DNA from: Neoconidiobolus thromboides FSU 785
Lineage: Eukaryota > Fungi > Entomophthoromycota
NCBI GenBank assembly: GCA_025603075.1
Contig: MU626293.1
Span: forward strand, 76,466-140,465
Direction: 5' to 3'
Length of the DNA: 64,000 bases
The translations under genes and the position numbers were made by a program. The stretch's first letter is position 1; the number at the start of each line of letters is the position of its first letter. Below the pieces are notes generated by a model. The model did no database searches, was not told where the DNA came from, and worked only from the letters and a program-made list of their open reading frames with translations. This document shows, one piece after another, positions 1 to 64,000 of the stretch.

Positions 1-360
1 AATTGATCAAATTGTTAACAATGAGTTATTTTATAATACTACTACCAATTATAGTCAAATTTTATTTCAATTTGAAACTATTATTAAAGTTATTAATCAA
101 TTATTATCTCAATCTACTACTGAATATTTTTCAAATCAATCGTAAGTTTATTAATTATTAATTATTATTTACTATAATTATTATATATTAATTACATTTT
201 AAATAGAGTTCCTAATGTATTAGATGCTTTAATATTTTCTTATTTTCATATAATATTACAAGTATTTCCAAAATCTCATTTATTAAAGAAAATATTATTA
301 GAGCATACTAGTCTAGTAGATTATACTAAATTGATCTTTAATCTTTATTTTAAAAAATAA
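1..360 (+). CDS. 3' end of a metaxin/Sam37-Sam35-like (GST-C fold) protein, 5' partial
   Basis: Open frame from base 2, GT-AG intron 142-206, spliced product ...INQLLSQSTTEYFSNQSVPNVLDALIFSYFHIILQVFPKSHLLKKILLEHTSLVDYTKLIFNLYFKK*. It resembles the metaxin C-terminal motif P-S-x-L-D-A-L-V-F-S-Y. Recognised from memory. Confidence 0.6.
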
Positions 361-378
361 AATAAACAATATAAATTT

Positions 379-2277
379 TCAATAATCAAACATTCTCCTT
401 TCATCTTGTACATAATATCTCGAACTTGTTAATTCTCCTTCTTCATTTATAGTTGTCTATTTAATTAGATTGTATTAGTATTTATAATCAGATTATATAC
501 TATATTATTATTATATTTTATTACCTCTTTATTATTATAAAGTTTAATATCATTTAATAAATCTAAATTTAAATGATGATTTAAATCTAAAGCCATCAAG
601 TTTAATTGATTTAATTCATCAAAAGAATTATTTAATAAATCCCAGAAATTAAATACAGTAGCAGCAACTTGATCAAATTGAATATCTCCAGTGATTACAT
701 TAGCAGTATCATCAATTTTATAATCAGTTATTTTACATTCTAATTTGTTTTGAAAGATCTATAGGTACAATGATATTAATTTATTAAAACTATTATAATA
801 TTAGTTACCAAATTTAAAAATAAATGTTCAACTGGGGTTTGATTGTAGTCATAAAATGAATAAACCATAGTTGATAGTTGATCGAAATCAGCATAGCAAT
901 AAATTTTAGCTAAATTTAATAAATGTTTCTTTTTTATACAAATTAATATAACTTCACATAAGTCTTTAACATTATCCTAATATAATAGAAAGTATATATT
1001 AATAATAATATTATATTACTTTATATAATATTTTTACCCTAATTAAAGATTCGTTATTAATATCTAACCAAATAGATAGACCAGCAACATCTTGACATTT
1101 AATTAAATTTCTCAAATATTCATATTCTTTAAGTTGACCATGTCTTGATTTCAAATATGTTTTGATTGCTTCTGATTTAACTGGAGGTATCTATATTTTT
1201 ATTAATAGGTTTATCAACATAATACTGTTAAACTTACTTTCTCTCCTTGAAATAGCAATTGTAATACTATATATATTTTAACTCCAAGGGTAATGTATTC
1301 ATTATTTTTATTCATTTTGGCATATTTTTCAGGTAAAATTAATAACTAATTGATACAATAATTGTTAAACATTATTATAAGTATTATTAAACACGAATTT
1401 AAAATTTACTTTCTGAACAGCTTCAAATGCTTTAAAATACTTTCCATTTCGAATTAATATTAAACTTGAATAATAATAATATTTCATATAATCTCGAATT
1501 TTAAAGGTACTATCCTATATTATATTAATGTTATATTATATTATATTTTATATATATTATTATTATTACTACCTCAATTCCATTACTATTAATTAATAAA
1601 TTACAAATTGGTAATGTTAAATGATCCATTTTTTCTTCGTAAAATAACTAGTAATAATATTATTATTATTATAAATTACAATAATTTGAATTAACTTACT
1701 TTAAGTGTTTTTGGATGATATACAGTTAAATTAAATTTCATTGGTACCCTTTTTAATATTTCTAACAATATTTTACCAACAAATAATTTCTATATAATAA
1801 ATACAATTTTAATTAAAATAATAGAAACTTACTTTAACTTTCAAATGTTTTAATGTAGTTAAATCCGATACCAATTTACAAAATAATAATACTAAATTAA
1901 TTTTAATGTTATTTAATTTTATCATAAATCATTCTTAATTTATTTACCATTTTCTTCATTAATAACTACATTCTCATTATTTTTAATCTTTTTACTCATA
2001 GTATAAATATATTTTAAAAATGGTTCATAATTAATTTCATCTTTTTCTTTATACAAATAGTTCAAATATTTATTACTATATCAATCTATTAGCCATCTTG
2101 TTGTTTACTAATAGTAAAAATAACTATTTACCAAATTTCCAAAATTAAATTAATCTCTGAATCAATATTAAATGTAGATAATAGACATTGATTATCATCA
2201 TTGATTTCCTTTATGCTAGTGATATTTAATTGACGAAATAAAACTTCGATTTCCTTGTTTGAATTATTATCTTCCAT
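379..2277 (-). CDS. Multi-exon PCI-domain-like protein, possibly a divergent COP9 signalosome subunit 3
   Basis: About 9-10 exons with gtaagt/gtaata...ag introns, from MEDNNSNKEIEVLF to ...DERRMFDY*. Segments DYMKYYYSSLILIRNGKYFKAFE and KKHLLNLAKIYCYADFDQLSTMV resemble CSN3. Coding status is well supported; identity is tentative. Confidence 0.45.
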
Positions 2278-3006
2278 TTTTATTTTTATTCCTTCTGTTT
2301 AGATAAATTGATAAAAAAATTCCAACTCTTAGTTTTGGATGAGGTAAGCTATATTTTTTAATTGTTTAAACTTAGGTTCTTTTTGTTCAATCCAGTTGAA
2401 GAAAAATTCTTCGAGTCTTAAACTGACTTAGCAGCTTGGAAAAAATTGGCTATTTTAAAATCATTAAAAAATAGGGAGGAACTTTGTAATAAAAATTTAT
2501 GTCATGAGGAAAAAGATACCTGAAATTTACAATTAAATAGCATTATACTGTTATAGAACAGCTTTGAACCAATGATTAGTTTATTATATACTTCAGTAAC
2601 AAACCATTTATTATGTCTTTTAGTTTTGATTCGTGATTGAAGATGTCACTAAGAAATTTCGACTCATAATGTTCCATTGCTTTTAATTCAATTTAAACAT
2701 GGATTGGGCATTTTAAAATTGATATTTATTCAATATAAAAATTGAAAAAGTGTTTACAATTAAATCCTAAAAATACGAAACTGAAAGATCTAATCTTTGT
2801 TTAAATCGAATTGATAATCGAAATCAATTAGCTAGAAATTCTCTACATCAATTTTTATTAATAAAATTTCCAATAATAAATTTAATTGATTTTTTATTCT
2901 GGGGTATTAAATCAATTAAATTAATCCAATTTCAGATTCCAATATCCTTAACTCTTTTAAACTTTTATTGTATAATTGAATTTAAAACAAATAAACTATT
3001 ATAAAT

Positions 3007-3690
3007 ATGATGCAAAGTAAACTTAACAGAATCTTTAATTACAATTCAAATTTACTAATTTATTATTCCCTTTATAACTAGCAAACGATATATTACTTTT
3101 TAATCAATTTTTAATTGAATCACCACTTCAATGGATATTAGCCATCATATCAACTTGCGTTATCTGTATAATTGAAAGAAGCTTGAATTATCAAACAGAA
3201 TTATTAAGTCAAAAGTAAGCTCAACTGTCCTACTAATATTATAATAGAATGCTTACCATAAATATTATTTTTTAGTTTAAGTGGAGATAAGTTATCAATT
3301 CTAAAGAAGAATGGATTATTTTTACTTGCTTTAACATTAAGATATTCCATTATGTTAATCATTATGAGTTATTCTATATTATTATTTATTTCAGTGGTAA
3401 GTTTTTATTTTCTGTATTATTATTAATTTAAACCCCAATCTCTTGTTCTAGGTATTATCTATGTGTATTACTCAATCCGTTATTGACTATTTAAAATTAA
3501 GGTAAGTTTCTAATTATAATCATAATCAAAATTTATAAATGTTAATTTTACTATTTTATATAGAAATAATAATAATACAAAAGATAGTAATTATCAAATC
3601 TTATCTGGACGAACTAACTTTACATATCCAACTACACCAACTACCTTATTTAGTCCTGATACACCAGGGAATAATTATTCACGAAGTTGA
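3007..3690 (+). CDS. Ctr-family copper transporter (multi-exon)
   Basis: Spliced product includes TILLFNQFLIESPLQWILAIISTCVICIIERSL and LFLLALTLRYSIMLIIMSYSILLFISVVLSM. The MxxxM motif (MLIIM) lies in the second TM helix, as in Ctr proteins. The start exon is uncertain. Confidence 0.7.
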
Positions 3691-3789
3691 TCAAACAAAT
3701 AAAAATATGTATAAAAAAATATAATATCAACAATTGACTTTCAATTAATATAAATCCATAATAAATCTTTTATTCTTTATTATTTTTGT

Positions 3790-5190
3790 TTATTTTTGTT
3801 GTTCACCATTATTAAACATGGTGCGATTCATTCCTTCCCAAACCGTCAATTTATTTTTGGCCATTTCTTCTTTATGCTGTTTCATTTCTGCTTCTACTTC
3901 TTTTTTCATGGCTTCTAATCGTTTAAAAAATTCCTTATCAAAATTTTTTTCAAAGTCCACTCTTCTTAACATCATAGGAGTCAAGGGCAAATTTTCACTT
4001 TCCATACCAATCCAATATCTTAACCCACCTTTTTGTTTTTCTTTTAATTCCATTCGCTGCTTTAATTCCATTTCATACAATACTTTGGGTATGTCTTTAT
4101 TCATATACTTATTTAATACCACTCGAACATCTTTTGGATTTGTCATAGCTAGTGTTTCTAAAAAGGGTAAGATATCTAACAAATAGGTATCGTTTGGATT
4201 GCCATCCCATGCTGGTACTTTTAATAAATTATCTGGATGTAAAGTACAATGATCTGGATAGGAATCAAATACAATTACTTTGTTTAAATCTCTACCTAAC
4301 AAATCTAAATCTTTAACTATTTTACCCTTAATTAAACTAGTATGCTCTTTTGTTAATCGATATCTTAATAATAATCCATAAGGATCAATTTTAGATAATA
4401 CTGTTTCGCTATTAAATGAACTCATTTGAGTAAATATAACTACTTCAAATAAACTATTCATTATACCAATAAATCGATCAAACCCTGGTCTTTTTAATGC
4501 TACAAAGCCTCTTTCTTTATCCCATGTAATTTTAATTAATGTTTCATCTAATTCTAAACAAATAGTCATTGGATCAGGTTCATTAGGATCTTGAGAGATT
4601 GGAGGTAATAATATAGTGTGTTTTGGTTTTAAAAAAAAATCTTTAATACTTAACATACGGTTATAGCCACGAGTTGAAAATGAATCTTCTTTAGTATAAT
4701 TTTTATATTTCTCTAATTCTTCTTGCGTATATTCGGAAAATAAATTATCTCCAATATAATAACTAATACCTAATAAACAGAGAGTGAAAATTACATTAGA
4801 GGCGATATTTCTTTCCTTTTTTTCTTCAGTTAATTTGGACTTCTCTCGATATGTTTTGATACTTCCAGTTTCTAATTCTTCATTTTGTTGTAATATATCG
4901 GCTAAATTACTTTTTCCACTTTTTGGAGTTCCATCCGATGTTTTACTCTCATTTTCTTCTGTATTTAAAAATCGACTGGTGCTATCAAAATTTAGAGATG
5001 GTGGTTTAAATCCCGTTTCCACTGGTTTTTCTTCATTGGAATGAACATCCTTTTCGCCATCTTTATTATCCTTATTTGAATCCTTTTCAATAAATAAAGG
5101 TTGATGAAAAGAATGAAAACTTCGAGTGATGTTAGTCTTTAAAAACAAATTCTTTTGATGTCTAATACTATTCAATAAAAGTCGGTTCAT
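3790..5190 (-). CDS. TIM50: Mitochondrial import inner membrane translocase subunit Tim50
   Basis: 466-aa single exon with a basic presequence-like N-terminus, one TM (VIFTLCLLGISYYIG), and a NIF/FCP1-like domain (LELDETL, KRPG, VKDLDLLGRDLNKVI) followed by a coiled tail. Confidence 0.92.
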   Translation of the reverse strand: MNRLLLNSIRHQKNLFLKTNITRSFHSFHQPLFIEKDSNKDNKDGEKDVHSNEEKPVETGFKPPSLNFDSTSRFLNTEENESKTSDGTPKSGKSNLADILQQNEELETGSIKTYREKSKLTEEKKERNIASNVIFTLCLLGISYYIGDNLFSEYTQEELEKYKNYTKEDSFSTRGYNRMLSIKDFFLKPKHTILLPPISQDPNEPDPMTICLELDETLIKITWDKERGFVALKRPGFDRFIGIMNSLFEVVIFTQMSSFNSETVLSKIDPYGLLLRYRLTKEHTSLIKGKIVKDLDLLGRDLNKVIVFDSYPDHCTLHPDNLLKVPAWDGNPNDTYLLDILPFLETLAMTNPKDVRVVLNKYMNKDIPKVLYEMELKQRMELKEKQKGGLRYWIGMESENLPLTPMMLRRVDFEKNFDKEFFKRLEAMKKEVEAEMKQHKEEMAKNKLTVWEGMNRTMFNNGEQQK

Positions 5191-5713
5191 TTTACTTTGA
5201 AGGAATAAAGCAAAGTTGACTTGATTTTAGTTTGTCTATCTGATTTTTGGACACTTATTCCTTTTCATATTTTTTATGGGATTTTTGGATTGATTTTCCT
5301 GTTTTTATGAGGTCATGAAAAGCTTAAAACTTTGATTTTTACTATAATTGTCTAGATGTTTCCATTGTAGCAGTGGAAGTAAGTTTCATTGATTGATAAC
5401 AATTAAATAGTTTCTATTTACCCCTTATTTGTATTATAATCAATTAGATTATACAACATATTATTATAGTAGATTATCCTCTTTATAACAATAAAAAAAG
5501 CTTATACTAAATACTACATAGTAAAAATGCTAAATAACAGCCTATACTAAAGCACACCAATATAGATTCCAATAATTTTTGAGAATTTCTTCAGCCAATA
5601 AGAGAATGAATGGATTTCAGTAGAAATGGGGTTTAAAGTAAAATTATCGAAATTTGAATTCAAATTTAATCGATTTTTATTATTTAATTAGAGAGATATA
5701 ATTTATATAAAAA
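5191..5713. promoter_or_regulatory. Putative bidirectional promoter between divergent TIM50 and TIM17
   Basis: 523-bp non-coding gap between two head-to-head start codons. Promoter function is inferred from position only. Confidence 0.5.
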
Positions 5714-6579
5714 ATGGTTAGAAATGCGGATCCTACTAGATATCCATGGTAATTTATTAGTTTAAGCTTAATTTAAGCTATATTAAAAGGAGATAAAGAC
5801 GAGAATGAATCAAAAAAAAGGTCAAATTAATCTATATTTATTATTTTATAGCCCATGGGTCATCCTATCCGATCTTGGAGGTGGTTTTGCTATTGGTGCC
5901 AGTTTAGGCTCCGTATGGAATTTTTTTAAAGGAGCAAAGAATTCTCCATCTGTAAGTGTCGATAATATTATACAAAAATAATAACGCCGATAGTAATATC
6001 AATAATAATCCGTCTTATTTTATTTTCAACAGCAATTAAAAACAATTATCAGTATACTGATCACAATTTTTCATAGGGATCAAGAATGATTGGTGCTATC
6101 TCAGCAGTTAAAGCACGTACTCCAGTTACTTCAGGTATAAAATAATCAAGATAAAAAAATAATAACTTACATTGAAATAATATAGGTAATTTTGCAGTTT
6201 GGGGTGGATTATTCAGTACGTATGAATGTATATTATATGAAATAAGACATAAACATGATGCTTGGAATAGTATATTATCAGGAGCTTTGACTGGTAGTTC
6301 TTTGGCTGTTAGAAGTAAGTAGTATTCTATATCTAAATATATTTATAAGATAGGAAAAAAAATAGAACAAGAGTGATAAAAATAAGAATAATAGTAAAAT
6401 TAAGAATATAATATTCACTAATTGATTTTAATTCTCTAGCTGGTCCAGGTAGAATGGCGTTTGCAGGTGTATTTGGTGGTGTGTTTTTAGCAGTTATTGA
6501 AGGTTTAGGCGTCGTACTTGAAAAAGTTATGCAAGAACCTCCACCAGCTATGCAAGTTCCACCACCAACTCAAAATTAA
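5714..6579 (+). CDS. TIM17: Mitochondrial import inner membrane translocase subunit Tim17 (5 exons)
   Basis: Spliced: [27 protein letters not shown]...KGAKNSPSG...[24 protein letters not shown]...[13 protein letters not shown]...TQN*. Hallmark PCP and [12 protein letters not shown] motifs. This gene is not in the ORF track. Confidence 0.93.
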
Positions 6580-6805
6580 TTAAGAGTTTGATTTTATAGA
6601 TAATAAAATGACCAAGTTTAAATTATATTGTTTAGATAATATATATGTTAGATAAATTAAGCAGTTTTTTTTTGAAAAAGAATAGATATTCGAGGTAAGT
6701 TTTGTGGTAAGATTATTTTTTTAAATACTGAAAGAAAAAAGGTAAATAAAATCACAAAGCTTTATGAATAAAATTTAATTTATTACTTTTATCTAATAAA
6801 TAATC

Positions 6806-8661
6806 TTATAAAAATAAAGACAAAATTGAAAGAATGAATAAAGTTCCCGTTAATATAGTAAATAAATAAATAATGGATTTATATAGCTGAAAATAAAAGG
6901 GTGTTAATTTCTCAGTATCTATATCTCTATTCTCTTCTATATTACCATTGTCATTTCTATAATTATGTTCCTCATTATTATTTATATCTTCATTGATACT
7001 ATCATCTTCTATACTGGTGTTGTTGTTATTTACACTATTTAATCTATTTTTCTTATCAAAATACGATTCCATTAATTTTAAATTAGTTAATAAAAACAAA
7101 TCTCCATCACACGAATAAATCGGTAATATATTAAAAAAGGCTAATGCTAAATTAAATGACATTAGATACAATAAAAAGTTATTAATTGTTTCTGGTAATA
7201 AATAACTTAATATAACGAAATTAGGATTTAAATCCGTTAATTGGACTATATCAAAATAATAAAAATAATAAATTTAGTTATAATATATTATTAATTTAAA
7301 TATTGAACTTACTATAATAATCTAAATGTTGAAAATCTCCATAATATAATACTAATTTATTATCATTATTTGTTATTGTTGTTATTTTATTATTATTATT
7401 ATTTCTATTAACATTTAGTCTAAACCAATGATACTTACTTCCTATTGGATAAGTATCAATTATACATTTCTTTTCTTTATTATTACATGGATTGTTTATA
7501 TTACATCGTTTAGATTCATTAAATACAATGAATGGTGACAAGCAATAAGAATTCTTTGTAAAAATTATTATTGCGATATTTCATTTAATTAAATAGATTA
7601 TTAAGCTTACCTTTTCTATTGAGTCTATTTGCTTAAAACAAGTCAAGTCGTTATTACTATTGTCATTATTATTACAACATGAAGTTATATTAACTATTAT
7701 TTGAATTAAGTATCATTTAATTATTATATAATATTATTATATTACCTGTATTTAATATACTACTATTAATACAAACTCCATCATAATTGTATAATTTATT
7801 GTTATCATTGTTGTTATTGTTCATAACTAAGTTATTCCAATCATTTAAATTGTTAATATTAACATCATTAACATTCAATAATCGATCTCCGATATTTAAA
7901 TGATTAATTAAAGGAGAATTAGTTTTAATATTTGAAATCAAAACAGTATTTAAATTCATTGAATATAAATTGAAAAACAATAACAACTTCGTTAATATTT
8001 GCCAATAATTGATCATATAAAGTATTATATAAAACAATAAGTTATTAATAATACCAGCAATAATAATCATCAATTTTTTCCCATTTTTTAACTTATTAAA
8101 TTGAAAATTATTGATTTCTACATAGGCTCCAGAGTATATATATTTAATTATTATGGCTATCCTTTCGATATTTATGTTGTTAATTTCACTTGCTATTGCA
8201 TGGCCCACTTCATGTATTACTCCACTTACTAAAAAACTAAATAAATAAATAACAACATCATTCGATGGTAAAGTAACACCAGGTATCTAAATAGTAATAG
8301 TAAATATTTATCAATTAATATAAACAATATTTTATTCAATAAAAGGACTTACTATTGGTTTAATAATAAACTGAGTTTGATTATTGCTATTATTATCTTC
8401 TTTATTATAGATAAAACTTCTTTTAATTAAATTATTATTATTTGATAGTGTTGACTCAATAGGGTTAAAATAATAATAAAAATAAATGATGAATTGAATA
8501 TAGGCATTAAAAAACAAATAAATAGAATAAATAAAAAACGGATAAGAAAAGTAAGTTCCTAACTTATATAGTATTGTCCATACTTTTTGATAATTTTTAC
8601 TCAACTTTTGAATTATTTGATTCCATATTGTTGTACTTAATACTATTTCAAAAAAATTCAA
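6806..8661 (-). CDS. Site-2 protease (M50 intramembrane metalloprotease, MBTPS2-like), multi-exon
   Basis: IPGVTLP followed by IHEVGHA (HExxH), a central Cys-rich/PDZ-like insert, and C-terminal NILPIYSCDG (NxxPxxxxDG). The ORFs at 8332-8661, 7717-8208, 7296-7541 and 6806-7171 are exons of this one gene. Confidence 0.85.
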
Positions 8662-9035
8662 TTCAATTATTATATATCTTTGGATTCTTTTTTTAATCTA
8701 TATATTCAACGAAAATAATTTATATAAATAGTCAATTATATGTTAATATTACCTTCAAAAACCAACGAAATTTAAAGCAATATTTTAATACATAAGCTAC
8801 AACCCAAAATAACCCAAATTTTAGTATTGTATTTTGCAATTCTAAGTTCATTATTTTTTATTAAAAGCTAATATTTGTTAATTTGATTTTTATTGCGTTT
8901 TGAGTATTTGATTGATTATATAAAAAACGAATTAAAATTTTCATTTGATACTTGTTCAAGAACTTTTTCAAAGCTTTGAGTTGCTTAATTTGAAGTCAAA
9001 AAATTTATACCACTAAAACAATTAACTTGAGACTG

Positions 9036-9160
9036 TATTTTTATGTTTAAGAATTTTACTAACAATTTTTTCACCCAAACAGAGTACTTTTTCCATCTTT
9101 TAAGTACTATTTGAGCGGAAAAATTGTTAGTAAAATTTTTAAACACAAAAATACATCCTC
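9036..9160. mobile_element. Two head-to-head truncated copies of the ~105-bp MITE-like element
   Basis: gtatttt..aagaattttactaacaattttt is followed by the inverted half ttttaagtactatttgagcggaaaaattgttagtaaaatttttaaacacaaaaatacatcc. Confidence 0.65.
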
Positions 9161-9698
9161 AGGTGTTTATGGGTAAGACAAAAATATCAGACAAAATAGT
9201 ATTTTTTTATAAGTTACTTAAACTAGGTAAAGTTCACATTAATATTATAATTACTTAATTCTTTTTTAAAATCTAAATTAGAAGTATTTATAATATAGTC
9301 ATCAGGTTTTAAATTATATTAAGTTTTGTGTTCTATAATCATACAAAAAGGATCGCAAAAAGTATTATTTGAACTGCTTTTATTGAGGTTATGAAACAAA
9401 TAAGCTGATTTTCCAATTCGACTTTATTTTAATTATTAAATAGAACAAGGTTTAATAACGTACTTTATAACATAAATTTACAACTTATTATACTGTTTGA
9501 GTTGTTGGTAATGATTCTAATTAATAATATCAATTGCTTTATATTGGATACTTTGAATAAAAATTCAAAGAAAAAATCATGGTAATACATTCAACTATTG
9601 TAATTTGCTATCTTTGAAGATATAAGACTTTTGAGAAAATCGATATGACCCTATCTAAAGTCAAAATGATTAAATACAAAATTTTCTAACGAGCGTTT

Positions 9699-10157
9699 TG
9701 TGAAATATCGCTGTCAGCCCCATAGTTAATTATAGCATAACAATCGCCTAAGGCGTCGTGTTCTCGATTATAGAGACAATTAGTCCCATGCTCTTATTCT
9801 GATTTACTAAGAGGATTTGTATCTTCGTTTCAAAGAATATTATCTTCTCATTTTGATATTTGTACTTACCGGAGTATAAAAGAGATTCTAAAACAGAATA
9901 GCTCGAGGCTTTCTAACTAAATTAATCCCTGATATCTTGTACATTTAATAAAGCCACTAAGTTTCCTTAATAGTATTTTATGTAGATTTTACATTAGTAT
10001 TGTCTATTCTATTTGTCTTATATAGTCTGTGGCCTATTACGTACTATTCATAATTCAAGTCTATCTTAGTCACATATACTAAGACTTTTCGACTTATAGT
10101 GTAGTTGACCAGGCAATAGCTGTTTTTGACTCAAATCACTGAGTACCAGATTTCACA
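9699..10157 (+). mobile_element. Solo LTR (family LTR-A, copy 1)
   Basis: Termini TGTGAAAT...ATTTCACA (TG..CA, 8-bp inverted), perfect 5-bp target-site duplication CGTTT, internal TATAAA (9875) and AATAAA (9947). Homologous to three other copies in the window. Confidence 0.85.
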
Positions 10158-10430
10158 CGTTTATGTTAAACTTAGGTAAAATCATATGGTTAGATTATTT
10201 TAAAAAACATTATTTACATGATAATGCAATATGCTATAATTGGAAATTATTGTTGACAATGTATAATGACTTAGTTTATATTGTTTTATAAGTCAAAAAC
10301 CGAAATTTATTAAATTTTTGAATTATATCATTTTTATTAAAAAGTAGAATATGTGTTGATACAATGATTCAATAGAAGCTGCATCAGATAAATTAGATAC
10401 AGTTTAAATTATTACTAAATTAATTGTTGT

Positions 10431-10952
10431 TTAAGATAGTAAACTTTTTATTGAAAAAGAGACTCTCCTTTTATGATATCTTATAGGTTCTTTTGAAGCA
10501 ATAATGGGTCGACATTCAAAATTATCCTTATCAACCATTCTGTAAATATCTTCTGGAGAATTTGTATATGAGTGTACTGTAGATGTTTCAATCTTTTGAT
10601 TTCTATTTGTAGTAACATCTATAGGATTTGGGTTGTATCGAGAAGCTTCGAGTGCATCATAGTTTTCAAATCTAAAATTTAAACTACTTTTTTCAATCGA
10701 GTTAAAGAGCTTCTTTTCTTTTGCTCGACGGTTTTGGAACCAGACTTGAACTTTTCTTGGGCTTAGATCAATGATGGTTGCAATTTCGTCTATAATTAGT
10801 TTATTGGGTCTTGAGTTTTTAAGGTAATAATTCTCCAAATAGTTAATATTTTCTAGTGCATGACGATGTTTATTTTCAGGGGTATATAACTTTATCTTGA
10901 TATCCTTTTTTTCTAATCTAAAATTCAACTTTTGAATGTGATGCATTTCCAA
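10431..10952 (-). CDS. Homeodomain transcription factor (173 aa, intronless)
   Basis: Helix 3 KVQVWFQNRRAKEKK (W48-F49-Q50-N51) with helix 1/2 pattern LENYY..NSRPNKLIIDEIATIIDLSP. Confidence 0.9.
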   Translation of the reverse strand: MEMHHIQKLNFRLEKKDIKIKLYTPENKHRHALENINYLENYYLKNSRPNKLIIDEIATIIDLSPRKVQVWFQNRRAKEKKLFNSIEKSSLNFRFENYDALEASRYNPNPIDVTTNRNQKIETSTVHSYTNSPEDIYRMVDKDNFECRPIIASKEPIRYHKRRVSFSIKSLLS

Positions 10953-11650
10953 TAAATGTTAAGTTTAGTATAGTGTTTGAAATTTTTAAAGTATTTATAC
11001 TTCTCAAAGCCCAAGCAAATAAAGAATTAATAAAACAAATCCTGTAATCAAGTGACCATATAATTCCTTATTATAGATAATATCTTTTTAGGGTCGAGTT
11101 AGGCTTATATATAGAACAATAATATAAACAAATAAAACATCTATTTAAAGGTTAAATAACTAAATAATTATAACTATAGAACAATCAAAAATTTGTTATT
11201 GGTTATTATATCAAACATCTTCTCTGATTGCCTTATTAATTAAAGCAAACAAAATTTAGGCAACTTTAAAATAACATAAATATTGTGGGTATTCCAATTT
11301 AAGCACTATCCCAAGCCACCAAAGAAAGGTACATATATGATACTATAAGATATAAAAAATAAATAGCTTTAAAAAAACAGACTAACAAGCAGTGTACTTT
11401 AAGTAATTGCCAAATTAATATTCTTGACGTTTAGAACTTTTATGTTCTACTTTAGTTTGGAGTCAATTCACTACTTTACCAAAAGTCTTTAAACTAGCCA
11501 CTAATGGCTTCAATCTACAACTTTATAACTTTTTTGAATCAACCATTACTAAAGACATCATGAAATATAATAGAGATGATAAATTTATCAAGTATTCTCT
11601 TTGTCAGTTAGTATGTTCTTGAAATTTAATATTTTTTAGTTAATAATAAG

Positions 11651-11750
11651 AAGGTGTTTTTTTTGACTTCATCACTTTTTCTATCTTTTAAACACTATTT
11701 GAGCGGAAAAATTGTTAGTAAAATTGTTAAATACAGAAACACATCTCCAT
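11651..11750. mobile_element. MITE-like element copy (degraded end)
   Basis: ggtgtttttttttgacttcatcac...ctatttgagcggaaaaattgttagtaaaa...acatctccat matches the family consensus. Confidence 0.7.
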
Positions 11751-12022
11751 GGGTTAAATTTAGTTAATCTAAAATAGGAAAAACTACTACTATTTTTTAT
11801 ATTCTCTATAAAATATGATATATGATAATACTAATTGCGTTATTTAGTTTATGGCCATATGTATATAAAAATATTCAATAAACTATAGTAGGTATAGAAA
11901 AAAAATGTTATATAAGGGTCACTCCTATAATTAACAGATAAAAGTAGATTCAGGTAATAAATTAAGAGAACTTAGAATTTATACATTTATTATTAAGTTA
12001 TAATATTAAATTAATACCAAGC

Positions 12023-12129
12023 ATATGGGAGTGTTTTTTTTGACTTCATTGTTTTTTCCACTTTTTAAGCGCTATTTAAGTAGAAAGATTATTAATAAAA
12101 TTCTTAAACACAAAAATACATCCCCATAT
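12023..12129. mobile_element. MITE-like element copy
   Basis: ATATGGGAGTG...ACATCCCCATAT terminal inverted repeats, family internal sequence. Confidence 0.8.
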
Positions 12130-13479
12130 AATAAATCCTAATTTTGTCCTACTTTTTATTAAATAATTTAAAAAATAAAAATAACGAGGATTTTAAATAC
12201 ATAGCTATTTATAATTTTACTAGGTGATATTTATTTAGAAGACTATCTCAATTATTCTGTAAATTTAATTTACCTCAAAAGCATATACTTCATAAAAACT
12301 AAAATTTATAAAAACAACAATAAAAAACGAAGGTGAATACTTTTATTTATTTGATGAAATTTCTGCCAAATATGATAATGATATCATTTGAAGAATTCTA
12401 TTTGATCAAGTGATAACAGCTGTACCTTTCTTCATCAGTTATTGCTTTAAAATTGCAAAGTTCTAGATAAAATCACGGTCTTTGTATTACTTCAGATATT
12501 AGGGCCCTACATGAATGATAATTTATGTTTCTAGATGAAACCAACCCATGCTATAATCAAACTATAGACTTTGTATTTCAGCTGTTTCTTTACTTTGTTC
12601 CACGTCTAATCTATAGTAACCGTTTTATTTTTATCAACTTTTACTTTAGTTAGCTTCTAAATTAAGCTTTATCCAATTCTAATAGCCACAGCTATATTAT
12701 AAAGTAAACATTGCTAATAATACAATATTCATGGAACACCTTATTTTTCACAAATACATTTAAGTTTTTTTATCTACAAGCTCTTATCTTTATTTTTATT
12801 TTCAATCTTAAGAATTTCTTTAAAATCTTGGGCCCTTGCGGGTGAGTGGTCTATAAAATTAAAGCAAATTTATGTAAGAGCCTGTGGGAACCTGAATAGA
12901 GCGTTAGCGTCTGAGGCGTTATTACCTAGCCTTTTTTCACTTAAACATCTTTATGGCTGATTATGCGCCATGCTATACCCAAATGTTACATTGATAAGCC
13001 AGCTATAAGTTCCAAAAATTTTATAATTTTAGATTCTCTCAATCTGTCAGCTAAGAGGTAAATTTTAACGTATAATAAAAACCGATGTCATAAATTCATA
13101 AATAGTTTAGGAAGCCTATTCAAGTAATAATAATTGGCATATTACATAGTAAATAGATTACCATTTATAGGTTGCATATAGAACATTAAAATTTTATAAA
13201 TTAAAATTTTTATGCTATTTGGGCAGTAAAGAAAAATTGTGTTGTGTTTTAATATATTTCTAGTTCTTGATTTTTTTAAAGATCGTATATTACAAATCCT
13301 TATTTAAAAGACTTTATTGGATGAAATAATAGATGAGAAGTAAAGGTAAGTATTGCCTGGGGTTAGTATAATGATTTAAGAGCAGAATTCATAAAGGAAC
13401 TTTTTAGGATGATGGGAGCCATCAATTAATATCATGATTTCAAAGCGTAGTTATACACTAAAGGAAATTCAGGACATTT

Positions 13480-13920
13480 TTAGAAGGTTTCTGATGAATA
13501 TAATTGAGGCGATGAGCTTACATTAAGATAATGTTGGATAGATGAGATATAGTTCAATTCATCATTCTCATTAATTAGCAAATCATTGATAGAAATAATA
13601 TTTCCTCTGTTCGGAATATATTCTTCTTCATCTTCTATATTAGAACTTGAAATTCCTTGTTGTTGAGTTTTTAATATACTTTTTGTTTTAGCACGACGAT
13701 TTTGAAACCAGATTTGTACAGTTCGGACATTCAAGTCCAAATGTAAGGCTATCTCATTTCTTTTTTTTGAGTTCGGTTTTGAATTTTCTTGATAGCAAGC
13801 CTCCATATATTGAATTTGCTCCATTGAGTGACGAGCTTTTCTAGTTGGATCGTACATTTTTACTTTGATGACTGGGATTTCATCCGATGAAGTAAAGTGG
13901 TTAGCAGTTTGAATAGACAT
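13480..13920 (-). CDS. Homeodomain transcription factor (146 aa, intronless)
   Basis: RTVQIWFQNRRAKTK; shares the upstream IKxKxYxPxxKxRH segment with the 10431-10952 paralog. Confidence 0.9.
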   Translation of the reverse strand: MSIQTANHFTSSDEIPVIKVKMYDPTRKARHSMEQIQYMEACYQENSKPNSKKRNEIALHLDLNVRTVQIWFQNRRAKTKSILKTQQQGISSSNIEDEEEYIPNRGNIISINDLLINENDELNYISSIQHYLNVSSSPQLYSSETF

Positions 13921-14410
13921 TGTTTTAGTATTTGATATTAGAATTTATTTTTTAATCCACTTTCTATCATTTTTCGGTCTTTTTATACTTCTTTTGCTAA
14001 ATATTGCTAATTGACCATTTTCCGGTATTTTAAAGTCTTGGCCTAATTTATAGCAAAATTAATTAATTACTTAGCTGAGTTTTTAAAATTTCGTGTTTTA
14101 TTAAAAAATAAATTAATTTATTAAAACGTCATAAAAAGTAGGGATTTAAACAATCAAATTAATATCACCAATATCTTATACTTAATTAGTTCTTTAAAGA
14201 TTATTCTGTTTGTAGTCAAAATATATTTGAAATCAAAAGCCAAGATTGATATTAATAGTAAATATGTCCAACAATATCACTTTGGTTTCTATTTTTTAAA
14301 CTTTACTATTGATTAACAACATAAAATAATAGATTAATCCACCAATTTATAGCCATCAAAAAGTAAGAGTAATAATGAGTTAGCCCCGTTAAGTTATATC
14401 CAAAACTAAC

Positions 14411-14516
14411 ATATGGGGCTGTTTTTTTTAGTTTCATTATTTTTCCATTTTTTAAGCGCTATTTATGTGGAAAAATTGTCAGTAAAATTCTTAAATACAA
14501 AAATACATCCCCATAT
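14411..14516. mobile_element. MITE-like element copy
   Basis: ATATGGGGCTGT...ACATCCCCATAT; nearly identical to the copy at 44314. Confidence 0.8.
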
Positions 14517-14760
14517 AGTCAACTTATTTATTAATTTAACCTGTTCCAAAAATATTTATAAATAAAACTTTATTAAGTTTTGTATACTTTATTTTCTAGA
14601 GAATATTCTGACTTGATTAAATCAAATATATCACTTCATAGAATCTTTTTTATTTTATAGAAACTCCATTGAGATTTTTAACCATCTTATATATAAACGA
14701 CTAAGACTTGACAAATAATTATTTTTTTTAACTTAGGTCTATGGTTTTTATATTAGCTCG

Positions 14761-15559
14761 TCTTATTAACAAACTTACCAAGTAGAAAATGGCATGATTA
14801 CCTCTAATTAAAACTACTTCTCCAGTTTACTCTCAACTACCAGAAGCTTTCACCTTAGCCGTTGCAAAAGCGGCTACAAGTTTACTCCACAATTAGATTT
14901 AAATTTATAAAGCAAAACACCATTCTTTTTAACTTAGATTATCCAGTTTGGAGCCCGTAATACACGATCTCTAACTCCTTCTAATCGTATAATAATTTAA
15001 TGTTATTTCTGTATATTTGCTCCTTTTTTCGCCTTAGAATTTACTATACTATCGTTGTTTTGCTCAGTTACTTTCAATAATAAAGTATTTGAATATTTAT
15101 TCAATGTCTTTAAGATTTAAATAAAAAGTATATGACAATTTTATAACATAATTTAATAGAGCTAAGGACATAAGAGTTTTTTTCACCAATTATTTGCAAA
15201 AGCATAAATATCAATAGCTCCAAATTTAGTCTTTTTCATTTAATATCATAAAAATGTCTTTGTCATGAACCGTTTTCAAACTTTCTAGCTTCCCAATTCA
15301 TCTCTTTTTCTTCTGTGACTTTTACTTTCAAGTTGTTATTTTTGAATTTAAACTGTCCCTTGTAATTTGCTTTCTCAGACCTATCCTCTAGAATATATAA
15401 AAATCTTACTGCTTCTCCTTTCCAAAGGGTTTGCATCCGATTTACTACCTCTTTATCTTTATACCAAATGAAAAGTAGCTTGAACCAATGACATCTTTGG
15501 ACTATTGAACTTTAAGTATTAGTTACAAAAGTTTCAAGTTCTTCTAAAGTTGGGATCAT
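14761..15559 (-). pseudogene. Possible decayed coding sequence of unknown family
   Basis: Coding-like stretches broken by stops and frameshifts: ...WYKDKEVVNRMQTLWKGEAVRFLYILEDRSEKANYKGQFKFKNNNLKVKVTEEKEMNWEARKF..., IRLEGVRDRVLRAPNWII*VKKNGVLLYKFKS, SKLVAAFATAKVKASGS*E*TGEVVLIRG. Confidence 0.3.
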
Positions 15560-15964
15560 AATCTATTTCAAGCTAACAATATTTAATCGACACTTATCAA
15601 AAGAATTCGGAACTTCTTAAAAAAGTTATTATAAAAGACTTAAGCTAACATAACTATTGGTTTATAATAAATATTGAATTTAGCTTTTCTATATTTCTAT
15701 ATCCCTATAATAAAACATTAATAACTCCATTTTATTCCAATGTTCCAGAATTTTTTTAAAAAGGTGCTATAAAATTTTAAGAGCTTATAAATTTTGCCAA
15801 GTAAATATTAAAGCATTTAGATTTTATGAGAATATTGTAAATCTAACTTTTTTGAATGGGGAATTATTAAAAGTACAAAAAGAGTAATAACAGGATGAGA
15901 TACTAAAAATTAACATCTCAAGTTTATAAAATTTAATACTAACTTTACCATATCTACCCAAATA

Positions 15965-16191
15965 ATGCCTTGGTTTATATCAAACATAAAAACAAAGCCT
16001 TATAATCCATCTAAGAAAACCCGCCATTCAATAAAACGGATTCAATGTATAGAAGCTTGTTTCAACAAAACCCAAGGCCAAATTCCCAAAAAAGGAAAGG
16101 AATAGCTTCTTATTTAAACTTACCTCTCTGTGCTGTTCAAATTTGGTTTCAAAATCGTCGCGCTAAATCAAAGTCAGAACTAAAATCTTAA
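15965..16191 (+). pseudogene. Frameshifted, truncated homeobox paralog
   Basis: MPWFISNIKTKPYNPSKKTRHSIKRIQCIEACF, then a 1-nt frameshift near 16060, then QQNPRPNSQKRKGIASYLNLPLCAVQIWFQNRRAKSKSELKS*. Clearly homologous to 13480-13920. A sequencing indel cannot be excluded. Confidence 0.8.
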
Positions 16192-16716
16192 CAATTATTA
16201 AGTTATAGCTCTAGTTTAGAAGAGGAAGAAAAAAAAAGAGAAGTTTGTCCTTAACTGCAGTGATAATATTTCAATTAATATATTAAGTGATGAAAAATTA
16301 GTTCAATATCCCCTTAATATAACCTCAATATCTAGTTCATATTCAGTGGATGCATATTAATAGAGCCGACTTTTCTTCATTTACTACTTTACTTCACTAA
16401 ATATCATAATTAAGTTTTCATTATTTCTTTTTTCTTAGACTCAAAAAGGCTATAACTAAAAAACCACAAACAAAAAAATAAGAATATATTAATATATTAA
16501 TTCCCTTTTTTTAAAATAAAAGTTCATTTTTGAATTAAAAAGCTATTCTTTATTTTAAAATAAACACCTTCTTTTGTTAAAAACTTGGAAACTAGTACGA
16601 AAATTCAATCTCTTTCCACACTAATACCTACCATCACCTTCAGCCTTAACATTTATTCTAAAACTATTGTTTACTATACCGTTTTTTATTGCAAAATACC
16701 CTTTATCACTCCCCCT

Positions 16717-19700
16717 TTAAACCTTATCAAATGCGCCTTCTGTTGGTGTAAAATATTCAGAAGATACATCGTCTTCTGAAGGAGTAATTGAGGGTAACTT
16801 TAAACTCAATGGAATTGGTGAAAGTAATGTTGATTTTTGAATCTCTTTTCCAATCTTTCCTTTAAATCCCATGATACCAACTCCTAATCGATCTGTCAAC
16901 TTAGCTAATAGATCTTGAACTTCTTCCGACACCCCTATTGTCCCATCATTTTTTGCTTTTTCCATAAACTTACTCACTACTATTCTTCGAATCGCATTTT
17001 CAATTCTTATTATCAAGGATTCTAATAAATAAATTAACTCTTGTTCACTGGCTTCTTCTTTAATAGAAAATGTAAAAAACCCATATAATGAATCAATTCT
17101 TGATTTCTTTTTACTTAATACTTGATCACTCGCTAATCGTTCGATTCGCATACATAAATAACCTACCAACTTAACTAAATTACTATCAATTGTTTTGTTA
17201 TTCTCAGAGATATTCAATGGGATTTCTTCTTTTGGTGACATGGCAGACAAATAAAACTCATGTCTTCCAATTAATGATTTGGGATAAATCTAATTTAAAA
17301 TAAACAACTATTAATTACTTTTATCAACCCTATCAAGCAATATTTCAACTTACCATCGATAATACCTCTGGATTTTCTAACCCCGTTAATTTCATTTCCC
17401 CTAAATTAAACATTTGGTACCCAATTTTACGTAACATTCGAACATCCCTAGGTATATTAACTGCCAATTGATTTTCATTACATTCCATAGGAAATTGTAA
17501 ATCCATCAATTCAATCTCTTTGACTACATCTGCCGATACACAAATCTGACCCCCATCTGCTGCTGTACAAATAGAATCCGATCTTTTTACCATGTAACCT
17601 AAATAATCCATACGATGAGTTACTGGATCGGGTTCACAAACTGGGGTACCAAAATGAATTCCCATTCTAACCGATAATCCACGATAAATTAGCTCTTTTG
17701 GACCATTGGGACGATACACTTCTTGACATTCTGAAGAATCTAATATTTCTTGTGGCCAATCTAAATCTAATAGATGAACTTGCATGGTCAAACACCATAA
17801 TAAGGCAGATGCTACCGTTGGAAAAGCGGCTCTAAAAGCATCCCCTTCCGTTTTAACTTCATAACCACCTAAGCTAATTAGCCATCGACGCATCGATAAA
17901 TTATGAGATTTAACAGCAAATCTCATAGCGGTTGGAAAAGTTTCCCATAAAAATGTAGAATTTTTAATATCCGTAAATACTAAAGCTACTTTTCCTGTAG
18001 GTGCTTCATCATTTTTACTACCTAATCGTGCTAATTTTGAACTACCTGGCCCCTGTTGTCGCCATCGATTACGTCGATAAGAAATGGCCAAATTACTATC
18101 ATCTATATTTCGTGATATGTTATTATTACTAATTTCCATACTAGTATCTCGAAATGCAAATAAATCATTAACACCAATAATCATTACTGAAACGGAATCT
18201 TTACTACCATATGTAATAGCAAAATCTCTCACTTTTTGAGCTGCTACCATTAAGTTATCCGATTCCATACGAGCTACATCAACAGCTGTTTGATATGTCA
18301 TTTTATCCCATAAGGATCTTGTAGCTAATATGATAAATTCATCATTTTCAGTTAATTCAATTTTTTCAATTGATGGATTAGCATTAACCAAAGGTGCTAA
18401 ATGAAAATGTCCAAATCCTCGAGATATTTCTAATTCTCCATTTAATAACCCTTGTGATGAAATAAACCCTTTGTTATTTCGAATTCGACTAATTTCTTCA
18501 ATACTCCAAGGAGTATGTCTTTTTGATAACAAATTATATTTTCCTGCATTACCACACAATACAGCTACTGTATCTCCAACATTAGCTACATATAATGTGG
18601 ATCCTGTGATGTAAGCTACAACCCCAGATGCTCCTAAATTACCATTTTCATCCATGGTAGTTGAACCTAATTCTTTATTTAAATTTAAAAAAGTTCTTCT
18701 TAAAGCATCTTTAACATTTCCACCTTCTTCTTTATTTTGTTTTTTTAATTCATCATCTAAATAAGCTTCTAAATGATCATTTAAAAATTTAGCTACTCTT
18801 GAACCTGAACCAGATCTGGATGTATGTCCATCAAATAAAGCAAATAAAGATACCTCATCTCTACCTTTAAACTGTCTTATACTTTTATCCCATGTCCATA
18901 TTTTGTCCCACATATTTGAAGTATCTGAAGAATCAATAACATTTAATTTATCAGCAATACCATAACTAATTCTTCCTAATTGAGAAGGATCTGTTCTGAC
19001 CCTTCTATCTGATGTTTCATTAGGTGCATCCACCATTAAAGTAACATCCATTAAACCCAATGCCCTTAATTGATTTAAATTATTAAAATCAGGTAAATTA
19101 AGGTGAGAAAAAGTCGAGTTTTCAGATAAATTATGTTTAATTTCTAACCTCTTATTACCAGATAAATTTAAATATCTCAAACCTGTATTCCAGTTCCAAT
19201 TCCAATCATAAGGAAAATTACATATATTATATTTTAAAGCATTATTACCAACATCCAATGTAAATAAACCCCCTAATTTTCCTAATTCTGCAGGTAATGT
19301 TTGTAATCGATTACTATTTAAATATAATCCTCTTAATCCTCTTAATCTTTCTAAATCTTCTGCAGGTAATGTTGATAACTGATTTCCAGATAAATAAAGA
19401 TCTGTTAAATTTGATAAATTTATTAAAGATCCTGATGGTATTTCATCTAGAATATTATAACTTAAATTCAATACTTTTAATTCTGTAAAAAACGAAATTG
19501 AAGTAAATACATCATCTGTCAATCGATTATCTCCTAAAAATAACTCTCTTAATGATAATGATAATGGTGGATGGATTAATTCATCTGAATTTGTTGATGC
19601 TGTTCTATTTAAATTATTATTATTATTATTAGGTTGTATTAATGGTCTTGGGAATTCTTTTAATAAATTTGAACTAGCATTAAATATTGTTAATGAGCCT

Positions 19701-21949
19701 AATAGCCAAATTTCTGAAGGTAATGAACTAATATTATTATCATGTAAATCTAGAAATTTCAAACTATTTAATGAAGAAATATTAGCAATAATTGAACTTA
19801 ATTCGTTATTAGAACAATTTAAACTTTGTAATTTAGTTAAATTACCAATAGATGGTGGTAATAATACTAATCGATTATTGTCTAAATTCAGTTCTTCTAA
19901 ATTGGGTACAAAATTAAACAAATCATCCGGTAAACTAACTAGTTTTGAAAATGATAAATTCAAACACGTTAATGTTAATAATGGATTAGCTGGTTGAATT
20001 ATTTTTGTAATTGAATTTTTAGAAATAATTAATCGATACAAAGATTGAAAATTCAGTTGTAATGTCGATATAAAATTATAATCACATAATAATAATTCCA
20101 AATTTGGCAAACTACTTAACGAATCTAAATTATTTAATTGATTTTTTCTTAAATCTAACTCCCTTAATTTAGATAGTTGACTTATTGATTCTGGTAAACT
20201 ACCAACAATTCGGTTGGATATTAACAATAATTCTTGTAAATTAACCAATTGATTAATAGTGGAGGGTATAACTTTAATTTCATTGAACGAAATATCCAAA
20301 TGAATTAAATTAATTAAATTAGTAATAACAGATGGAAATAATGAAAATCGGTTATTAGATAAATTCAACTTCTTTAAATTAACTAATTTCGAAAATTGGG
20401 AGGGCAAAATTTCAATTCGATTATTGCCTAATAATAATGAATTTAAACTTTTTAAAGATTCTAATTTGGAATAATGAATAGATTTAATTCTATTACTAGA
20501 AAGATCCAAAAAAGTTAATGTTGTTATTGCTTTAATACATTCTGGTACGTTTTGTAATTCACATCTTGATAATTTCAACTCTTTTAAAGCTGAACAATTA
20601 GCAAAAAACTCAAAAGTTAAATCAATCACTAAATTTTGACTTAAATTTAAACTATGGACTTGATTCGCATGTCTCATTAAATTTTGGGGGATTTTTCGTA
20701 AATTTTTGGCTCTTAAATCGACATGCTGATAATTAGGTATTTCTTGATTCTAAATTAAATAATAAAAATAAATATTACAATATATTATTAAATTACTATT
20801 ATTATTATTAACTAAACTTACATCATCCATACAACAATTTCTACTATAATCAAAGATAAATTTAAAATAATAAGAATTATCTTCTCTACCAATGTTACGT
20901 AAATCATCCCTTGAAGTATAACCAATTTTTTCTAACATTCTTTTTAATATAACTAATGGTCTTTCATCACTTGTAAGTTCCCTTTCTAAAATTCGTCTTA
21001 TTAATAAAATAAACCACCATTGCATTATATTATATTATATTATCATAAAAAACAACTCATATCTCAAATTTTATAAAAAAAATTATTAATTCAAACTATC
21101 AACTTACCAATATTATGCTTCCTTAGATACAATGCATATGGTGATACATCATTTACAAAAAACTTTTTCGCTAATGGAATCAACAGTTCACTCGCTTTAG
21201 TTCTCAAAGAACAATAAACCGTTGCATACGTATGATCTGGTTTAAACACCCTAATTCTATACTGAAATCGATCATCTCCTTCTTCTTCATATAATGTATC
21301 TTCTGTTATCCATCCACGATCATTTTCAAATTGAGATACTTCGGGTATAGAGGTAATATCATCAGCTATTAAAGCGGAAGTTGTTGGGGATACTACTACC
21401 CCATTGCGTTTTAGACTGTTTAAGGATTCTGAGCTTGGTTTACGTTTATTATTGTTATTGTTGTTAATCGTGTCTATTGTCAGCATATCTGGAGGTACTA
21501 CATCGTCTAAAGAAATTAATGCAATAAATAAAATAAAATAGATAAATTTAAATCAACTTACCACTCTCCACTTTAGCAATCTATATTATTTTAAAAAAAA
21601 CCGACATTTAATTTTTTTTAAAATATTTAAAAAAAAAGCTTACCAACGCTTCAATTTCTTTTGCATCCATTTGAGAGTTTAATAATTTTGAAAACTCAGT
21701 ATCAGAACCTCGTCTTCTTACACGTTGTAATAAAGTACTTCGATCTTCTTTAGATAATTCAGTGTCTGAGCATGAACTTAATCGCTTCTTTTTGCTACTA
21801 GTTTTTGTAGAGGGCGGCTCTTCTATTTATTTATAAATGGAATTCAAGTATTAATTATGTTGATTTAGAAGTAAGACAAGAGAGGGGATGAAACAATACT
21901 TACCTATAATTTTATCTTTGTTCTTTCGTCTTGGGAATGGGAATTTCAT
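16717..21949 (-). CDS. CYR1: Fungal-type adenylate cyclase (G-alpha-binding/RA, LRR, PP2C-like, class III cyclase), about 7 exons; catalytic N/R substituted
   Basis: Exons run from MKFPFPRRKNKDK (21949) through YRIRVFKPDHTYATV, ERPLVILKRMLEKIGY, many LRRs, FALFDGH (PP2C-like), VFTDIKNST, YEVKTEGDAF, SVRMGIH and RMDYLG. The last exon ends at 16717. ORFs 21091, 20750, 17345 and 16717 are parts of this gene. Confidence 0.93.
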
Positions 21950-22966
21950 TTTTGTTTCTCTCTAACTTTTTTCAATTGATAAACTTTGCTGTCTTGATTT
22001 TGGGTCGTTAAAATAAATAAAAATTTTCTTTTAAATAAAATATAAAAAATTAGTTGAGTTAAAATTAATGAAGAAAAATCAATTCTGTCATAATTTTAGT
22101 GTTACAAACAAACTACAAGTTGAGCCATTATAATAATGAGAATGATTGGTTGAATATAATTGCATTTAAGCCAATTATATAAAATTTAGACGGGTTTATT
22201 GTTATGGACTGAATCTTCACTAAATTTTCGTTATGTAAAGCTTGATGATTATATGTTATAGAGATACAAAAGTAATTTCAAAGATAAACGAGGGCGATGA
22301 GATGAATAAAATTTTAAGTTGAGTAAAAGGTTTAATCAATTTTTATTTAGAAAGCAGTTCGATCGTCTATTTTTAGTGGATGAAATTGGATAGTAATCAT
22401 TTTAGGAAAATGTCAGTGGCGTCTATTCAATTCAAATCAATAAAGAATTGAGTGAAGATTGAAGGTAGTAGTTATAGACAAAGCGGTTCAAGCGGTTCAA
22501 GCTATCATTAGACTAATGGGTAATGGCAATATAAAAAATATATATAAATAGAATAATTCACTGTAAGAAAACAATGTTAGGCTATCCATTGTTTTATAAA
22601 ATTGATAGAGAAAAAAAAGCTGTGTCCATAGTGTGAGAATGATGACATTGAAACACATTGCTTTTTATATAAACAGAAGGGATTGAAATGTGTTTTATTA
22701 TTTTTTATTACTTTTAATCTACAATTGAGCGGTAATGTCATGAATGCTTTGTAGTCTTGATGTATTTTTTAAACTTTTTGAATATATTAATTGATTCTAT
22801 TAATAACAAAATTATAAAGTTTAATACTTTAAACTTTGATTAAAGTAAAAGAAAGAGTCTTATAGGTAAGAAATCAGATTCGATTGATAATCTTAATAAA
22901 AAATTAAAATTGTATATTTTATTTTATCACATTTTTCTAGTATAATCAACATTTAATTTTACTTTA

Positions 22967-23954
22967 TTATTGCCACGTAAATGGAGCTTTATAATCATAG
23001 CCGTTGAAATTTTGGATTTGGTTTAATAGTTCATTATAATCTTCGGAAGTTGTAATTAATTTTCGACTACCTTCACTGATAAAACCCTCTATTTTTAGAA
23101 AATTAGTAAACATTTAAGCTTCAATTTGTAATCCTTATTAATTTACCTTTTAATCCATGCTCTAACAAACTATCAAAAATACTATAGAAATTATTAGTGT
23201 TAATTAAGCCCAAATACTTGTTATGGATGGATAATTGATTCCTAAAATGATAATAATAAACAATAAAGAAATAAAGTAATTAGAAACTAATATTTACCAA
23301 GTAGCCATTTCCATAATTTCTTCAAAGGTCCCTAATCCACCTGGAAGCGCTAGAAATGCAAATGACTGATATGATACAAGTTAACTCATATCTCTTCAAA
23401 ACAAAAAAACACTTACCAGTCTAGCCATTAATTTTTTCCTTTGATGCATATCTTTGACTAAGATATTTTTATAGGCAAAGTCCACTTTACAAAACTCTCT
23501 AAACCCCCAAGGATAAATACTAATTACTTTACCTCCTTCAGAAGCAACCGACTTAGCTACAGCTCCCATTAAACCTCCATTACCACCACCTTTGAAGGGA
23601 GATATTAGTTTTTTTTAATGTAATATTTTATTTAATATACCATAAACTAAACCATAGCCTCGTTTTACCAACTCTTTACCTAAAGCTGTTTACGGAGAGG
23701 GGGAATTTGTATTAGTATTTAATTAGTAATTGAAGTTTATTCTTACCAATAGCTACTCTTTCGTATTCTGGATCATTTCCCAAACCGGAGCCGCAAAATA
23801 CACAAATAAAGTGTTGATTTAAAGATTGGACTTCTTGAACTATATGCTCTTGTTCCTCTTCCAAGGTTAAGTTTTCTAATTGTTTATTACTGGACATTCT
23901 ATTAGTTTTGTTTTTGTTTGAAGATAATTTTTTTAATTTTGATTTTGATTCCAT
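22967..23954 (-). CDS. LOG-family nucleotide phosphoribohydrolase (lysine-decarboxylase-like), about 6 exons
   Basis: ICVFCGS, LVYGGGNGGLMGAVA, MHQRKKLM and the signature LPGGLGTFEE (PGGxGTxE) across spliced exons; ends YKAPFTWQ*. Confidence 0.88.
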
Positions 23955-24179
23955 TTACCCTGTTTTTTATGCTTCACAATTTAAAACTCCATTTTGGATG
24001 ACTCAATGTTATTCCAATTAGAATAATTTATACGTTATTATAATAAGAATATAAATAAATAAAGTTAATGTAATTAATTTGGTTTTATCTTTAAATTAAT
24101 ATAACTTTAAACAAGTAAAAAAATAATACTATTTTATAAAACTGTTGGCTTTATATTTCTACCATTTTTATTACTTTTT

Positions 24180-24285
24180 ATACGGGGGTGTTTTTTGGGT
24201 TCATTACTTTTTTCTATCTTTTAAGCACTATTTGAGCGGAAAAATTGTTAGTAAAACCGTTAAACACAAAAATACATCCTTATAT
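24180..24285. mobile_element. MITE-like element copy
   Basis: ATACGGGGGTGT...ACATCCTTATAT with the family core gcactatttgagcggaaaaaattgttagtaaaa. Confidence 0.75.
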
Positions 24286-25178
24286 TGTCTTTTTAGCTGA
24301 TTGAAATCTATTTCAATAAACTTGAGCAAATTCATAAGTTCTAATTTATCTTTAAACTTTAAATTACTGAAATAGTTAACTTTACTTATAGAATAACGAA
24401 ACAAAGTAAATGGGGTTGTATAGCATACTTTACTCCCAGCAGCTTTATTTTTATAGTAAAGTCTAGGCTTAATAGCCATTATTTAGTATCAGAAATCAGA
24501 CCAAAAGAACTCATAATCGATCATATAGAAATCGATAGAATATAATACTGAATAAATATATTTCAGTTTGTGTTAATAAACTATTAAAATATAAATTATT
24601 TTAATTTCCAACTAAAATTATTATTGACTAAACTTTAATTTTATCCCTGACTTTATGGGTAAAGATCGGATTTTACTATTATCCATTGAGCTTTTTTAAT
24701 GCAAGTATTTTAAAGTTTAAACCTCGATAAGGAAACTAGTAGATATTAAAGTCGTATAATGATACTCATTCAATAAAATATTATATTTAATATAATAAAT
24801 ATAATAAATATAATAAATTACGCTAAATGACTAAATTTTACTAATTAATTTTATTGATTTTTAATTTTATATTTTCCCATCATCAGCTGATTCACTAAAA
24901 AGGTTGGTCCTAATTTAAAATTTAGCCAATAAAATCGCATACCCGATCTATAACAAGTGAAAAAATAATACTCACATAATATGATTGGTTGATTTTTATC
25001 CCCAAAATACAAAAACTACAAGTAAATTTATATTTGATTAAAAATAGACTAATATCGTTTTGTGTAACTTGATAGTCGATTGATATAAATATTGCTACTA
25101 TGGACTTCAGTTTTCTTTTTTATTCTTAATTCTATAATCAAAAAGATAACAACAACATACATATAAAATATAGTAAAG

Positions 25179-25839
25179 ATGCATAATAAGGAAGTCTATC
25201 GGATAGAGAATCGAATAGTGAAAGTCAATGACACTCAAGGCTTGAGCGATAATAATATTACTTCCAATAGTGGTGACTATAATATTAGCTCTTGGTTGTT
25301 ATCAAGCAATAAGCTTATATCTAAAAATTTGAAGCTTTTAGTTACACTATTGTTTTTATCCTCTTCGATATTTTGTTTTTTTAAAGTAAGTTTTAGTATA
25401 ATTGTTGTTACCGTTATTCATACTCAACTATTTTCATTAGTTACATTATTTATTTAAACTTAAAGAAAGTTTACTACTACGAACCTTAAGACGAAGAAAA
25501 GAGCGATTAGCAAACTTAAATAACGAACTATTAAAAACCAAAATCATACCTTTTCCAACTACTATCACTAATCCAAAACTAACCAAAACAATAGACCAAA
25601 TGAATGAAGATTTCACTAAATTAAATTCCGAACGAAACTATGTCATAAGAAATACAAAGGAATCTATTAATGAATTTGAAATTCTACTAATGGGTTTAAA
25701 ATATTCATTTCCTTCTCCACCTACTTGTAAAAGTATATTAGAACTTTCTGCTTATTGGTCTAAAGCCGATTCACCAACTTCAGGTTTAAAATCAATATTA
25801 AGAAGTTTAAAATCGTTATTGTTAATAAAATTTAATTAA
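25179..25839 (+). CDS. Two-exon hypothetical protein (hydrophobic segment + coiled coil; weak Pex14/Pex33-like C-terminus)
   Basis: A phase-0 GT-AG intron at 25386-25440 joins ORFs 25179 and 25600 in frame, giving about 200 aa ending GLKSILRSLKSLLLIKFN*. Confidence 0.6.
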
Positions 25840-25921
25840 TGAGTAACATAATTTATTAATATGTTAATAAAAGTAGGATTTATGAATGTAAATAAATATG
25901 TATAATATATATTATTCATTT

Positions 25922-27245
25922 TTAAAGATAATAAACTTTTGATTTTTTGCCCGATTCAAATTGATTATAAGTCGAAATTAAAGGGCCATTTTTAGAATAG
26001 TCTAGTTCAATAATCCTTATTCCACGCTCCCAAGTACCATACCCTCCATACCCACTGTGTGGACAGAAACATAAGTTGATATTCTCATATTTACAACACC
26101 AGTTAATACCTGCTATTTAATACAAAATTTCCTTATATTATATTAATAATTATTACCATGATCATGACCAACAAATAAACCTTTAACATTGTAATTTTTA
26201 ATTATATTAAATAATCCAGTGTCATTATCTTGTGGAGTAACACCATCCTCTATTAACAAAAATAGTAAGCTATTAAAAGCTGTTTCAATATAATAAAGAA
26301 GCTAATTACCATTTAAAGCATCCAAACTACAATTCATTGGATATTTTTCTTTAGCGTAATGAAATTGAATACTAAATAAATACAATCAATTGAAAAACCT
26401 AATAAAAATATAGAAATAAAAAACTTACGTTGGTACATGGAAGAACAAGAGAATAGGTAAACTATTATCTTTCAGTTTATAAAATTTTAAACTAGTTTCC
26501 AACCACTTCAAAGCGTTCTTTCCAATTTCCATAGGTATCCCAGGTTCTCCCTCTTTCTCATACCCACCTCTAGAATCCAAGAAATACATTAGCATTTTCA
26601 ATTTATCTTTTTTATTTTTCTTTCTACTCTTTTTATCATAGACTTTCAACAAATAATTTCCAACACCTTCCAACTCCTTGTCACTTTTTTTTGTATAACT
26701 ACCAAAATATCGTTGTTCTTCTTCAAGTATTCTCTCTCTTTGTACATTAGGCCCTATATCGTGATTACCATAGACAGAACTCCATCTAAAAAATAAATTA
26801 GAAACAACCCATGTCTCACAAAATAGCCTTTAATTCCTACTTACTTAATCCCCCTTTCCCTCAATGGCTTGGTAAACTGTTTGACGTATTTAGTGTAATT
26901 CTTAAACATAAACTCACCGGTAAGTTGATCGCCCGTGAATACTACTAATTCTGGATCTTGTAAATCTAAGAATCTATTGATGGCTCTTGTACTATTGAAA
27001 TCTTGTTCAGGTCCCCAAGATAAACTTGGCTCCTCTCCATAATGGCTAGAAAAAGAGAAGGTCAGTTGGGGTGATAGGGAATGATAATTGATTTATACTT
27101 ACAGATCAGCTAAGGTTATGATAATGAATTTGTTGTGTTTATTTAAACGTAACTTAGAGCGTATAGGATTCGAATATTGGTCGGTTAATTGACGGGTGGA
27201 AGCGTGAAAGATGGATATTAGGGTCAGATATATGAATAGAATCAT
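25922..27245 (-). CDS. Calcineurin-like metallophosphoesterase (Dcr2/PAP14-type) with signal peptide, multi-exon
   Basis: Spliced motifs ADLHYG, TGDQ, GNHD, FFHVP, VGHDH and HSGYGGYG; hydrophobic N-terminus MILFIYLTLISIFHAS. Confidence 0.88.
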
Positions 27246-28060
27246 GACTTTATTGAATTATTGAATGAGTTTAAGTTTAAGGTAGGTATTTTGATGCTTT
27301 TGAAATTAATTTATGTACAATGAGAAACGTCACTCTCATAATCTATGCTTTTAACCATGTGTAGTTTTTTTTGATTTTTATTGGTTTTAATATCCCTTGA
27401 TTTTTATTTTGAGGGATCACAGCAGATAGGGATTTCTTAGGATTTCAATCTCGAACAATTACTGGACTAAAGCAAAGGTTCTGTATAATAAACAGGCCAG
27501 AGAGGCCATCGAAATTTAGGCTATTCTTCTGTCATGATCCTTATATTTTAATGCTAATAATAAAGTATTATAATTCTTATAAAGTAATTTGACCTTTTTT
27601 GTAGTTGAAGCGGTAAAAATAGTCAACTACAACTATAAAGTCAATTTTTGTAAAATTAGACATAATTATTAAAAATTCCAATGAAAAAAATATTATTGAT
27701 TATAACAATCAAATGATATTATCTACTATAATATTAGTTTTAATCCTTTGAACAGCTATTTTGAACCAATAAAAAATAGTTATCATTTTATATTGTTAAT
27801 TGTGGAAGATAACTAATTAATTCCTTATAATAGAAACAAACTTAAAATTTTAGACAAAAAATAAAACTATTGTTATAGCTTATAGTCTATTTTTTGTATA
27901 ATTTAAACAAAGTTGTAAGATTTTTATTTTGTATCTCCTCCAAAATATGACAACTGTTATAGTTTGTAAAAATGAATATTTTTAAAAATAGTTTTCTTTA
28001 TTAAAAATATAAAAAAATTAAAAATAATAATAACAAGAATATATATTTATCAAAGAATAT

Positions 28061-28165
28061 ATATGGTGATGTTTTTTCTGACTTCATCACTTTTTCCATT
28101 TTTAAGCGCCATTTAGACAAAAGATTGTTAGTAAAATTCTTAAACAAAAAAATACATCTCCATAT
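28061..28165. mobile_element. MITE-like element copy
   Basis: ATATGGTGATGT...ACATCTCCATAT, ending 2 bp before a solo LTR. Confidence 0.75.
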
Positions 28166-28167
28166 AT

Positions 28168-28629
28168 TGTGAAATATCGCTCTGTTAGCTCTATGGTCGA
28201 TTATAACATGACAGCCACTTAAGCTGTTGTGTTCTCGAGCTCAAGTACAATTAAACTCAAGCTTTTATTTTGATTTCCTATGAGAATTTCTAGCTCCATC
28301 CCAAAGAATATTATCTTCTCATTTTGATATTTATACTTTTCAGAGTATAAAAGAGTTTACAGAGTATAGTAGTTCGAGGCTTTTTAACCGAATTATTCCC
28401 TGATATCTCGAACATTGAATAAAGCCACTAAGTTTTCTTAATAGTATTTTACGTAGATTTACATTAGTATTATCTATTCTATTTGTCTTATATAGTCCGT
28501 AGCCTGTCATCTGGCATTCTTCATAATTTGAGTTTACCTTAGCTAGATAAACTAAGACCTTTCGACCTACAGCTAGTCAATTAAGCAAAAACTGCTTTTG
28601 ACTTCAACCACTGAGTACCAAATTTCACA
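28168..28629 (+). mobile_element. Solo LTR (LTR-A, copy 2)
   Basis: TGTGAAAT...ATTTCACA, colinear with 9699-10157. No perfect TSD (ATAT versus ATAC). Confidence 0.82.
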
Positions 28630-28652
28630 ATACTAAAAGTAAAAAAAGTAGT

Positions 28653-28942
28653 ATACGGGGATGTATTTTTTTTATTTGTTTTGTTAATAATCTTTTTACT
28701 TAAATAGTGCTTAAAAAATAGAAAAAGTGGGGATCTATTTTTATGTTTAAGGATTTCGCTAATAATTTTTCCACTCAAATAGCACTTAAAAAATGGAGGA
28801 AGTAATGAAGCCAAAAAAACACCCCCAAGTGATAAAACCAAAAAATATCACTATATGGTGATGTTTTTTTTGGTTTCATTACTTCCTCCATTTTTTAAGT
28901 GCTATTTGAGCGGAAAGATTGTTAGTAAAGTTCTTAAACAAA
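28653..28942. mobile_element. Cluster of three MITE-like copies (partial tandem duplication plus an inverted copy)
   Basis: ATACGGGGATGT start, restart at about 28728 (tggggatctattttt), end acaccccca at about 28827, and an inverted copy from 28853. Confidence 0.7.
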
Positions 28943-29233
28943 TATAATTAAAGATAGAAAAAAAATGAAAAAATAAAAGAAATATATATATATTGAACAT
29001 AACAATAAAGCACATTATTATCTAGTATCTGATAGGTCAAAAAAATTACAAAGTCCATAAAAAGTAAAAAAATAAACTAGTTTATTTTATAAAAATTTAA
29101 AAGTTTGAATATTTATTAAATAATGAAATAATTTACCAAATAATGGAAATTGTTTATTAAATATTAATACTATTCAAGTTATTAATTTAATAATATATTG
29201 ATACAATTATAATATTAAAATTGTTTGTTTATT

Positions 29234-29540
29234 TATTTGATAGAAAATCTATCATATTAGCTATAAAGCAGCCAATAACAAATATTCCTTAATAAAGCTT
29301 TATAGAAATATGTATTTATTTACGTGTTACAGCTTTAACTGGTATTGTTATATAAGTTACATTAATAAAACCTTTATTAATCTGGTAATTTTTATTAAAT
29401 TTAATGAAAATCCTGCTAATTTATAACATGTATTATAATAAATAATTTAAAACTGCCAAATACCTGCTTTTTGGTAAAAAGCACATTTTTGCAAAAAAAT
29501 TTATTTTAATAAAAATGAAACCAACTCAGACACCCTTGCA
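29234..29540. repeat. Dispersed ~300-bp repeat (family C, copy 1)
   Basis: Colinear with 48921-49245: tatttgatag..atattagcta(t/c)aaagcag..aaatatgtatttatttac..tattataata..ctgctttt..aaaaatgaaa. Confidence 0.6.
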
Positions 29541-29611
29541 TATTGTATCTAAAAGTTATATTTGAAAGTATTATGTTAAAATATTTAATATCTTCCCATT
29601 CAAAATAAGTT

Positions 29612-29684
29612 GCCTGATTAGCTCAGTCGGTAGAGCATGAGACTTTTAATCTCAGGGTCATGGGTTCGAGCCCCATATTAGGCT
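29612..29684 (+). tRNA. tRNA-Lys (anticodon TTT)
   Basis: GCCTGATTAGCTCAGTCGGTAGAGCATGAGACTTTTAATCTCAGGGTCATGGGTTCGAGCCCCATATTAGGCT; all four stems pair and A and B boxes are present. Confidence 0.93.
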
Positions 29685-30037
29685 AATTAAAACTACTAGT
29701 ATTTTAAAAATTACTTGTCTTTAATAAAATTTTTTAAAATTAAAATCAAAGCCTTTATCAAATAATAGGTTTTTAAATCAGTGTATATATTTGTTTTACT
29801 GTTCTCTATGACTCTCTCAGTTAATAGCTATATAGTCTCATCTAGATTAAAGTAATTTTGTTTAGCACATAAGTATCTTTAAAATAAGCTTTTTAAAATA
29901 CACCACATTTGGCTTTTAATTTTAAACTTCCTTGTCAAATTTAGTAACTTTTGCAAAAACATAAAAAACAGCATTTAAAAAAATAAATAGTCGCTAATAA
30001 GCATTTACTAAAAGACAACCAAATAAACAATAAAATA

Positions 30038-30142
30038 ATATGGGGATGTATTTTTTCGTTTAAGAATTTTGCTAAGAATTTTTCCACTCAAATAGCGCTT
30101 AAAAAATGGAAAAGTAATGAAATCAAAAAAACATCCCCATAT
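30038..30142. mobile_element. MITE-like element copy
   Basis: ATATGGGGATGT...ACATCCCCATAT, perfect 12-bp inverted termini. Confidence 0.85.
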
Positions 30143-30658
30143 AATAGTTTTTTGAAAAAGTAATAAGTTAGTATTTGTTATGTAGGAGGAGGTTAACTCA
30201 ATGATTTCTCATTAAAAGCTAGACGAAATTCGGTTACAAAATAAGATAACTTAAATAAAAATACAATAATACAGTTAATAAATATGATTGTTTATTTATT
30301 AAAAATTTGAATTAAGATACAAGATCAAACAATATAATTTTTGAGTTTGTCATTTGATAGAAAGGGACTAAACTATCAATTAGTTAATAACAATAATCAA
30401 ATCAAAATCAAAATTAAAACTCGAATAAAACAACTCAACCATATCAATTAGGTTTATTCTCACGATAACCATAGAAAAAGGGTAGCATTTATTACTATTG
30501 ACTAAATCAACCTTTTAAATTCTTCGAAAAAAGAAACTTGACCAATAAAACCAAGATGACACTAAATCAATAAAATTAGTAGTTTAAAAACAAATAAAAA
30601 TATAATTAAAATTTAAAACATAATTGAATTTCTTATTGCTTTTTTATAATTTGAAAGA

Positions 30659-33230
30659 ATGTTAACTCAATATTTAAAATTATTAAACGTTAATAAATCA
30701 TCTAATGCAAGATGGTTATCAACTAGTAAATTATGACTCTTTAATTTTATTAAACTATTCTAAATTTCCATTTCATAGACGTCAACAAACCTTTATTTGA
30801 TAAAATATTGATAGCTAATCGGTAAGCCAGCGATGCTTTTCATCCTAATAACAAATACTAATCCCAATCTTATAGAGGCGAAATAGCTATTCGAGTCATG
30901 AAAACAGCTAAAAAGTTAGGTGTAAAAACCGTAGCTGTTTATTCTGAAGCCGATAGGTTTTCTTTACATACTAAGATGGTAAGTTTATAAAAGAAGAGCT
31001 TTAATAAAATAAACAGTTGTCTTAATTCCATTTATTTAGGCTGATGAAGCTTATTTCATTGGTCCGGCACCCAGCTCTGAAAGTTATTTAAAGATGGATA
31101 AGATCATTGAAGTAGCTAAAAAAAGTGGTGCTAAGGTAATTTGTTTTATCCTTTTCCTATGTATACTAAGTTATACTCTCATTATTAGGCCATCCATCCT
31201 GGTTATGGGTTTTTATCTGAAAACGCTGGATTTGCTGAAAAATTATTGGCAAATGAACTAGTATTTATTGGTCCTCCATCTTCTGCTATTACTAGTATGG
31301 GTAGTAAATCAGAAAGTAAAATTATTATGGAAAAAGCAGGGGTACCAGTAGTTCCTGGATATCATGGTGAAAATCAAGATCCAGAATATTTAAAACAAAG
31401 AGCTAATGAGATTGGGTATTATTTTTATTTTTAATTTATTTGATAGATTGAATTCTAACACTTTTATTTTCAGTTATCCAGTCTTAATTAAAGCTATTAA
31501 AGGTGGAGGTGGTAAAGGTATGAGAATTGTAGAAAATTCCGATGAATTTTTTGCCATGTTAGAAAGTAGTAAACGTGAAGGGATGAAATCATTTGGGGAT
31601 GATAAAGTGTTAATCGAAAAGTATTTAGTTACCCCACGTCATGTAGAGGTACAAGTGTTTGGAGATAAATTTGGTAATGCTGTTCATCTGTTCGAAAGAG
31701 ATTGTTCTGTTCAAAGAAGACATCAAAAGATATTAGAAGAAGCACCAGCACCTAATTTGTCGGAAGAAATACGTAGAGATTTAGGTGAAAAAGCAGTAGC
31801 TGCAGCTAAAGCAGTAGGTTATGTAGGTGCTGGTACTGTGGAATTTATCTTTGATAATGATACCAATAATTTTTATTTTATGGAAATGAATACTCGTTTA
31901 CAAGTGGAACATCCAGTTACTGAAATGATTACTAATGTGGATTTAGTACAATGGCAATTGGAAGTAAGTCAAAACATCAATTAAGCAAATAACTAAATTT
32001 ATAATCGAATCTGTTAGGTGGCAGCTGGCAACCCATTACCTAAAAAACAAGAAGAAATTGAATTAACAGGTCATGCCTTTGAAGCACGTATCTATGCTGA
32101 AAATCCAAATAAAGGCTTTTTACCGGATGTTGGACCATTGACTTATTTAAAAACACCAACTGAAAGTAAAGATATTCGAGTAGAAACAGGAGTATTACAA
32201 GGAGATCAAGTATCCGTTCATTATGACCCCATGATTGCTAAATTAGTTGTTAGAGGACGAGATCGTACCGAAGCATTAAGGATTTTAAAAAATTGTTTAC
32301 AAGAATACCAAATTGTGGGGTTAAATACTAATATTGATTTTTTGAAAAATTTAATTCAACATCAAGCTTTTATCGATGGTGAAGTAGAAACAGGGTTTAT
32401 TAAAGTAAGTAATCAACATCATGGTATACTATATAAGACTTATTAATTTTTATCTTAGAAATTCGAAAAAGATTTATTTTCAGAAACTCAAGTTCGACCT
32501 GAATTGATTATTCAAGCTGCTTTTAAATTATTACAAAACGATCAATTAATTATCAATAATAATAACACTCATTCTAATGGTAAATTTATTAATCTATTAA
32601 TTATACTAATATAAAACTAATTTCATTTAAATATTGTAATTAGATCCTTATTCACCTTTCAATCAAATGAACAACTTCCAACCTAATATTAAAAAGAGAT
32701 ATAGTTATGAATTTACAATTGAAGGAAAAGAAGAAAACATACTTAAGGTAGAAGCTGAATATGATATTAAAACAAAAGAATACAAATTTACAATTAATAA
32801 TGATAATGAAATCCAAGTAATTGATTCTGTTAAACAAATTGATTCTCAACGTATTGAAATTAACAATCAAATTTATAAAAATGAAGTTATTCATTTATTA
32901 CCTAATTTAACCAAATCTTATCATCAAATCACGGTATTCAATGAAAATAATAAATTACAATTAAATACAATTCCACCTAATTACCTTACCAATAGTAATA
33001 GTAATTTAAATCAATCTTCTATTCGTGCTCCAATGCCGTGTAAAATTACCCAACTGTTAATTAAACAAGGTGATCAAGTTAAGGAAGGTCAATCTTTATT
33101 AGTATTAGAAGCTATGAAAATGGAACACGTTATTAAAGCACCAAAAGATGGTATTGTAAGTAAATTGTTATATCCTGAAGTTGGTATGTTAGTTCCAGAT
33201 AATGCTGAATTAGTACAATTTGAAGATTAA
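30659..33230 (+). CDS. MCCC1: 3-methylcrotonyl-CoA carboxylase biotin-containing alpha subunit (mitochondrial), multi-exon
   Basis: [71 protein letters not shown] and the biotinylation site EAMKMEH. Propionyl-CoA carboxylase alpha is the less likely alternative. Confidence 0.85.
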
Positions 33231-33354
33231 GATTTATTAATAATAAAAAAACAATATATAATAATAATAAAATTTTTATACTTTTTATTTTGTTTTATAT
33301 ACTTATTAAATGAATTGTTTATTAATATAATACACCTATTAATAATTTATAAAC

Positions 33355-35744
33355 TCATGAACTTAACGCTTTGTTTGCTAACGGACAATGAAAATCACTT
33401 GTATTACCCCACCAGTTTAACTTAATATTATTCAATTCAAAGATAAAAAATATTAATAGAGCAGCAAAAGCCACTCCAGTATCTAATGCAGCGGATAGTA
33501 TTAAGTGGAAAGAATCATACCATTTTTTGTAATACCTTTGAATAACAATATGAAAGATAAACCCTACCATAATCCAAGTTAAAAAATTACCCGGTCTAGC
33601 TGGAGGTAAAATAGCTGTGGCAGATATAATAACAGGAATATGTATATATTGGACCCAAGAATTAGGATATTTTAAATATATTAAATAAAATGGTATCGGT
33701 AAGATTAAGCCTATTATAAAAGAATATAATAGTGGATTATAAATTGATTTTAACCCAAACATTTTTTCAGGTCCAATTAATCCCCATATCACTGAAGCAG
33801 AATAGAATACATCACTACTTGGACATGTCCATGGAAATCCTTCTTTTGTACATATGTTAGGTATACTACTCATTAACCATTCAGCAGTTACTAAATTAAT
33901 TATAATAGCTAATAAAGTGCCTATAATTTTAAATATAAATATGGTATTAATAAATCTCAACTGAATTTACCTAAACATTGAGCAATAAACATGGATTTGG
34001 GTGGTATTTTTAAATAATGACCTAACTTTAAATCCGCTAAAAAATTTAGTGCTTGTGCCATAGTAATAAAGCCATAAACTTTAAAGGTAACATTAGCAAT
34101 TGGATAACCAGGAAATAAATAACCAGCAATGAATTCAGTTAACACATTTAAACCAGGTGATTGATTTGTTATTGCTGTTACAATACCAATTGGTAATGTA
34201 AATACAAATGATATAACGACGGCTAAGATTAATCCCCACCATGGTAATGTTAAATCATAAATCTCACATACTACAATGGCCATAACGAAACTTATTATAA
34301 ATGTAAAAAAATACCACCAAGTTGGTACTTGAGAATAATTACTCATTAATTTATTATGAATATCACTATCATTATCATTACTATTATTATTGTTATCATT
34401 CTCATTCTCATTATTAATACTATTAATATCAATTTTATTTTTACTCCTAATTTTTAAATAAATTTCTTTTCCATGATATAAAATAGTATGTGTAATTAAG
34501 GATGTTAATGTTGCAAATGAAATACCATATGTAAATGAAAAAAAGAAAGTCAATCTTAATGGAGAATAATTTTGATATGCTTCTTCACTAAACATATTAT
34601 TTGGTGTAATTTTACTACGATCATAAGTATTTCCATGAATGTCATATAATCCACTACCGAATATGGGATAATTTTGAGCATCCCATATATTGAAATAATA
34701 ACCTAATGGCACCAAGATCCAACAAACAATAACAAAACCGATAAAGGTATTTAATTGTGCCCAAAAAGGAGTAACTAAGGGTGATCCAATATAACTTGTA
34801 AATGAATTCCAATCTAATGAAATGGACATTAAACCTAAACCATGAATACCTGATCCCAACTGTTGAGGTATAATTGAGTTTGGAAATATTAAACATAAGA
34901 TAGATATTGAGGATAAAAAAGTAAACAGATATCCTGGTAAGAAATAATAAAAGAAACTACATAAACTCATTATTATAAAAAACTTTTTTAACTTTCGATT
35001 ACTCATAGCTAGATTTTCTTTCCCTTCATGTAACGCTCGAAACAAAGAAACTGAAACTAAAGTACTTGGCCAAATCATAGATCTGGGTTTCACTAATAAC
35101 TTCCGATAAATACCTGCAAATCCATAACCCATAAATTGAGAACTAAACAATAATAAAAAACTAGCTAATAAAGTAAACGGTTGTTTATAGTATAATTTTT
35201 TGACTACAATAATATCCATAGCGTAAGCTGTAGAAGCACAAGATCCAGCTGCTACTGTAATTAAACAATGTTCTTTAACATTAAATTTACCTGGGTTGAG
35301 ACTAAATTTCCAATTAAATATTTTAATCTCTTTTTCAGGTAAAATTTTAGCTAAAAATAGTCCAATGGGATAAGTTAATAATTGAACAATAAATCCACCA
35401 ACAGTTAATGGTGTAGCTCGAAAGAAAAAAAACTGACTAGTGAAAGCTAAAATACTACCAAAAAAGAGACTTAAGATCCAAAATCGAAAGGTTAACGTAG
35501 GCATAGTTATATCATCTTGAATCATAAATTTTTCTAAGGAACTAGTTTCATCATCTTCATCAGCCCCTAATAATCCAGTTCGTTCTTCTTCATCATAATT
35601 TGGATGCCTATCATCTTCACCTGATTCTTTAAAAGGTTCTTCTTCTTTTTCTTGTACTGGTGTTAATAAGCTTTCTTCCTCTAAACTTTCTCGGGCATTT
35701 AATAAACTTATTCGTTGTCTTAATTCTAAATTCTCATCTTCCAT
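33355..35744 (-). CDS. OPT-family oligopeptide transporter (one short intron near 33920-33970)
   Basis: DDITMPTLTFRFW, NPGKFNVKEH, QPGLN-like QSPGLNVLTEF, KLGHYLKIPPK, WGLIGP, SAALDTG, WWGN; many TM segments. Confidence 0.92.
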
Positions 35745-36496
35745 TATATTTTTATCTTATTAAAAAAATTATTATATGTTATAAAGAAATAGAAAACCAA
35801 AATTTTTAATGTTATTTTTATGATGATGTTATATAATAAATTACAGTAATTTATTAATTTTAGTTCTTTAGTTTTTATTGAATTTATGCTACTCATTTTT
35901 CTCCGTCTTTTTTGACTCTTACCTATTTAATGGTTGATTATACTCCTTTTGTTATTCTTTTTTTACTGATTTTTTTAGTTTATCCGTTGGAAGATTTAAT
36001 TGGTTAAATTATTTTTGTTAGTATCAGTTTTTATGTTAGGTTGTTCATTATGCTTCAATACACTGTTTGCTTCAATATGTTGTTAGCTTTTTTTAATTGA
36101 ATTTAAAAATAAAGAATTACATATAGTTCTCAAGTTCAAGTTAAAAAAAACCAACAACCAATTTAAATGAACATGTCTGAAACATAATGAATAACTTAAT
36201 AGAAGTTAAATTAAGTTTTTTGTCAAAGCCAAATTAGTAAATTTAATTCTTATTTTTAATTTATATGATAAATTGGATATTATTTGTTTAAAAATAAAAA
36301 TACAAAGTATCTATACCTTTTATATGATTATGTTAATAATGTATTTAATGTGAAAATCAGCTTTATTTTTTAATATATAAAACTTATATAAAAAGGATTT
36401 ATAGTATAAAATAAAATATTTTCCAAAATACAAGTATGTGGTTCCAAGCTAATCTATTATCATATCAATTCAATCTCCTTTATAATTATTATATTA

Positions 36497-36540
36497 CAAT
36501 AATATAACAATAATATAACAATAATATAACAATAACAAAT
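36497..36540. repeat. 11-bp tandem repeat (CAATAATATAA)x3 plus a partial unit
   Basis: Read directly from the sequence. Confidence 0.8.
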
Positions 36541-36584
36541 GCATTTATAAAAAAAATAGTTTAATAAATATTCACTCATAATTT

Positions 36585-37609
36585 TTAATTCCTTTGATCC
36601 CATTTAGATCGTTTATTATTATGAATATATGGGTTATTTCCTAGTTAAAATTTATGAGATATCAACATAAATTAATGATATGGAAATCTTTACTTCTACC
36701 TGAAAAATTATCTTTCAAAGCCCTCCCTTTAGTTCCAGAATTAACAAACTCAATTGATTTTCGAACTTCTTTAGCTTCTCTATCACCTTCTAAAATAAAA
36801 TAGAAACCATTCATTAATCATATAAATCATAAGCCATAAATCATAACTTACCTTCCTTATCCCTTCTCCTTTCATCGTCTCTCTTCTTTTCTGCATAATC
36901 CACAAACCATTTAGGGTTAACCATATCCACTTGAAAATTACTGCCAAATGGATCCAGTTCCCATTGACTTAGTAATTTATCATAAAGTTCAGGGTTCTGA
37001 AATTTATTATTAGCAGTCATTCTTTCTAATACAGAATATTGATTTTGTTTCATGCTTTGATGAAAGCGATTAAACTTGGAAACAATTTCTTCAGTAGCGG
37101 AATGGATGCTAGGAGGTGGTATTTCAAATAATTCACAACGAGGAAATGGTTTTGGAGTTAATAAAAAGTTACGCTTATTCCACAATTCTTCAGCAGTTAA
37201 TTTCGCTTTGCTTTTATTACTTGGAAAGTTAATTGCTTCGGATTCTTTACTATCTTTTGATTCTTTTGATTCTTTTGATTCTTTTGATTCTTCAAATTTC
37301 AACTGTTTTTTATTATGCTTTTCAATTTCTAATTCATCCTTTTTAACTTTATATTTATCATTAGTATTAATTGATCTCATATCTAATATAGAATATTTAT
37401 TCTTACCATTAATTTTAGTATCTTTTTTATTATCCAATTTCCCATTGTTTTCTTGAATAAGTTATATAGTTTATATTATACACTTAATTCATTAATAGAT
37501 ATATTATATACGATTACTTACTATCCTTTAATACTTTTATTTCTATCTCTTCATTATTGTTATCATCACTATCATCACTATAATTTACTAATCCAAGTTT
37601 GGAACTCAT
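36585..37609 (-). CDS. SAP30-binding protein / HCNGP-like protein, multi-exon
   Basis: Starts MSSKLGLVNYSDDSDD, core KFNRFH...NNKFQNPELYDKLL...DPFGSNF, ends KRSKWDQRN*. Contains a coding (ESK)n 9-bp repeat at about 37245-37293. Confidence 0.72.
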
Positions 37610-39396
37610 TTCTTTTTAAACTTGTTTGAAAATGAAAAAAATTCAAAATTGTTTTGAAATTTTTGTTTCTGTTTGTTATTTGACCATTTTTTGAAGCTTA
37701 AAACTTTCAATTATGTTTTATTAAATTCATATAAAAAACATCTAAAACTAGTGAATTTTGAAACTAACCCTAACCAATTAAGTAATGAATTTTTAATTGA
37801 AAAGCTTTTGCTTTAAATCTAAATAAACTAAATTATCAATTTCTAAAATGGAGTTTATTTTTAAACAACTATATTCAATTGATCTATTAAATATATAGAA
37901 ATCAGTTTGTAAGCTATTAAATAACCCTAAAAATATACAAGTTTAATCCTGAAATAGTATACTAATTAAAAAAAAATTATGATAAAAAATAAAAAAATGG
38001 TTTCTTTTTTATAAACAAACCCAAACATACAATCAGATGTAGTTGAAGCATTCTATAAATTTGATTTAAAGTTACCGATCACTTTATTAACAGCTGCTCT
38101 TTGTCTTATATTCTAGGGCGAAGCCTATTCTGGATACTATTTTGCGGAAGGAGGCTCTAAATAGACTTTGATATTCTAAATGCAAAGTTAATTGCTACTG
38201 TTATCTAATTAATAAGTTTTAGCACTGAAGGATATACACTTTGCTCATCTATAGTATGCCTTAGCATGTAAAGTATATGCTAAGTTATTCGATTTGTATA
38301 GTTGGTAATGTGGAAGTGATTTCTATTTATTCAAAATATCAAGTTTTAATTTTTAAAATAAATTTTAGTAAATTTTAAAGTTAATATATTTAAATAAATT
38401 ATTTTAATAATTTTAAATCATAACTCTATTTTATTTATCATAATTTTAAACCAGTAGATACGTTTTTTATTATAATACCTTTTAAATCAAGAGCTTATAA
38501 AGTATGTAACAATAAGACATTAAAACTTTGATACTGTTAATCTATAACACTTTTTAAAACTCAAAAGATCAATGCCCTTAAATCTGCTATTTACAAAGGA
38601 TTTAAACAATTTATGAAAGGGTAACAATAAGCCAGGAGACCAAGATCTCGGTAATGACTTGATTTGAAGCTAATCTAATGTTACTACATAAGGGTTTCCA
38701 AATTTACCAAATTTTCCATTCAATATAAATGCTAGAAAACTAGGGAGCAGAAATTAACCACAAATAACATAAATTGAGAATTGAAAGTCGAAGCAGTTTT
38801 AAATATTAAAGTTATTTTTGTCCAGTCCTAAAATTAAGACGCATGACTAGAACAGCTAGAGTGGCTTATTAAGGGGATGAGTAAAGAACCTATGCCTTAT
38901 ATTGTCTTTTGAAGCCTTACACAATAAGTGTTGTTCCTGATTTAATATATTAAAAATTAATTAACACTTTTATAAAAGGCAATTTTCAAACTAGATAAAG
39001 AAATAATAATAAATGCTAAAATAGCAAATTTAAACATCAAACATAAAACTAATATAAAATATGTAATTTGTAACTTTAACTGAAACAAGTAAGATACAAC
39101 CAAATACAGTGTTAGTATATTACCTTATCTTTATCGTTGTTTTGTTGATGTAAAAACTAATTTGAATAAAAACTACAAAATAATCAATTATTAAAAAAAA
39201 TCCTGAATATAGTAAATGTACAAAAATAGGTATAGAAACTAAATCATAGCGCATATAAAAGTCGTGAACTAAACTATGATAATTATAAATACAATGAAGT
39301 CACAAAAAGTAAATAGCTCTGGTTTTAAAACTATAAAACCCTATCGAATACTAATTTTTTTAAAAAAAAGATCACTTCTACTAAATTAAACCTAGA

Positions 39397-41064
39397 ATGA
39401 TGGTACTACCTTCAATTCTATTATTGCTTTGTATAAGCTTTAGTTTCAGCTACAAAATACTAATCCATAACGATTTCGGTACCAAATCACATATCAAGGC
39501 CATATTAGAGATAAGTGATTATCTGAGTAATTTAGGCCATCAAGTAGTTTATGCAACTCAACGAGATAAGTTGGCATTTAGTCAAGGATATAATGTGACT
39601 CAGCTTGCCCTGCCCGATATAAACTATCACTCTGATTCAACCTCAACTATCGATTCAAGTACAAAAAACATCAATAAAAATTTACTCAAATCAGCACCAT
39701 TTATACTATCTAGGTTACATTCTGAAAATTATATCAATTTATCCAATTTAAACAAAGAATCAAAGTTTGATTTATTTATTTGTGATTTCCTATCCAGTGC
39801 ATGCCAAGATGTAGCTTATATGCATGGTGTACCATTGGTAGTGGGTTTTCAAACTTTGGATATAGTGCCTGAATTAGGTGAAGGGTACAAAACAACTATT
39901 AACGGGATGGGCCCATTGACTTTAGATGGTCTAAACTTTTTCCAAAGATATTATTATAAATTTATGCTAAGGCTAAAGACAATGTGGATCAGAAAATCAG
40001 TAGAATACCAGATTACTCAAAGTCGATTGAAACATGAAATCAAGTCAAAGGCTTTTTTTGGTGACCTAAAATATGCTATAGCTATCGCTAACTCGTATTT
40101 TGGATTTGAAATACCAGCTAAAGCTCCACCCAATTTTCATACTATTGGACCATTATCTAAGGTATCAGAACATACTGAGATAAATGAAAAAGAATATCCA
40201 GGTGTCGTCAATCTTTTAAATAATAGTAATAACATCTTATACGTTGCTTTTGGTTCTTCGGTTGCTCTAGACTCCAATATAATGTATAAACTAATGTATT
40301 CAATCTTATATTCAATTGAAACTAAAGTGATTGATGGAGTCGTATGGGGTCTAGGAATCACTGGGATGGAAGGGCTGCCTGAAGAGATTAAAGTAGGGGA
40401 TACGGTTTATTATATAAAAAAGATGATCAACAATGAATATCCTAATATCCAGCTGTTAAAATGGGCACCACAATATTCCATTTTAAACCATAAGAACACA
40501 AAACTATTTTTATCTCATGGTGGATTAGAATCCATTACTGAAGCTACTATGACAGCAACGTCTATTCTTTGCCTACCCATTTTAGGCGATCAACTTATGA
40601 ATTGTAAAAAGATTAAGGAGATGGGTATTGGAATAAACTTTGAGTTAAATAGGGTTGAAAGCAACCAGGTGATCGATAGCATCAGAATAATACTTAAAGA
40701 TGAAGATGGCAAATATAAATTAAATAGTAAGAAGTACCAATTGATTACAAGTGGTACTCAAAAAAGAATTGAAATTGCTTCAAACGTTATTATTAAACAT
40801 ATTGAACTTGCCAAATTATGTAGACCATTTAGTCCATTTAATCCAAATAAGGATACTACACCTTGTGAGTTGACTCATCTTATTCATCCAAGTATGAAGC
40901 TAAGCCCTTTTGTAAAGTATAATTTGGATATCTATCTAGCTAACATTTTAATCCTTTGCTTTGTTTTGTTTTTTACCATTCGATTTAGTTGTTTTATTGC
41001 AACTAAAGCAATAGAAGCTGTACAATCAAAGATTCATATCAATGATAATAAGAAAAAAAAATAA
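39397..41064 (+). CDS. UDP-glycosyltransferase (GT1, UDPGT), signal peptide + C-terminal TM + poly-Lys tail
   Basis: 555 aa, intronless. UDPGT signature WAPQYSILNHKNTKLFLSHGGLESITEA...LPILGDQ, N-terminal SH catalytic position, C-terminal TM and NKKKK*. Confidence 0.92.
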   Translation: MMVLPSILLLLCISFSFSYKILIHNDFGTKSHIKAILEISDYLSNLGHQVVYATQRDKLAFSQGYNVTQLALPDINYHSDSTSTIDSSTKNINKNLLKSAPFILSRLHSENYINLSNLNKESKFDLFICDFLSSACQDVAYMHGVPLVVGFQTLDIVPELGEGYKTTINGMGPLTLDGLNFFQRYYYKFMLRLKTMWIRKSVEYQITQSRLKHEIKSKAFFGDLKYAIAIANSYFGFEIPAKAPPNFHTIGPLSKVSEHTEINEKEYPGVVNLLNNSNNILYVAFGSSVALDSNIMYKLMYSILYSIETKVIDGVVWGLGITGMEGLPEEIKVGDTVYYIKKMINNEYPNIQLLKWAPQYSILNHKNTKLFLSHGGLESITEATMTATSILCLPILGDQLMNCKKIKEMGIGINFELNRVESNQVIDSIRIILKDEDGKYKLNSKKYQLITSGTQKRIEIASNVIIKHIELAKLCRPFSPFNPNKDTTPCELTHLIHPSMKLSPFVKYNLDIYLANILILCFVLFFTIRFSCFIATKAIEAVQSKIHINDNKKKK

Positions 41065-43080
41065 GGTATCAGTACTTTTGGTACATTAATGTCACTATTA
41101 AAAATAAATTTTCAAAAGGTACGTTTGTATCAATTTAGCCTAAAAGTCATTTAAGTAACATTTCAATATAAAATAATAGTATTAAACCAATTTTTCACTT
41201 CAAACATTAGTTTTTTGTAATAAATGAATGATTGACAAAAACTTTATAATAAATAAACTTCATTTTGTTCTAATACTAGATTAAATATTTATAAACTTTT
41301 ATATTTTACATCAATTTAATGCATATATAATAATGATTTTAGTGATAAGGATCATAAATAGGCAAGTTTAAAAATAACTTGATAGCTTAAGAGGCCAAAT
41401 TAGAGTGTATAGAAGATAAATGTAACAAATATTGAGAGATAGAAGTTAAAAAAATATGATACTCGAAGGGTGGAATATTATCGTAAAATGAGATACCAGC
41501 TATTTTTTGGCATGAAAATGACAATGTAAACATAGCCAAAATCTCATTACGGTATTCTACATTATATAAACACCAAACAAAACCATTGGCGTTGTTAGCT
41601 GGCCTTTTACTGATACAATAAGTTTTTTTACCTCGGTCTTTGAGATCGGTTTTACAGATATTAATATAATAGATTAGCTCTTTGTCATTGCTTTGGACTT
41701 CCATGGTAACTCTGGAGTTTTGTAAGTTGCCGTTAATGATGAAATTATATAATTTCAAGTCAGACTTACTCGAAGGGATTTGAATTAAATCAATCAAAGC
41801 CGATTTGTTACTCTCTTTTAGAGAAACACCGCGTAAGCTAGGATATAACTTGTACCATATGATACCACTATCCTTTTCAAATACATTCCAATTACATTTA
41901 TAGACCCTAGCATCTAATGATAGTTTACTCTTGATTGTAAACTGTTTAAGTGGCATATGATAGCTAGGTAACTCAGTTGATTCACTGATCATATTATACT
42001 CTGGTAGCACTTCCATGTTTTGACTATTGCTATTGTCGATTATGCTTTTTTAAATATTCATTTAGATTATTTTGTTTCTCCTTAAATACTTTATCCTTTT
42101 TATAACCTTCCAATTCAGGAGATTTCTTCTTATCGCATTACCAAATTAGTTAATTAAATTGTGATAATATAAATCTAATTGATTTTACAATATTAGCTAA
42201 GTGTTTTAAAATAGAATCCTTTTTTTCACTTCCTCAAAATATATAACACTATAATATACTTAAATCAGTTAGCCATTCATCTTATTTCATCCTTACGTTT
42301 ATCCCGTATAATAAATGTACCCATTTATTAATGATTCCTATACAAACTTGATAGTAACAATTTATATTGATCTGCTAATCAGCTTTCAACTTGAATTTGA
42401 TAATAGCCTTTATATTTGTTTTTTAATACCCAGATTTTAACTTTATTGCAGGGTTCAAACCAAAGTAAAACTACGTTTCGCTATTAGCTTCCAAGATTAT
42501 AAAGTCCTAATACATCTATTGATTTTTAGCCATTATTCATAGCCTTGTTTTGTTCTCGATTTCTTTTCCCCTACAAAATTACAATTCTGGTTCTTTATTT
42601 GTCAATTTAATAACCTCATATCAAACCCTTTAGCTTTTGTTAAAACATTTTACTAATTAATTACTGTCTTATTTAAGCCCATATTCGAGAAATACAGCTG
42701 ATGAGTGCGCCCCTTTAATTTATGGATTAATACTTGATTATTTTTTATCTTTTTTTTATTTTCTACGAACTGCCTTTTATTAAGCTCATGTTATTATGTA
42801 TTTACTATTAGCATTATTTTATACAACTAATTAATATGCTATAAGTTTTATTAATAGACTTTGGGTTTATTTAAAAAACAGCAACTAAGTTCTTTATCTT
42901 AATTTTTTCGAATAGGGTTTTTTATTATACAGTGATATTTAATTTTTTGATCCCTAATATTATCTATAAATTTTTTGTGGAAATTTTATAGTATCATATG
43001 AAGTAGATTGATCTAGACTGATTTAAAATTTATATGCTGGGTTATAGCCATAAGCTATTAAATTAAATTGAAAAAAATAT
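40787..43080. repeat. Segmental duplication unit A (UGT 3' end + LPxY gene + its upstream region)
   Basis: Colinear with 44722-47010 in coding and non-coding sequence, for example ctattaaattaaatt(g/t)aaaaaa at about 43055 and 46990. Boundaries are approximate. Confidence 0.75.
41387..42016 (-). CDS. Twin-LPxY family protein 1 (uncharacterised, 209 aa)
   Basis: Intact intronless ORF, LPEY-x8-LPSY; 46 differences from 45316-45945 by my count (about 78% identical). Confidence 0.85.
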   Translation of the reverse strand: MEVLPEYNMISESTELPSYHMPLKQFTIKSKLSLDARVYKCNWNVFEKDSGIIWYKLYPSLRGVSLKESNKSALIDLIQIPSSKSDLKLYNFIINGNLQNSRVTMEVQSNDKELIYYINICKTDLKDRGKKTYCISKRPANNANGFVWCLYNVEYRNEILAMFTLSFSCQKIAGISFYDNIPPFEYHIFLTSISQYLLHLSSIHSNLAS

Positions 43081-43930
43081 ATGGTAATTAAATAAAGATT
43101 ATTAAAAGTTATTTATAATATACATAAAACTAAGCTTGTATTGTACTTTAAGTTATATAAAATATAAACTTTTTTACTATTTTATTATTTTATAAATTAC
43201 TTATATATTAATAATAAATGTAATAAAAATATGTTCTTTTATCTAGAAATTTTACAATAGCTTTTCTATTTCAATACCATTTAAGAAATAGGAGAAATAA
43301 TGAAACTAAAAACTTTATATAATCAGCTTTATTTAGGCTAATTTATAAATAAAATAATTCTAAAATAAAATAAAATAAAATATAATAAAATAAAATACTA
43401 TAATTATATAAGTAAATTTAAAAAACATGTTAACACTATTGAACTTTTTCTATGATATTTATAGTTTTATTTTTTCCAGCTTTTAATTTTTTACTTGTAT
43501 AACTTTTGAGCTTAAAAAATACCTTTTTAATAAAATTTAATGTTAAAGTATAAAATGAGATTTTGATTATGAATACTTTAATTGAATAAGTATTTAGTAT
43601 TTTTCAAAAAAGTTATAATTTTGCTAGAAATCAATTTAGATTTTATTACCTGAAATAACTATTATAATTAAAAAAAAACTGTTTTTTAATTTTTTAAAAG
43701 CTTTGCTTTACTTATACCATATAGGCATTAAAACTAGATTTTCTAATAAAAATACAGTTAATTTTATAAATTGTATTATCATTTTTATTAAGGTTATTTG
43801 TTTTAAAATAAAAATCACCTTACATTTAAGATGACTGAAAATTATTACATTGCTTATTAGCTTATTGTATTTATTGAAACTTTTTAAAAATTACTTTACT
43901 AGTCTGTTTTTGTTTTATTTAATAATTGAA

Positions 43931-44037
43931 ATATCTGGATGTTTTTTTTGATTTCATCACTTTTTCCATTTTTTAAGTGCTATTTGAGTGGAAAGATTGT
44001 TAGTCCAATTCTTAAACAAAAAATTATATCCCCATAT
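43931..44037. mobile_element. MITE-like element copy
   Basis: atatctggatgttttttttgatttcatc...atatccccatat with the family core. Confidence 0.72.
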
Positions 44038-44313
44038 TGTTTTTACTTTTGTTATCAAATTTTCAATAAATTTAGAGTGTTTTTAGTTTAATTTATTAAT
44101 TTTCCTTCATCTCTATTTTTGATTTCACTTTTTTTGTTTTTAAATCTTTTAGCAATATTTTCAAATCCTTTCCTATTAACACCATGTTCTAAATATACCT
44201 TTTTAGCTTTTATTTAAAGATTTAATAATTTTTTGTCTTTTATTAGATGTAATAATAACTTTTATCTTTTTTGGCATTAAATACAAATCTGAAAAGGCCA
44301 ATTGGTAAAAATC

Positions 44314-44552
44314 ATATGGGGCTGTTTTTTTTAGTTTCATTATTTTTCCATTTTTTAAGCGCTATTTATGTAGAAAAATTGTCAGTAAAATTCTTAAATA
44401 CAAAAATACATCCTCATATAATTTATTTTTATTTTTAAGTTTTATATTTGGGGATGTATTTTTGTGTTTAAGAATTTTATTAATAACCTTTCCACTCAAA
44501 TAGTGCTTAAAAAATGGAGAAAGTGATGAAGCCAAAAAAAACATCCCCATTT
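44314..44552. mobile_element. Inverted pair of MITE-like copies (44314-44419, 44446-44552)
   Basis: Two full copies in opposite orientation separated by 26 bp. Confidence 0.8.
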
Positions 44553-44721
44553 ATTGATTAATAGTTAACAAATTATAATATAAAAAATAGCTTACTGTTT
44601 TTAAGCAAAACTGATATTAGCTTTGGGTCAAAATTGCAAGTAATTTTTCAACAAATTTTGGAGTATTTAAAATTTCAGTTCAGAAAACTAAAAATTTAGA
44701 ACAGAAAATTCGGGGTGAAAA

Positions 44722-44940
44722 TTATTATTAAACAAATTGAACTTGCTAAATTATGTACAGATCATTTAGTCCATTTAATTCAAATAACGATACTACCACA
44801 TTGTGAATTGGCTTATCATATTCATCCAAGTATGAAGCTAAGCTCCTTTTTAAAGTATAGTTTGGGTATCTATTTGGCTAATATTTTAATCCTTTGCTTT
44901 ATTTTATTTTTGTTTTTTAGCATTTGATTTAATTCTATTT
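44722..44940 (+). pseudogene. 3' fragment of the UGT gene (duplicated, frameshifted)
   Basis: Homologous to 40787-41000. It has compensating indels in tgtacagatcatttagtcc and gatactaccacattgtg, and CGA->TGA gives a premature stop. The 5' 460 or so codons are absent. Confidence 0.85.
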
Positions 44941-45315
44941 TAAAATAGTAAAGGTTGCTCACTGATTAAAAGTTTATGCTGATGATTAAATAAAATGATA
45001 TAAACCTTGTTGATGTATAACATTTTTTTTAAAATATTTTCCTAACAATGCTGTATTTGTTAGCTATTACTTTATAAGTTTAATCAATCTAGTATTTCAA
45101 TATAAAATAAGGGATTTTAAACTAAATTTTATAAATATTTTTATAATGGACTATTAAATTAAAACTTCAAAAATTTAGTATAAACATATTTTTTTAATGT
45201 ATTTTAGTATATTAAATATCTAAGAACTTTTTATATTTTACATTAACTAAATGGTATAATAATAATTTAAGGGATAGGAGCTATACATGAGTAGATTCAA
45301 ACACAAATTGGTAAG

Positions 45316-45945
45316 TTAAGAAGCCAAATTGGAATGTATAGAAAACAAGTGTAATAGGCATTGAGAGATAGAAGTTAAGAATATGTGATACTCAAAGAGT
45401 GGAATGTTATTATAAAGAGCGATATCAGCTATTCTTTGGCAAGAAAAAGCCAATGTAAATTTGGCCAAAACTTCATTAGGGTATTCAACATTATATAAAC
45501 ACCATACTGAATTATTACCATGATTGGCAGATCTTTTACTAATACAATAAGTTTCTTTATCTTGTCCTTTGAGGTTGGTTTTATAGACATTAATGTAATA
45601 GATTAGTTCTTTGTCATTGCTTTGGACTTCCATGGTAACTCTCGAGTTTTGGGATTTGTCATTGATGATGAAATTGTATAAATCCAAGCCAGTCTTACTT
45701 GAAGGAATTTGAATCAAATCAATCAAAGCCGATTTGTTACTCTCTTTTAAAGAAACGCCTCGTAAATTAGGATATAGCTTATACCATACGATATCACTTC
45801 CCTTTTCACATACATTCCAATTACACCTATGGATTCCAACGTTCAATGAAAATTTACTTTTGATTGTGAATTGCTTGAGCGGACTATGATAACTAGGTAG
45901 CTCAATTGATTCATTGATACTATTATACTCTGGTAGCACTTCCAT
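45316..45945 (-). CDS. Twin-LPxY family protein 2 (209 aa)
   Basis: LPEY-x8-LPSY; recent duplicate of 41387-42016. Confidence 0.85.
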   Translation of the reverse strand: MEVLPEYNSINESIELPSYHSPLKQFTIKSKFSLNVGIHRCNWNVCEKGSDIVWYKLYPNLRGVSLKESNKSALIDLIQIPSSKTGLDLYNFIINDKSQNSRVTMEVQSNDKELIYYINVYKTNLKGQDKETYCISKRSANHGNNSVWCLYNVEYPNEVLAKFTLAFSCQRIADIALYNNIPLFEYHIFLTSISQCLLHLFSIHSNLAS

Positions 45946-47746
45946 GCTTCAGCTTCTGTTATTGTTATGTTTTCTAAATAATTTTTTAAATAATTTTAAT
46001 TTTTTGTCACCTTATTTATACTTTATCCCTTTCGCAGCCAACCCAGCTCAGAGAATTTATACTTCTCAATTTATCCAATTAATTGACTTGATTGTGGATA
46101 TTTAAATTTAGCTAATAAGCTTATGTTGTTAAATTGGTTGCTTTAAAAATAGATTCTTTGTAATTGATATTTGCTTCCTTAATAGCTATGCTTTGTAAAA
46201 ATTCATAACACCGACAATGAACTTAAATTGGCTGAATATGTCTTCACCATCCCTGGATGTTATCTTGTGTAATATACATAGTCGTTCATAGCTATTTTTG
46301 AATTTGAAAAAAATATATATTTATTTAATAATCAGATTTCAAATTTATTACAAAGGGTTCAAAATCAAAATGAAATCACTTTTTACTACAGATCCCCAAA
46401 ATATAAAACACTAGTACATCCATTGGTTTTTAGCTTACTTTTGATGATCTCATTTTATTTTCGATTTTCTACCCAAAAGTTTCATTTTTTAGTTTATTAT
46501 TAATTTAGTAAAGTTCGATTTAAGCCTTAGTGTTTCTATTTTGAAATATTTTAATAAATACCTATTTAATTTAAGCTGTTTTCCGATCAGTATAGCCAAT
46601 AAACATATCCTTTTGACTCGTATGTTAATACTCAATTTTTGACTATTTGTTTTGGTTTCAACAAGTTATCTTTTACTAAATATTACCTATTGTAGTCATT
46701 ATCTGTATTATACTATATTATTTAATATGTAGTTAATTAGGACCTTATGTGTTTGATTAATCAACTAACTTTTATATATTATTTTAATAATTATAATTGA
46801 GTTATCTTTTTTGATTCTTATAAATTTCAAAAAATAGTATACCATAACTTTTGGCTTCTCTTATCAATCCTTGTAATTATTTTCGTTTTTTGGGGGATAA
46901 TTTCGGACCTTGGGCAGAACAATGCTTACATATCGACCCCAAAACTACACTCCTTTAAAGAGCTATATACCCATTTGTAACCACAAACTATTAAATTAAA
47001 TTTAAAAAATATTCCTGATAACTAAATAAAAACTCCATGTGTTTATAAATTTGCTTTATATAGAAGTTCAAAAATTCTACTACATTTCGTTATTATTAAC
47101 TGAATAACCTCTCTGCTTCATAAGCGGATACTAAATAACTTAAGTTTTTAAATCTTAAATTACCTATTACTACATTTAAGCCCTAATTAATAAAAAGTGT
47201 ATTCTTTATACAAAAAACTGGTATAATACATTTCATTAAATCATTTAATGTATCAAACAAAACTAACTTAAACATGTAAGTTTATTAACTAAGAGATTGG
47301 AGCTTACCATCTGATTTTAACTATTGTTTAGACCAATTGTGTAAAAGTATGCAACTAAGGTTTATAGTCTTTTTGATAAAACAAAAAGTACCTTATTCAT
47401 TAACTAAACCCTTGACGTATTCAGGGATTTTCATTAGAATTTAGTCAGGGACAATTTTAGAATTACCCGTTATGTATGAGTTGAAATAGAATTACAAATC
47501 ATTTAGAGAAAGACAATCAAAGTACTTTTGATTTTAATAAACAAGAAACTAAAGTACTCTACTTAGACAATATACCAACCCAATTAAACACAATCTGTGT
47601 TTTTATAATCTGTTGTTTTTCATTTAAAGATTTGATGATAGGATTAATCTTTTATATTGGCATGAACTTTTAGATGAAAAAAATACTCAGGCTTTGTTTG
47701 AACTCAAAACTAAAATTAAGTACCATTTTAATATTAAAAATTGGTA

Positions 47747-47820
47747 CGCTCATAGCTGGGATCGAACCAGCAACCTCTCGATTAACAGTCGAACGCGCTA
47801 GCCAATTGCGCCATACGAGC
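47747..47820 (-). tRNA. tRNA-Asn (anticodon GTT)
   Basis: Reverse complement GCTCGTATGGCGCAATTGGCTAGCGCGTTCGACTGTTAATCGAGAGGTTGCTGGTTCGATCCCAGCTATGAGCG; cloverleaf with GTTCGA T-loop. Confidence 0.93.
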
Positions 47821-48135
47821 CCCTTTCTTCTTTTTATTGTCAAATATAATATTTAAAGAAAAGATACAGATTTTAATATTCGTAAGATAGTTTCTGTTTT
47901 ATTGATTCGCCATTAAAGCCTTTTAACTTTATTAACATATACAAATAATACTACTCCTTTTGTTTTTTATCTGTTTTGAATTTTCCATTTACTAAATAAG
48001 CCTTCTAAGATTACTACATATATCATACTTTATAGTTCATTATTATTATAACTTTAATAATTTTTGAACTAGATTTAAACTAGCATTTAAACTTATGTGC
48101 TAAAAGTTAATAAGAACAAAGTTATTAGAAACTAA

Positions 48136-48242
48136 ATATGGGGGTGTTTTTTTTGACTTCATTACTTCTTCCGTTTTTTAAGCATTATTTGAGTAGAAAA
48201 ATTGTTAATAGAATTCTTAAACACAAAAAAACATCCCCATAT
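48136..48242. mobile_element. MITE-like element copy
   Basis: ATATGGGGGTGT...ACATCCCCATAT. Confidence 0.82.
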
Positions 48243-48412
48243 AACTAAATAAAATTAATTTATTTGTAGTATTTAAAAGCAAAATTTAATTATTTGACCA
48301 CATGAAATAAAAATAAAAATAAAAATTTGAGAAAAATTTCATAATAACTTGCCAAAAAATATATATAATATATAAAATATATGAAAATTTTTAATAAAAT
48401 ATAAAATTGTGT

Positions 48413-48439
48413 TAATAATAATAATAATAATAATAATAA
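48413..48439. repeat. (AAT)n microsatellite
   Basis: About 9 AAT/TAA units, read directly. Confidence 0.85.
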
Positions 48440-48458
48440 GTGTAAATATAATAAGAAA

Positions 48459-48918
48459 TGTGAAATATCGCTTTGTCAGCTCTATGATTGATTATAACAG
48501 ATAATAACTTAAGTTGCTGTGTCCTTGAGTTCGGAGACAACCAATTCTAGGCTCTTATTTTGATACTATGGGAATTTCTAATTTCATATTACAAACAATA
48601 TTATTCTCTCATTTTGATATCCATACTTGTTGCAGTATAAAAAAGATTCTTCAATATAATAACTCGAGGCTTTTTAACTGAATCGTTCTCTGATATTGTA
48701 CCTCTAATAAAGCCACTAAATCTTTCTGATAATATTTTATATAGATTTTACAGTAACATTATCTATTCTATTTGCCTTCCATAGTCTGTAACCTAATACG
48801 TGCTACTCTTCATAATTCAAGTCTATCTTAGTCATATAAAATAGGACCTTTAAACTTACAGCTGGCCAATCAAGCAAGAACTGCTTTTGATTCCAAGCAC
48901 TGAATATCAAATTTCATA
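48459..48918 (+). mobile_element. Solo LTR (LTR-A, copy 3, most diverged)
   Basis: TGTGAAAT...ATTTCATA (terminal CA mutated to TA), colinear with the other copies; no TSD evident. Confidence 0.78.
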
Positions 48919-48920
48919 TC

Positions 48921-49245
48921 TATTTGATAGGAAGTTTGCAATATTAGCTACAAAGCAGTTAATAATAGATACTTCTTAATAATGTTTTATAAAAATATGT
49001 ATTTATTTACATACTACAGCCTTGATTAATGCTAATATATAGGTTATATTAGTAGAAGCCTTGGTAATATGGTGCTTTTCATTAGATTTAATAGAAATCC
49101 TTCTAACTTATAATATAGATTATAATAAAATAATTTAAAGCTATATTAGATATTTCTGCTTTTAATAAAAATAGTTCTATAGTTTTAAGCAAAATTTTTA
49201 AAACATAAATTTTTTACAAATTAAGCAAAAATGAAATTAATTTAG
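48921..49245. repeat. Dispersed ~300-bp repeat (family C, copy 2)
   Basis: Colinear with 29234-29540; abuts the LTR at 48918. Confidence 0.6.
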
Positions 49246-49826
49246 ATATCTCTATATCATAATTTTAAAGATAACTTTTATATTTATTCAAATAAATTAA
49301 TAAATAGTTTAATTTAAAAATAAACATAAACATTCTAAATTAAGAAATGTTCATATTTTATTATTTCTTATTACTTTGTTTTTTGTTTTAATAATATTTA
49401 ATAGTTTTTTATCAATACAATAAATTGTAGGAATAAAATATACTTTAATCGAAGTGTTGAATTATTGAACTGATATGAAAGTCTCTGTAAGCTAGTCCAT
49501 ATTTAAATGCTATTTGTAAGCAGCTTTATTAAAAGGAAAAATAATGATGGTTGGTAGTACGTATTAAATTGAAAAGTGACATAATGGTTATTATTGCATC
49601 ATTTCGTTAAAAATGAAATGATAGGAATTTTTAGAACTAATATTGAGAGTTTTTCGGATAATTCTAATTTTAGATTGTTATATTGTTGATAAGTTTTAAA
49701 ATTTCACATTGAAAATAGGTAGCAAAATGGAATAAAAAATAGTAATAAATTTATTTAATAATAATGATATAATAAGACTACCAATGGCAGCTAGTAAGTT
49801 AAAAAATAAGACTAATAAATACACAT

Positions 49827-50447
49827 TCAAGAATAAATTAACGAAACGAGTTGTCCCACCACACTGAAAAACGTATAAAACTCCAAACTAGTTAAATAAC
49901 TACAATTGAATCTAACATCCGCAATCTCTGTTCGATCGTGTTTTAAATTAAAGCTACAGACTACTGTATCTGGGAACCCATTTAAATAAATGTTCCATAT
50001 TGAGCGCCCACTACTCAGTCTTTTTTTCTCAATCACATACTTTTTGATCTCAGTTTCCTTCTGGTAAGAATGGGACATCAAAATCACACACTGATTCAAC
50101 TGGGATATTACCTCAGCATAGCATCTTTGATTTAAAGGATCTATAACTTTAAAGTAAAGCTTATGGTCTAATCTTGGTAGCTGATGAGTTTTCATTATGA
50201 CTGAGTCATCAAAGTCAATGAGTTGAATCCCATTATTGGTGGGCTTAATCGAAAACCAAGAAGCTTTGGTGCCTGCTTCTTGTAATTTCCATTTACACTG
50301 AGGGATCTTTTTTATCAAAGAAAAGTTGCTATGTATTGTAAAACTTTTGATTTGGGATGGGTATGAGGGTAGTGCGCTATTATTATATTGTAAGGAATAA
50401 GAAGGTAGCAGTTCACCATTTAAATTGTTATAAGTAGGATCTGACAT
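49827..50447 (-). CDS. Twin-LPxY family protein 3 (206 aa)
   Basis: LPSY-x8-LPSY; FTIHSNFSL, CKWKL, WFSI, YVIEK, IADVRF, LEFY family pattern. Confidence 0.83.
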   Translation of the reverse strand: MSDPTYNNLNGELLPSYSLQYNNSALPSYPSQIKSFTIHSNFSLIKKIPQCKWKLQEAGTKASWFSIKPTNNGIQLIDFDDSVIMKTHQLPRLDHKLYFKVIDPLNQRCYAEVISQLNQCVILMSHSYQKETEIKKYVIEKKRLSSGRSIWNIYLNGFPDTVVCSFNLKHDRTEIADVRFNCSYLTSLEFYTFFSVVGQLVSLIYS

Positions 50448-51438
50448 TTTCTTTACCCTGTGTAGTTTGCTGGGTATTTATACTGTTAATTAAGATGCGC
50501 AGTTAAATTAATGCTCTTATCAGTTTAAGTAATTCGTCTGCTATCAATTATAAGAATTGTTGATATTAGAGATTAAAGTGATAGCTGATTAAATTTAAAT
50601 TATTTATTTTCATAACGAAATCGGCGCTTTTATATATTCTTTAAATGAAAATAGGTTCGGTTTTATTATTATTAATAGGACTTTATTTGAAACTACAGTT
50701 CATGATTTAGATCAATATAAGTCAAGAAAGTTGTTGAACGCTTAAATAGATGAGCTATTATGATATCATTTAGAAGTATTAACCAGTAAGAATAAGCTAT
50801 TTATTTATTATCATTTCTTAATTTAAGATTAGTAATTTTAAGTCCAGCTTAAATTTAGAATAAAATACAAAATGATTTTAGAAGAGATATTAAAGACAGC
50901 ATAATATAGTGTATAAATTTAACCTTAGTACCATTTATTATATTATGCGTTTATTTTTAGTATATTTGGTCATATTTTTTTAGTAAAAATTAAAGATAAT
51001 AAACAGTGTTGAATTCCATTTGGGCTATAAACAAATTGCAAAACCAACCCTAAATCAATCAAAGGGATACAAAAAATTAAAGCGCCGTTTTAGTAACTAT
51101 TTTAATATATTAAAGGGGCTCTAATTTTTAGCTGCCATCGATTAATTATGACTCACCTATAGTACATTATTTTTGTTGATTATACTGAGTAACTTGTTTC
51201 GCAGTTGTATCACAAAACAAAATGAAAATTATATATTTTGCCTATAATTAAGTAGAGTTAGTAGTCAATACTTTAAAAAGCAAATTTAATATTTTTTACA
51301 ATAATAATAATTGATATGATCAACAATTTTGGCAGCAGCCCAGCCCATATTTTGACCCTAAAAGTAAAAAATCCAAAACCATCGCTGCGGAATGACCCTA
51401 AAACTATAAAATAGCACCTATTTTCATCAAGTTGAAAA

Positions 51439-52062
51439 ATGAGTTTATCAAACTCAAATTCAATCATCTCCGAAGGTGATGAGTCACTTCCAGCTTATTC
51501 CACAGCCCATCATGGTATATCACTTCCTCCATATTCTCCTCCAATTAAAAAATTCATACTCCAAACTGAATTCTCATTATTTAAAAATATCAATCAATGT
51601 ACCTGGAAGCTAATAGAAAAGGGATCCGAAGTTGTTTGGTATCAGATCTACCCTACCAATGATGGAAGGCAGCTTCAAGGGCTTGATAATAGTATTTTAC
51701 TAGAAACCAAAACATATCAATTGTATCCAAATATATTAGTTAAAATACTAAAGATGAATCAATTGAGAGCTGAGCTGAACTACGAACTAACAGTTTCAAG
51801 ATTAACTACCTACAATCCTTATGCAATAGAAGAGGAAACAGGCGCTTATACCATTACTAAAAGAAGGATCGGAGACAGTAATTTGTACCAATGGGTTATA
51901 AGCTTGAATGAGAGTCCATTAGTGATCTTAGCTAGCTTCTGTTTATCCCATAAAGAGCTAATGATTGCTCAGGTAAGGTTTAGTTTTCATATATCCTCAG
52001 TTGAATTTCCAATCTTATTAATAGCTTGTTGTCAGATCCTTGGTTTCGTTTATTCTCAATAA
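51439..52062 (+). CDS. Twin-LPxY family protein 4 (207 aa)
   Basis: LPAY-x8-LPPY; FSL, CTWKL, VWYQI, YTITK, LASFCL, IAQVRF, VEFPILL. Confidence 0.83.
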   Translation: MSLSNSNSIISEGDESLPAYSTAHHGISLPPYSPPIKKFILQTEFSLFKNINQCTWKLIEKGSEVVWYQIYPTNDGRQLQGLDNSILLETKTYQLYPNILVKILKMNQLRAELNYELTVSRLTTYNPYAIEEETGAYTITKRRIGDSNLYQWVISLNESPLVILASFCLSHKELMIAQVRFSFHISSVEFPILLIACCQILGFVYSQ

Positions 52063-52457
52063 ATAATTTATAAACTAAATATGAGGTTAAAATTTACTTT
52101 TTGTTTATTTGTTTTGTATCTGTCTTCAAATTTACAAACTCCGTATTAGGATATCTAAATTTTTTTAATTTTTTCATTCAGTTTTTAAAATTCAATAACT
52201 TATGAAAGTAATCAATAAAACAATACTAACCTAATTTTTTATCAAGAAGCAAAAATACCTGACAGTTTTAAAAAATTATAAAAATCTGGTAAATAGTAAT
52301 TTATAAGTTAATATAAGTAATTATGAGTGATTTTGTGAATACAATTTAAAAGTATACTGTAAAAAGTTGTTTAATAAAATCCTATTATTGAAAAATCTAT
52401 AGTTGATGTTTATTTTTTTAGTTTTTGATTTAATTTTAAAATAATTTTACTAAAAAT

Positions 52458-52564
52458 ATATGGGGATGTATTTTTATGTTTAAGAATTTTACTAACAAAT
52501 TTTCCGCTTAAATAGTGCTTAAAAAATGGAAAAAATAATGAAGTTAAAAAAAACAGTCCCGTAT
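52458..52564. mobile_element. MITE-like element copy
   Basis: ATATGGGGATGT...acagtcccgtat. Confidence 0.78.
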
Positions 52565-52756
52565 ATTAAAGTATATATTATATAAAATCATAGTAACAAA
52601 AGCCTTGTTTTTTTATATTTTTTATTGGTAAGTTATATAAAAATTAAATTATTTTAAATTATTTTATTATAATTTATAGCATAAATTGATAAAACTTTTA
52701 TTAAGTTTAATAAAAATTGCTATATTATCAAGAGCCTTTACTAATTTAACTTATGT

Positions 52757-53220
52757 TGTGAAATATCGGTTTGTCAGTCCCATGGTTAATTATAGCATAA
52801 TAATTGCCTAAGCTGTTGTGTTCTCGAGTTCAGAGAAAATTAATCCCACGCTCTTATTTTAATTTGCTATGAGAATTTCTAGCTCCATCCCAAAGAATAT
52901 TATCTTCTCATTTTGATATTTATACTTTTCAGAGTATAAAAGAGATTTTAGAACATAGTAGTTCGAGACTTTTTAACTGAATTATCCCCTAATATCTTGA
53001 ACATTGAATAAAGCCACTAAGTTTTCTTAATAGTATTTTACATAGATTTTACAGTGGTATTCTCTATTATATTTGTTTTACATAGTCTGTAGCCTATTAC
53101 GTGCTATTCTTCATAATCCAAGTCCATCTTAGTCACATGAACTAAGGCTTTTCGACTTATAGTGTAGTCAACCAAGCAATAGCTGCTTTTGACTCCAAAC
53201 CCTGAGTACCAGATTTCACA
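52757..53220 (+). mobile_element. Solo LTR (LTR-A, copy 4)
   Basis: TGTGAAAT...ATTTCACA flanked by ATGT/ATGT (4-bp duplication); shares long identical blocks with copy 2. Confidence 0.85.
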
Positions 53221-53265
53221 ATGTATTGACATTAATTAAAGCTATAATAAACAAATAAAATATGT

Positions 53266-53371
53266 ATATGGGGATGTATTTTTGTGTTCAAGAATTTTCC
53301 TAACAATATTTCTACTCAAACAATGTTTAAAAAATGGAAAAAGTAATGAAGTCAATAGAATATCCTTATAT
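53266..53371. mobile_element. MITE-like element copy
   Basis: ATATGGGGATGT...atatccttatat. Confidence 0.75.
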
Positions 53372-53574
53372 CCTAGATTATAGTTTAATATTTAAAATAT
53401 CTAAAATAATTTTTTCTTACTAGTTGTTATTTTTTATTAATACTCTGTTTATATTTCTAAAATTATTTAGTATATATTTAAAAAATATTAGTTTGGATAT
53501 TGTTTTATTTTGAAATTTTTAAAATGCTTTTCATATATCAGTTTTTACTTTTATTTAATATATGTAAAGATGTT

Positions 53575-53739
53575 TTTCAAGTACTATTTAAGCAAAAAAC
53601 TGTTAGTAAAATTTTTAAGCATAGAAATGTATTATATGGGGATGTATTTCTATATTTAATAATTTCACTAACAATCTTTCCACTTAAATAGTGCTTAAAG
53701 GATGGAAAAGTAATGAAGTCAAAAAAAACATCTCCATAT
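53575..53739. mobile_element. Truncated inverted MITE fragment fused to a full copy (53634-53739)
   Basis: aagtactatttaagcaaaaaactgttagtaaaattttt followed by ATATGGGGATGT...ACATCTCCATAT. Confidence 0.75.
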
Positions 53740-53993
53740 ATTATTTTTACCATTTTTAAGTTTTAATTAAACAACAAATCAAATAATAAATCAAATAAAT
53801 GTTATATAGGAATTTTATTAGTTCTTATTTTTTATTATATTAAAACTTACAAAAAATTTATTTTGAAGTTTAATTATAAAAGCTTATATTTTATTTCTAA
53901 ATGAATTCTGAGACCAATTTAGGTATCCTTTGTATTGAGCTAAAGCAATTAAAAGAATATATATTATTTACCAATTCCAAGTCCATTGGATAA

Positions 53994-54075
53994 CTCAGCA
54001 TAGCTCAGTTGGAAGAGCGATGGACTGTAAATGATAGCAATCCATCGGTCCCTGGTTCGATCCCGGGTGCTGAGA
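53994..54075 (+). tRNA. tRNA-Tyr (anticodon GTA) with 9-nt intron (54031-54039)
   Basis: CTCAGCA/TGCTGAG acceptor stem, ATGGA-CTGTAA-[ATGATAGCA]-A-TCCAT anticodon arm, GTTCGA T-loop; 73 nt after splicing at the canonical 37/38 position. Confidence 0.92.
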
Positions 54076-55275
54076 TCATATTTTTTCTGTTAATAAATAT
54101 AATTAGGATTTGGTGCTTATTTATAATAAAAAGGAGAGATATAGTTTAGTAGTGATGAACTAAACATTTAGACCCTTAGTTTTCAGATAAGTTGCAACGG
54201 GATACAGTGGGTAAGTGAAATAGATGATGTTTATAGGATACAGCTTAACATTACTTTTTATTGGATATCAATTGATTAAAAGTATAGGATGAATGAAATC
54301 AAATCGCTTTTGGATTACATGTGCTGCTTCAGTTCAAGTTGCTTAGCTTTTGGGTAATAACGTTGGATTAGAAAAATTATTTTTCAAATTGTCTGATACT
54401 TTAATTTCAACTCGGGATTGTATTATTAAATTAAATTCTAGACAATTACCCAGAATTTACTTTTTAAATTCAGAAGAGTTGGATAAACTTGTATTAATAA
54501 TATGAGATATATGATATTTAATGTTAAATATCGATAAAGAATATTCTATAATTAGCTAAATAACAGGGAGTGCTTTACTTTTAAATTATCTGAATTCTCG
54601 GGTTTTTAAAAAATCAATGTACCATTATCATTATTTAGTTTTATATTACTAATTCTTTTTATTATAAATTTATAAAAAAGGCAATTTCGGAATTCTATTT
54701 CTTAACCTTATTTTAAGTAGATTTCATCTGATTGTTTTTTTCAAGTTCCCGTTTTGAAGATAAAGTTTATTTTCTCCATATCAGCTATATATTACTAAAG
54801 CCAAAAACAAACAAATATTCTAAAATTGAGTTTTTTATAATACTGTGTTTATTGTATGTTAATATAACTATTAGCAGGTTTTGTAAAAATAAAACAAAAC
54901 AGCCTAAAACAGTTAAAATCGCAGTTTTAATAGATGATTTAAAGTTGCAAAGTAGTTTTAGTTATAATATAGAGTCTGAATGATAGATAGAGATCAAATT
55001 GAGATAGTTGTATATGCCAATAAAAAGTATTTTGTAATGGAAAAAATTAAAGGAGTGAGTTGAGTCATAATTATATGGAAATGTGGGTTAACTTAGTGCA
55101 GTAAAACATTTATGTTTAAACTTGGCGAATTGAATTGAAATATGTCTGATTATAACTTATGTATTTATATCAATATATTATTAGTTTTTATCATTAATAT
55201 ATTGTTCTTTTTTTTAATTTAGTGCAAAGTTGTATTGTATTGTTATAAAAGCTCATTAAATTGATCAATTGATTA

Positions 55276-55866
55276 ATGATAAATAAAAACAGTATGAGCA
55301 TATTACCATCATATGAATCGATTATTAAAGAAGGCTTACCTTTGTATAATGATGCGGTAAGTTACTACAGAATAGATATTAAGTTCTCGTTTAATTTACT
55401 TAATAATATGAAACTAATCATTCTTGACAAACAAACGAATAAAGTTATTTATAAACTATATCAACACGAACGAGGTTTTGAACTCAAGCGTATGGATAGT
55501 ACTAACATAGTGGATCTATTAGAAGTACCTAGAACCAATCAACTTTCATTTTTGTTTTATATAAATAATGGGGTATCTGCAACCATGGAATACGTAGATT
55601 TGGACCAAACCTATAAAATTCAACTTCAAGATTTAAGATTATATACTAGCAAATACTTTATTATATCAAAATTGAAATTCAATAATTTGGCTATGTTTCA
55701 TATTACAGAACAAGGGTATGATCTTGTTTTGATTAAAGGAGTGTTGGCTTTCTCTTCAAAAAGGTTATTGGAAATAGCTGTTTTTAAACAGCTGGAAGAA
55801 ATCGAGTTTGAGGTGATTTTTCTGGCTATTACTCGGTGTGCCGTTTGCTCTTGGATTACTACTTAA
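55276..55866 (+). CDS. Twin-LPxY family protein 5 (196 aa; could start at the internal MSILP)
   Basis: LPSY-x7-LPLY; FSF, IYKL, RGFEL, IISK, IEFEVIFL. Confidence 0.8.
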   Translation: MINKNSMSILPSYESIIKEGLPLYNDAVSYYRIDIKFSFNLLNNMKLIILDKQTNKVIYKLYQHERGFELKRMDSTNIVDLLEVPRTNQLSFLFYINNGVSATMEYVDLDQTYKIQLQDLRLYTSKYFIISKLKFNNLAMFHITEQGYDLVLIKGVLAFSSKRLLEIAVFKQLEEIEFEVIFLAITRCAVCSWITT

Positions 55867-56658
55867 TAAATGATATGTACTATATATTGTTATACCTCCT
55901 TGTTAGCTTCTGTACTATTGGTTTTATCCATTTGGTTTTAAATGATTTATCAATAAAGGACCTTTGTTTATATACTAATTAAATAAACTTTTGATATTGG
56001 TTTATTTTTGTATTGGTTTTATCAAATTTGAAATAATGACTGTTATTTATTTTTTGAATAAAGCGTTGTTATACCTAGTAATATTACATATTTTATTATA
56101 ATTAAATTATAGTCGAAAGAGAGATCACATCTTTTACATTATCAAGAGCATAGGATAAAAAGTAAACACATCCATTAAAACGAATTTACTTCTGAATATT
56201 CATGTAGCTTCTAACCTAAATAAACCCAAGTATTTTTTGACTTAAATTCCTTTTCGATTACCTCAACGCTACCATTCTACCCCCAGAAAGCCCATCTAAT
56301 TATACCAACACCCTCATAAAAAACCTGGTCAAAATTATCAGTCTGATCTCACTTATTCAATCTATCAAATGTTCTTAAACTCAAACCAATGAAGAAAAAT
56401 TTAACTAAATTTTATTCGGAACCTAGGATTACCGGAATTTCCATATTTATTCGCAAGCGTTTTAAACTTGTTCATAACACTTAATTTTATGCAAAGTAGA
56501 TCAAATACTTTATAGAATAGAATAAAATTAAGCGATTTTATAAAAGTATTAAAAATCAACAAACGTTTATTTGAGAGCGCAGTAAAAGATGGGGATATAA
56601 AACAAGGGATTTTGGTAGGTTTGTTTTCATCAAAATTAAATTGAAATAAAATAAAGAA

Positions 56659-57237
56659 ATGAGTGTATTACCAGAGTATCAGAGTTTTGTTAAAGAAGAG
56701 CTACCCAGCTATCGCGAGGAAGCTAGCTATTTCAAAATAGCCAAAAGAAAACATTTCAGCTTTAAAGGCAAGGAGTATGGAATTTATAACAAAGAGAAAA
56801 ACTCAAAGGACTATAAGGTCCATCAACTAAAAAGAAGCTTAAAGCTAAAAGGCAAAAACAATGAGCTGTTGATAGAGCTATTCCAGTTGCCACAAATAGA
56901 GAATAGCTACTCTTTTTTAATTTCTAACCAAGATAATGTTAACGCTGTTATGATAAGAAATAATACTGATAGAATGGGGAACTACAACATTATTATTAAT
57001 AGATATGATGTTCCTATGTTTTCGAAAATGTATGGGTTTGTCAAGACGGACAGTAACAATGAATCGTTAATATGCTACAAAATTGTCAATTTAGATGATG
57101 GGTATGTGCTCGGCAAGTTTGTTATTTGTGTTTCGATGAATCAGTTGGTCGAACTAGGATTCTATATGTCGATCGATGAACTGGATGTTAAGATTCTACT
57201 ACTTGGAATTGCCCAGTGTTATAGTAATGCTATATGA
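56659..57237 (+). CDS. Twin-LPxY family protein 6 (192 aa)
   Basis: LPEY-x7-LPSY; FSF, YKV, LGKFVI, LVELGF, VKILLLGIAQ. Confidence 0.8.
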   Translation: MSVLPEYQSFVKEELPSYREEASYFKIAKRKHFSFKGKEYGIYNKEKNSKDYKVHQLKRSLKLKGKNNELLIELFQLPQIENSYSFLISNQDNVNAVMIRNNTDRMGNYNIIINRYDVPMFSKMYGFVKTDSNNESLICYKIVNLDDGYVLGKFVICVSMNQLVELGFYMSIDELDVKILLLGIAQCYSNAI

Positions 57238-58582
57238 ATATAAAAGGGGATGTATTAGTAATTAGTTGGGTTAAAGTTAATTTATTACAATGTATATCGA
57301 TAATCAGGTTATTGAATTTATTTCAAATATCAATCAATAAATAATTTTTTGAAGTTTTAAATGTTTTTTGACTATTGTAATTTCTATAAAGTTTTATTAT
57401 TTTTCTATTTTATAGCGATTAAAATAAAATTTTAAATTACTAAAATTTCAACATAAAATGATTACGTTTTGCTACGAAACCTAAAAGTTATTCAATTTGT
57501 CAGATAAAGTATTAATTCAAAAGGTTGATTAGATAAAAGTGATGTAAGAAAGCCGCAGAAGGCTCGAAGGTATCATAGTTGATAACAAATCTTTATCAAA
57601 TATATAAATATAATAGCTGTCCATATTATACTGTACTTAAGAAGTTTATGGTTAGGATAGATATAAATATAAATGTAGATGATATTAAAACAAAGGTTAA
57701 GCTTGTTTCTTCAATGAGTAAAAAAATGTTTTACATAAATAAAGGAGTGGGGTACAGAATGGAACTATTCATAAAAAGAGTTTAAAAAAGAGTCTAGAGC
57801 AGAACAACTGCAAGAAAAATTATGATAGGAATATATATTAAAATTTTATAACTCTGTAAAAGGACCTGATGATAACATGAAGAAAGCCCTTTAATAACCT
57901 AAGTACTGAAGTTTTGAAAAATTTAGAATCGAAGATCTGCCTGTAACTTTAGGCTGATTTGTTTCTCAAATCCGTAAAATTTTGTTTTATATATTTTAAA
58001 GTAGAGTGTGTATTTTGAAAAACTTCGAAAGCTGTAGGACCTTTGTTTAAATGTCCATTAATTTAGATTATTGTTTTGATCATTATTATTAGATAAAATA
58101 TACTATTATTCATACAACTGGTAAATTTAGAAAATAACTATTAATATAAAAAAACAATTTCTAAATGTGAAAATGAAAGGACAGTAGGTAAAGATAATGT
58201 CATAAACTTTTTGATTAATTTAATTATAATAACTTTAGTTTTATCATATTTTGTGGGTAATCTTGTTATAATTTACACTTCAAGAAACTATTTGAAAATA
58301 AAAAATTGGATTCCTTTTTATTGAAGTCTAATAATAAGCGATAAATATAAAAGGATAAATGAAATTTATCCTAAATGAAATAATAAAATAAAATAGCAAA
58401 ATCAATTTAATGAAATAAAGCTCTGATCAGCTTTCTGTTTTATTAATAATCAAACAATTTCTAATTATTAATCCATTTAAATACCCTTCGGTTAAATAAA
58501 ATAAATGCCTCCAGATGATTGAAACCCAACAGTATAAAAACACACAATTTTCAAGGACTATCCTCAAAAAATCAAACCAAAC

Positions 58583-59179
58583 ATGTTAATAGAACATGAC
58601 GTCTTACCAGAATACGAAGCGTTAGAACAGGGAACTTTGCTGCCTCGTTACACCAATCGAAACAAGGTATTTACTATCCGCAACGAGTACTCTTTAACGC
58701 CTCTTCACAAAACCCGGTGGAAGATTCAGGAGGGTAGTGGTAAAGTAACGTGGTATAAAGTTGAAAAATATCAAAGAGGTTTACAGTTGATCGAATACAA
58801 TAAACAAATTTTATTAGAAACCAAGCGGTTCTCAAATCAGGCACAAAACTTTCAAATCGGATTACCAAGCTGGGAGTTCCCACTAGCCCAGGTTAACGCA
58901 TGCTGCAGTACCTGCTTTCAGCTTTTGATCAATAGATTGGGGTTCAAGGGCAGTTTTCAAGACGTTTATGTGATCAAGAAGAGAAAGGTTAGGAATAGCG
59001 AATTGTTGGAGTATCGAGTTTATATGGAATCGAGTGAAAGCTCGATGATTGCCTCATTTCGATTGAGCTGTGTTAATAACACAATTGCGTATATGAAGTT
59101 TAGCTCAAATTTGCAGCTGTATGAATTTCATATTATTTTGACTTGTTTTGTACAGCTAGTTTCTTTTATTTATTCTTGA
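58583..59179 (+). CDS. Twin-LPxY family protein 7 (198 aa)
   Basis: LPEY-x8-LPRY; FTI, WYKV, RGLQL, YVIKK, IASFRL, IAYMKF, YEFHIIL. Confidence 0.83.
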   Translation: MLIEHDVLPEYEALEQGTLLPRYTNRNKVFTIRNEYSLTPLHKTRWKIQEGSGKVTWYKVEKYQRGLQLIEYNKQILLETKRFSNQAQNFQIGLPSWEFPLAQVNACCSTCFQLLINRLGFKGSFQDVYVIKKRKVRNSELLEYRVYMESSESSMIASFRLSCVNNTIAYMKFSSNLQLYEFHIILTCFVQLVSFIYS

Positions 59180-61129
59180 GGTTTTTGAAGTTGTTTGATG
59201 TTATCATCTGCATTTTTTTTTTTGCCCTTTTTGTGGGCAGTTTTTTAACGGGAAATACAATTATTATTATTTCCGTAATATCTAAATAATATAAATGACT
59301 AGTTTGAGTAACTAATTTTTTAGTACCTAACTTTATTTTAATCAAAAATTTCTCTCTTTGTTTATATTTGCAAAAAGGTATGTTGTAGAGTTTATTCTAA
59401 CGTATAGGTATATATATCTTAAACAAAAAGCTCTTGAGTTTTTTATAAAAAAAATCAATAAAAGGTCAACGTTAGGTGTGCTTGCACTAATAAACAAATT
59501 GATCGCCGATTAAGAATTTTTTCAAAAACCCCAGTATTTGACTTATTATATAAATGGAATTTATGACAATCAAACCTTAACGGACGGTAGACGGTGAACT
59601 TGAAAAGAGTACTGCTGATTGTCCTTCATGTAGCTGTTTTATGTATTCCAAGCTTAAATGTCAAGTTATACCACCACAATTTCTAAACTATATGGGCTCT
59701 CTATTGACTATAAGTAAAAAATAATAGGTCGGAAGATAATTGGAAAGGTGGGCGGTGGAGTAATGTAGTCTTTATGGATGGATTGTATTTAATATAAATA
59801 AAATTTAGATAACCATAGGGGAGGAAAAATATAAGTAATATTAAATAAAATACAAATTGAGGTTTAATCTGAGTTACTAATTACAATATTTTTTTACGTC
59901 ACGACTATGCCAAGAAAAAAGTTAGCAAGATGAAGCTATTTCAAACCACAATGGAAGCATAATCAGTATTTTTACGTTAATACTATGTTTGCTAGCCCTG
60001 AATCCAACCAAATCCTGATTTAACACTAATTTTAGTATTTAATAATAGTATAGAAATTTGTTCTATTTTATTTCTTGCGTTGTTGTAACTTTTTGCGATA
60101 TATTTCAGGTGCAATGATACTAAACAGTCAGCATAAGGCTCAGAGTTACCGATGACTTCACTAAAGAAGTATACGAATAGTTACTAGATTCTCTTTAGCT
60201 ATATTCAAGTCTATCAACACAATTCTATTTATTTACAAAAAATTGGAATAAATCTCAAAATTTGTATGGGACTTTACTGAGATATTTCTGGAAAATACTT
60301 TTCGCGTCCCATTGTTGTTTGTTTCTAAAACTATCCACTTCCTTGTGTTACATTCAACATACCAGTAATTTTTCTTTACATCTCCATTTTTAAATAAGCA
60401 CATAAAACAATGGTTAATAAATTGAATAATGAAACAAGGTAAATTAAAGTAACAAAATTGAGGTTTTATTACTTTAGTAATGTGGGAAAATAGAAAGTAA
60501 TGATAGGCTAATAGGAATTTGTATGTAAATAAAGTTGGAATAGTTTTCAAGTTAGATTTAGTGAGAATAAATTATGGAGAATAAAGCTAGAACTAAACTC
60601 TAATAGCGTTTTCTTTAGCATTTAGCATAACTTTTAAATTATTTCTTTTGGTAAAACTAGACTTTAATGAGGCTCAAAGTCAAAATCAAGGCTTTTAATT
60701 AAGATTATATTCCATTTGTTTAAAATATTCGAAAAATGAAGTGGAAAGAAACACTATAATACAGTAATTTTATCATATAGTGCCTCAGAGTTTAAGAATA
60801 GTATTCAAAACTACATAGTCACAAGTTAATTTGACAGAGATAAAACCGGTAAAAAATAGTAAATAATGACTTGGGACACGTTCATACAAAGTCAAAACCT
60901 TAAATGATCAAAAAGGCAATTAAGCAGTAGTAATTTTAAAAAAGTTTATTCATTATAATGAATGGTTTATAACTGTGTAACTGGGAATTATAACAGGGTA
61001 CTGGAAGTAAAGTTAGGTTGATATCAATAGAACAAATATAATTGTGTAACTAATAAAAAGCTAGATAAATAGAAGTATAAAAAGCAACTTATAATACTTC
61101 AAAAAAAACTAACAACTATCCATTCAATA

Positions 61130-62080
61130 ATGGCTAACTTCATAAACCTATTAGCTACCTTAGTAGCCTCTTCTCAAGTAGTATTATCTTCTACTGAAGC
61201 CAATTATTTTGAAAACTTTTCCAAAAATTTACAAAGTTTAGATAATAAAGTCGCTGAGCCATTAGGATTTATGCCTGGGGCCAAAGAGGTTTCCAACATT
61301 ATTCCTGGAAATGAAAAAGAAGGTAAAGGTTATGCTCGACTTGCTGGTGCCACTTACTGTGAGAATGATAAGCTCGTTAACTGGGAATGTACCCATTGCA
61401 ATAAAGTTAGTGATCGCATTGAATCGATAGAAGTGTTTGAAAACGAGAAAACAGAAACCAAGGGCTATTTAGCAGTCAATAAAGACAGAGAGGAAGTGAT
61501 TGTTGCTTTCCGTGGTAGTTCGAATGCTGAAAATTGGCTACTAAATAGTAAAACTAAACTGACTCAAATTGAAATCAATGGGAAAAATTATTATGTTCAT
61601 ACTGGGTTTAAGGAGATCATTGACAATATATTGCCTCAAATTTCCCAAAAGATAGATGTACTTTTAAGAACTTATCCAAGATACAAATTATTAGTTACTG
61701 GTCATAGTTTAGGTGGTGCTATTGCCACCTTAGCTAGTTTAAAGTTAAAGTATGAAATTGGTTTAAACGATAATAGAATTAAACTTTATACTTATGGTGC
61801 TCCAAGGGTTGGTGACCCCGAGTTCGCTAGACTTTTAAATAAGCATAGGTTTGTTTCAGGTCGTTTTGTCAATGAGAATGATGTTGTTCCTCACCTCCCT
61901 GCTGAAACCAAGGGCTATAATCATCACCACCGTGAGTTTTGGGTTAATGGTATGTCAACTCAAATTTGTAGCGCTAATGAGCTAGAAGATCACAATTGCT
62001 CTTATAAAGAATGGTATCACACTAGCTCAGCAGCACATCGTATAATCTGGGATATAAAGCTTGGAAATGACTCTTGTTAA
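61130..62080 (+). CDS. Secreted class-3 lipase (Rhizomucor-type alpha/beta hydrolase)
   Basis: Signal peptide, AGATYC, IIVAFRGS (lid), VHTGF, GHSLG (Ser), NDVVPHLP (Asp), C-terminal AH (His). Confidence 0.93.
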   Translation: MANFINLLATLVASSQVVLSSTEANYFENFSKNLQSLDNKVAEPLGFMPGAKEVSNIIPGNEKEGKGYARLAGATYCENDKLVNWECTHCNKVSDRIESIEVFENEKTETKGYLAVNKDREEVIVAFRGSSNAENWLLNSKTKLTQIEINGKNYYVHTGFKEIIDNILPQISQKIDVLLRTYPRYKLLVTGHSLGGAIATLASLKLKYEIGLNDNRIKLYTYGAPRVGDPEFARLLNKHRFVSGRFVNENDVVPHLPAETKGYNHHHREFWVNGMSTQICSANELEDHNCSYKEWYHTSSAAHRIIWDIKLGNDSC

Positions 62081-62251
62081 AATTTTTAATAAATAATTTT
62101 TTTTAAATATGTATATCTTTTTGTTAATATACTAAAGTTTTGAAAATCATCATATTTTTACTTTCTAGAATTAATCATTTGATGCATTGCCCTTTTGGAA
62201 TCTTAAAGGAAAATTAATATAATTAAGCCTTTAACATTTATTAAGATTGTT

Positions 62252-62357
62252 ATATGAGGATATATTTTTATATTTAAGAGTTTTACTAATAATTTTTCCA
62301 CTTAAACAGCGCTTAAAAGATAGAAAAAGTAATGAAGTAAAAAAAACATCTCCATAT
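62252..62357. mobile_element. MITE-like element copy
   Basis: ATATGAGGATAT...ACATCTCCATAT. Confidence 0.75.
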
Positions 62358-63080
62358 TGATTTGAAATAATGAGAAGCTGAAAGTGTATAGCTTTTCAAA
62401 TAAAAAATAGATAATATAAAAAGTAAATAAATGATGTAAAACTGAAATGGCACAAAATTTAATTTATAGTATAAAATTGATAAATGGTGCATAAATTAAC
62501 TATGTCCAAATAAACTTTAGCATACTATTTAAAGTAGATGCTAGCTCTACTAATCAAAATATTATTATACTACTTAGCCTTAGTGCAATTTCCAATTAGC
62601 TCACTTCAAAATACTATAGTACTTTTTATTGATGAATTTAATAAATTGACAATCGACGTATATTTATTTGTATACTTAAACTGACAAATGGATCGTTTAA
62701 AAATGATTAATGTGCTTCCAATTGAAACTAGGAATATTAAATCCAGAACATTTTATAGCAATGGACTCACATGTGTGAAATTATAGGGTGAATTAGATTT
62801 TGATTATTTTTCTCACAATATTAAAACTTAATTATGTATAAAACGTGATAGGAATTATTGCTTTAAAATATAGAAACAGCGTTAGATAAAGGAAAAAATT
62901 ATAAAAAAGTAAACATTCTTATATCCAACTTAACTTAAATTAAGTTTATATTAAAATCGCATTGCTGGATAGATTCAACTAATTAATAAACAATTAAAAG
63001 TGAGGATGGATAGAAAAAGACCTGAAGGTATATAAATATACGAAATTGGAATAGAAAAAACAAACTCGAGTTTTTTTATC

Positions 63081-64000
63081 ATGAAACCATTCTTTAGCTT
63101 CTTAGTATCAGATTTACTTTTAATTCAATTAAACGCCCAAGAAGAAGACTACTTCAAGGTGTTTGAAGAGAACTTAGAGCTTATGACCCACCATGTTGAA
63201 CCACCAAAGAATGGTACTACTAGGTTTTATGAATCATCTTATATTGTCCCAGGAAACGTAGCTAATGGAAAAGCTTATGCTAGATTTGCTGGTGCAGCTT
63301 ATTGTGATAATGAGAGCATCAAATCATGGAAGTGTACTCACTGCGTTCAAGTCACTGATAAATTAGAAAAAATCCAAATATTTGAAGATGTATCTACTCA
63401 AACTAAAGGGTACTTTGTGGTTAATAATAACAGAAAGGAAATCATTGTTTCTTTCCGTGGCAGTGCTAATCTTCAAAATTGGTTGATTAATGCTCAAACT
63501 GGAAAAGTACCAATAAGATTTGGTGGTAATTCCTACTATGTTCATGGTGGTTTCAAAAAAGTGACTGATAACTTATTCCCAGTTGTTTCCTCTAACTTGA
63601 AATCTCTTCAATCTTCTTACCCTCAATATAAAGTTGTGATTACTGGACACAGTTTAGGTGCTGCTATTGCTTCTTTGATAGCCTTGAGAGTTAAATATGA
63701 GTTAAATGTTCCAAACAATAAACTAAACCTTTATACTTATGGTGGACCAAGAATTGGAGATCCTGATTTCGCTAGATTTGTCAACCGACATGGCTTCACC
63801 ATTGGTAGATTTGTTAATGAAAATGATGTTGTACCCCATCTTCCAGCTGAAATCAGTGACTATAATCATCATCAACGCGAACTTTGGGTAAATGGGTATG
63901 ATACTAAGCTTTGTAGTGCTGATTACTTAGAAGATGAAGACTGCTCTTACCAAGAATGGTATCGCCCTAGTGTCCAAGCTCATCGTAGAATGTGGGATAT
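63081..64000 (+). CDS. Second secreted class-3 lipase, 3' end cut by the window edge
   Basis: Open from ATG 63081 (MKPFFSFLV...) to the window end: AGAAYC, IIVSFRGS, VHGGF, GHSLG, NDVVPHLP, QAHRRMWDI. It is missing from the ORF track because there is no stop in the window. Confidence 0.92.
   Translation, partial: MKPFFSFLVSDLLLIQLNAQEEDYFKVFEENLELMTHHVEPPKNGTTRFYESSYIVPGNVANGKAYARFAGAAYCDNESIKSWKCTHCVQVTDKLEKIQIFEDVSTQTKGYFVVNNNRKEIIVSFRGSANLQNWLINAQTGKVPIRFGGNSYYVHGGFKKVTDNLFPVVSSNLKSLQSSYPQYKVVITGHSLGAAIASLIALRVKYELNVPNNKLNLYTYGGPRIGDPDFARFVNRHGFTIGRFVNENDVVPHLPAEISDYNHHQRELWVNGYDTKLCSADYLEDEDCSYQEWYRPSVQAHRRMWD

What the first reader, a model, noticed from the sequence alone, without database searches (positions are those of the whole stretch)
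17570..17990. Adenylate cyclase with catalytic Asn and Arg replaced: possible pseudo-cyclase or C1-like half enzyme
Seen: the motif reads RMDYLGYMVKRSDSICTAADGGQI (codon aaa at 17585-17587, tct at 17573-17575). Known: fungal class III cyclases have RMDY(L/Y)GPMVN-x-A-(A/S)-R, where Asn and Arg stabilise the transition state. Here N->K and R->S, while both metal Asps (FTDI, EGDA) and the adenine-specifying Lys and Asp (EVKT, RMDY) remain, along with an intact RA-LRR-PP2C scaffold. Inference: it may be weak or inactive as a homodimer, acting as a scaffold or dominant-negative paralog. Alternatively it could supply the metal-binding half in a heterodimer, as mammalian C1 does with C2.
Basis: partly seen in the sequence, partly recalled or inferred. 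Interest (0 to 1): 0.72.

Follow-up and report, generated by a model that had tools for sequence, protein, structure and literature searches.

The report
Adenylate cyclase missing two catalytic residues
The main cAMP-making enzyme (Cyr1) of the insect-pathogenic fungus Neoconidiobolus thromboides and its Entomophthora relatives has lost two residues that are invariant in 212 other fungal Cyr1 enzymes, yet its catalytic domain is strongly conserved, so the active site was remodelled, not decayed.

Summary
The gene on the minus strand (16717-21949) is the RA-LRR-PP2C-cyclase adenylate cyclase of Neoconidiobolus thromboides FSU 785. It reads K (AAA, 17585-17587) and S (TCT, 17573-17575) where 212 of 212 other fungal Cyr1 domains have Asn and Arg. 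Contigs from other sequencing runs, one of them a spliced transcript, carry the same codons.

It is not a private defect, and no evidence makes it a spare paralog. Entomophthora muscae, Massospora cicadina and an unnamed relative share K and S/A. These four form a clade sister to the canonical Conidiobolus coronatus Cyr1. No canonical copy was found for these species.

The cyclase domain is the most conserved domain of the protein. The new residues K1324, D1327 and R1242 persist through synonymous codon turnover. Both metal aspartates, the P-loop and the adenine-binding Lys and Asp are intact.

My best reading (about 0.45) is a C1-like half-enzyme that needs a complementary partner. An unchecked scan note (s1-263665) reports a second cyclase in this genome that lacks a metal aspartate, but I could not retrieve it. 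The rivals are a rewired active homodimer and a nucleotide-binding scaffold.

The scan also noted this same stretch as s1-263622.

The parts
16717..21949 (-). Whole Cyr1-type adenylate cyclase gene (1591 aa, identical to the NCBI protein of Neoconidiobolus thromboides FSU 785). Exons are approximately 21949-21905, 21823-21644, 21507-21109, 20985-20822, 20749-17354 and 17289-16717 (including the stop).
   Evidence: Exact mapping of P0001 onto the window; identical protein found; introns seen as GT..AG joints in transcript contigs.
20822..21507 (-). Ras-association (RA_3) domain, split over two exons by the 122-nt intron 20986-21107.
   Evidence: Pfam PF23010 hits on both ORF pieces; the joint is seen in X4 and X5 contigs.
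19040..20677 (-). Leucine-rich repeat region (bounds approximate).
   Evidence: Pfam LRR_8 (E 2.5e-43), LRR_4 and LRR_14 hits.
18191..18877 (-). PP2C-like domain.
   Evidence: Pfam PF00481, E 5.2e-56, ORF residues 601-829.
17477..18001 (-). Class III cyclase catalytic domain (protein residues 1186-1360).
   Evidence: Pfam PF00211, E 9.2e-20. AlphaFold2 model with pLDDT 90.2. Foldseek top matches are T. brucei GRESAG4, Ma1120, Rv1900c and CyaB cyclases.
17585..17587 (-). AAA = Lys1324, at the position of the ribose-orienting transition-state Asn.
   Evidence: Asn in 212/212 other Cyr1 domains and Lys in all 4 clade members. The codon is AAA or AAG across the clade.
17573..17575 (-). TCT = Ser1328, at the position of the transition-state Arg.
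   Evidence: Arg in 212/212 others; Ser, Ser, Ser, Ala in the clade.
17576..17578 (-). GAT = Asp1327, a new acidic residue on helix alpha4.
   Evidence: Others have Ser or Ala (210/212) and never an acidic residue. Asp in all 4 clade members, coded GAT or GAC.
17594..17596 (-). TAC = Tyr1321 at the start of helix alpha4.
   Evidence: Pro in 211/212 others; Tyr or His in the clade.
17831..17833 (-). AGA = Arg1242, three residues after the second metal Asp (EGDAF-R).
   Evidence: Met in 206/212 others. Arg in all 4 clade members, coded AGA, CGC or CGT.
17876..17878 (-). ATT = Ile1227, near the C-terminal end of the long helix that precedes strand beta2.
   Evidence: Arg in 212/212 others; Ile or Met in the clade. 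Helix 49-69 of the model.
17384..17386 (-). ACG = Thr1391 in place of the 'LKG' Lys, a change private to N. thromboides.
   Evidence: Lys in 197 of 198 ungapped others and in the other 3 clade members. Run X9 has the synonymous ACA. The match to Lys1065 of mammalian C2 is from my own knowledge.
17969..17971 (-). GAT = Asp1196, first metal-binding Asp (FTDIKNST), retained.
   Evidence: Invariant in all 216 sequences.
17840..17842 (-). GAT = Asp1239, second metal-binding Asp (EGDAF), retained.
   Evidence: Invariant in all 216 sequences.
17852..17854 (-). AAA = Lys1235, adenine-specifying Lys (EVKT), retained.
   Evidence: Invariant in all 216 sequences.
17606..17608 (-). GAT = Asp1317, adenine-specifying Asp (RMDY), retained.
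   Evidence: Invariant in all 216 sequences.
17290..17353 (-). 64-nt intron just after the cyclase domain.
   Evidence: GT..AG joint in contigs of X4 and X5.

Best explanation
This is the Cyr1 adenylate cyclase ortholog of the Neoconidiobolus + Entomophthoraceae lineage. After the split from Conidiobolus coronatus, one face of its catalytic domain was remodelled and then frozen by selection. That part is shown. The face that donates the two metal aspartates and the phosphate-binding loop is untouched. The opposite face, which in a head-to-tail dimer reaches into the partner's site, lost the transition-state Asn and Arg. It also lost a further basic residue at 1388 and, in N. thromboides alone, the 'LKG' Lys. 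It gained Lys1324 and Asp1327. Mammalian C1 likewise supplies the metal aspartates but not the transition-state residues. From this I infer that two copies of the protein cannot build a canonical active site. It would act as the metal-donating, C1-like half of a heterodimer. The other half would be a second cyclase-domain protein that supplies Asn, Arg and Lys, giving one catalytic site and one degenerate, possibly regulatory, site. The partner is not shown.
For: The substitutions are real and the gene is transcribed and spliced. They are shared by Entomophthora muscae, Massospora cicadina and a Logan transcript, and absent from 212 other Cyr1 domains, including C. coronatus KXN69054.1. The four proteins form one clade (100/100) that is sister to the C. 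coronatus Cyr1 (99/97). No canonical Cyr1 from these species appeared. The cyclase domain is the slowest-evolving domain: dN is 0.03 against 0.11 for LRR and PP2C between Entomophthora and Massospora, and 0.17 against 0.30 between Neoconidiobolus and Entomophthora. Of 29 listed differences in the large exon, 27 are synonymous. K1324, D1327 and R1242 are kept through synonymous codon changes. D1196, D1239, FTDIKNST, K1235 and D1317 are invariant. [quoted passage not shown] Fungal precedent exists for heterodimeric class III cyclases in the chytrid RGC/NeoR pairs (PMC12264004 abstract). As an unchecked lead, scan note s1-263665 reports a second cyclase in this genome with FTSIKNSK in place of FTDIKNST, which would be the complementary defect.
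Against: I never saw the partner. It was absent from the best 120 hits of three word searches and from the best 150 of the representative search, which reached down to 217 bits. Whether it keeps Asn and Arg, and whether Entomophthora and Massospora have one, is unknown. Strong conservation of helix alpha4 in its new form (KRSDS/A) shows that this face still does something, which an active rewired site would also explain. No dimer model or activity assay was possible. The residue-by-residue comparison with mammalian C1 (Lys and Asp kept, Asn and Arg replaced) is recalled from memory and was not checked here.
Confidence: 0.45

Rival explanations
1. Rewired but active homodimer. Catalysis continues without the canonical Asn/Arg pair. 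Lys1324, one helical turn before the lost Arg on the same face of helix alpha4, and/or the new Arg1242 next to the metal site would supply the positive charge for the transition state.
For: This is the only Cyr1-type protein found for these species. Every other catalytic residue is invariant. The changes look like paired swaps: Asn...Arg becomes Lys...Ser, and Arg1227...Met1242 becomes Ile/Met...Arg. The new residues are under purifying selection. Unchecked scan notes suggest that cAMP-pathway genes persist in the genome.
Against: Asn and Arg are 212/212 invariant in other Cyr1 enzymes. From my own knowledge, mutating them in mammalian and mycobacterial class III cyclases cuts kcat by one to two orders of magnitude. 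The same face also lost the basic residue at 1388, gained acidic Asp1327 and, in N. thromboides, lost the LKG Lys, which suits triphosphate binding poorly.
Confidence: 0.25
2. Catalytically dead pseudo-cyclase. The domain still folds, dimerises and perhaps binds ATP and metal, and is conserved as a scaffold or sensor within the Ras/G-protein/CAP complex. cAMP, if made at all, comes from another enzyme.
For: Two to four catalytic or phosphate-contacting residues are lost. Pseudoenzymes that keep ligand binding can be highly conserved. The RA, LRR and PP2C modules are intact.
Against: It does not explain why both metal aspartates, the P-loop and the adenine Lys and Asp stay invariant across genera whose synonymous sites are saturated. 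It also does not explain why the cyclase domain is more constrained than the scaffold domains.
Confidence: 0.2
3. Sequencing or assembly error, or a decaying gene under relaxed selection.
For: None was found.
Against: The same codons occur in contigs of several independent runs and in a spliced transcript. The same residues occur in three other taxa. The reading frame is intact. The differences are overwhelmingly synonymous, and the cyclase domain has the lowest dN of all domains.
Confidence: 0.02

Closest known systems
Canonical fungal Cyr1/CYR1 adenylate cyclase (nearest canonical relative here: Conidiobolus coronatus NRRL 28638, KXN69054.1)
   Same: It has the same RA-LRR-PP2C-cyclase architecture. 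It is the sister group in the tree. The cyclase domains are 57-59% identical. Metal aspartates, P-loop and adenine Lys and Asp are identical.
   Different: The transition-state Asn becomes Lys and the Arg becomes Ser or Ala. Further clade-specific changes are P1321Y/H, M1242R, R1227I/M, E1182N/D and a new D1327, plus a private K1391T. All of these sit at positions that are 97-100% conserved elsewhere, except 1327, which is Ser or Ala elsewhere.
C1 domain of mammalian membrane adenylyl cyclases (and, from my own knowledge, the alpha subunit of soluble guanylate cyclase)
   Same: It supplies the two metal aspartates but not the transition-state residues. It is active only when paired with a complementary domain, and the second site is a pseudo-site (PMC4174876; PMC2576301).
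   Different: C1 and C2 are two halves of one polypeptide with a known partner. Here the domain sits in a protein family that normally works as a homodimer, and no partner has been shown.
Chytrid rhodopsin-guanylyl cyclase / NeoR heterodimers
   Same: These are fungal class III cyclases that evolved to work as heterodimers of paralogs (PMC12264004 abstract).
   Different: They have a different architecture (rhodopsin fusion), a different product (cGMP) and belong to a different phylum. Their heterodimer is shown experimentally, whereas here it is inferred.
Trypanosoma brucei GRESAG4.1/4.3 cyclase domains (PDB 1fx2, 1fx4)
   Same: They are the closest solved structures by sequence (E 5e-19) and by fold (Foldseek E 7e-17). 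The motif order is the same.
   Different: They keep Asn and Arg (SNMAAR) and belong to receptor-type proteins.
Mycobacterium tuberculosis Rv1625c point-mutant complementation (own knowledge: Guo et al. 2001, not read here)
   Same: A homodimeric class III cyclase in which a mutant lacking a metal Asp and a mutant lacking the Arg are each nearly inactive but regain activity when mixed. This is the laboratory analogue of the proposed natural pair.
   Different: Those are engineered mutants of one bacterial protein, not natural paralogs.

Membership tests
Class III nucleotidyl cyclase catalytic domain (Pfam PF00211) | Sequence and fold match to the family | tested here: met
   Pfam E 9.2e-20, 71.4 bits against a cutoff of 21.9. 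AlphaFold2 model with pLDDT 90.2. Foldseek probability 1.00 to many solved class III cyclases.
Class III nucleotidyl cyclase catalytic domain (Pfam PF00211) | Two metal-binding aspartates | tested here: met
   D1196 (FTDI) and D1239 (EGDAF) are present and invariant.
Class III nucleotidyl cyclase catalytic domain (Pfam PF00211) | Adenine-specifying Lys and Asp | tested here: met
   K1235 (EVKT) and D1317 (RMDY) are present and invariant.
Class III nucleotidyl cyclase catalytic domain (Pfam PF00211) | Transition-state Asn (ribose-orienting) | tested here: not met
   Lys1324, where 212/212 other Cyr1 domains and GRESAG4 have Asn.
Class III nucleotidyl cyclase catalytic domain (Pfam PF00211) | Transition-state Arg (phosphate-binding) | tested here: not met
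   Ser1328, where 212/212 other Cyr1 domains and GRESAG4 have Arg.
Class III nucleotidyl cyclase catalytic domain (Pfam PF00211) | Phosphate-binding Lys of the 'LKG' motif in the beta7-beta8 region | tested here: not met
   Thr1391 in N. thromboides. Lys in 197/198 ungapped others and in the three other clade members.
Fungal Cyr1 orthogroup | RA-LRR-PP2C-cyclase domain order | tested here: met
   Pfam hits in that order along the gene.
Fungal Cyr1 orthogroup | Placement within the Cyr1 tree in line with the species relationships | tested here: met
   The clade has 100/100 support and is sister to the C. coronatus Cyr1 at 99/97.
Fungal Cyr1 orthogroup | Adenylate cyclase activity as a homodimer | not testable with these tools
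   This needs an enzyme assay or genetic complementation.
C1-type half-site cyclase domain (heterodimer subunit) | Metal-binding face intact and transition-state face degenerate | tested here: met
C1-type half-site cyclase domain (heterodimer subunit) | A partner in the same genome with the complementary defect (no metal Asp, but Asn and Arg kept) | tested here: inconclusive
   Only an unchecked scan note (s1-263665: FTSIKNSK) points to one. No such protein was retrieved.
C1-type half-site cyclase domain (heterodimer subunit) | Physical heterodimer with one active site | not testable with these tools
   No multimer prediction or biochemistry was available.

The most novel reading that the evidence does not exclude
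A homodimeric class III cyclase that still makes cAMP, or a different product, without the canonical Asn/Arg transition-state pair. It would use relocated basic residues instead: Lys1324 on helix alpha4 and Arg1242 beside the second metal Asp. This would be a new catalytic solution fixed in a whole lineage of insect-pathogenic fungi.
Probability: 0.2. Interest if true: 0.8.

Novelty: new variant of a known kind. Interest (0 to 1): 0.62.

Why it matters
Cyr1 is the central cAMP source in fungi and controls growth form, nutrient sensing and, in many pathogens, virulence. Its catalytic residues are treated as invariant. Here the apparently sole Cyr1 ortholog of an insect-pathogenic lineage (Neoconidiobolus, Entomophthora, Massospora) lacks two of them and is nevertheless under strong constraint. 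If it pairs with a complementary paralog, this would be an independent natural origin of the asymmetric C1/C2 design of animal cyclases from a symmetric ancestor, with the canonical sister lineage (Conidiobolus coronatus) still available for comparison. If it is active alone, it shows that the Asn/Arg pair can be replaced. Either outcome can be tested with simple recombinant assays. A full-text search found no paper that discusses it.

Tried and rejected
1. I hunted for the partner or paralog in four ways. These were a word search on the cyclase region, a word search on the full length, a search with the domain alone for short proteins, and the exhaustive representative search (best 150 down to 217 bits). 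None returned a second N. thromboides, Entomophthora or Massospora cyclase or any FTSIKNSK protein.

2. The only FTSIKNS hit, P0446, belongs to Mortierellaceae, not to this genome.

3. The odd multi-domain hits were looked up. They are euglenozoan, Capsaspora or basidiomycete proteins and are irrelevant as partners.

4. A tblastn of the cyclase domain against the whole window found no second copy.

5. dN/dS between genera could not be computed because synonymous sites are saturated (pS at or above about 0.75). I report dN by domain instead.

6. I wanted to measure the Arg1242/Ile1227 and Lys1324 geometry in the AlphaFold model, but coordinates are not exposed to scripts. The 'residue swap' idea therefore stays an inference.

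7. Literature searches on Entomophthorales and adenylate cyclase found nothing relevant.

Full report
**What is there.** The window is AT-rich (19-31% GC). On the minus strand a 1110-codon open frame (17345-20677) carries LRR repeats, a PP2C domain (E 5e-56) and a class III cyclase domain (PF00211, E 9e-20). Two upstream ORF pieces carry the halves of an RA_3 domain. The joined product is identical to a 1591-aa NCBI protein of Neoconidiobolus thromboides FSU 785. Its exons map to roughly 21949-21905, 21823-21644, 21507-21109, 20985-20822, 20749-17354 and 17289-16717.

**The observation.** The motif RMDYLGYMVKRSDSICTAADGGQI is present. AAA at 17585-17587 codes Lys1324 and TCT at 17573-17575 codes Ser1328. 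A phmmer alignment to the closest solved structures, T. brucei GRESAG4.1 and 4.3, places these two residues on the Asn and Arg of SNMAAR. Both metal aspartates (D1196, D1239), the P-loop FTDIKNST, and the adenine Lys1235 and Asp1317 are intact.

**Check against other sequencing runs.**
- A 4119-nt contig of run X4 matches 16621-17289 and 17354-20749 without a single difference. It skips 17290-17353 with GT..AG ends on the coding strand. Two further introns (20750-20821 and 20986-21107) are also skipped, in this and another X4 contig and in X5. The gene is therefore transcribed and spliced as modelled.
- Contigs of two other organism labels (X5, X9) cover 17345-18022 with 5 and 12 differences. 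All are accounted for in the difference table, and none lies in the Lys or Ser codon.
- Of 29 listed differences in the large exon, 27 are synonymous.
- These are assembled contigs, not raw reads.

**It is a lineage trait, not a private defect.** Among the best 120 cyclase-domain relatives, every sequence has G-P-x-V-N-[RK]-x-x-R except a Capsaspora protein (Arg for the Asn) and four proteins that share Lys and Ser or Ala:
- N. thromboides: GYMVKRSDS
- Entomophthora muscae: GHMVKRSDS
- Massospora cicadina: GHMVKRSDS
- an unnamed Logan transcript, SRR29032805: GHMVKRSDA

In an alignment of 216 Cyr1 cyclase domains, the 212 others have Asn 212/212 and Arg 212/212. Conidiobolus coronatus (KXN69054.1) is canonical. 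A maximum-likelihood tree of the PP2C and cyclase region (34 rows) recovers the four K/S proteins as one clade (100/100). That clade is sister to the C. coronatus Cyr1 (99/97) and needs one change of state. The protein is thus the Cyr1 ortholog of Neoconidiobolus + Entomophthoraceae. No canonical Cyr1 of these species appeared in any of four searches. A canonical copy would be expected to score about 290 bits, as the C. coronatus protein does, and so to be listed.

**It is selected, not decaying.** Between genera the synonymous sites are saturated, so I compared dN by domain.

| Comparison | Cyclase domain | LRR / PP2C | C-terminal region |
|---|---|---|---|
| Entomophthora vs Massospora, dN | 0.03 (95% aa identity) | 0.11 (81-83% identity) | 0.23 |
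| Neoconidiobolus vs Entomophthora, dN | 0.17 | 0.30 | 0.83 |

The cyclase domain is the slowest-evolving domain in every pair of the four proteins. The new residues are themselves conserved through synonymous turnover: Lys1324 is coded AAA or AAG, Asp1327 GAT or GAC, and Arg1242 AGA, CGC or CGT. In the cyclase-only tree the stem of the clade is long (0.55) but the branches within it are short. This pattern fits a burst of change followed by constraint.

**The anatomy of the change.** Of 91 columns that are at least 90% conserved in the 212 others, 73 are unchanged in all four clade members. The shared departures cluster in three places.
- On helix alpha4 and its entry: F1319L, P1321Y/H, N1324K and R1328S/A, together with a new Asp1327 where the others have only Ser or Ala.
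- On strand beta3, next to the second metal Asp: M1242R and V1243A.
- Near the C-terminal end of the preceding helix: R1227I/M.
- E1182N/D, D1172S and a one-residue insertion lie in the lead-in to the domain.

The basic residue at 1388 (Arg or Lys in 82% of the others) is Met or Ile in the clade. N. thromboides alone has Thr1391 where 197 of 198 others have the 'LKG' Lys. From my own knowledge, that Lys corresponds to the phosphate-binding Lys1065 of mammalian C2.

One face of the domain is therefore untouched: the metal aspartates and the P-loop. The face that would reach into the partner's active site has lost two to four ribose- or phosphate-contacting residues and gained an acidic one. It keeps the adenine-binding Lys and Asp. 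The AlphaFold2 model is confident (pLDDT 90.2), and its nearest solved folds are class III cyclases.

**Mechanism.** In class III cyclases the two domains form a head-to-tail dimer. [quoted passage not shown] The pattern here is that of a C1-type domain.

My leading reading (0.45) is that the protein cannot form a canonical site with itself. It would serve as the metal-donating half of a heterodimer with a complementary cyclase-domain protein.

The scan holds an unchecked note (s1-263665) of a second cyclase elsewhere in this genome that reads FTSIKNSK instead of FTDIKNST, which would be the mirror-image defect. A second note describes a cyclase linked to a phosphodiesterase, each with a non-canonical site (s1-264085). 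I could not retrieve either protein, so they remain leads and not evidence.

The rivals are:
- A rewired but active homodimer (0.25). Lys1324 and/or Arg1242 would replace the lost Arg. The paired look of the changes (Asn...Arg to Lys...Ser; Arg1227...Met1242 to Ile/Met...Arg) speaks for it. The net loss of positive charge on that face speaks against it.
- A dead but ligand-binding scaffold (0.2). This fits poorly with invariant metal aspartates and with the cyclase domain being more constrained than the scaffold domains.
- Error or decay (0.02). This is rejected.

**Novelty.** A full-text search for Entomophthorales together with adenylate cyclase found nothing relevant. One-sided degenerate cyclase domains are well known in animals, and heterodimeric class III cyclases exist in chytrids (PMC12264004). 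A Cyr1 ortholog of this kind, fixed in a whole lineage with no canonical copy found, appears to be undescribed. I rate it a new variant of a known kind. The same stretch was also noted by the scan as s1-263622.

**Seen in passing.** Mirror-image or fully degenerate Cyr1-like genes occur elsewhere.
- A Mortierellaceae gene has both metal aspartates replaced but keeps Asn and Arg (P0446, locus L004).
- A Stereum hirsutum paralog reads FTELKHS in place of FTDIKNS.
- A Tulasnella protein lacks the first Asp, the Asn and the Arg.
- Many Cyr1 orthologs in NCBI carry the wrong product name 'cysteinyl-tRNA synthetase'.

Noticed in passing
L004:7077-10723 (Logan SRR5822173 contig; protein piece P0446): A Cyr1-like gene (LRR, PP2C and cyclase pieces) has both metal aspartates replaced (FTSIKNST, EGEAM) but keeps the Asn and Arg (GSMVNRSAR). 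This is the mirror image of the defect studied here. The tree places it in Mortierellaceae, and the motif alignment shows it most resembles Entomortierella chlamydospora P0204, which is canonical.
   Followed up: partly
P0351/P0359 (Stereum hirsutum EIM87040.1 cluster) and P0356 (Tulasnella sp. 417 KAG8928661.1): These are degenerate Cyr1-type proteins in Agaricomycetes. The Stereum one reads FTELKHS (first metal Asp replaced by Glu) and keeps Asn and Arg. The Tulasnella one reads FTGIPNS and GAMVGRSAQ, so it lacks the first Asp, the Asn and the Arg. Both sit on long branches.
   Followed up: partly
P0447 (JGI, 238 aa fragment): A Cyr1-like cyclase fragment of unknown origin reads GGFVARTSR, with Ala in place of the transition-state Asn. 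It sits on a long branch.
   Followed up: no
window 17384-17386: N. thromboides alone has Thr1391 (ACG; synonymous ACA in run X9) in place of the nearly invariant 'LKG' Lys. The other three K/S-clade proteins keep the Lys. This lineage therefore went one step further in degrading the same face of the domain.
   Followed up: yes
Protein names (for example P0004, P0006, P0008): Many Cyr1 adenylate cyclase orthologs in NCBI, including those of Entomophthora muscae and Massospora cicadina, carry the product name 'cysteinyl-tRNA synthetase'. This looks like a propagated annotation error.
   Followed up: no
window 22967-23954: A scan note (s1-256057) reports a LOG-family enzyme gene just upstream of the cyclase gene. 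I did not examine it. ORFs of 57-80 aa lie there.
   Followed up: no
Multi-domain hits (for example P0224-P0238, P0248, P0251): Protist proteins (diplonemid, euglenid, Capsaspora) carry 2-6 tandem Cyr1-like cyclase domains. Individual domains lack a metal Asp or the Asn/Arg pair, which looks like internal pseudo-heterodimers.
   Followed up: partly

Follow-up and report, generated by a model that had tools for sequence, protein, structure and literature searches.

We analyzed a 64,000-nucleotide stretch of the Neoconidiobolus thromboides FSU 785 genome (the window), which hosts an array of seven ORFs of 192-209 aa, all of them recovered where the original prediction had placed them (Table 1). 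An eighth paralogue sits on a different scaffold of the same genome, and a tblastn search of the 64-kb window (E ≤ 10) returned only noise and no further copies or pseudogenes. The array and the eighth copy together form a tandemly expanded family, so far seen in N. thromboides only. The neighbors of the array are a UGT and lipases, and the structured RNAs within it are two tRNAs only. The upstream regions share no common regulatory motif, in that no GC-containing 7-9-mer occurs in at least five of the seven above shuffles.

Table 1. Genes of the array, with the regions encoding their twin-motif tails, and the two copies of the segmental duplication found by blastn.
Feature	Coordinates	Strand	Length (aa)	Tail motifs	Tail motif coordinates
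Segmental duplication, source copy (UGT 3' end + ORF1)	40787..42017	.			
ORF1	41387..42016	-	209	LPEY/LPSY	41960-42007
Segmental duplication, second copy (UGT-tail remnant + ORF2)	44722..45946	.			
ORF2	45316..45945	-	209	LPEY/LPSY	45889-45936
ORF3 (P0002)	49827..50447	-	206	LPSY/LPSY	50361-50408
ORF4	51439..52062	+	207	LPAY/LPPY	51487-51534
ORF5	55276..55866	+	196	LPSY/LPLY	55303-55347
ORF6 (P0003)	56659..57237	+	192	LPEY/LPSY	56668-56712
ORF7 (P0001)	58583..59179	+	198	LPEY/LPRY	58604-58651

At the ORF1 end of the array, a segmental duplication joins 41274-42017 to 45205-45946 (80.7% in blastn) and 40787-40973 to 44722-44911 (88.5%), and the UGT-tail remnant of the second copy is annotated as a 62-aa gene. 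ORF1 and ORF2 are 78% identical (omega 0.146). The deposited annotation has the full 209-aa gene at ORF2, whereas the deposited model of ORF1 (P0006) is only a 105-aa fragment of the 209-aa ORF. At ORF4, the deposited model P0005 (191 aa) swaps the conserved C-terminal helix for unrelated residues, and the unspliced reading agrees with the family alignment.

The genes of the array are represented in contigs from RNA runs, which span ORF5, ORF6 and ORF7 exactly and without introns; the contig on ORF5 covers 55223-56075 with 0 mismatches, at a depth of 43 and with no joints. In RNA run X1, 0.73 of the sampled words of the ORF3-ORF4 stretch (49827-52062) are present, with genes making up 0.56 of that stretch. 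Of 34 differences between strains or alleles listed for ORF6 and ORF7, 31 are synonymous. The barrel domains had been described as diversifying, a view that these synonymous differences and the low ORF1/ORF2 omega do not support; for that gene pair, dN/dS is alike in the tail (0.17) and the body (0.14), in a comparison of few sites. The bodies are old and diverged but at present conserved, and the genes are real and under purifying selection. The RNA contigs, a variation made up mostly of synonymous changes and the fold described below lead us to reject the reading of these genes as chance ORFs in AT-rich DNA.

The conservation of the family is concentrated at the N-terminus. Each of the seven ORFs encodes exactly the pair of LPxY motifs that had been predicted, separated by eight residues in five of the window copies and by seven in ORF5 and ORF6. 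In the alignment of all eight sequences, only eight columns are invariant, namely Met1, the L, P and Y of the first motif, the L, P and Y of the second and a single strand Tyr; six of the seven invariant columns other than Met1 thus fall in the LPxY motifs, for which a chance of ~2e-10 was computed post hoc. Between the bodies, identity amounts to only 15-35%. The other shared patterns (KxFTI..FSL, WYKxY, YxIxKR, LAxFxL, IAxxxF and EFxIxL) are present as majority consensus and are not invariant. A class-I WW ligand is defined as (L/P)PxY, with Leu and Pro two and three residues before the Tyr (PMC2824488), and judged by sequence, this signature is present twice in every protein and invariant in 8/8. 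A Lys 16 residues downstream of the motif-1 Tyr is kept in six of the eight members. Position Y+3 after the first motif is also hydrophobic in 6/8, reading YxxPhi, and the second motif lacks a hydrophobic Y+3 in 7/8. As had been predicted, signal peptides are absent, the N-termini being hydrophilic (mean Kyte-Doolittle -0.67 to +0.16 over the first 20 residues). In two AlphaFold models, the LPxY motifs are not buried and lie in a low-confidence, unstructured tail, with pLDDT <50 over residues 1-25 of ORF7 and low over residues 1-19 of ORF6, where a low-confidence helix is modeled between the two motifs. The motifs are thus predicted to occupy an accessible, unstructured and cytosolic region.

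Searches by sequence provided no relatives outside this genome. The eight proteins gave only chance matches to Pfam families (E ≤ 1 and E ≤ 10), with no match to PF04525 (LOR/DUF567) even at E ≤ 10 and none to the HMMs of PF20236 (DUF6593), PF03803 (Scramblase) or PF01167 (Tubby). The family profile found nothing among PDB sequences, 1zxu included, and word-indexed searches with ORF7 and with the eight-sequence profile (the latter at E ≤ 10) returned the window's own proteins only. An exhaustive HMM search of 1.84 billion protein representatives (1.84e9) yielded seven matches, all from the N. thromboides genome, and no relatives beyond it. As the family is so far detectable in a single species, comparison lends a link between tail and barrel no support.

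The original prediction of a tubby/LURP1/scramblase-type barrel is backed by the two AlphaFold models and by structure searches, in which the fold, modeled for ORF6 and ORF7 from alignments of just 7-8 sequences, is a closed 12-stranded beta-barrel around a central hydrophobic C-terminal helix, the arrangement of the tubby C-terminal-like superfamily. Both AF2 models align full-length, helix included, with 1zxu and tubby, whose barrels have the matching helix buried at their core (PMC2639001). The top structure match in the ESM Atlas is a 171-aa DUF6593 cluster, mostly from Zoopagomycota (TM 0.66/0.76), and the structural matches include scramblases and plant Tubby-like F-box proteins. A DUF6593 cluster also heads the ESM Atlas feature matches of three paralogues (0.91, 0.88 and 0.80, with 173, 143 and 116 shared features), of which only the 0.91 match reaches the reliability marks of the tool; in the ESM Atlas, ORF3 matches DUF6593, LOR and Scramblase. 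The family belongs to the LOR/DUF567-DUF6593-scramblase-tubby superfamily. It had been proposed to be undescribed, and this holds in that no characterized family matches by sequence, but the domain itself belongs to a known superfamily. The architecture is not new either, as N-terminal PY motifs and a tubby-like barrel are already combined in PLSCR1 (PMC12368045). Orphans by sequence, the twin-LPxY barrels are a variant of a superfamily and an architecture that are both known.

The closest known parallel, PLSCR1 (Scramblase, PF03803), shares the fold, in which 12 strands form a barrel enclosing a C-terminal helix (PMC2639001), and an unstructured N-terminal extension with PY motifs, the motif mediating NEDD4-2 binding and ubiquitination (PMC12368045). 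The N. thromboides proteins differ from it in having no PF03803 sequence match, a tail of only ~25 residues that is not proline-rich, LPxY rather than PPxY motifs, always two at fixed spacing, and a range limited to one fungal species. Scramblases also have a Cys palmitoylation cluster and a Ca2+-binding loop before the C-terminal helix (PMC2639001), and the eight-sequence alignment contains no column corresponding to such a Cys cluster or acidic loop. A PY tail is not described for LOR proteins (PF04525; At5g01750, PDB 1zxu), which are known only for phenotypes in plant defense and stress (PMC10264818). DUF6593 (PF20236), a fungal tubby-like domain and the top ESM Atlas match by both features and structure despite the missing Pfam HMM match, was not mentioned in the literature searched. 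Tubby/TULP proteins (PF01167) have a larger barrel (~260 aa, with extra loops) that binds PI(4,5)P2 (1i7e), and plant Tubby-like F-box proteins carry an F-box for SCF where the N. thromboides proteins carry a putative short linear HECT-ligase motif. The small yeast PY-motif Rsp5 substrates and adaptors Sna3, Bsd2 and the arrestin-related ARTs share (L/P)PxY motifs in unstructured regions, which in those proteins bind the WW domains of Rsp5, but they have membrane or arrestin folds and none has a tubby-like barrel.

We put at about even the probability that the twin-LPxY barrel proteins dock an Rsp5/Nedd4-type HECT ligase, with their own ubiquitination as the likeliest result. Each joins a disordered N-terminal tail of ~25 residues to a tubby-like domain, in what would be a small cytosolic protein, either soluble or peripherally membrane-associated. 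Both LPxY motifs would act as class-I WW-domain ligands (PY motifs, L/PPxY), through which the tail would dock the fungal ligase. To our knowledge, an Rsp5-type ligase is universal in fungi, and one is presumed in N. thromboides on that basis. Ubiquitination of the barrel protein itself would then control its turnover or sorting, as with PLSCR1 and NEDD4-2, and the Lys shared by most members would be a plausible acceptor. In yeast PY substrates and adaptors, the acceptor lysine lies at least 10 residues downstream of the motif (PMC3738095, PMC2810449). This conserved Lys lies where strand 1 begins, and its role may instead be structural. The putative ligase link would be a neat variation on a known theme.

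A secondary possibility is that these are true adaptors, the tail docking the ligase and a barrel-bound partner being brought to it, so that each diverged barrel would present a different cargo or lipid for ubiquitination. The combination of an invariant docking module and very diverged bodies resembles an adaptor family, and with its PY motifs so near each other the tail is well suited to multivalent binding of WW domains. Plant Tubby-like F-box proteins are receptors of SCF, a cullin-RING ubiquitin ligase, and their tubby domain, which matches structurally here, is the recognition module. However, selection on the barrels is purifying and not diversifying, LOR and DUF6593 barrels are without known ligand, and no cargo-like genes are linked to the array, flanked as it is by the UGT and lipases. 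Moreover, a 2025 study identified PLSCR1, the sole experimentally studied protein with a matching architecture, as a PY-dependent substrate of NEDD4-2 (PMC12368045), a precedent that favors substrate over adaptor, and we regard adaptors as unlikely.

The same low probability applies to the larger picture in which the eight proteins form a modular set of Rsp5 adaptors, with one twin-LPxY handle and eight barrels, each for its own lipid or cargo. Such a set would be the HECT-ligase counterpart of plant F-box-Tubby proteins and the first functional handle on fungal DUF6593/LOR-like barrels.

Fungal LOR/DUF6593-type barrels are numerous and without known function, and an invariant short linear motif on such a barrel offers a cheap and specific hypothesis. 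If the tail recruits Rsp5, the pairing of PY tail and barrel would be recurrent and independently evolved, compared with PLSCR1/NEDD4-2 in mammals, and would suggest ubiquitin-dependent control as a general feature of superfamily barrels; if it does not, the array is an ordinary lineage-specific gene expansion.

A tail kept for a role other than WW binding, such as a YxxPhi sorting signal, another partner, barrel packing or oligomerization, appears to us about as improbable as adaptors. Short motifs are promiscuous, and one of only four residues can have other partners; the frequent YxxPhi form of the first motif fits a tyrosine sorting signal as well, and the ORF6 model has the low-confidence inter-motif helix. 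Yet what is invariant is L-P-x-Y and not Y-x-x-Phi, the second motif mostly lacks the hydrophobic residue at Y+3, and both models predict an unstructured tail. The invariant Leu and Pro upstream of the Tyr are instead the signature of class-I WW ligands (PMC2824488).

Far less probable than these, and rejected here as the main reading, is that the C-terminal helix spans the membrane and anchors small PY adaptors like Bsd2 or Ndfip. The hydrophobic helix does run to the extreme C-terminus, Kyte-Doolittle hydropathy over 19 residues peaks at 1.6-1.9 in ORF4, ORF5 and ORF7, and the corresponding helix of PLSCR1 was long taken as transmembrane (PMC2639001, PMC12368045). This hydropathy is marginal, however, falling under the usual threshold of 1.6 in five of the eight members, in four of which (ORF1, ORF2, ORF6 and P0007) it peaks in a strand and not in the helix, and in both AF2 models the helix aligns with the buried core helix of 1zxu and tubby (PMC2639001).

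Viruses and other pathogens use PY motifs to recruit host Nedd4 ligases. The least probable reading, to which we give almost no weight, would likewise have these proteins exported unconventionally as effectors that hijack insect Nedd4-family ligases, and is consistent with small proteins in a lineage-specific tandem expansion of an insect-associated entomophthoralean fungus, but none of them has a signal peptide, their expression comes from RNA runs without a tie to infection, and selection on the genes is purifying, with no arms-race signatures.

An ORF listing of the window returns the array exactly where it was originally predicted, with seven ORFs of 192-209 aa in 17.8 kb (three minus-strand, four plus-strand), and a regular-expression scan recovers the same twin LPxY (PY) pairs, every protein having exactly two such motifs with a gap of 8 residues (7 in ORF5 and ORF6). 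ORF1 and ORF2 are 78% identical, while all other pairs share 15-35%. In an alignment that adds P0007, an eighth paralogue from another scaffold, invariance is limited to the start Met, the L-P-Y of both motifs and a single strand Tyr, and the post hoc chance of invariant columns falling so on the motifs is about 2e-10. The other patterns first described as shared are present as a majority consensus, but they are not invariant in this alignment. The N-termini are hydrophilic and the family therefore has no signal peptide, as predicted; tblastn found no additional or decayed copies within the window.

Features of the array and its surroundings (window coordinates)
Feature	Position	Strand	Evidence or remark
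ORF1	41387-42016	-	deposited as a 105-aa fragment
ORF2	45316-45945	-	
ORF3	49827-50447	-	
ORF4	51439-52062	+	deposited model P0005 (51439-52066): unrelated residues at the end replace the conserved C-terminal helix
ORF5	55276-55866	+	deposited model begins at Met7
ORF6	56659-57237	+	
ORF7	58583-59179	+	
RNA-run contig	55223-56075		ORF5 with short UTRs; run X1, no mismatches, depth 43
RNA-run contig	56664-57272		ORF6 with short UTRs; run X1, no mismatches, depth 1105
RNA-run contig	58609-59121		ORF7 with short UTRs; run X1, no mismatches, depth 73
UDP-glycosyltransferase 3'-end remnant	44722-44911		88.5% to 40787-40973; relic of the ORF1/ORF2 duplication; a 62-aa gene in the annotation
Large ORF with LRR, PP2C and adenylate/guanylate cyclase domains	17345-20677		fungal Cyr1-type adenylate cyclase architecture
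tRNA-Asn(GTT) gene	47747-47820		inside the array
tRNA gene	53994-54075		odd anticodon loop ('gt') by ARAGORN; Rfam 54 bits
Element of ~110 bp	53633-53742		terminal inverted repeats GGGGATGT...ACATCTCC

The locus is present in two studies of probable RNA runs. In one run (X1), the contigs over ORF5, ORF6 and ORF7 are gene-exact and contain no splice joints, and depth falls to zero in most of the intergenic bins that separate them, as expected of transcripts and not of contaminating DNA. In the same run, coverage of the ORF3-ORF4 stretch is 0.73, the genes making up only 0.56 of it; the expression evidence thus covers ORF3-ORF7. Between 6 and 19% of the 31-mers of 49827-52062 also occur in RNA runs labelled for three other organisms (C, D and E), which could reflect a repeat in common, strains under a wrong label or close relatives. 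TATAAA-type boxes lie at similar distances, about 30-45 nt, before the ATG of ORF3, ORF4, ORF5 and ORF7, and the search brought up no further motif common to the upstream regions. The deposited gene models for ORF1, ORF4 and ORF5 look wrong.

Pfam gives no meaningful match for any family member, and the family profile has no match among PDB sequences. AlphaFold2 models built on the family alignment reach pLDDT 78.6 and pTM 0.77 for ORF7, and pLDDT 73.2 and pTM 0.74 for ORF6, one of the two most divergent members; in both models twelve strands lead into a C-terminal helix that extends to the protein end. The top Foldseek matches in the PDB are TULP1, tubby and At5g01750, and searches of AlphaFold-DB return LURP-one-related proteins, phospholipid scramblases 1-5, tubby-like F-box proteins and many fungal 'Tubby C-terminal-like' proteins. 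By shape, the ESM Atlas matches are clusters of DUF6593, LOR, Scramblase and Tub; by language-model features, a single DUF6593 cluster ranks first for each of three paralogues. Models and matches bear out the tubby/LURP1/scramblase barrel originally guessed, and on these predicted structures the bodies belong to the superfamily that Bateman et al. delineated (PMC2639001), inside which their sequences fall within no single Pfam family.

By sequence, the family is restricted in public data to the entomophthoralean fungus Neoconidiobolus thromboides. The ORF1-7 proteins are on record from scaffold MU626293.1 of assembly GCA_025603075.1, and other window genes are fungus-like (LRR-PP2C adenylate cyclase, OPT transporter, UDP-glycosyltransferase, class-3 lipases). 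P0007 (NCBI name: hypothetical protein, Neoconidiobolus thromboides FSU 785) stands alone on scaffold MU626258.1 of this assembly, and its LPDY/LPTY tail has the 8-residue spacing of most window copies. When 1.84 billion representative proteins were searched exhaustively with the HMMER family profile, 7 matched, every one from this genome, and word-indexed searches of 5.8 billion clusters found no relatives beyond the window proteins, even at E<=10. P0007 scored E=7e-21 although it was left out of the query profile, so relatives at the distance that separates the paralogues from one another would have been detected.

PLSCR1 likewise joins disordered N-terminal PY motifs to a tubby-like barrel, so the family is not a new kind of system; it is a sequence orphan inside a known superfamily and a known architecture. 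Unlike PLSCR1, to which they have no sequence match, the family members lack a conserved Cys cluster or Ca2+-type loop, have a short tail that is not proline-rich and always carries exactly two LPxY at fixed spacing, and are tandemly expanded in a single species. NEDD4-2 binds and ubiquitinates PLSCR1, and mutation of the PY tyrosine weakens both (2025 study, PMC12368045), a precedent that makes ligase docking credible.

In ORF7, pLDDT stays below 50 over residues 1-25, and confidence is low in the ORF6 tail too, so the LPxY motifs are predicted to be exposed; burial, which would have spoken against docking, is not seen in either model. Nedd4-family WW domains take L/PPxY as their ligand (PMC2824488), and LPxY is the form found in the Rsp5 substrate Mga2 (PMC3738095). 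We infer that LPxY over PPxY is a choice favoured by a genome of 26% GC, because A/T-rich codons exist for Leu and not for Pro. In six of the eight members the residue at Y+3 of motif 1 is hydrophobic, resembling the extended PPxYxxL contact of the ENaC-Nedd4 WW complex. Moreover, a Lys lies exactly 16 residues past the Tyr of motif 1 in 6/8 members, the remaining two having it at 18 and 22; for Rsp5, no fewer than 10 residues must separate the PY motif from an acceptor Lys on its C-terminal side, and in Sna3 the linker that Rsp5 uses is 15 residues long (PMC3738095). Both features add weight to the ligase-docking reading.

We regard the genes, the motif and the fold as solid; that the tail docks an Rsp5-type ligase, which would most likely mark the barrel protein itself, is a reasonable reading with a direct precedent in animals and in our judgement evenly balanced between right and wrong. 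The original prediction cast the proteins as possible adaptors, the barrel being the recognition end and the tail bringing the ligase; this is unlikely, kept alive as a minority view by plant Tubby-like F-box proteins, in which tubby barrels can serve as the ligase recognition end, whereas the PLSCR1 precedent is a substrate, not an adaptor. Conservation of the tail for a non-WW role is doubtful, though the hydrophobic Y+3 of motif 1 also fits a YxxPhi sorting signal. Membrane-anchor or effector readings are highly improbable; in the superfamily of Bateman et al., the hydrophobic C-terminal helix is the buried barrel core, not a membrane span (PMC2639001).

RNA runs of the second study (organism B) contain both a window-identical form and a ~7% different form of ORF6 and ORF7 (56685-57147, 58578-58978), which suggests two haplotypes, nuclei or strains within one culture. 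Among the differences listed between the forms, 23 of 26 in ORF7 and 8 of 8 in ORF6 (31/34) are synonymous, and the ORF1/ORF2 comparison gives dS 0.77, dN 0.11 and omega 0.146, with no difference between tail and body. The family proteins are therefore under purifying selection, and the variation of the body, earlier called diversifying, reflects old divergence, not present selection. A maximum-likelihood tree sets ORF1, ORF2, ORF5 and ORF6 against ORF3, ORF4, ORF7 and P0007; its terminal branches are long, and ORF5 and ORF6 pair together with support. In the latest event, ORF1 was duplicated along with the 3' end of the adjoining UDP-glycosyltransferase gene (41274-42017 matches 45205-45946 at 80.7%); given the dS of the pair, even this duplication is not recent.

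Among the other elements in the array, the odd anticodon loop of one tRNA gene is consistent with a short intron. For the inverted-repeat element, summed depth in RNA-run contigs climbs into the thousands (in run X1 the bin mean is 4473), and these contigs extend into sequence unrelated to it; the element resembles a MITE that numerous transcripts carry.
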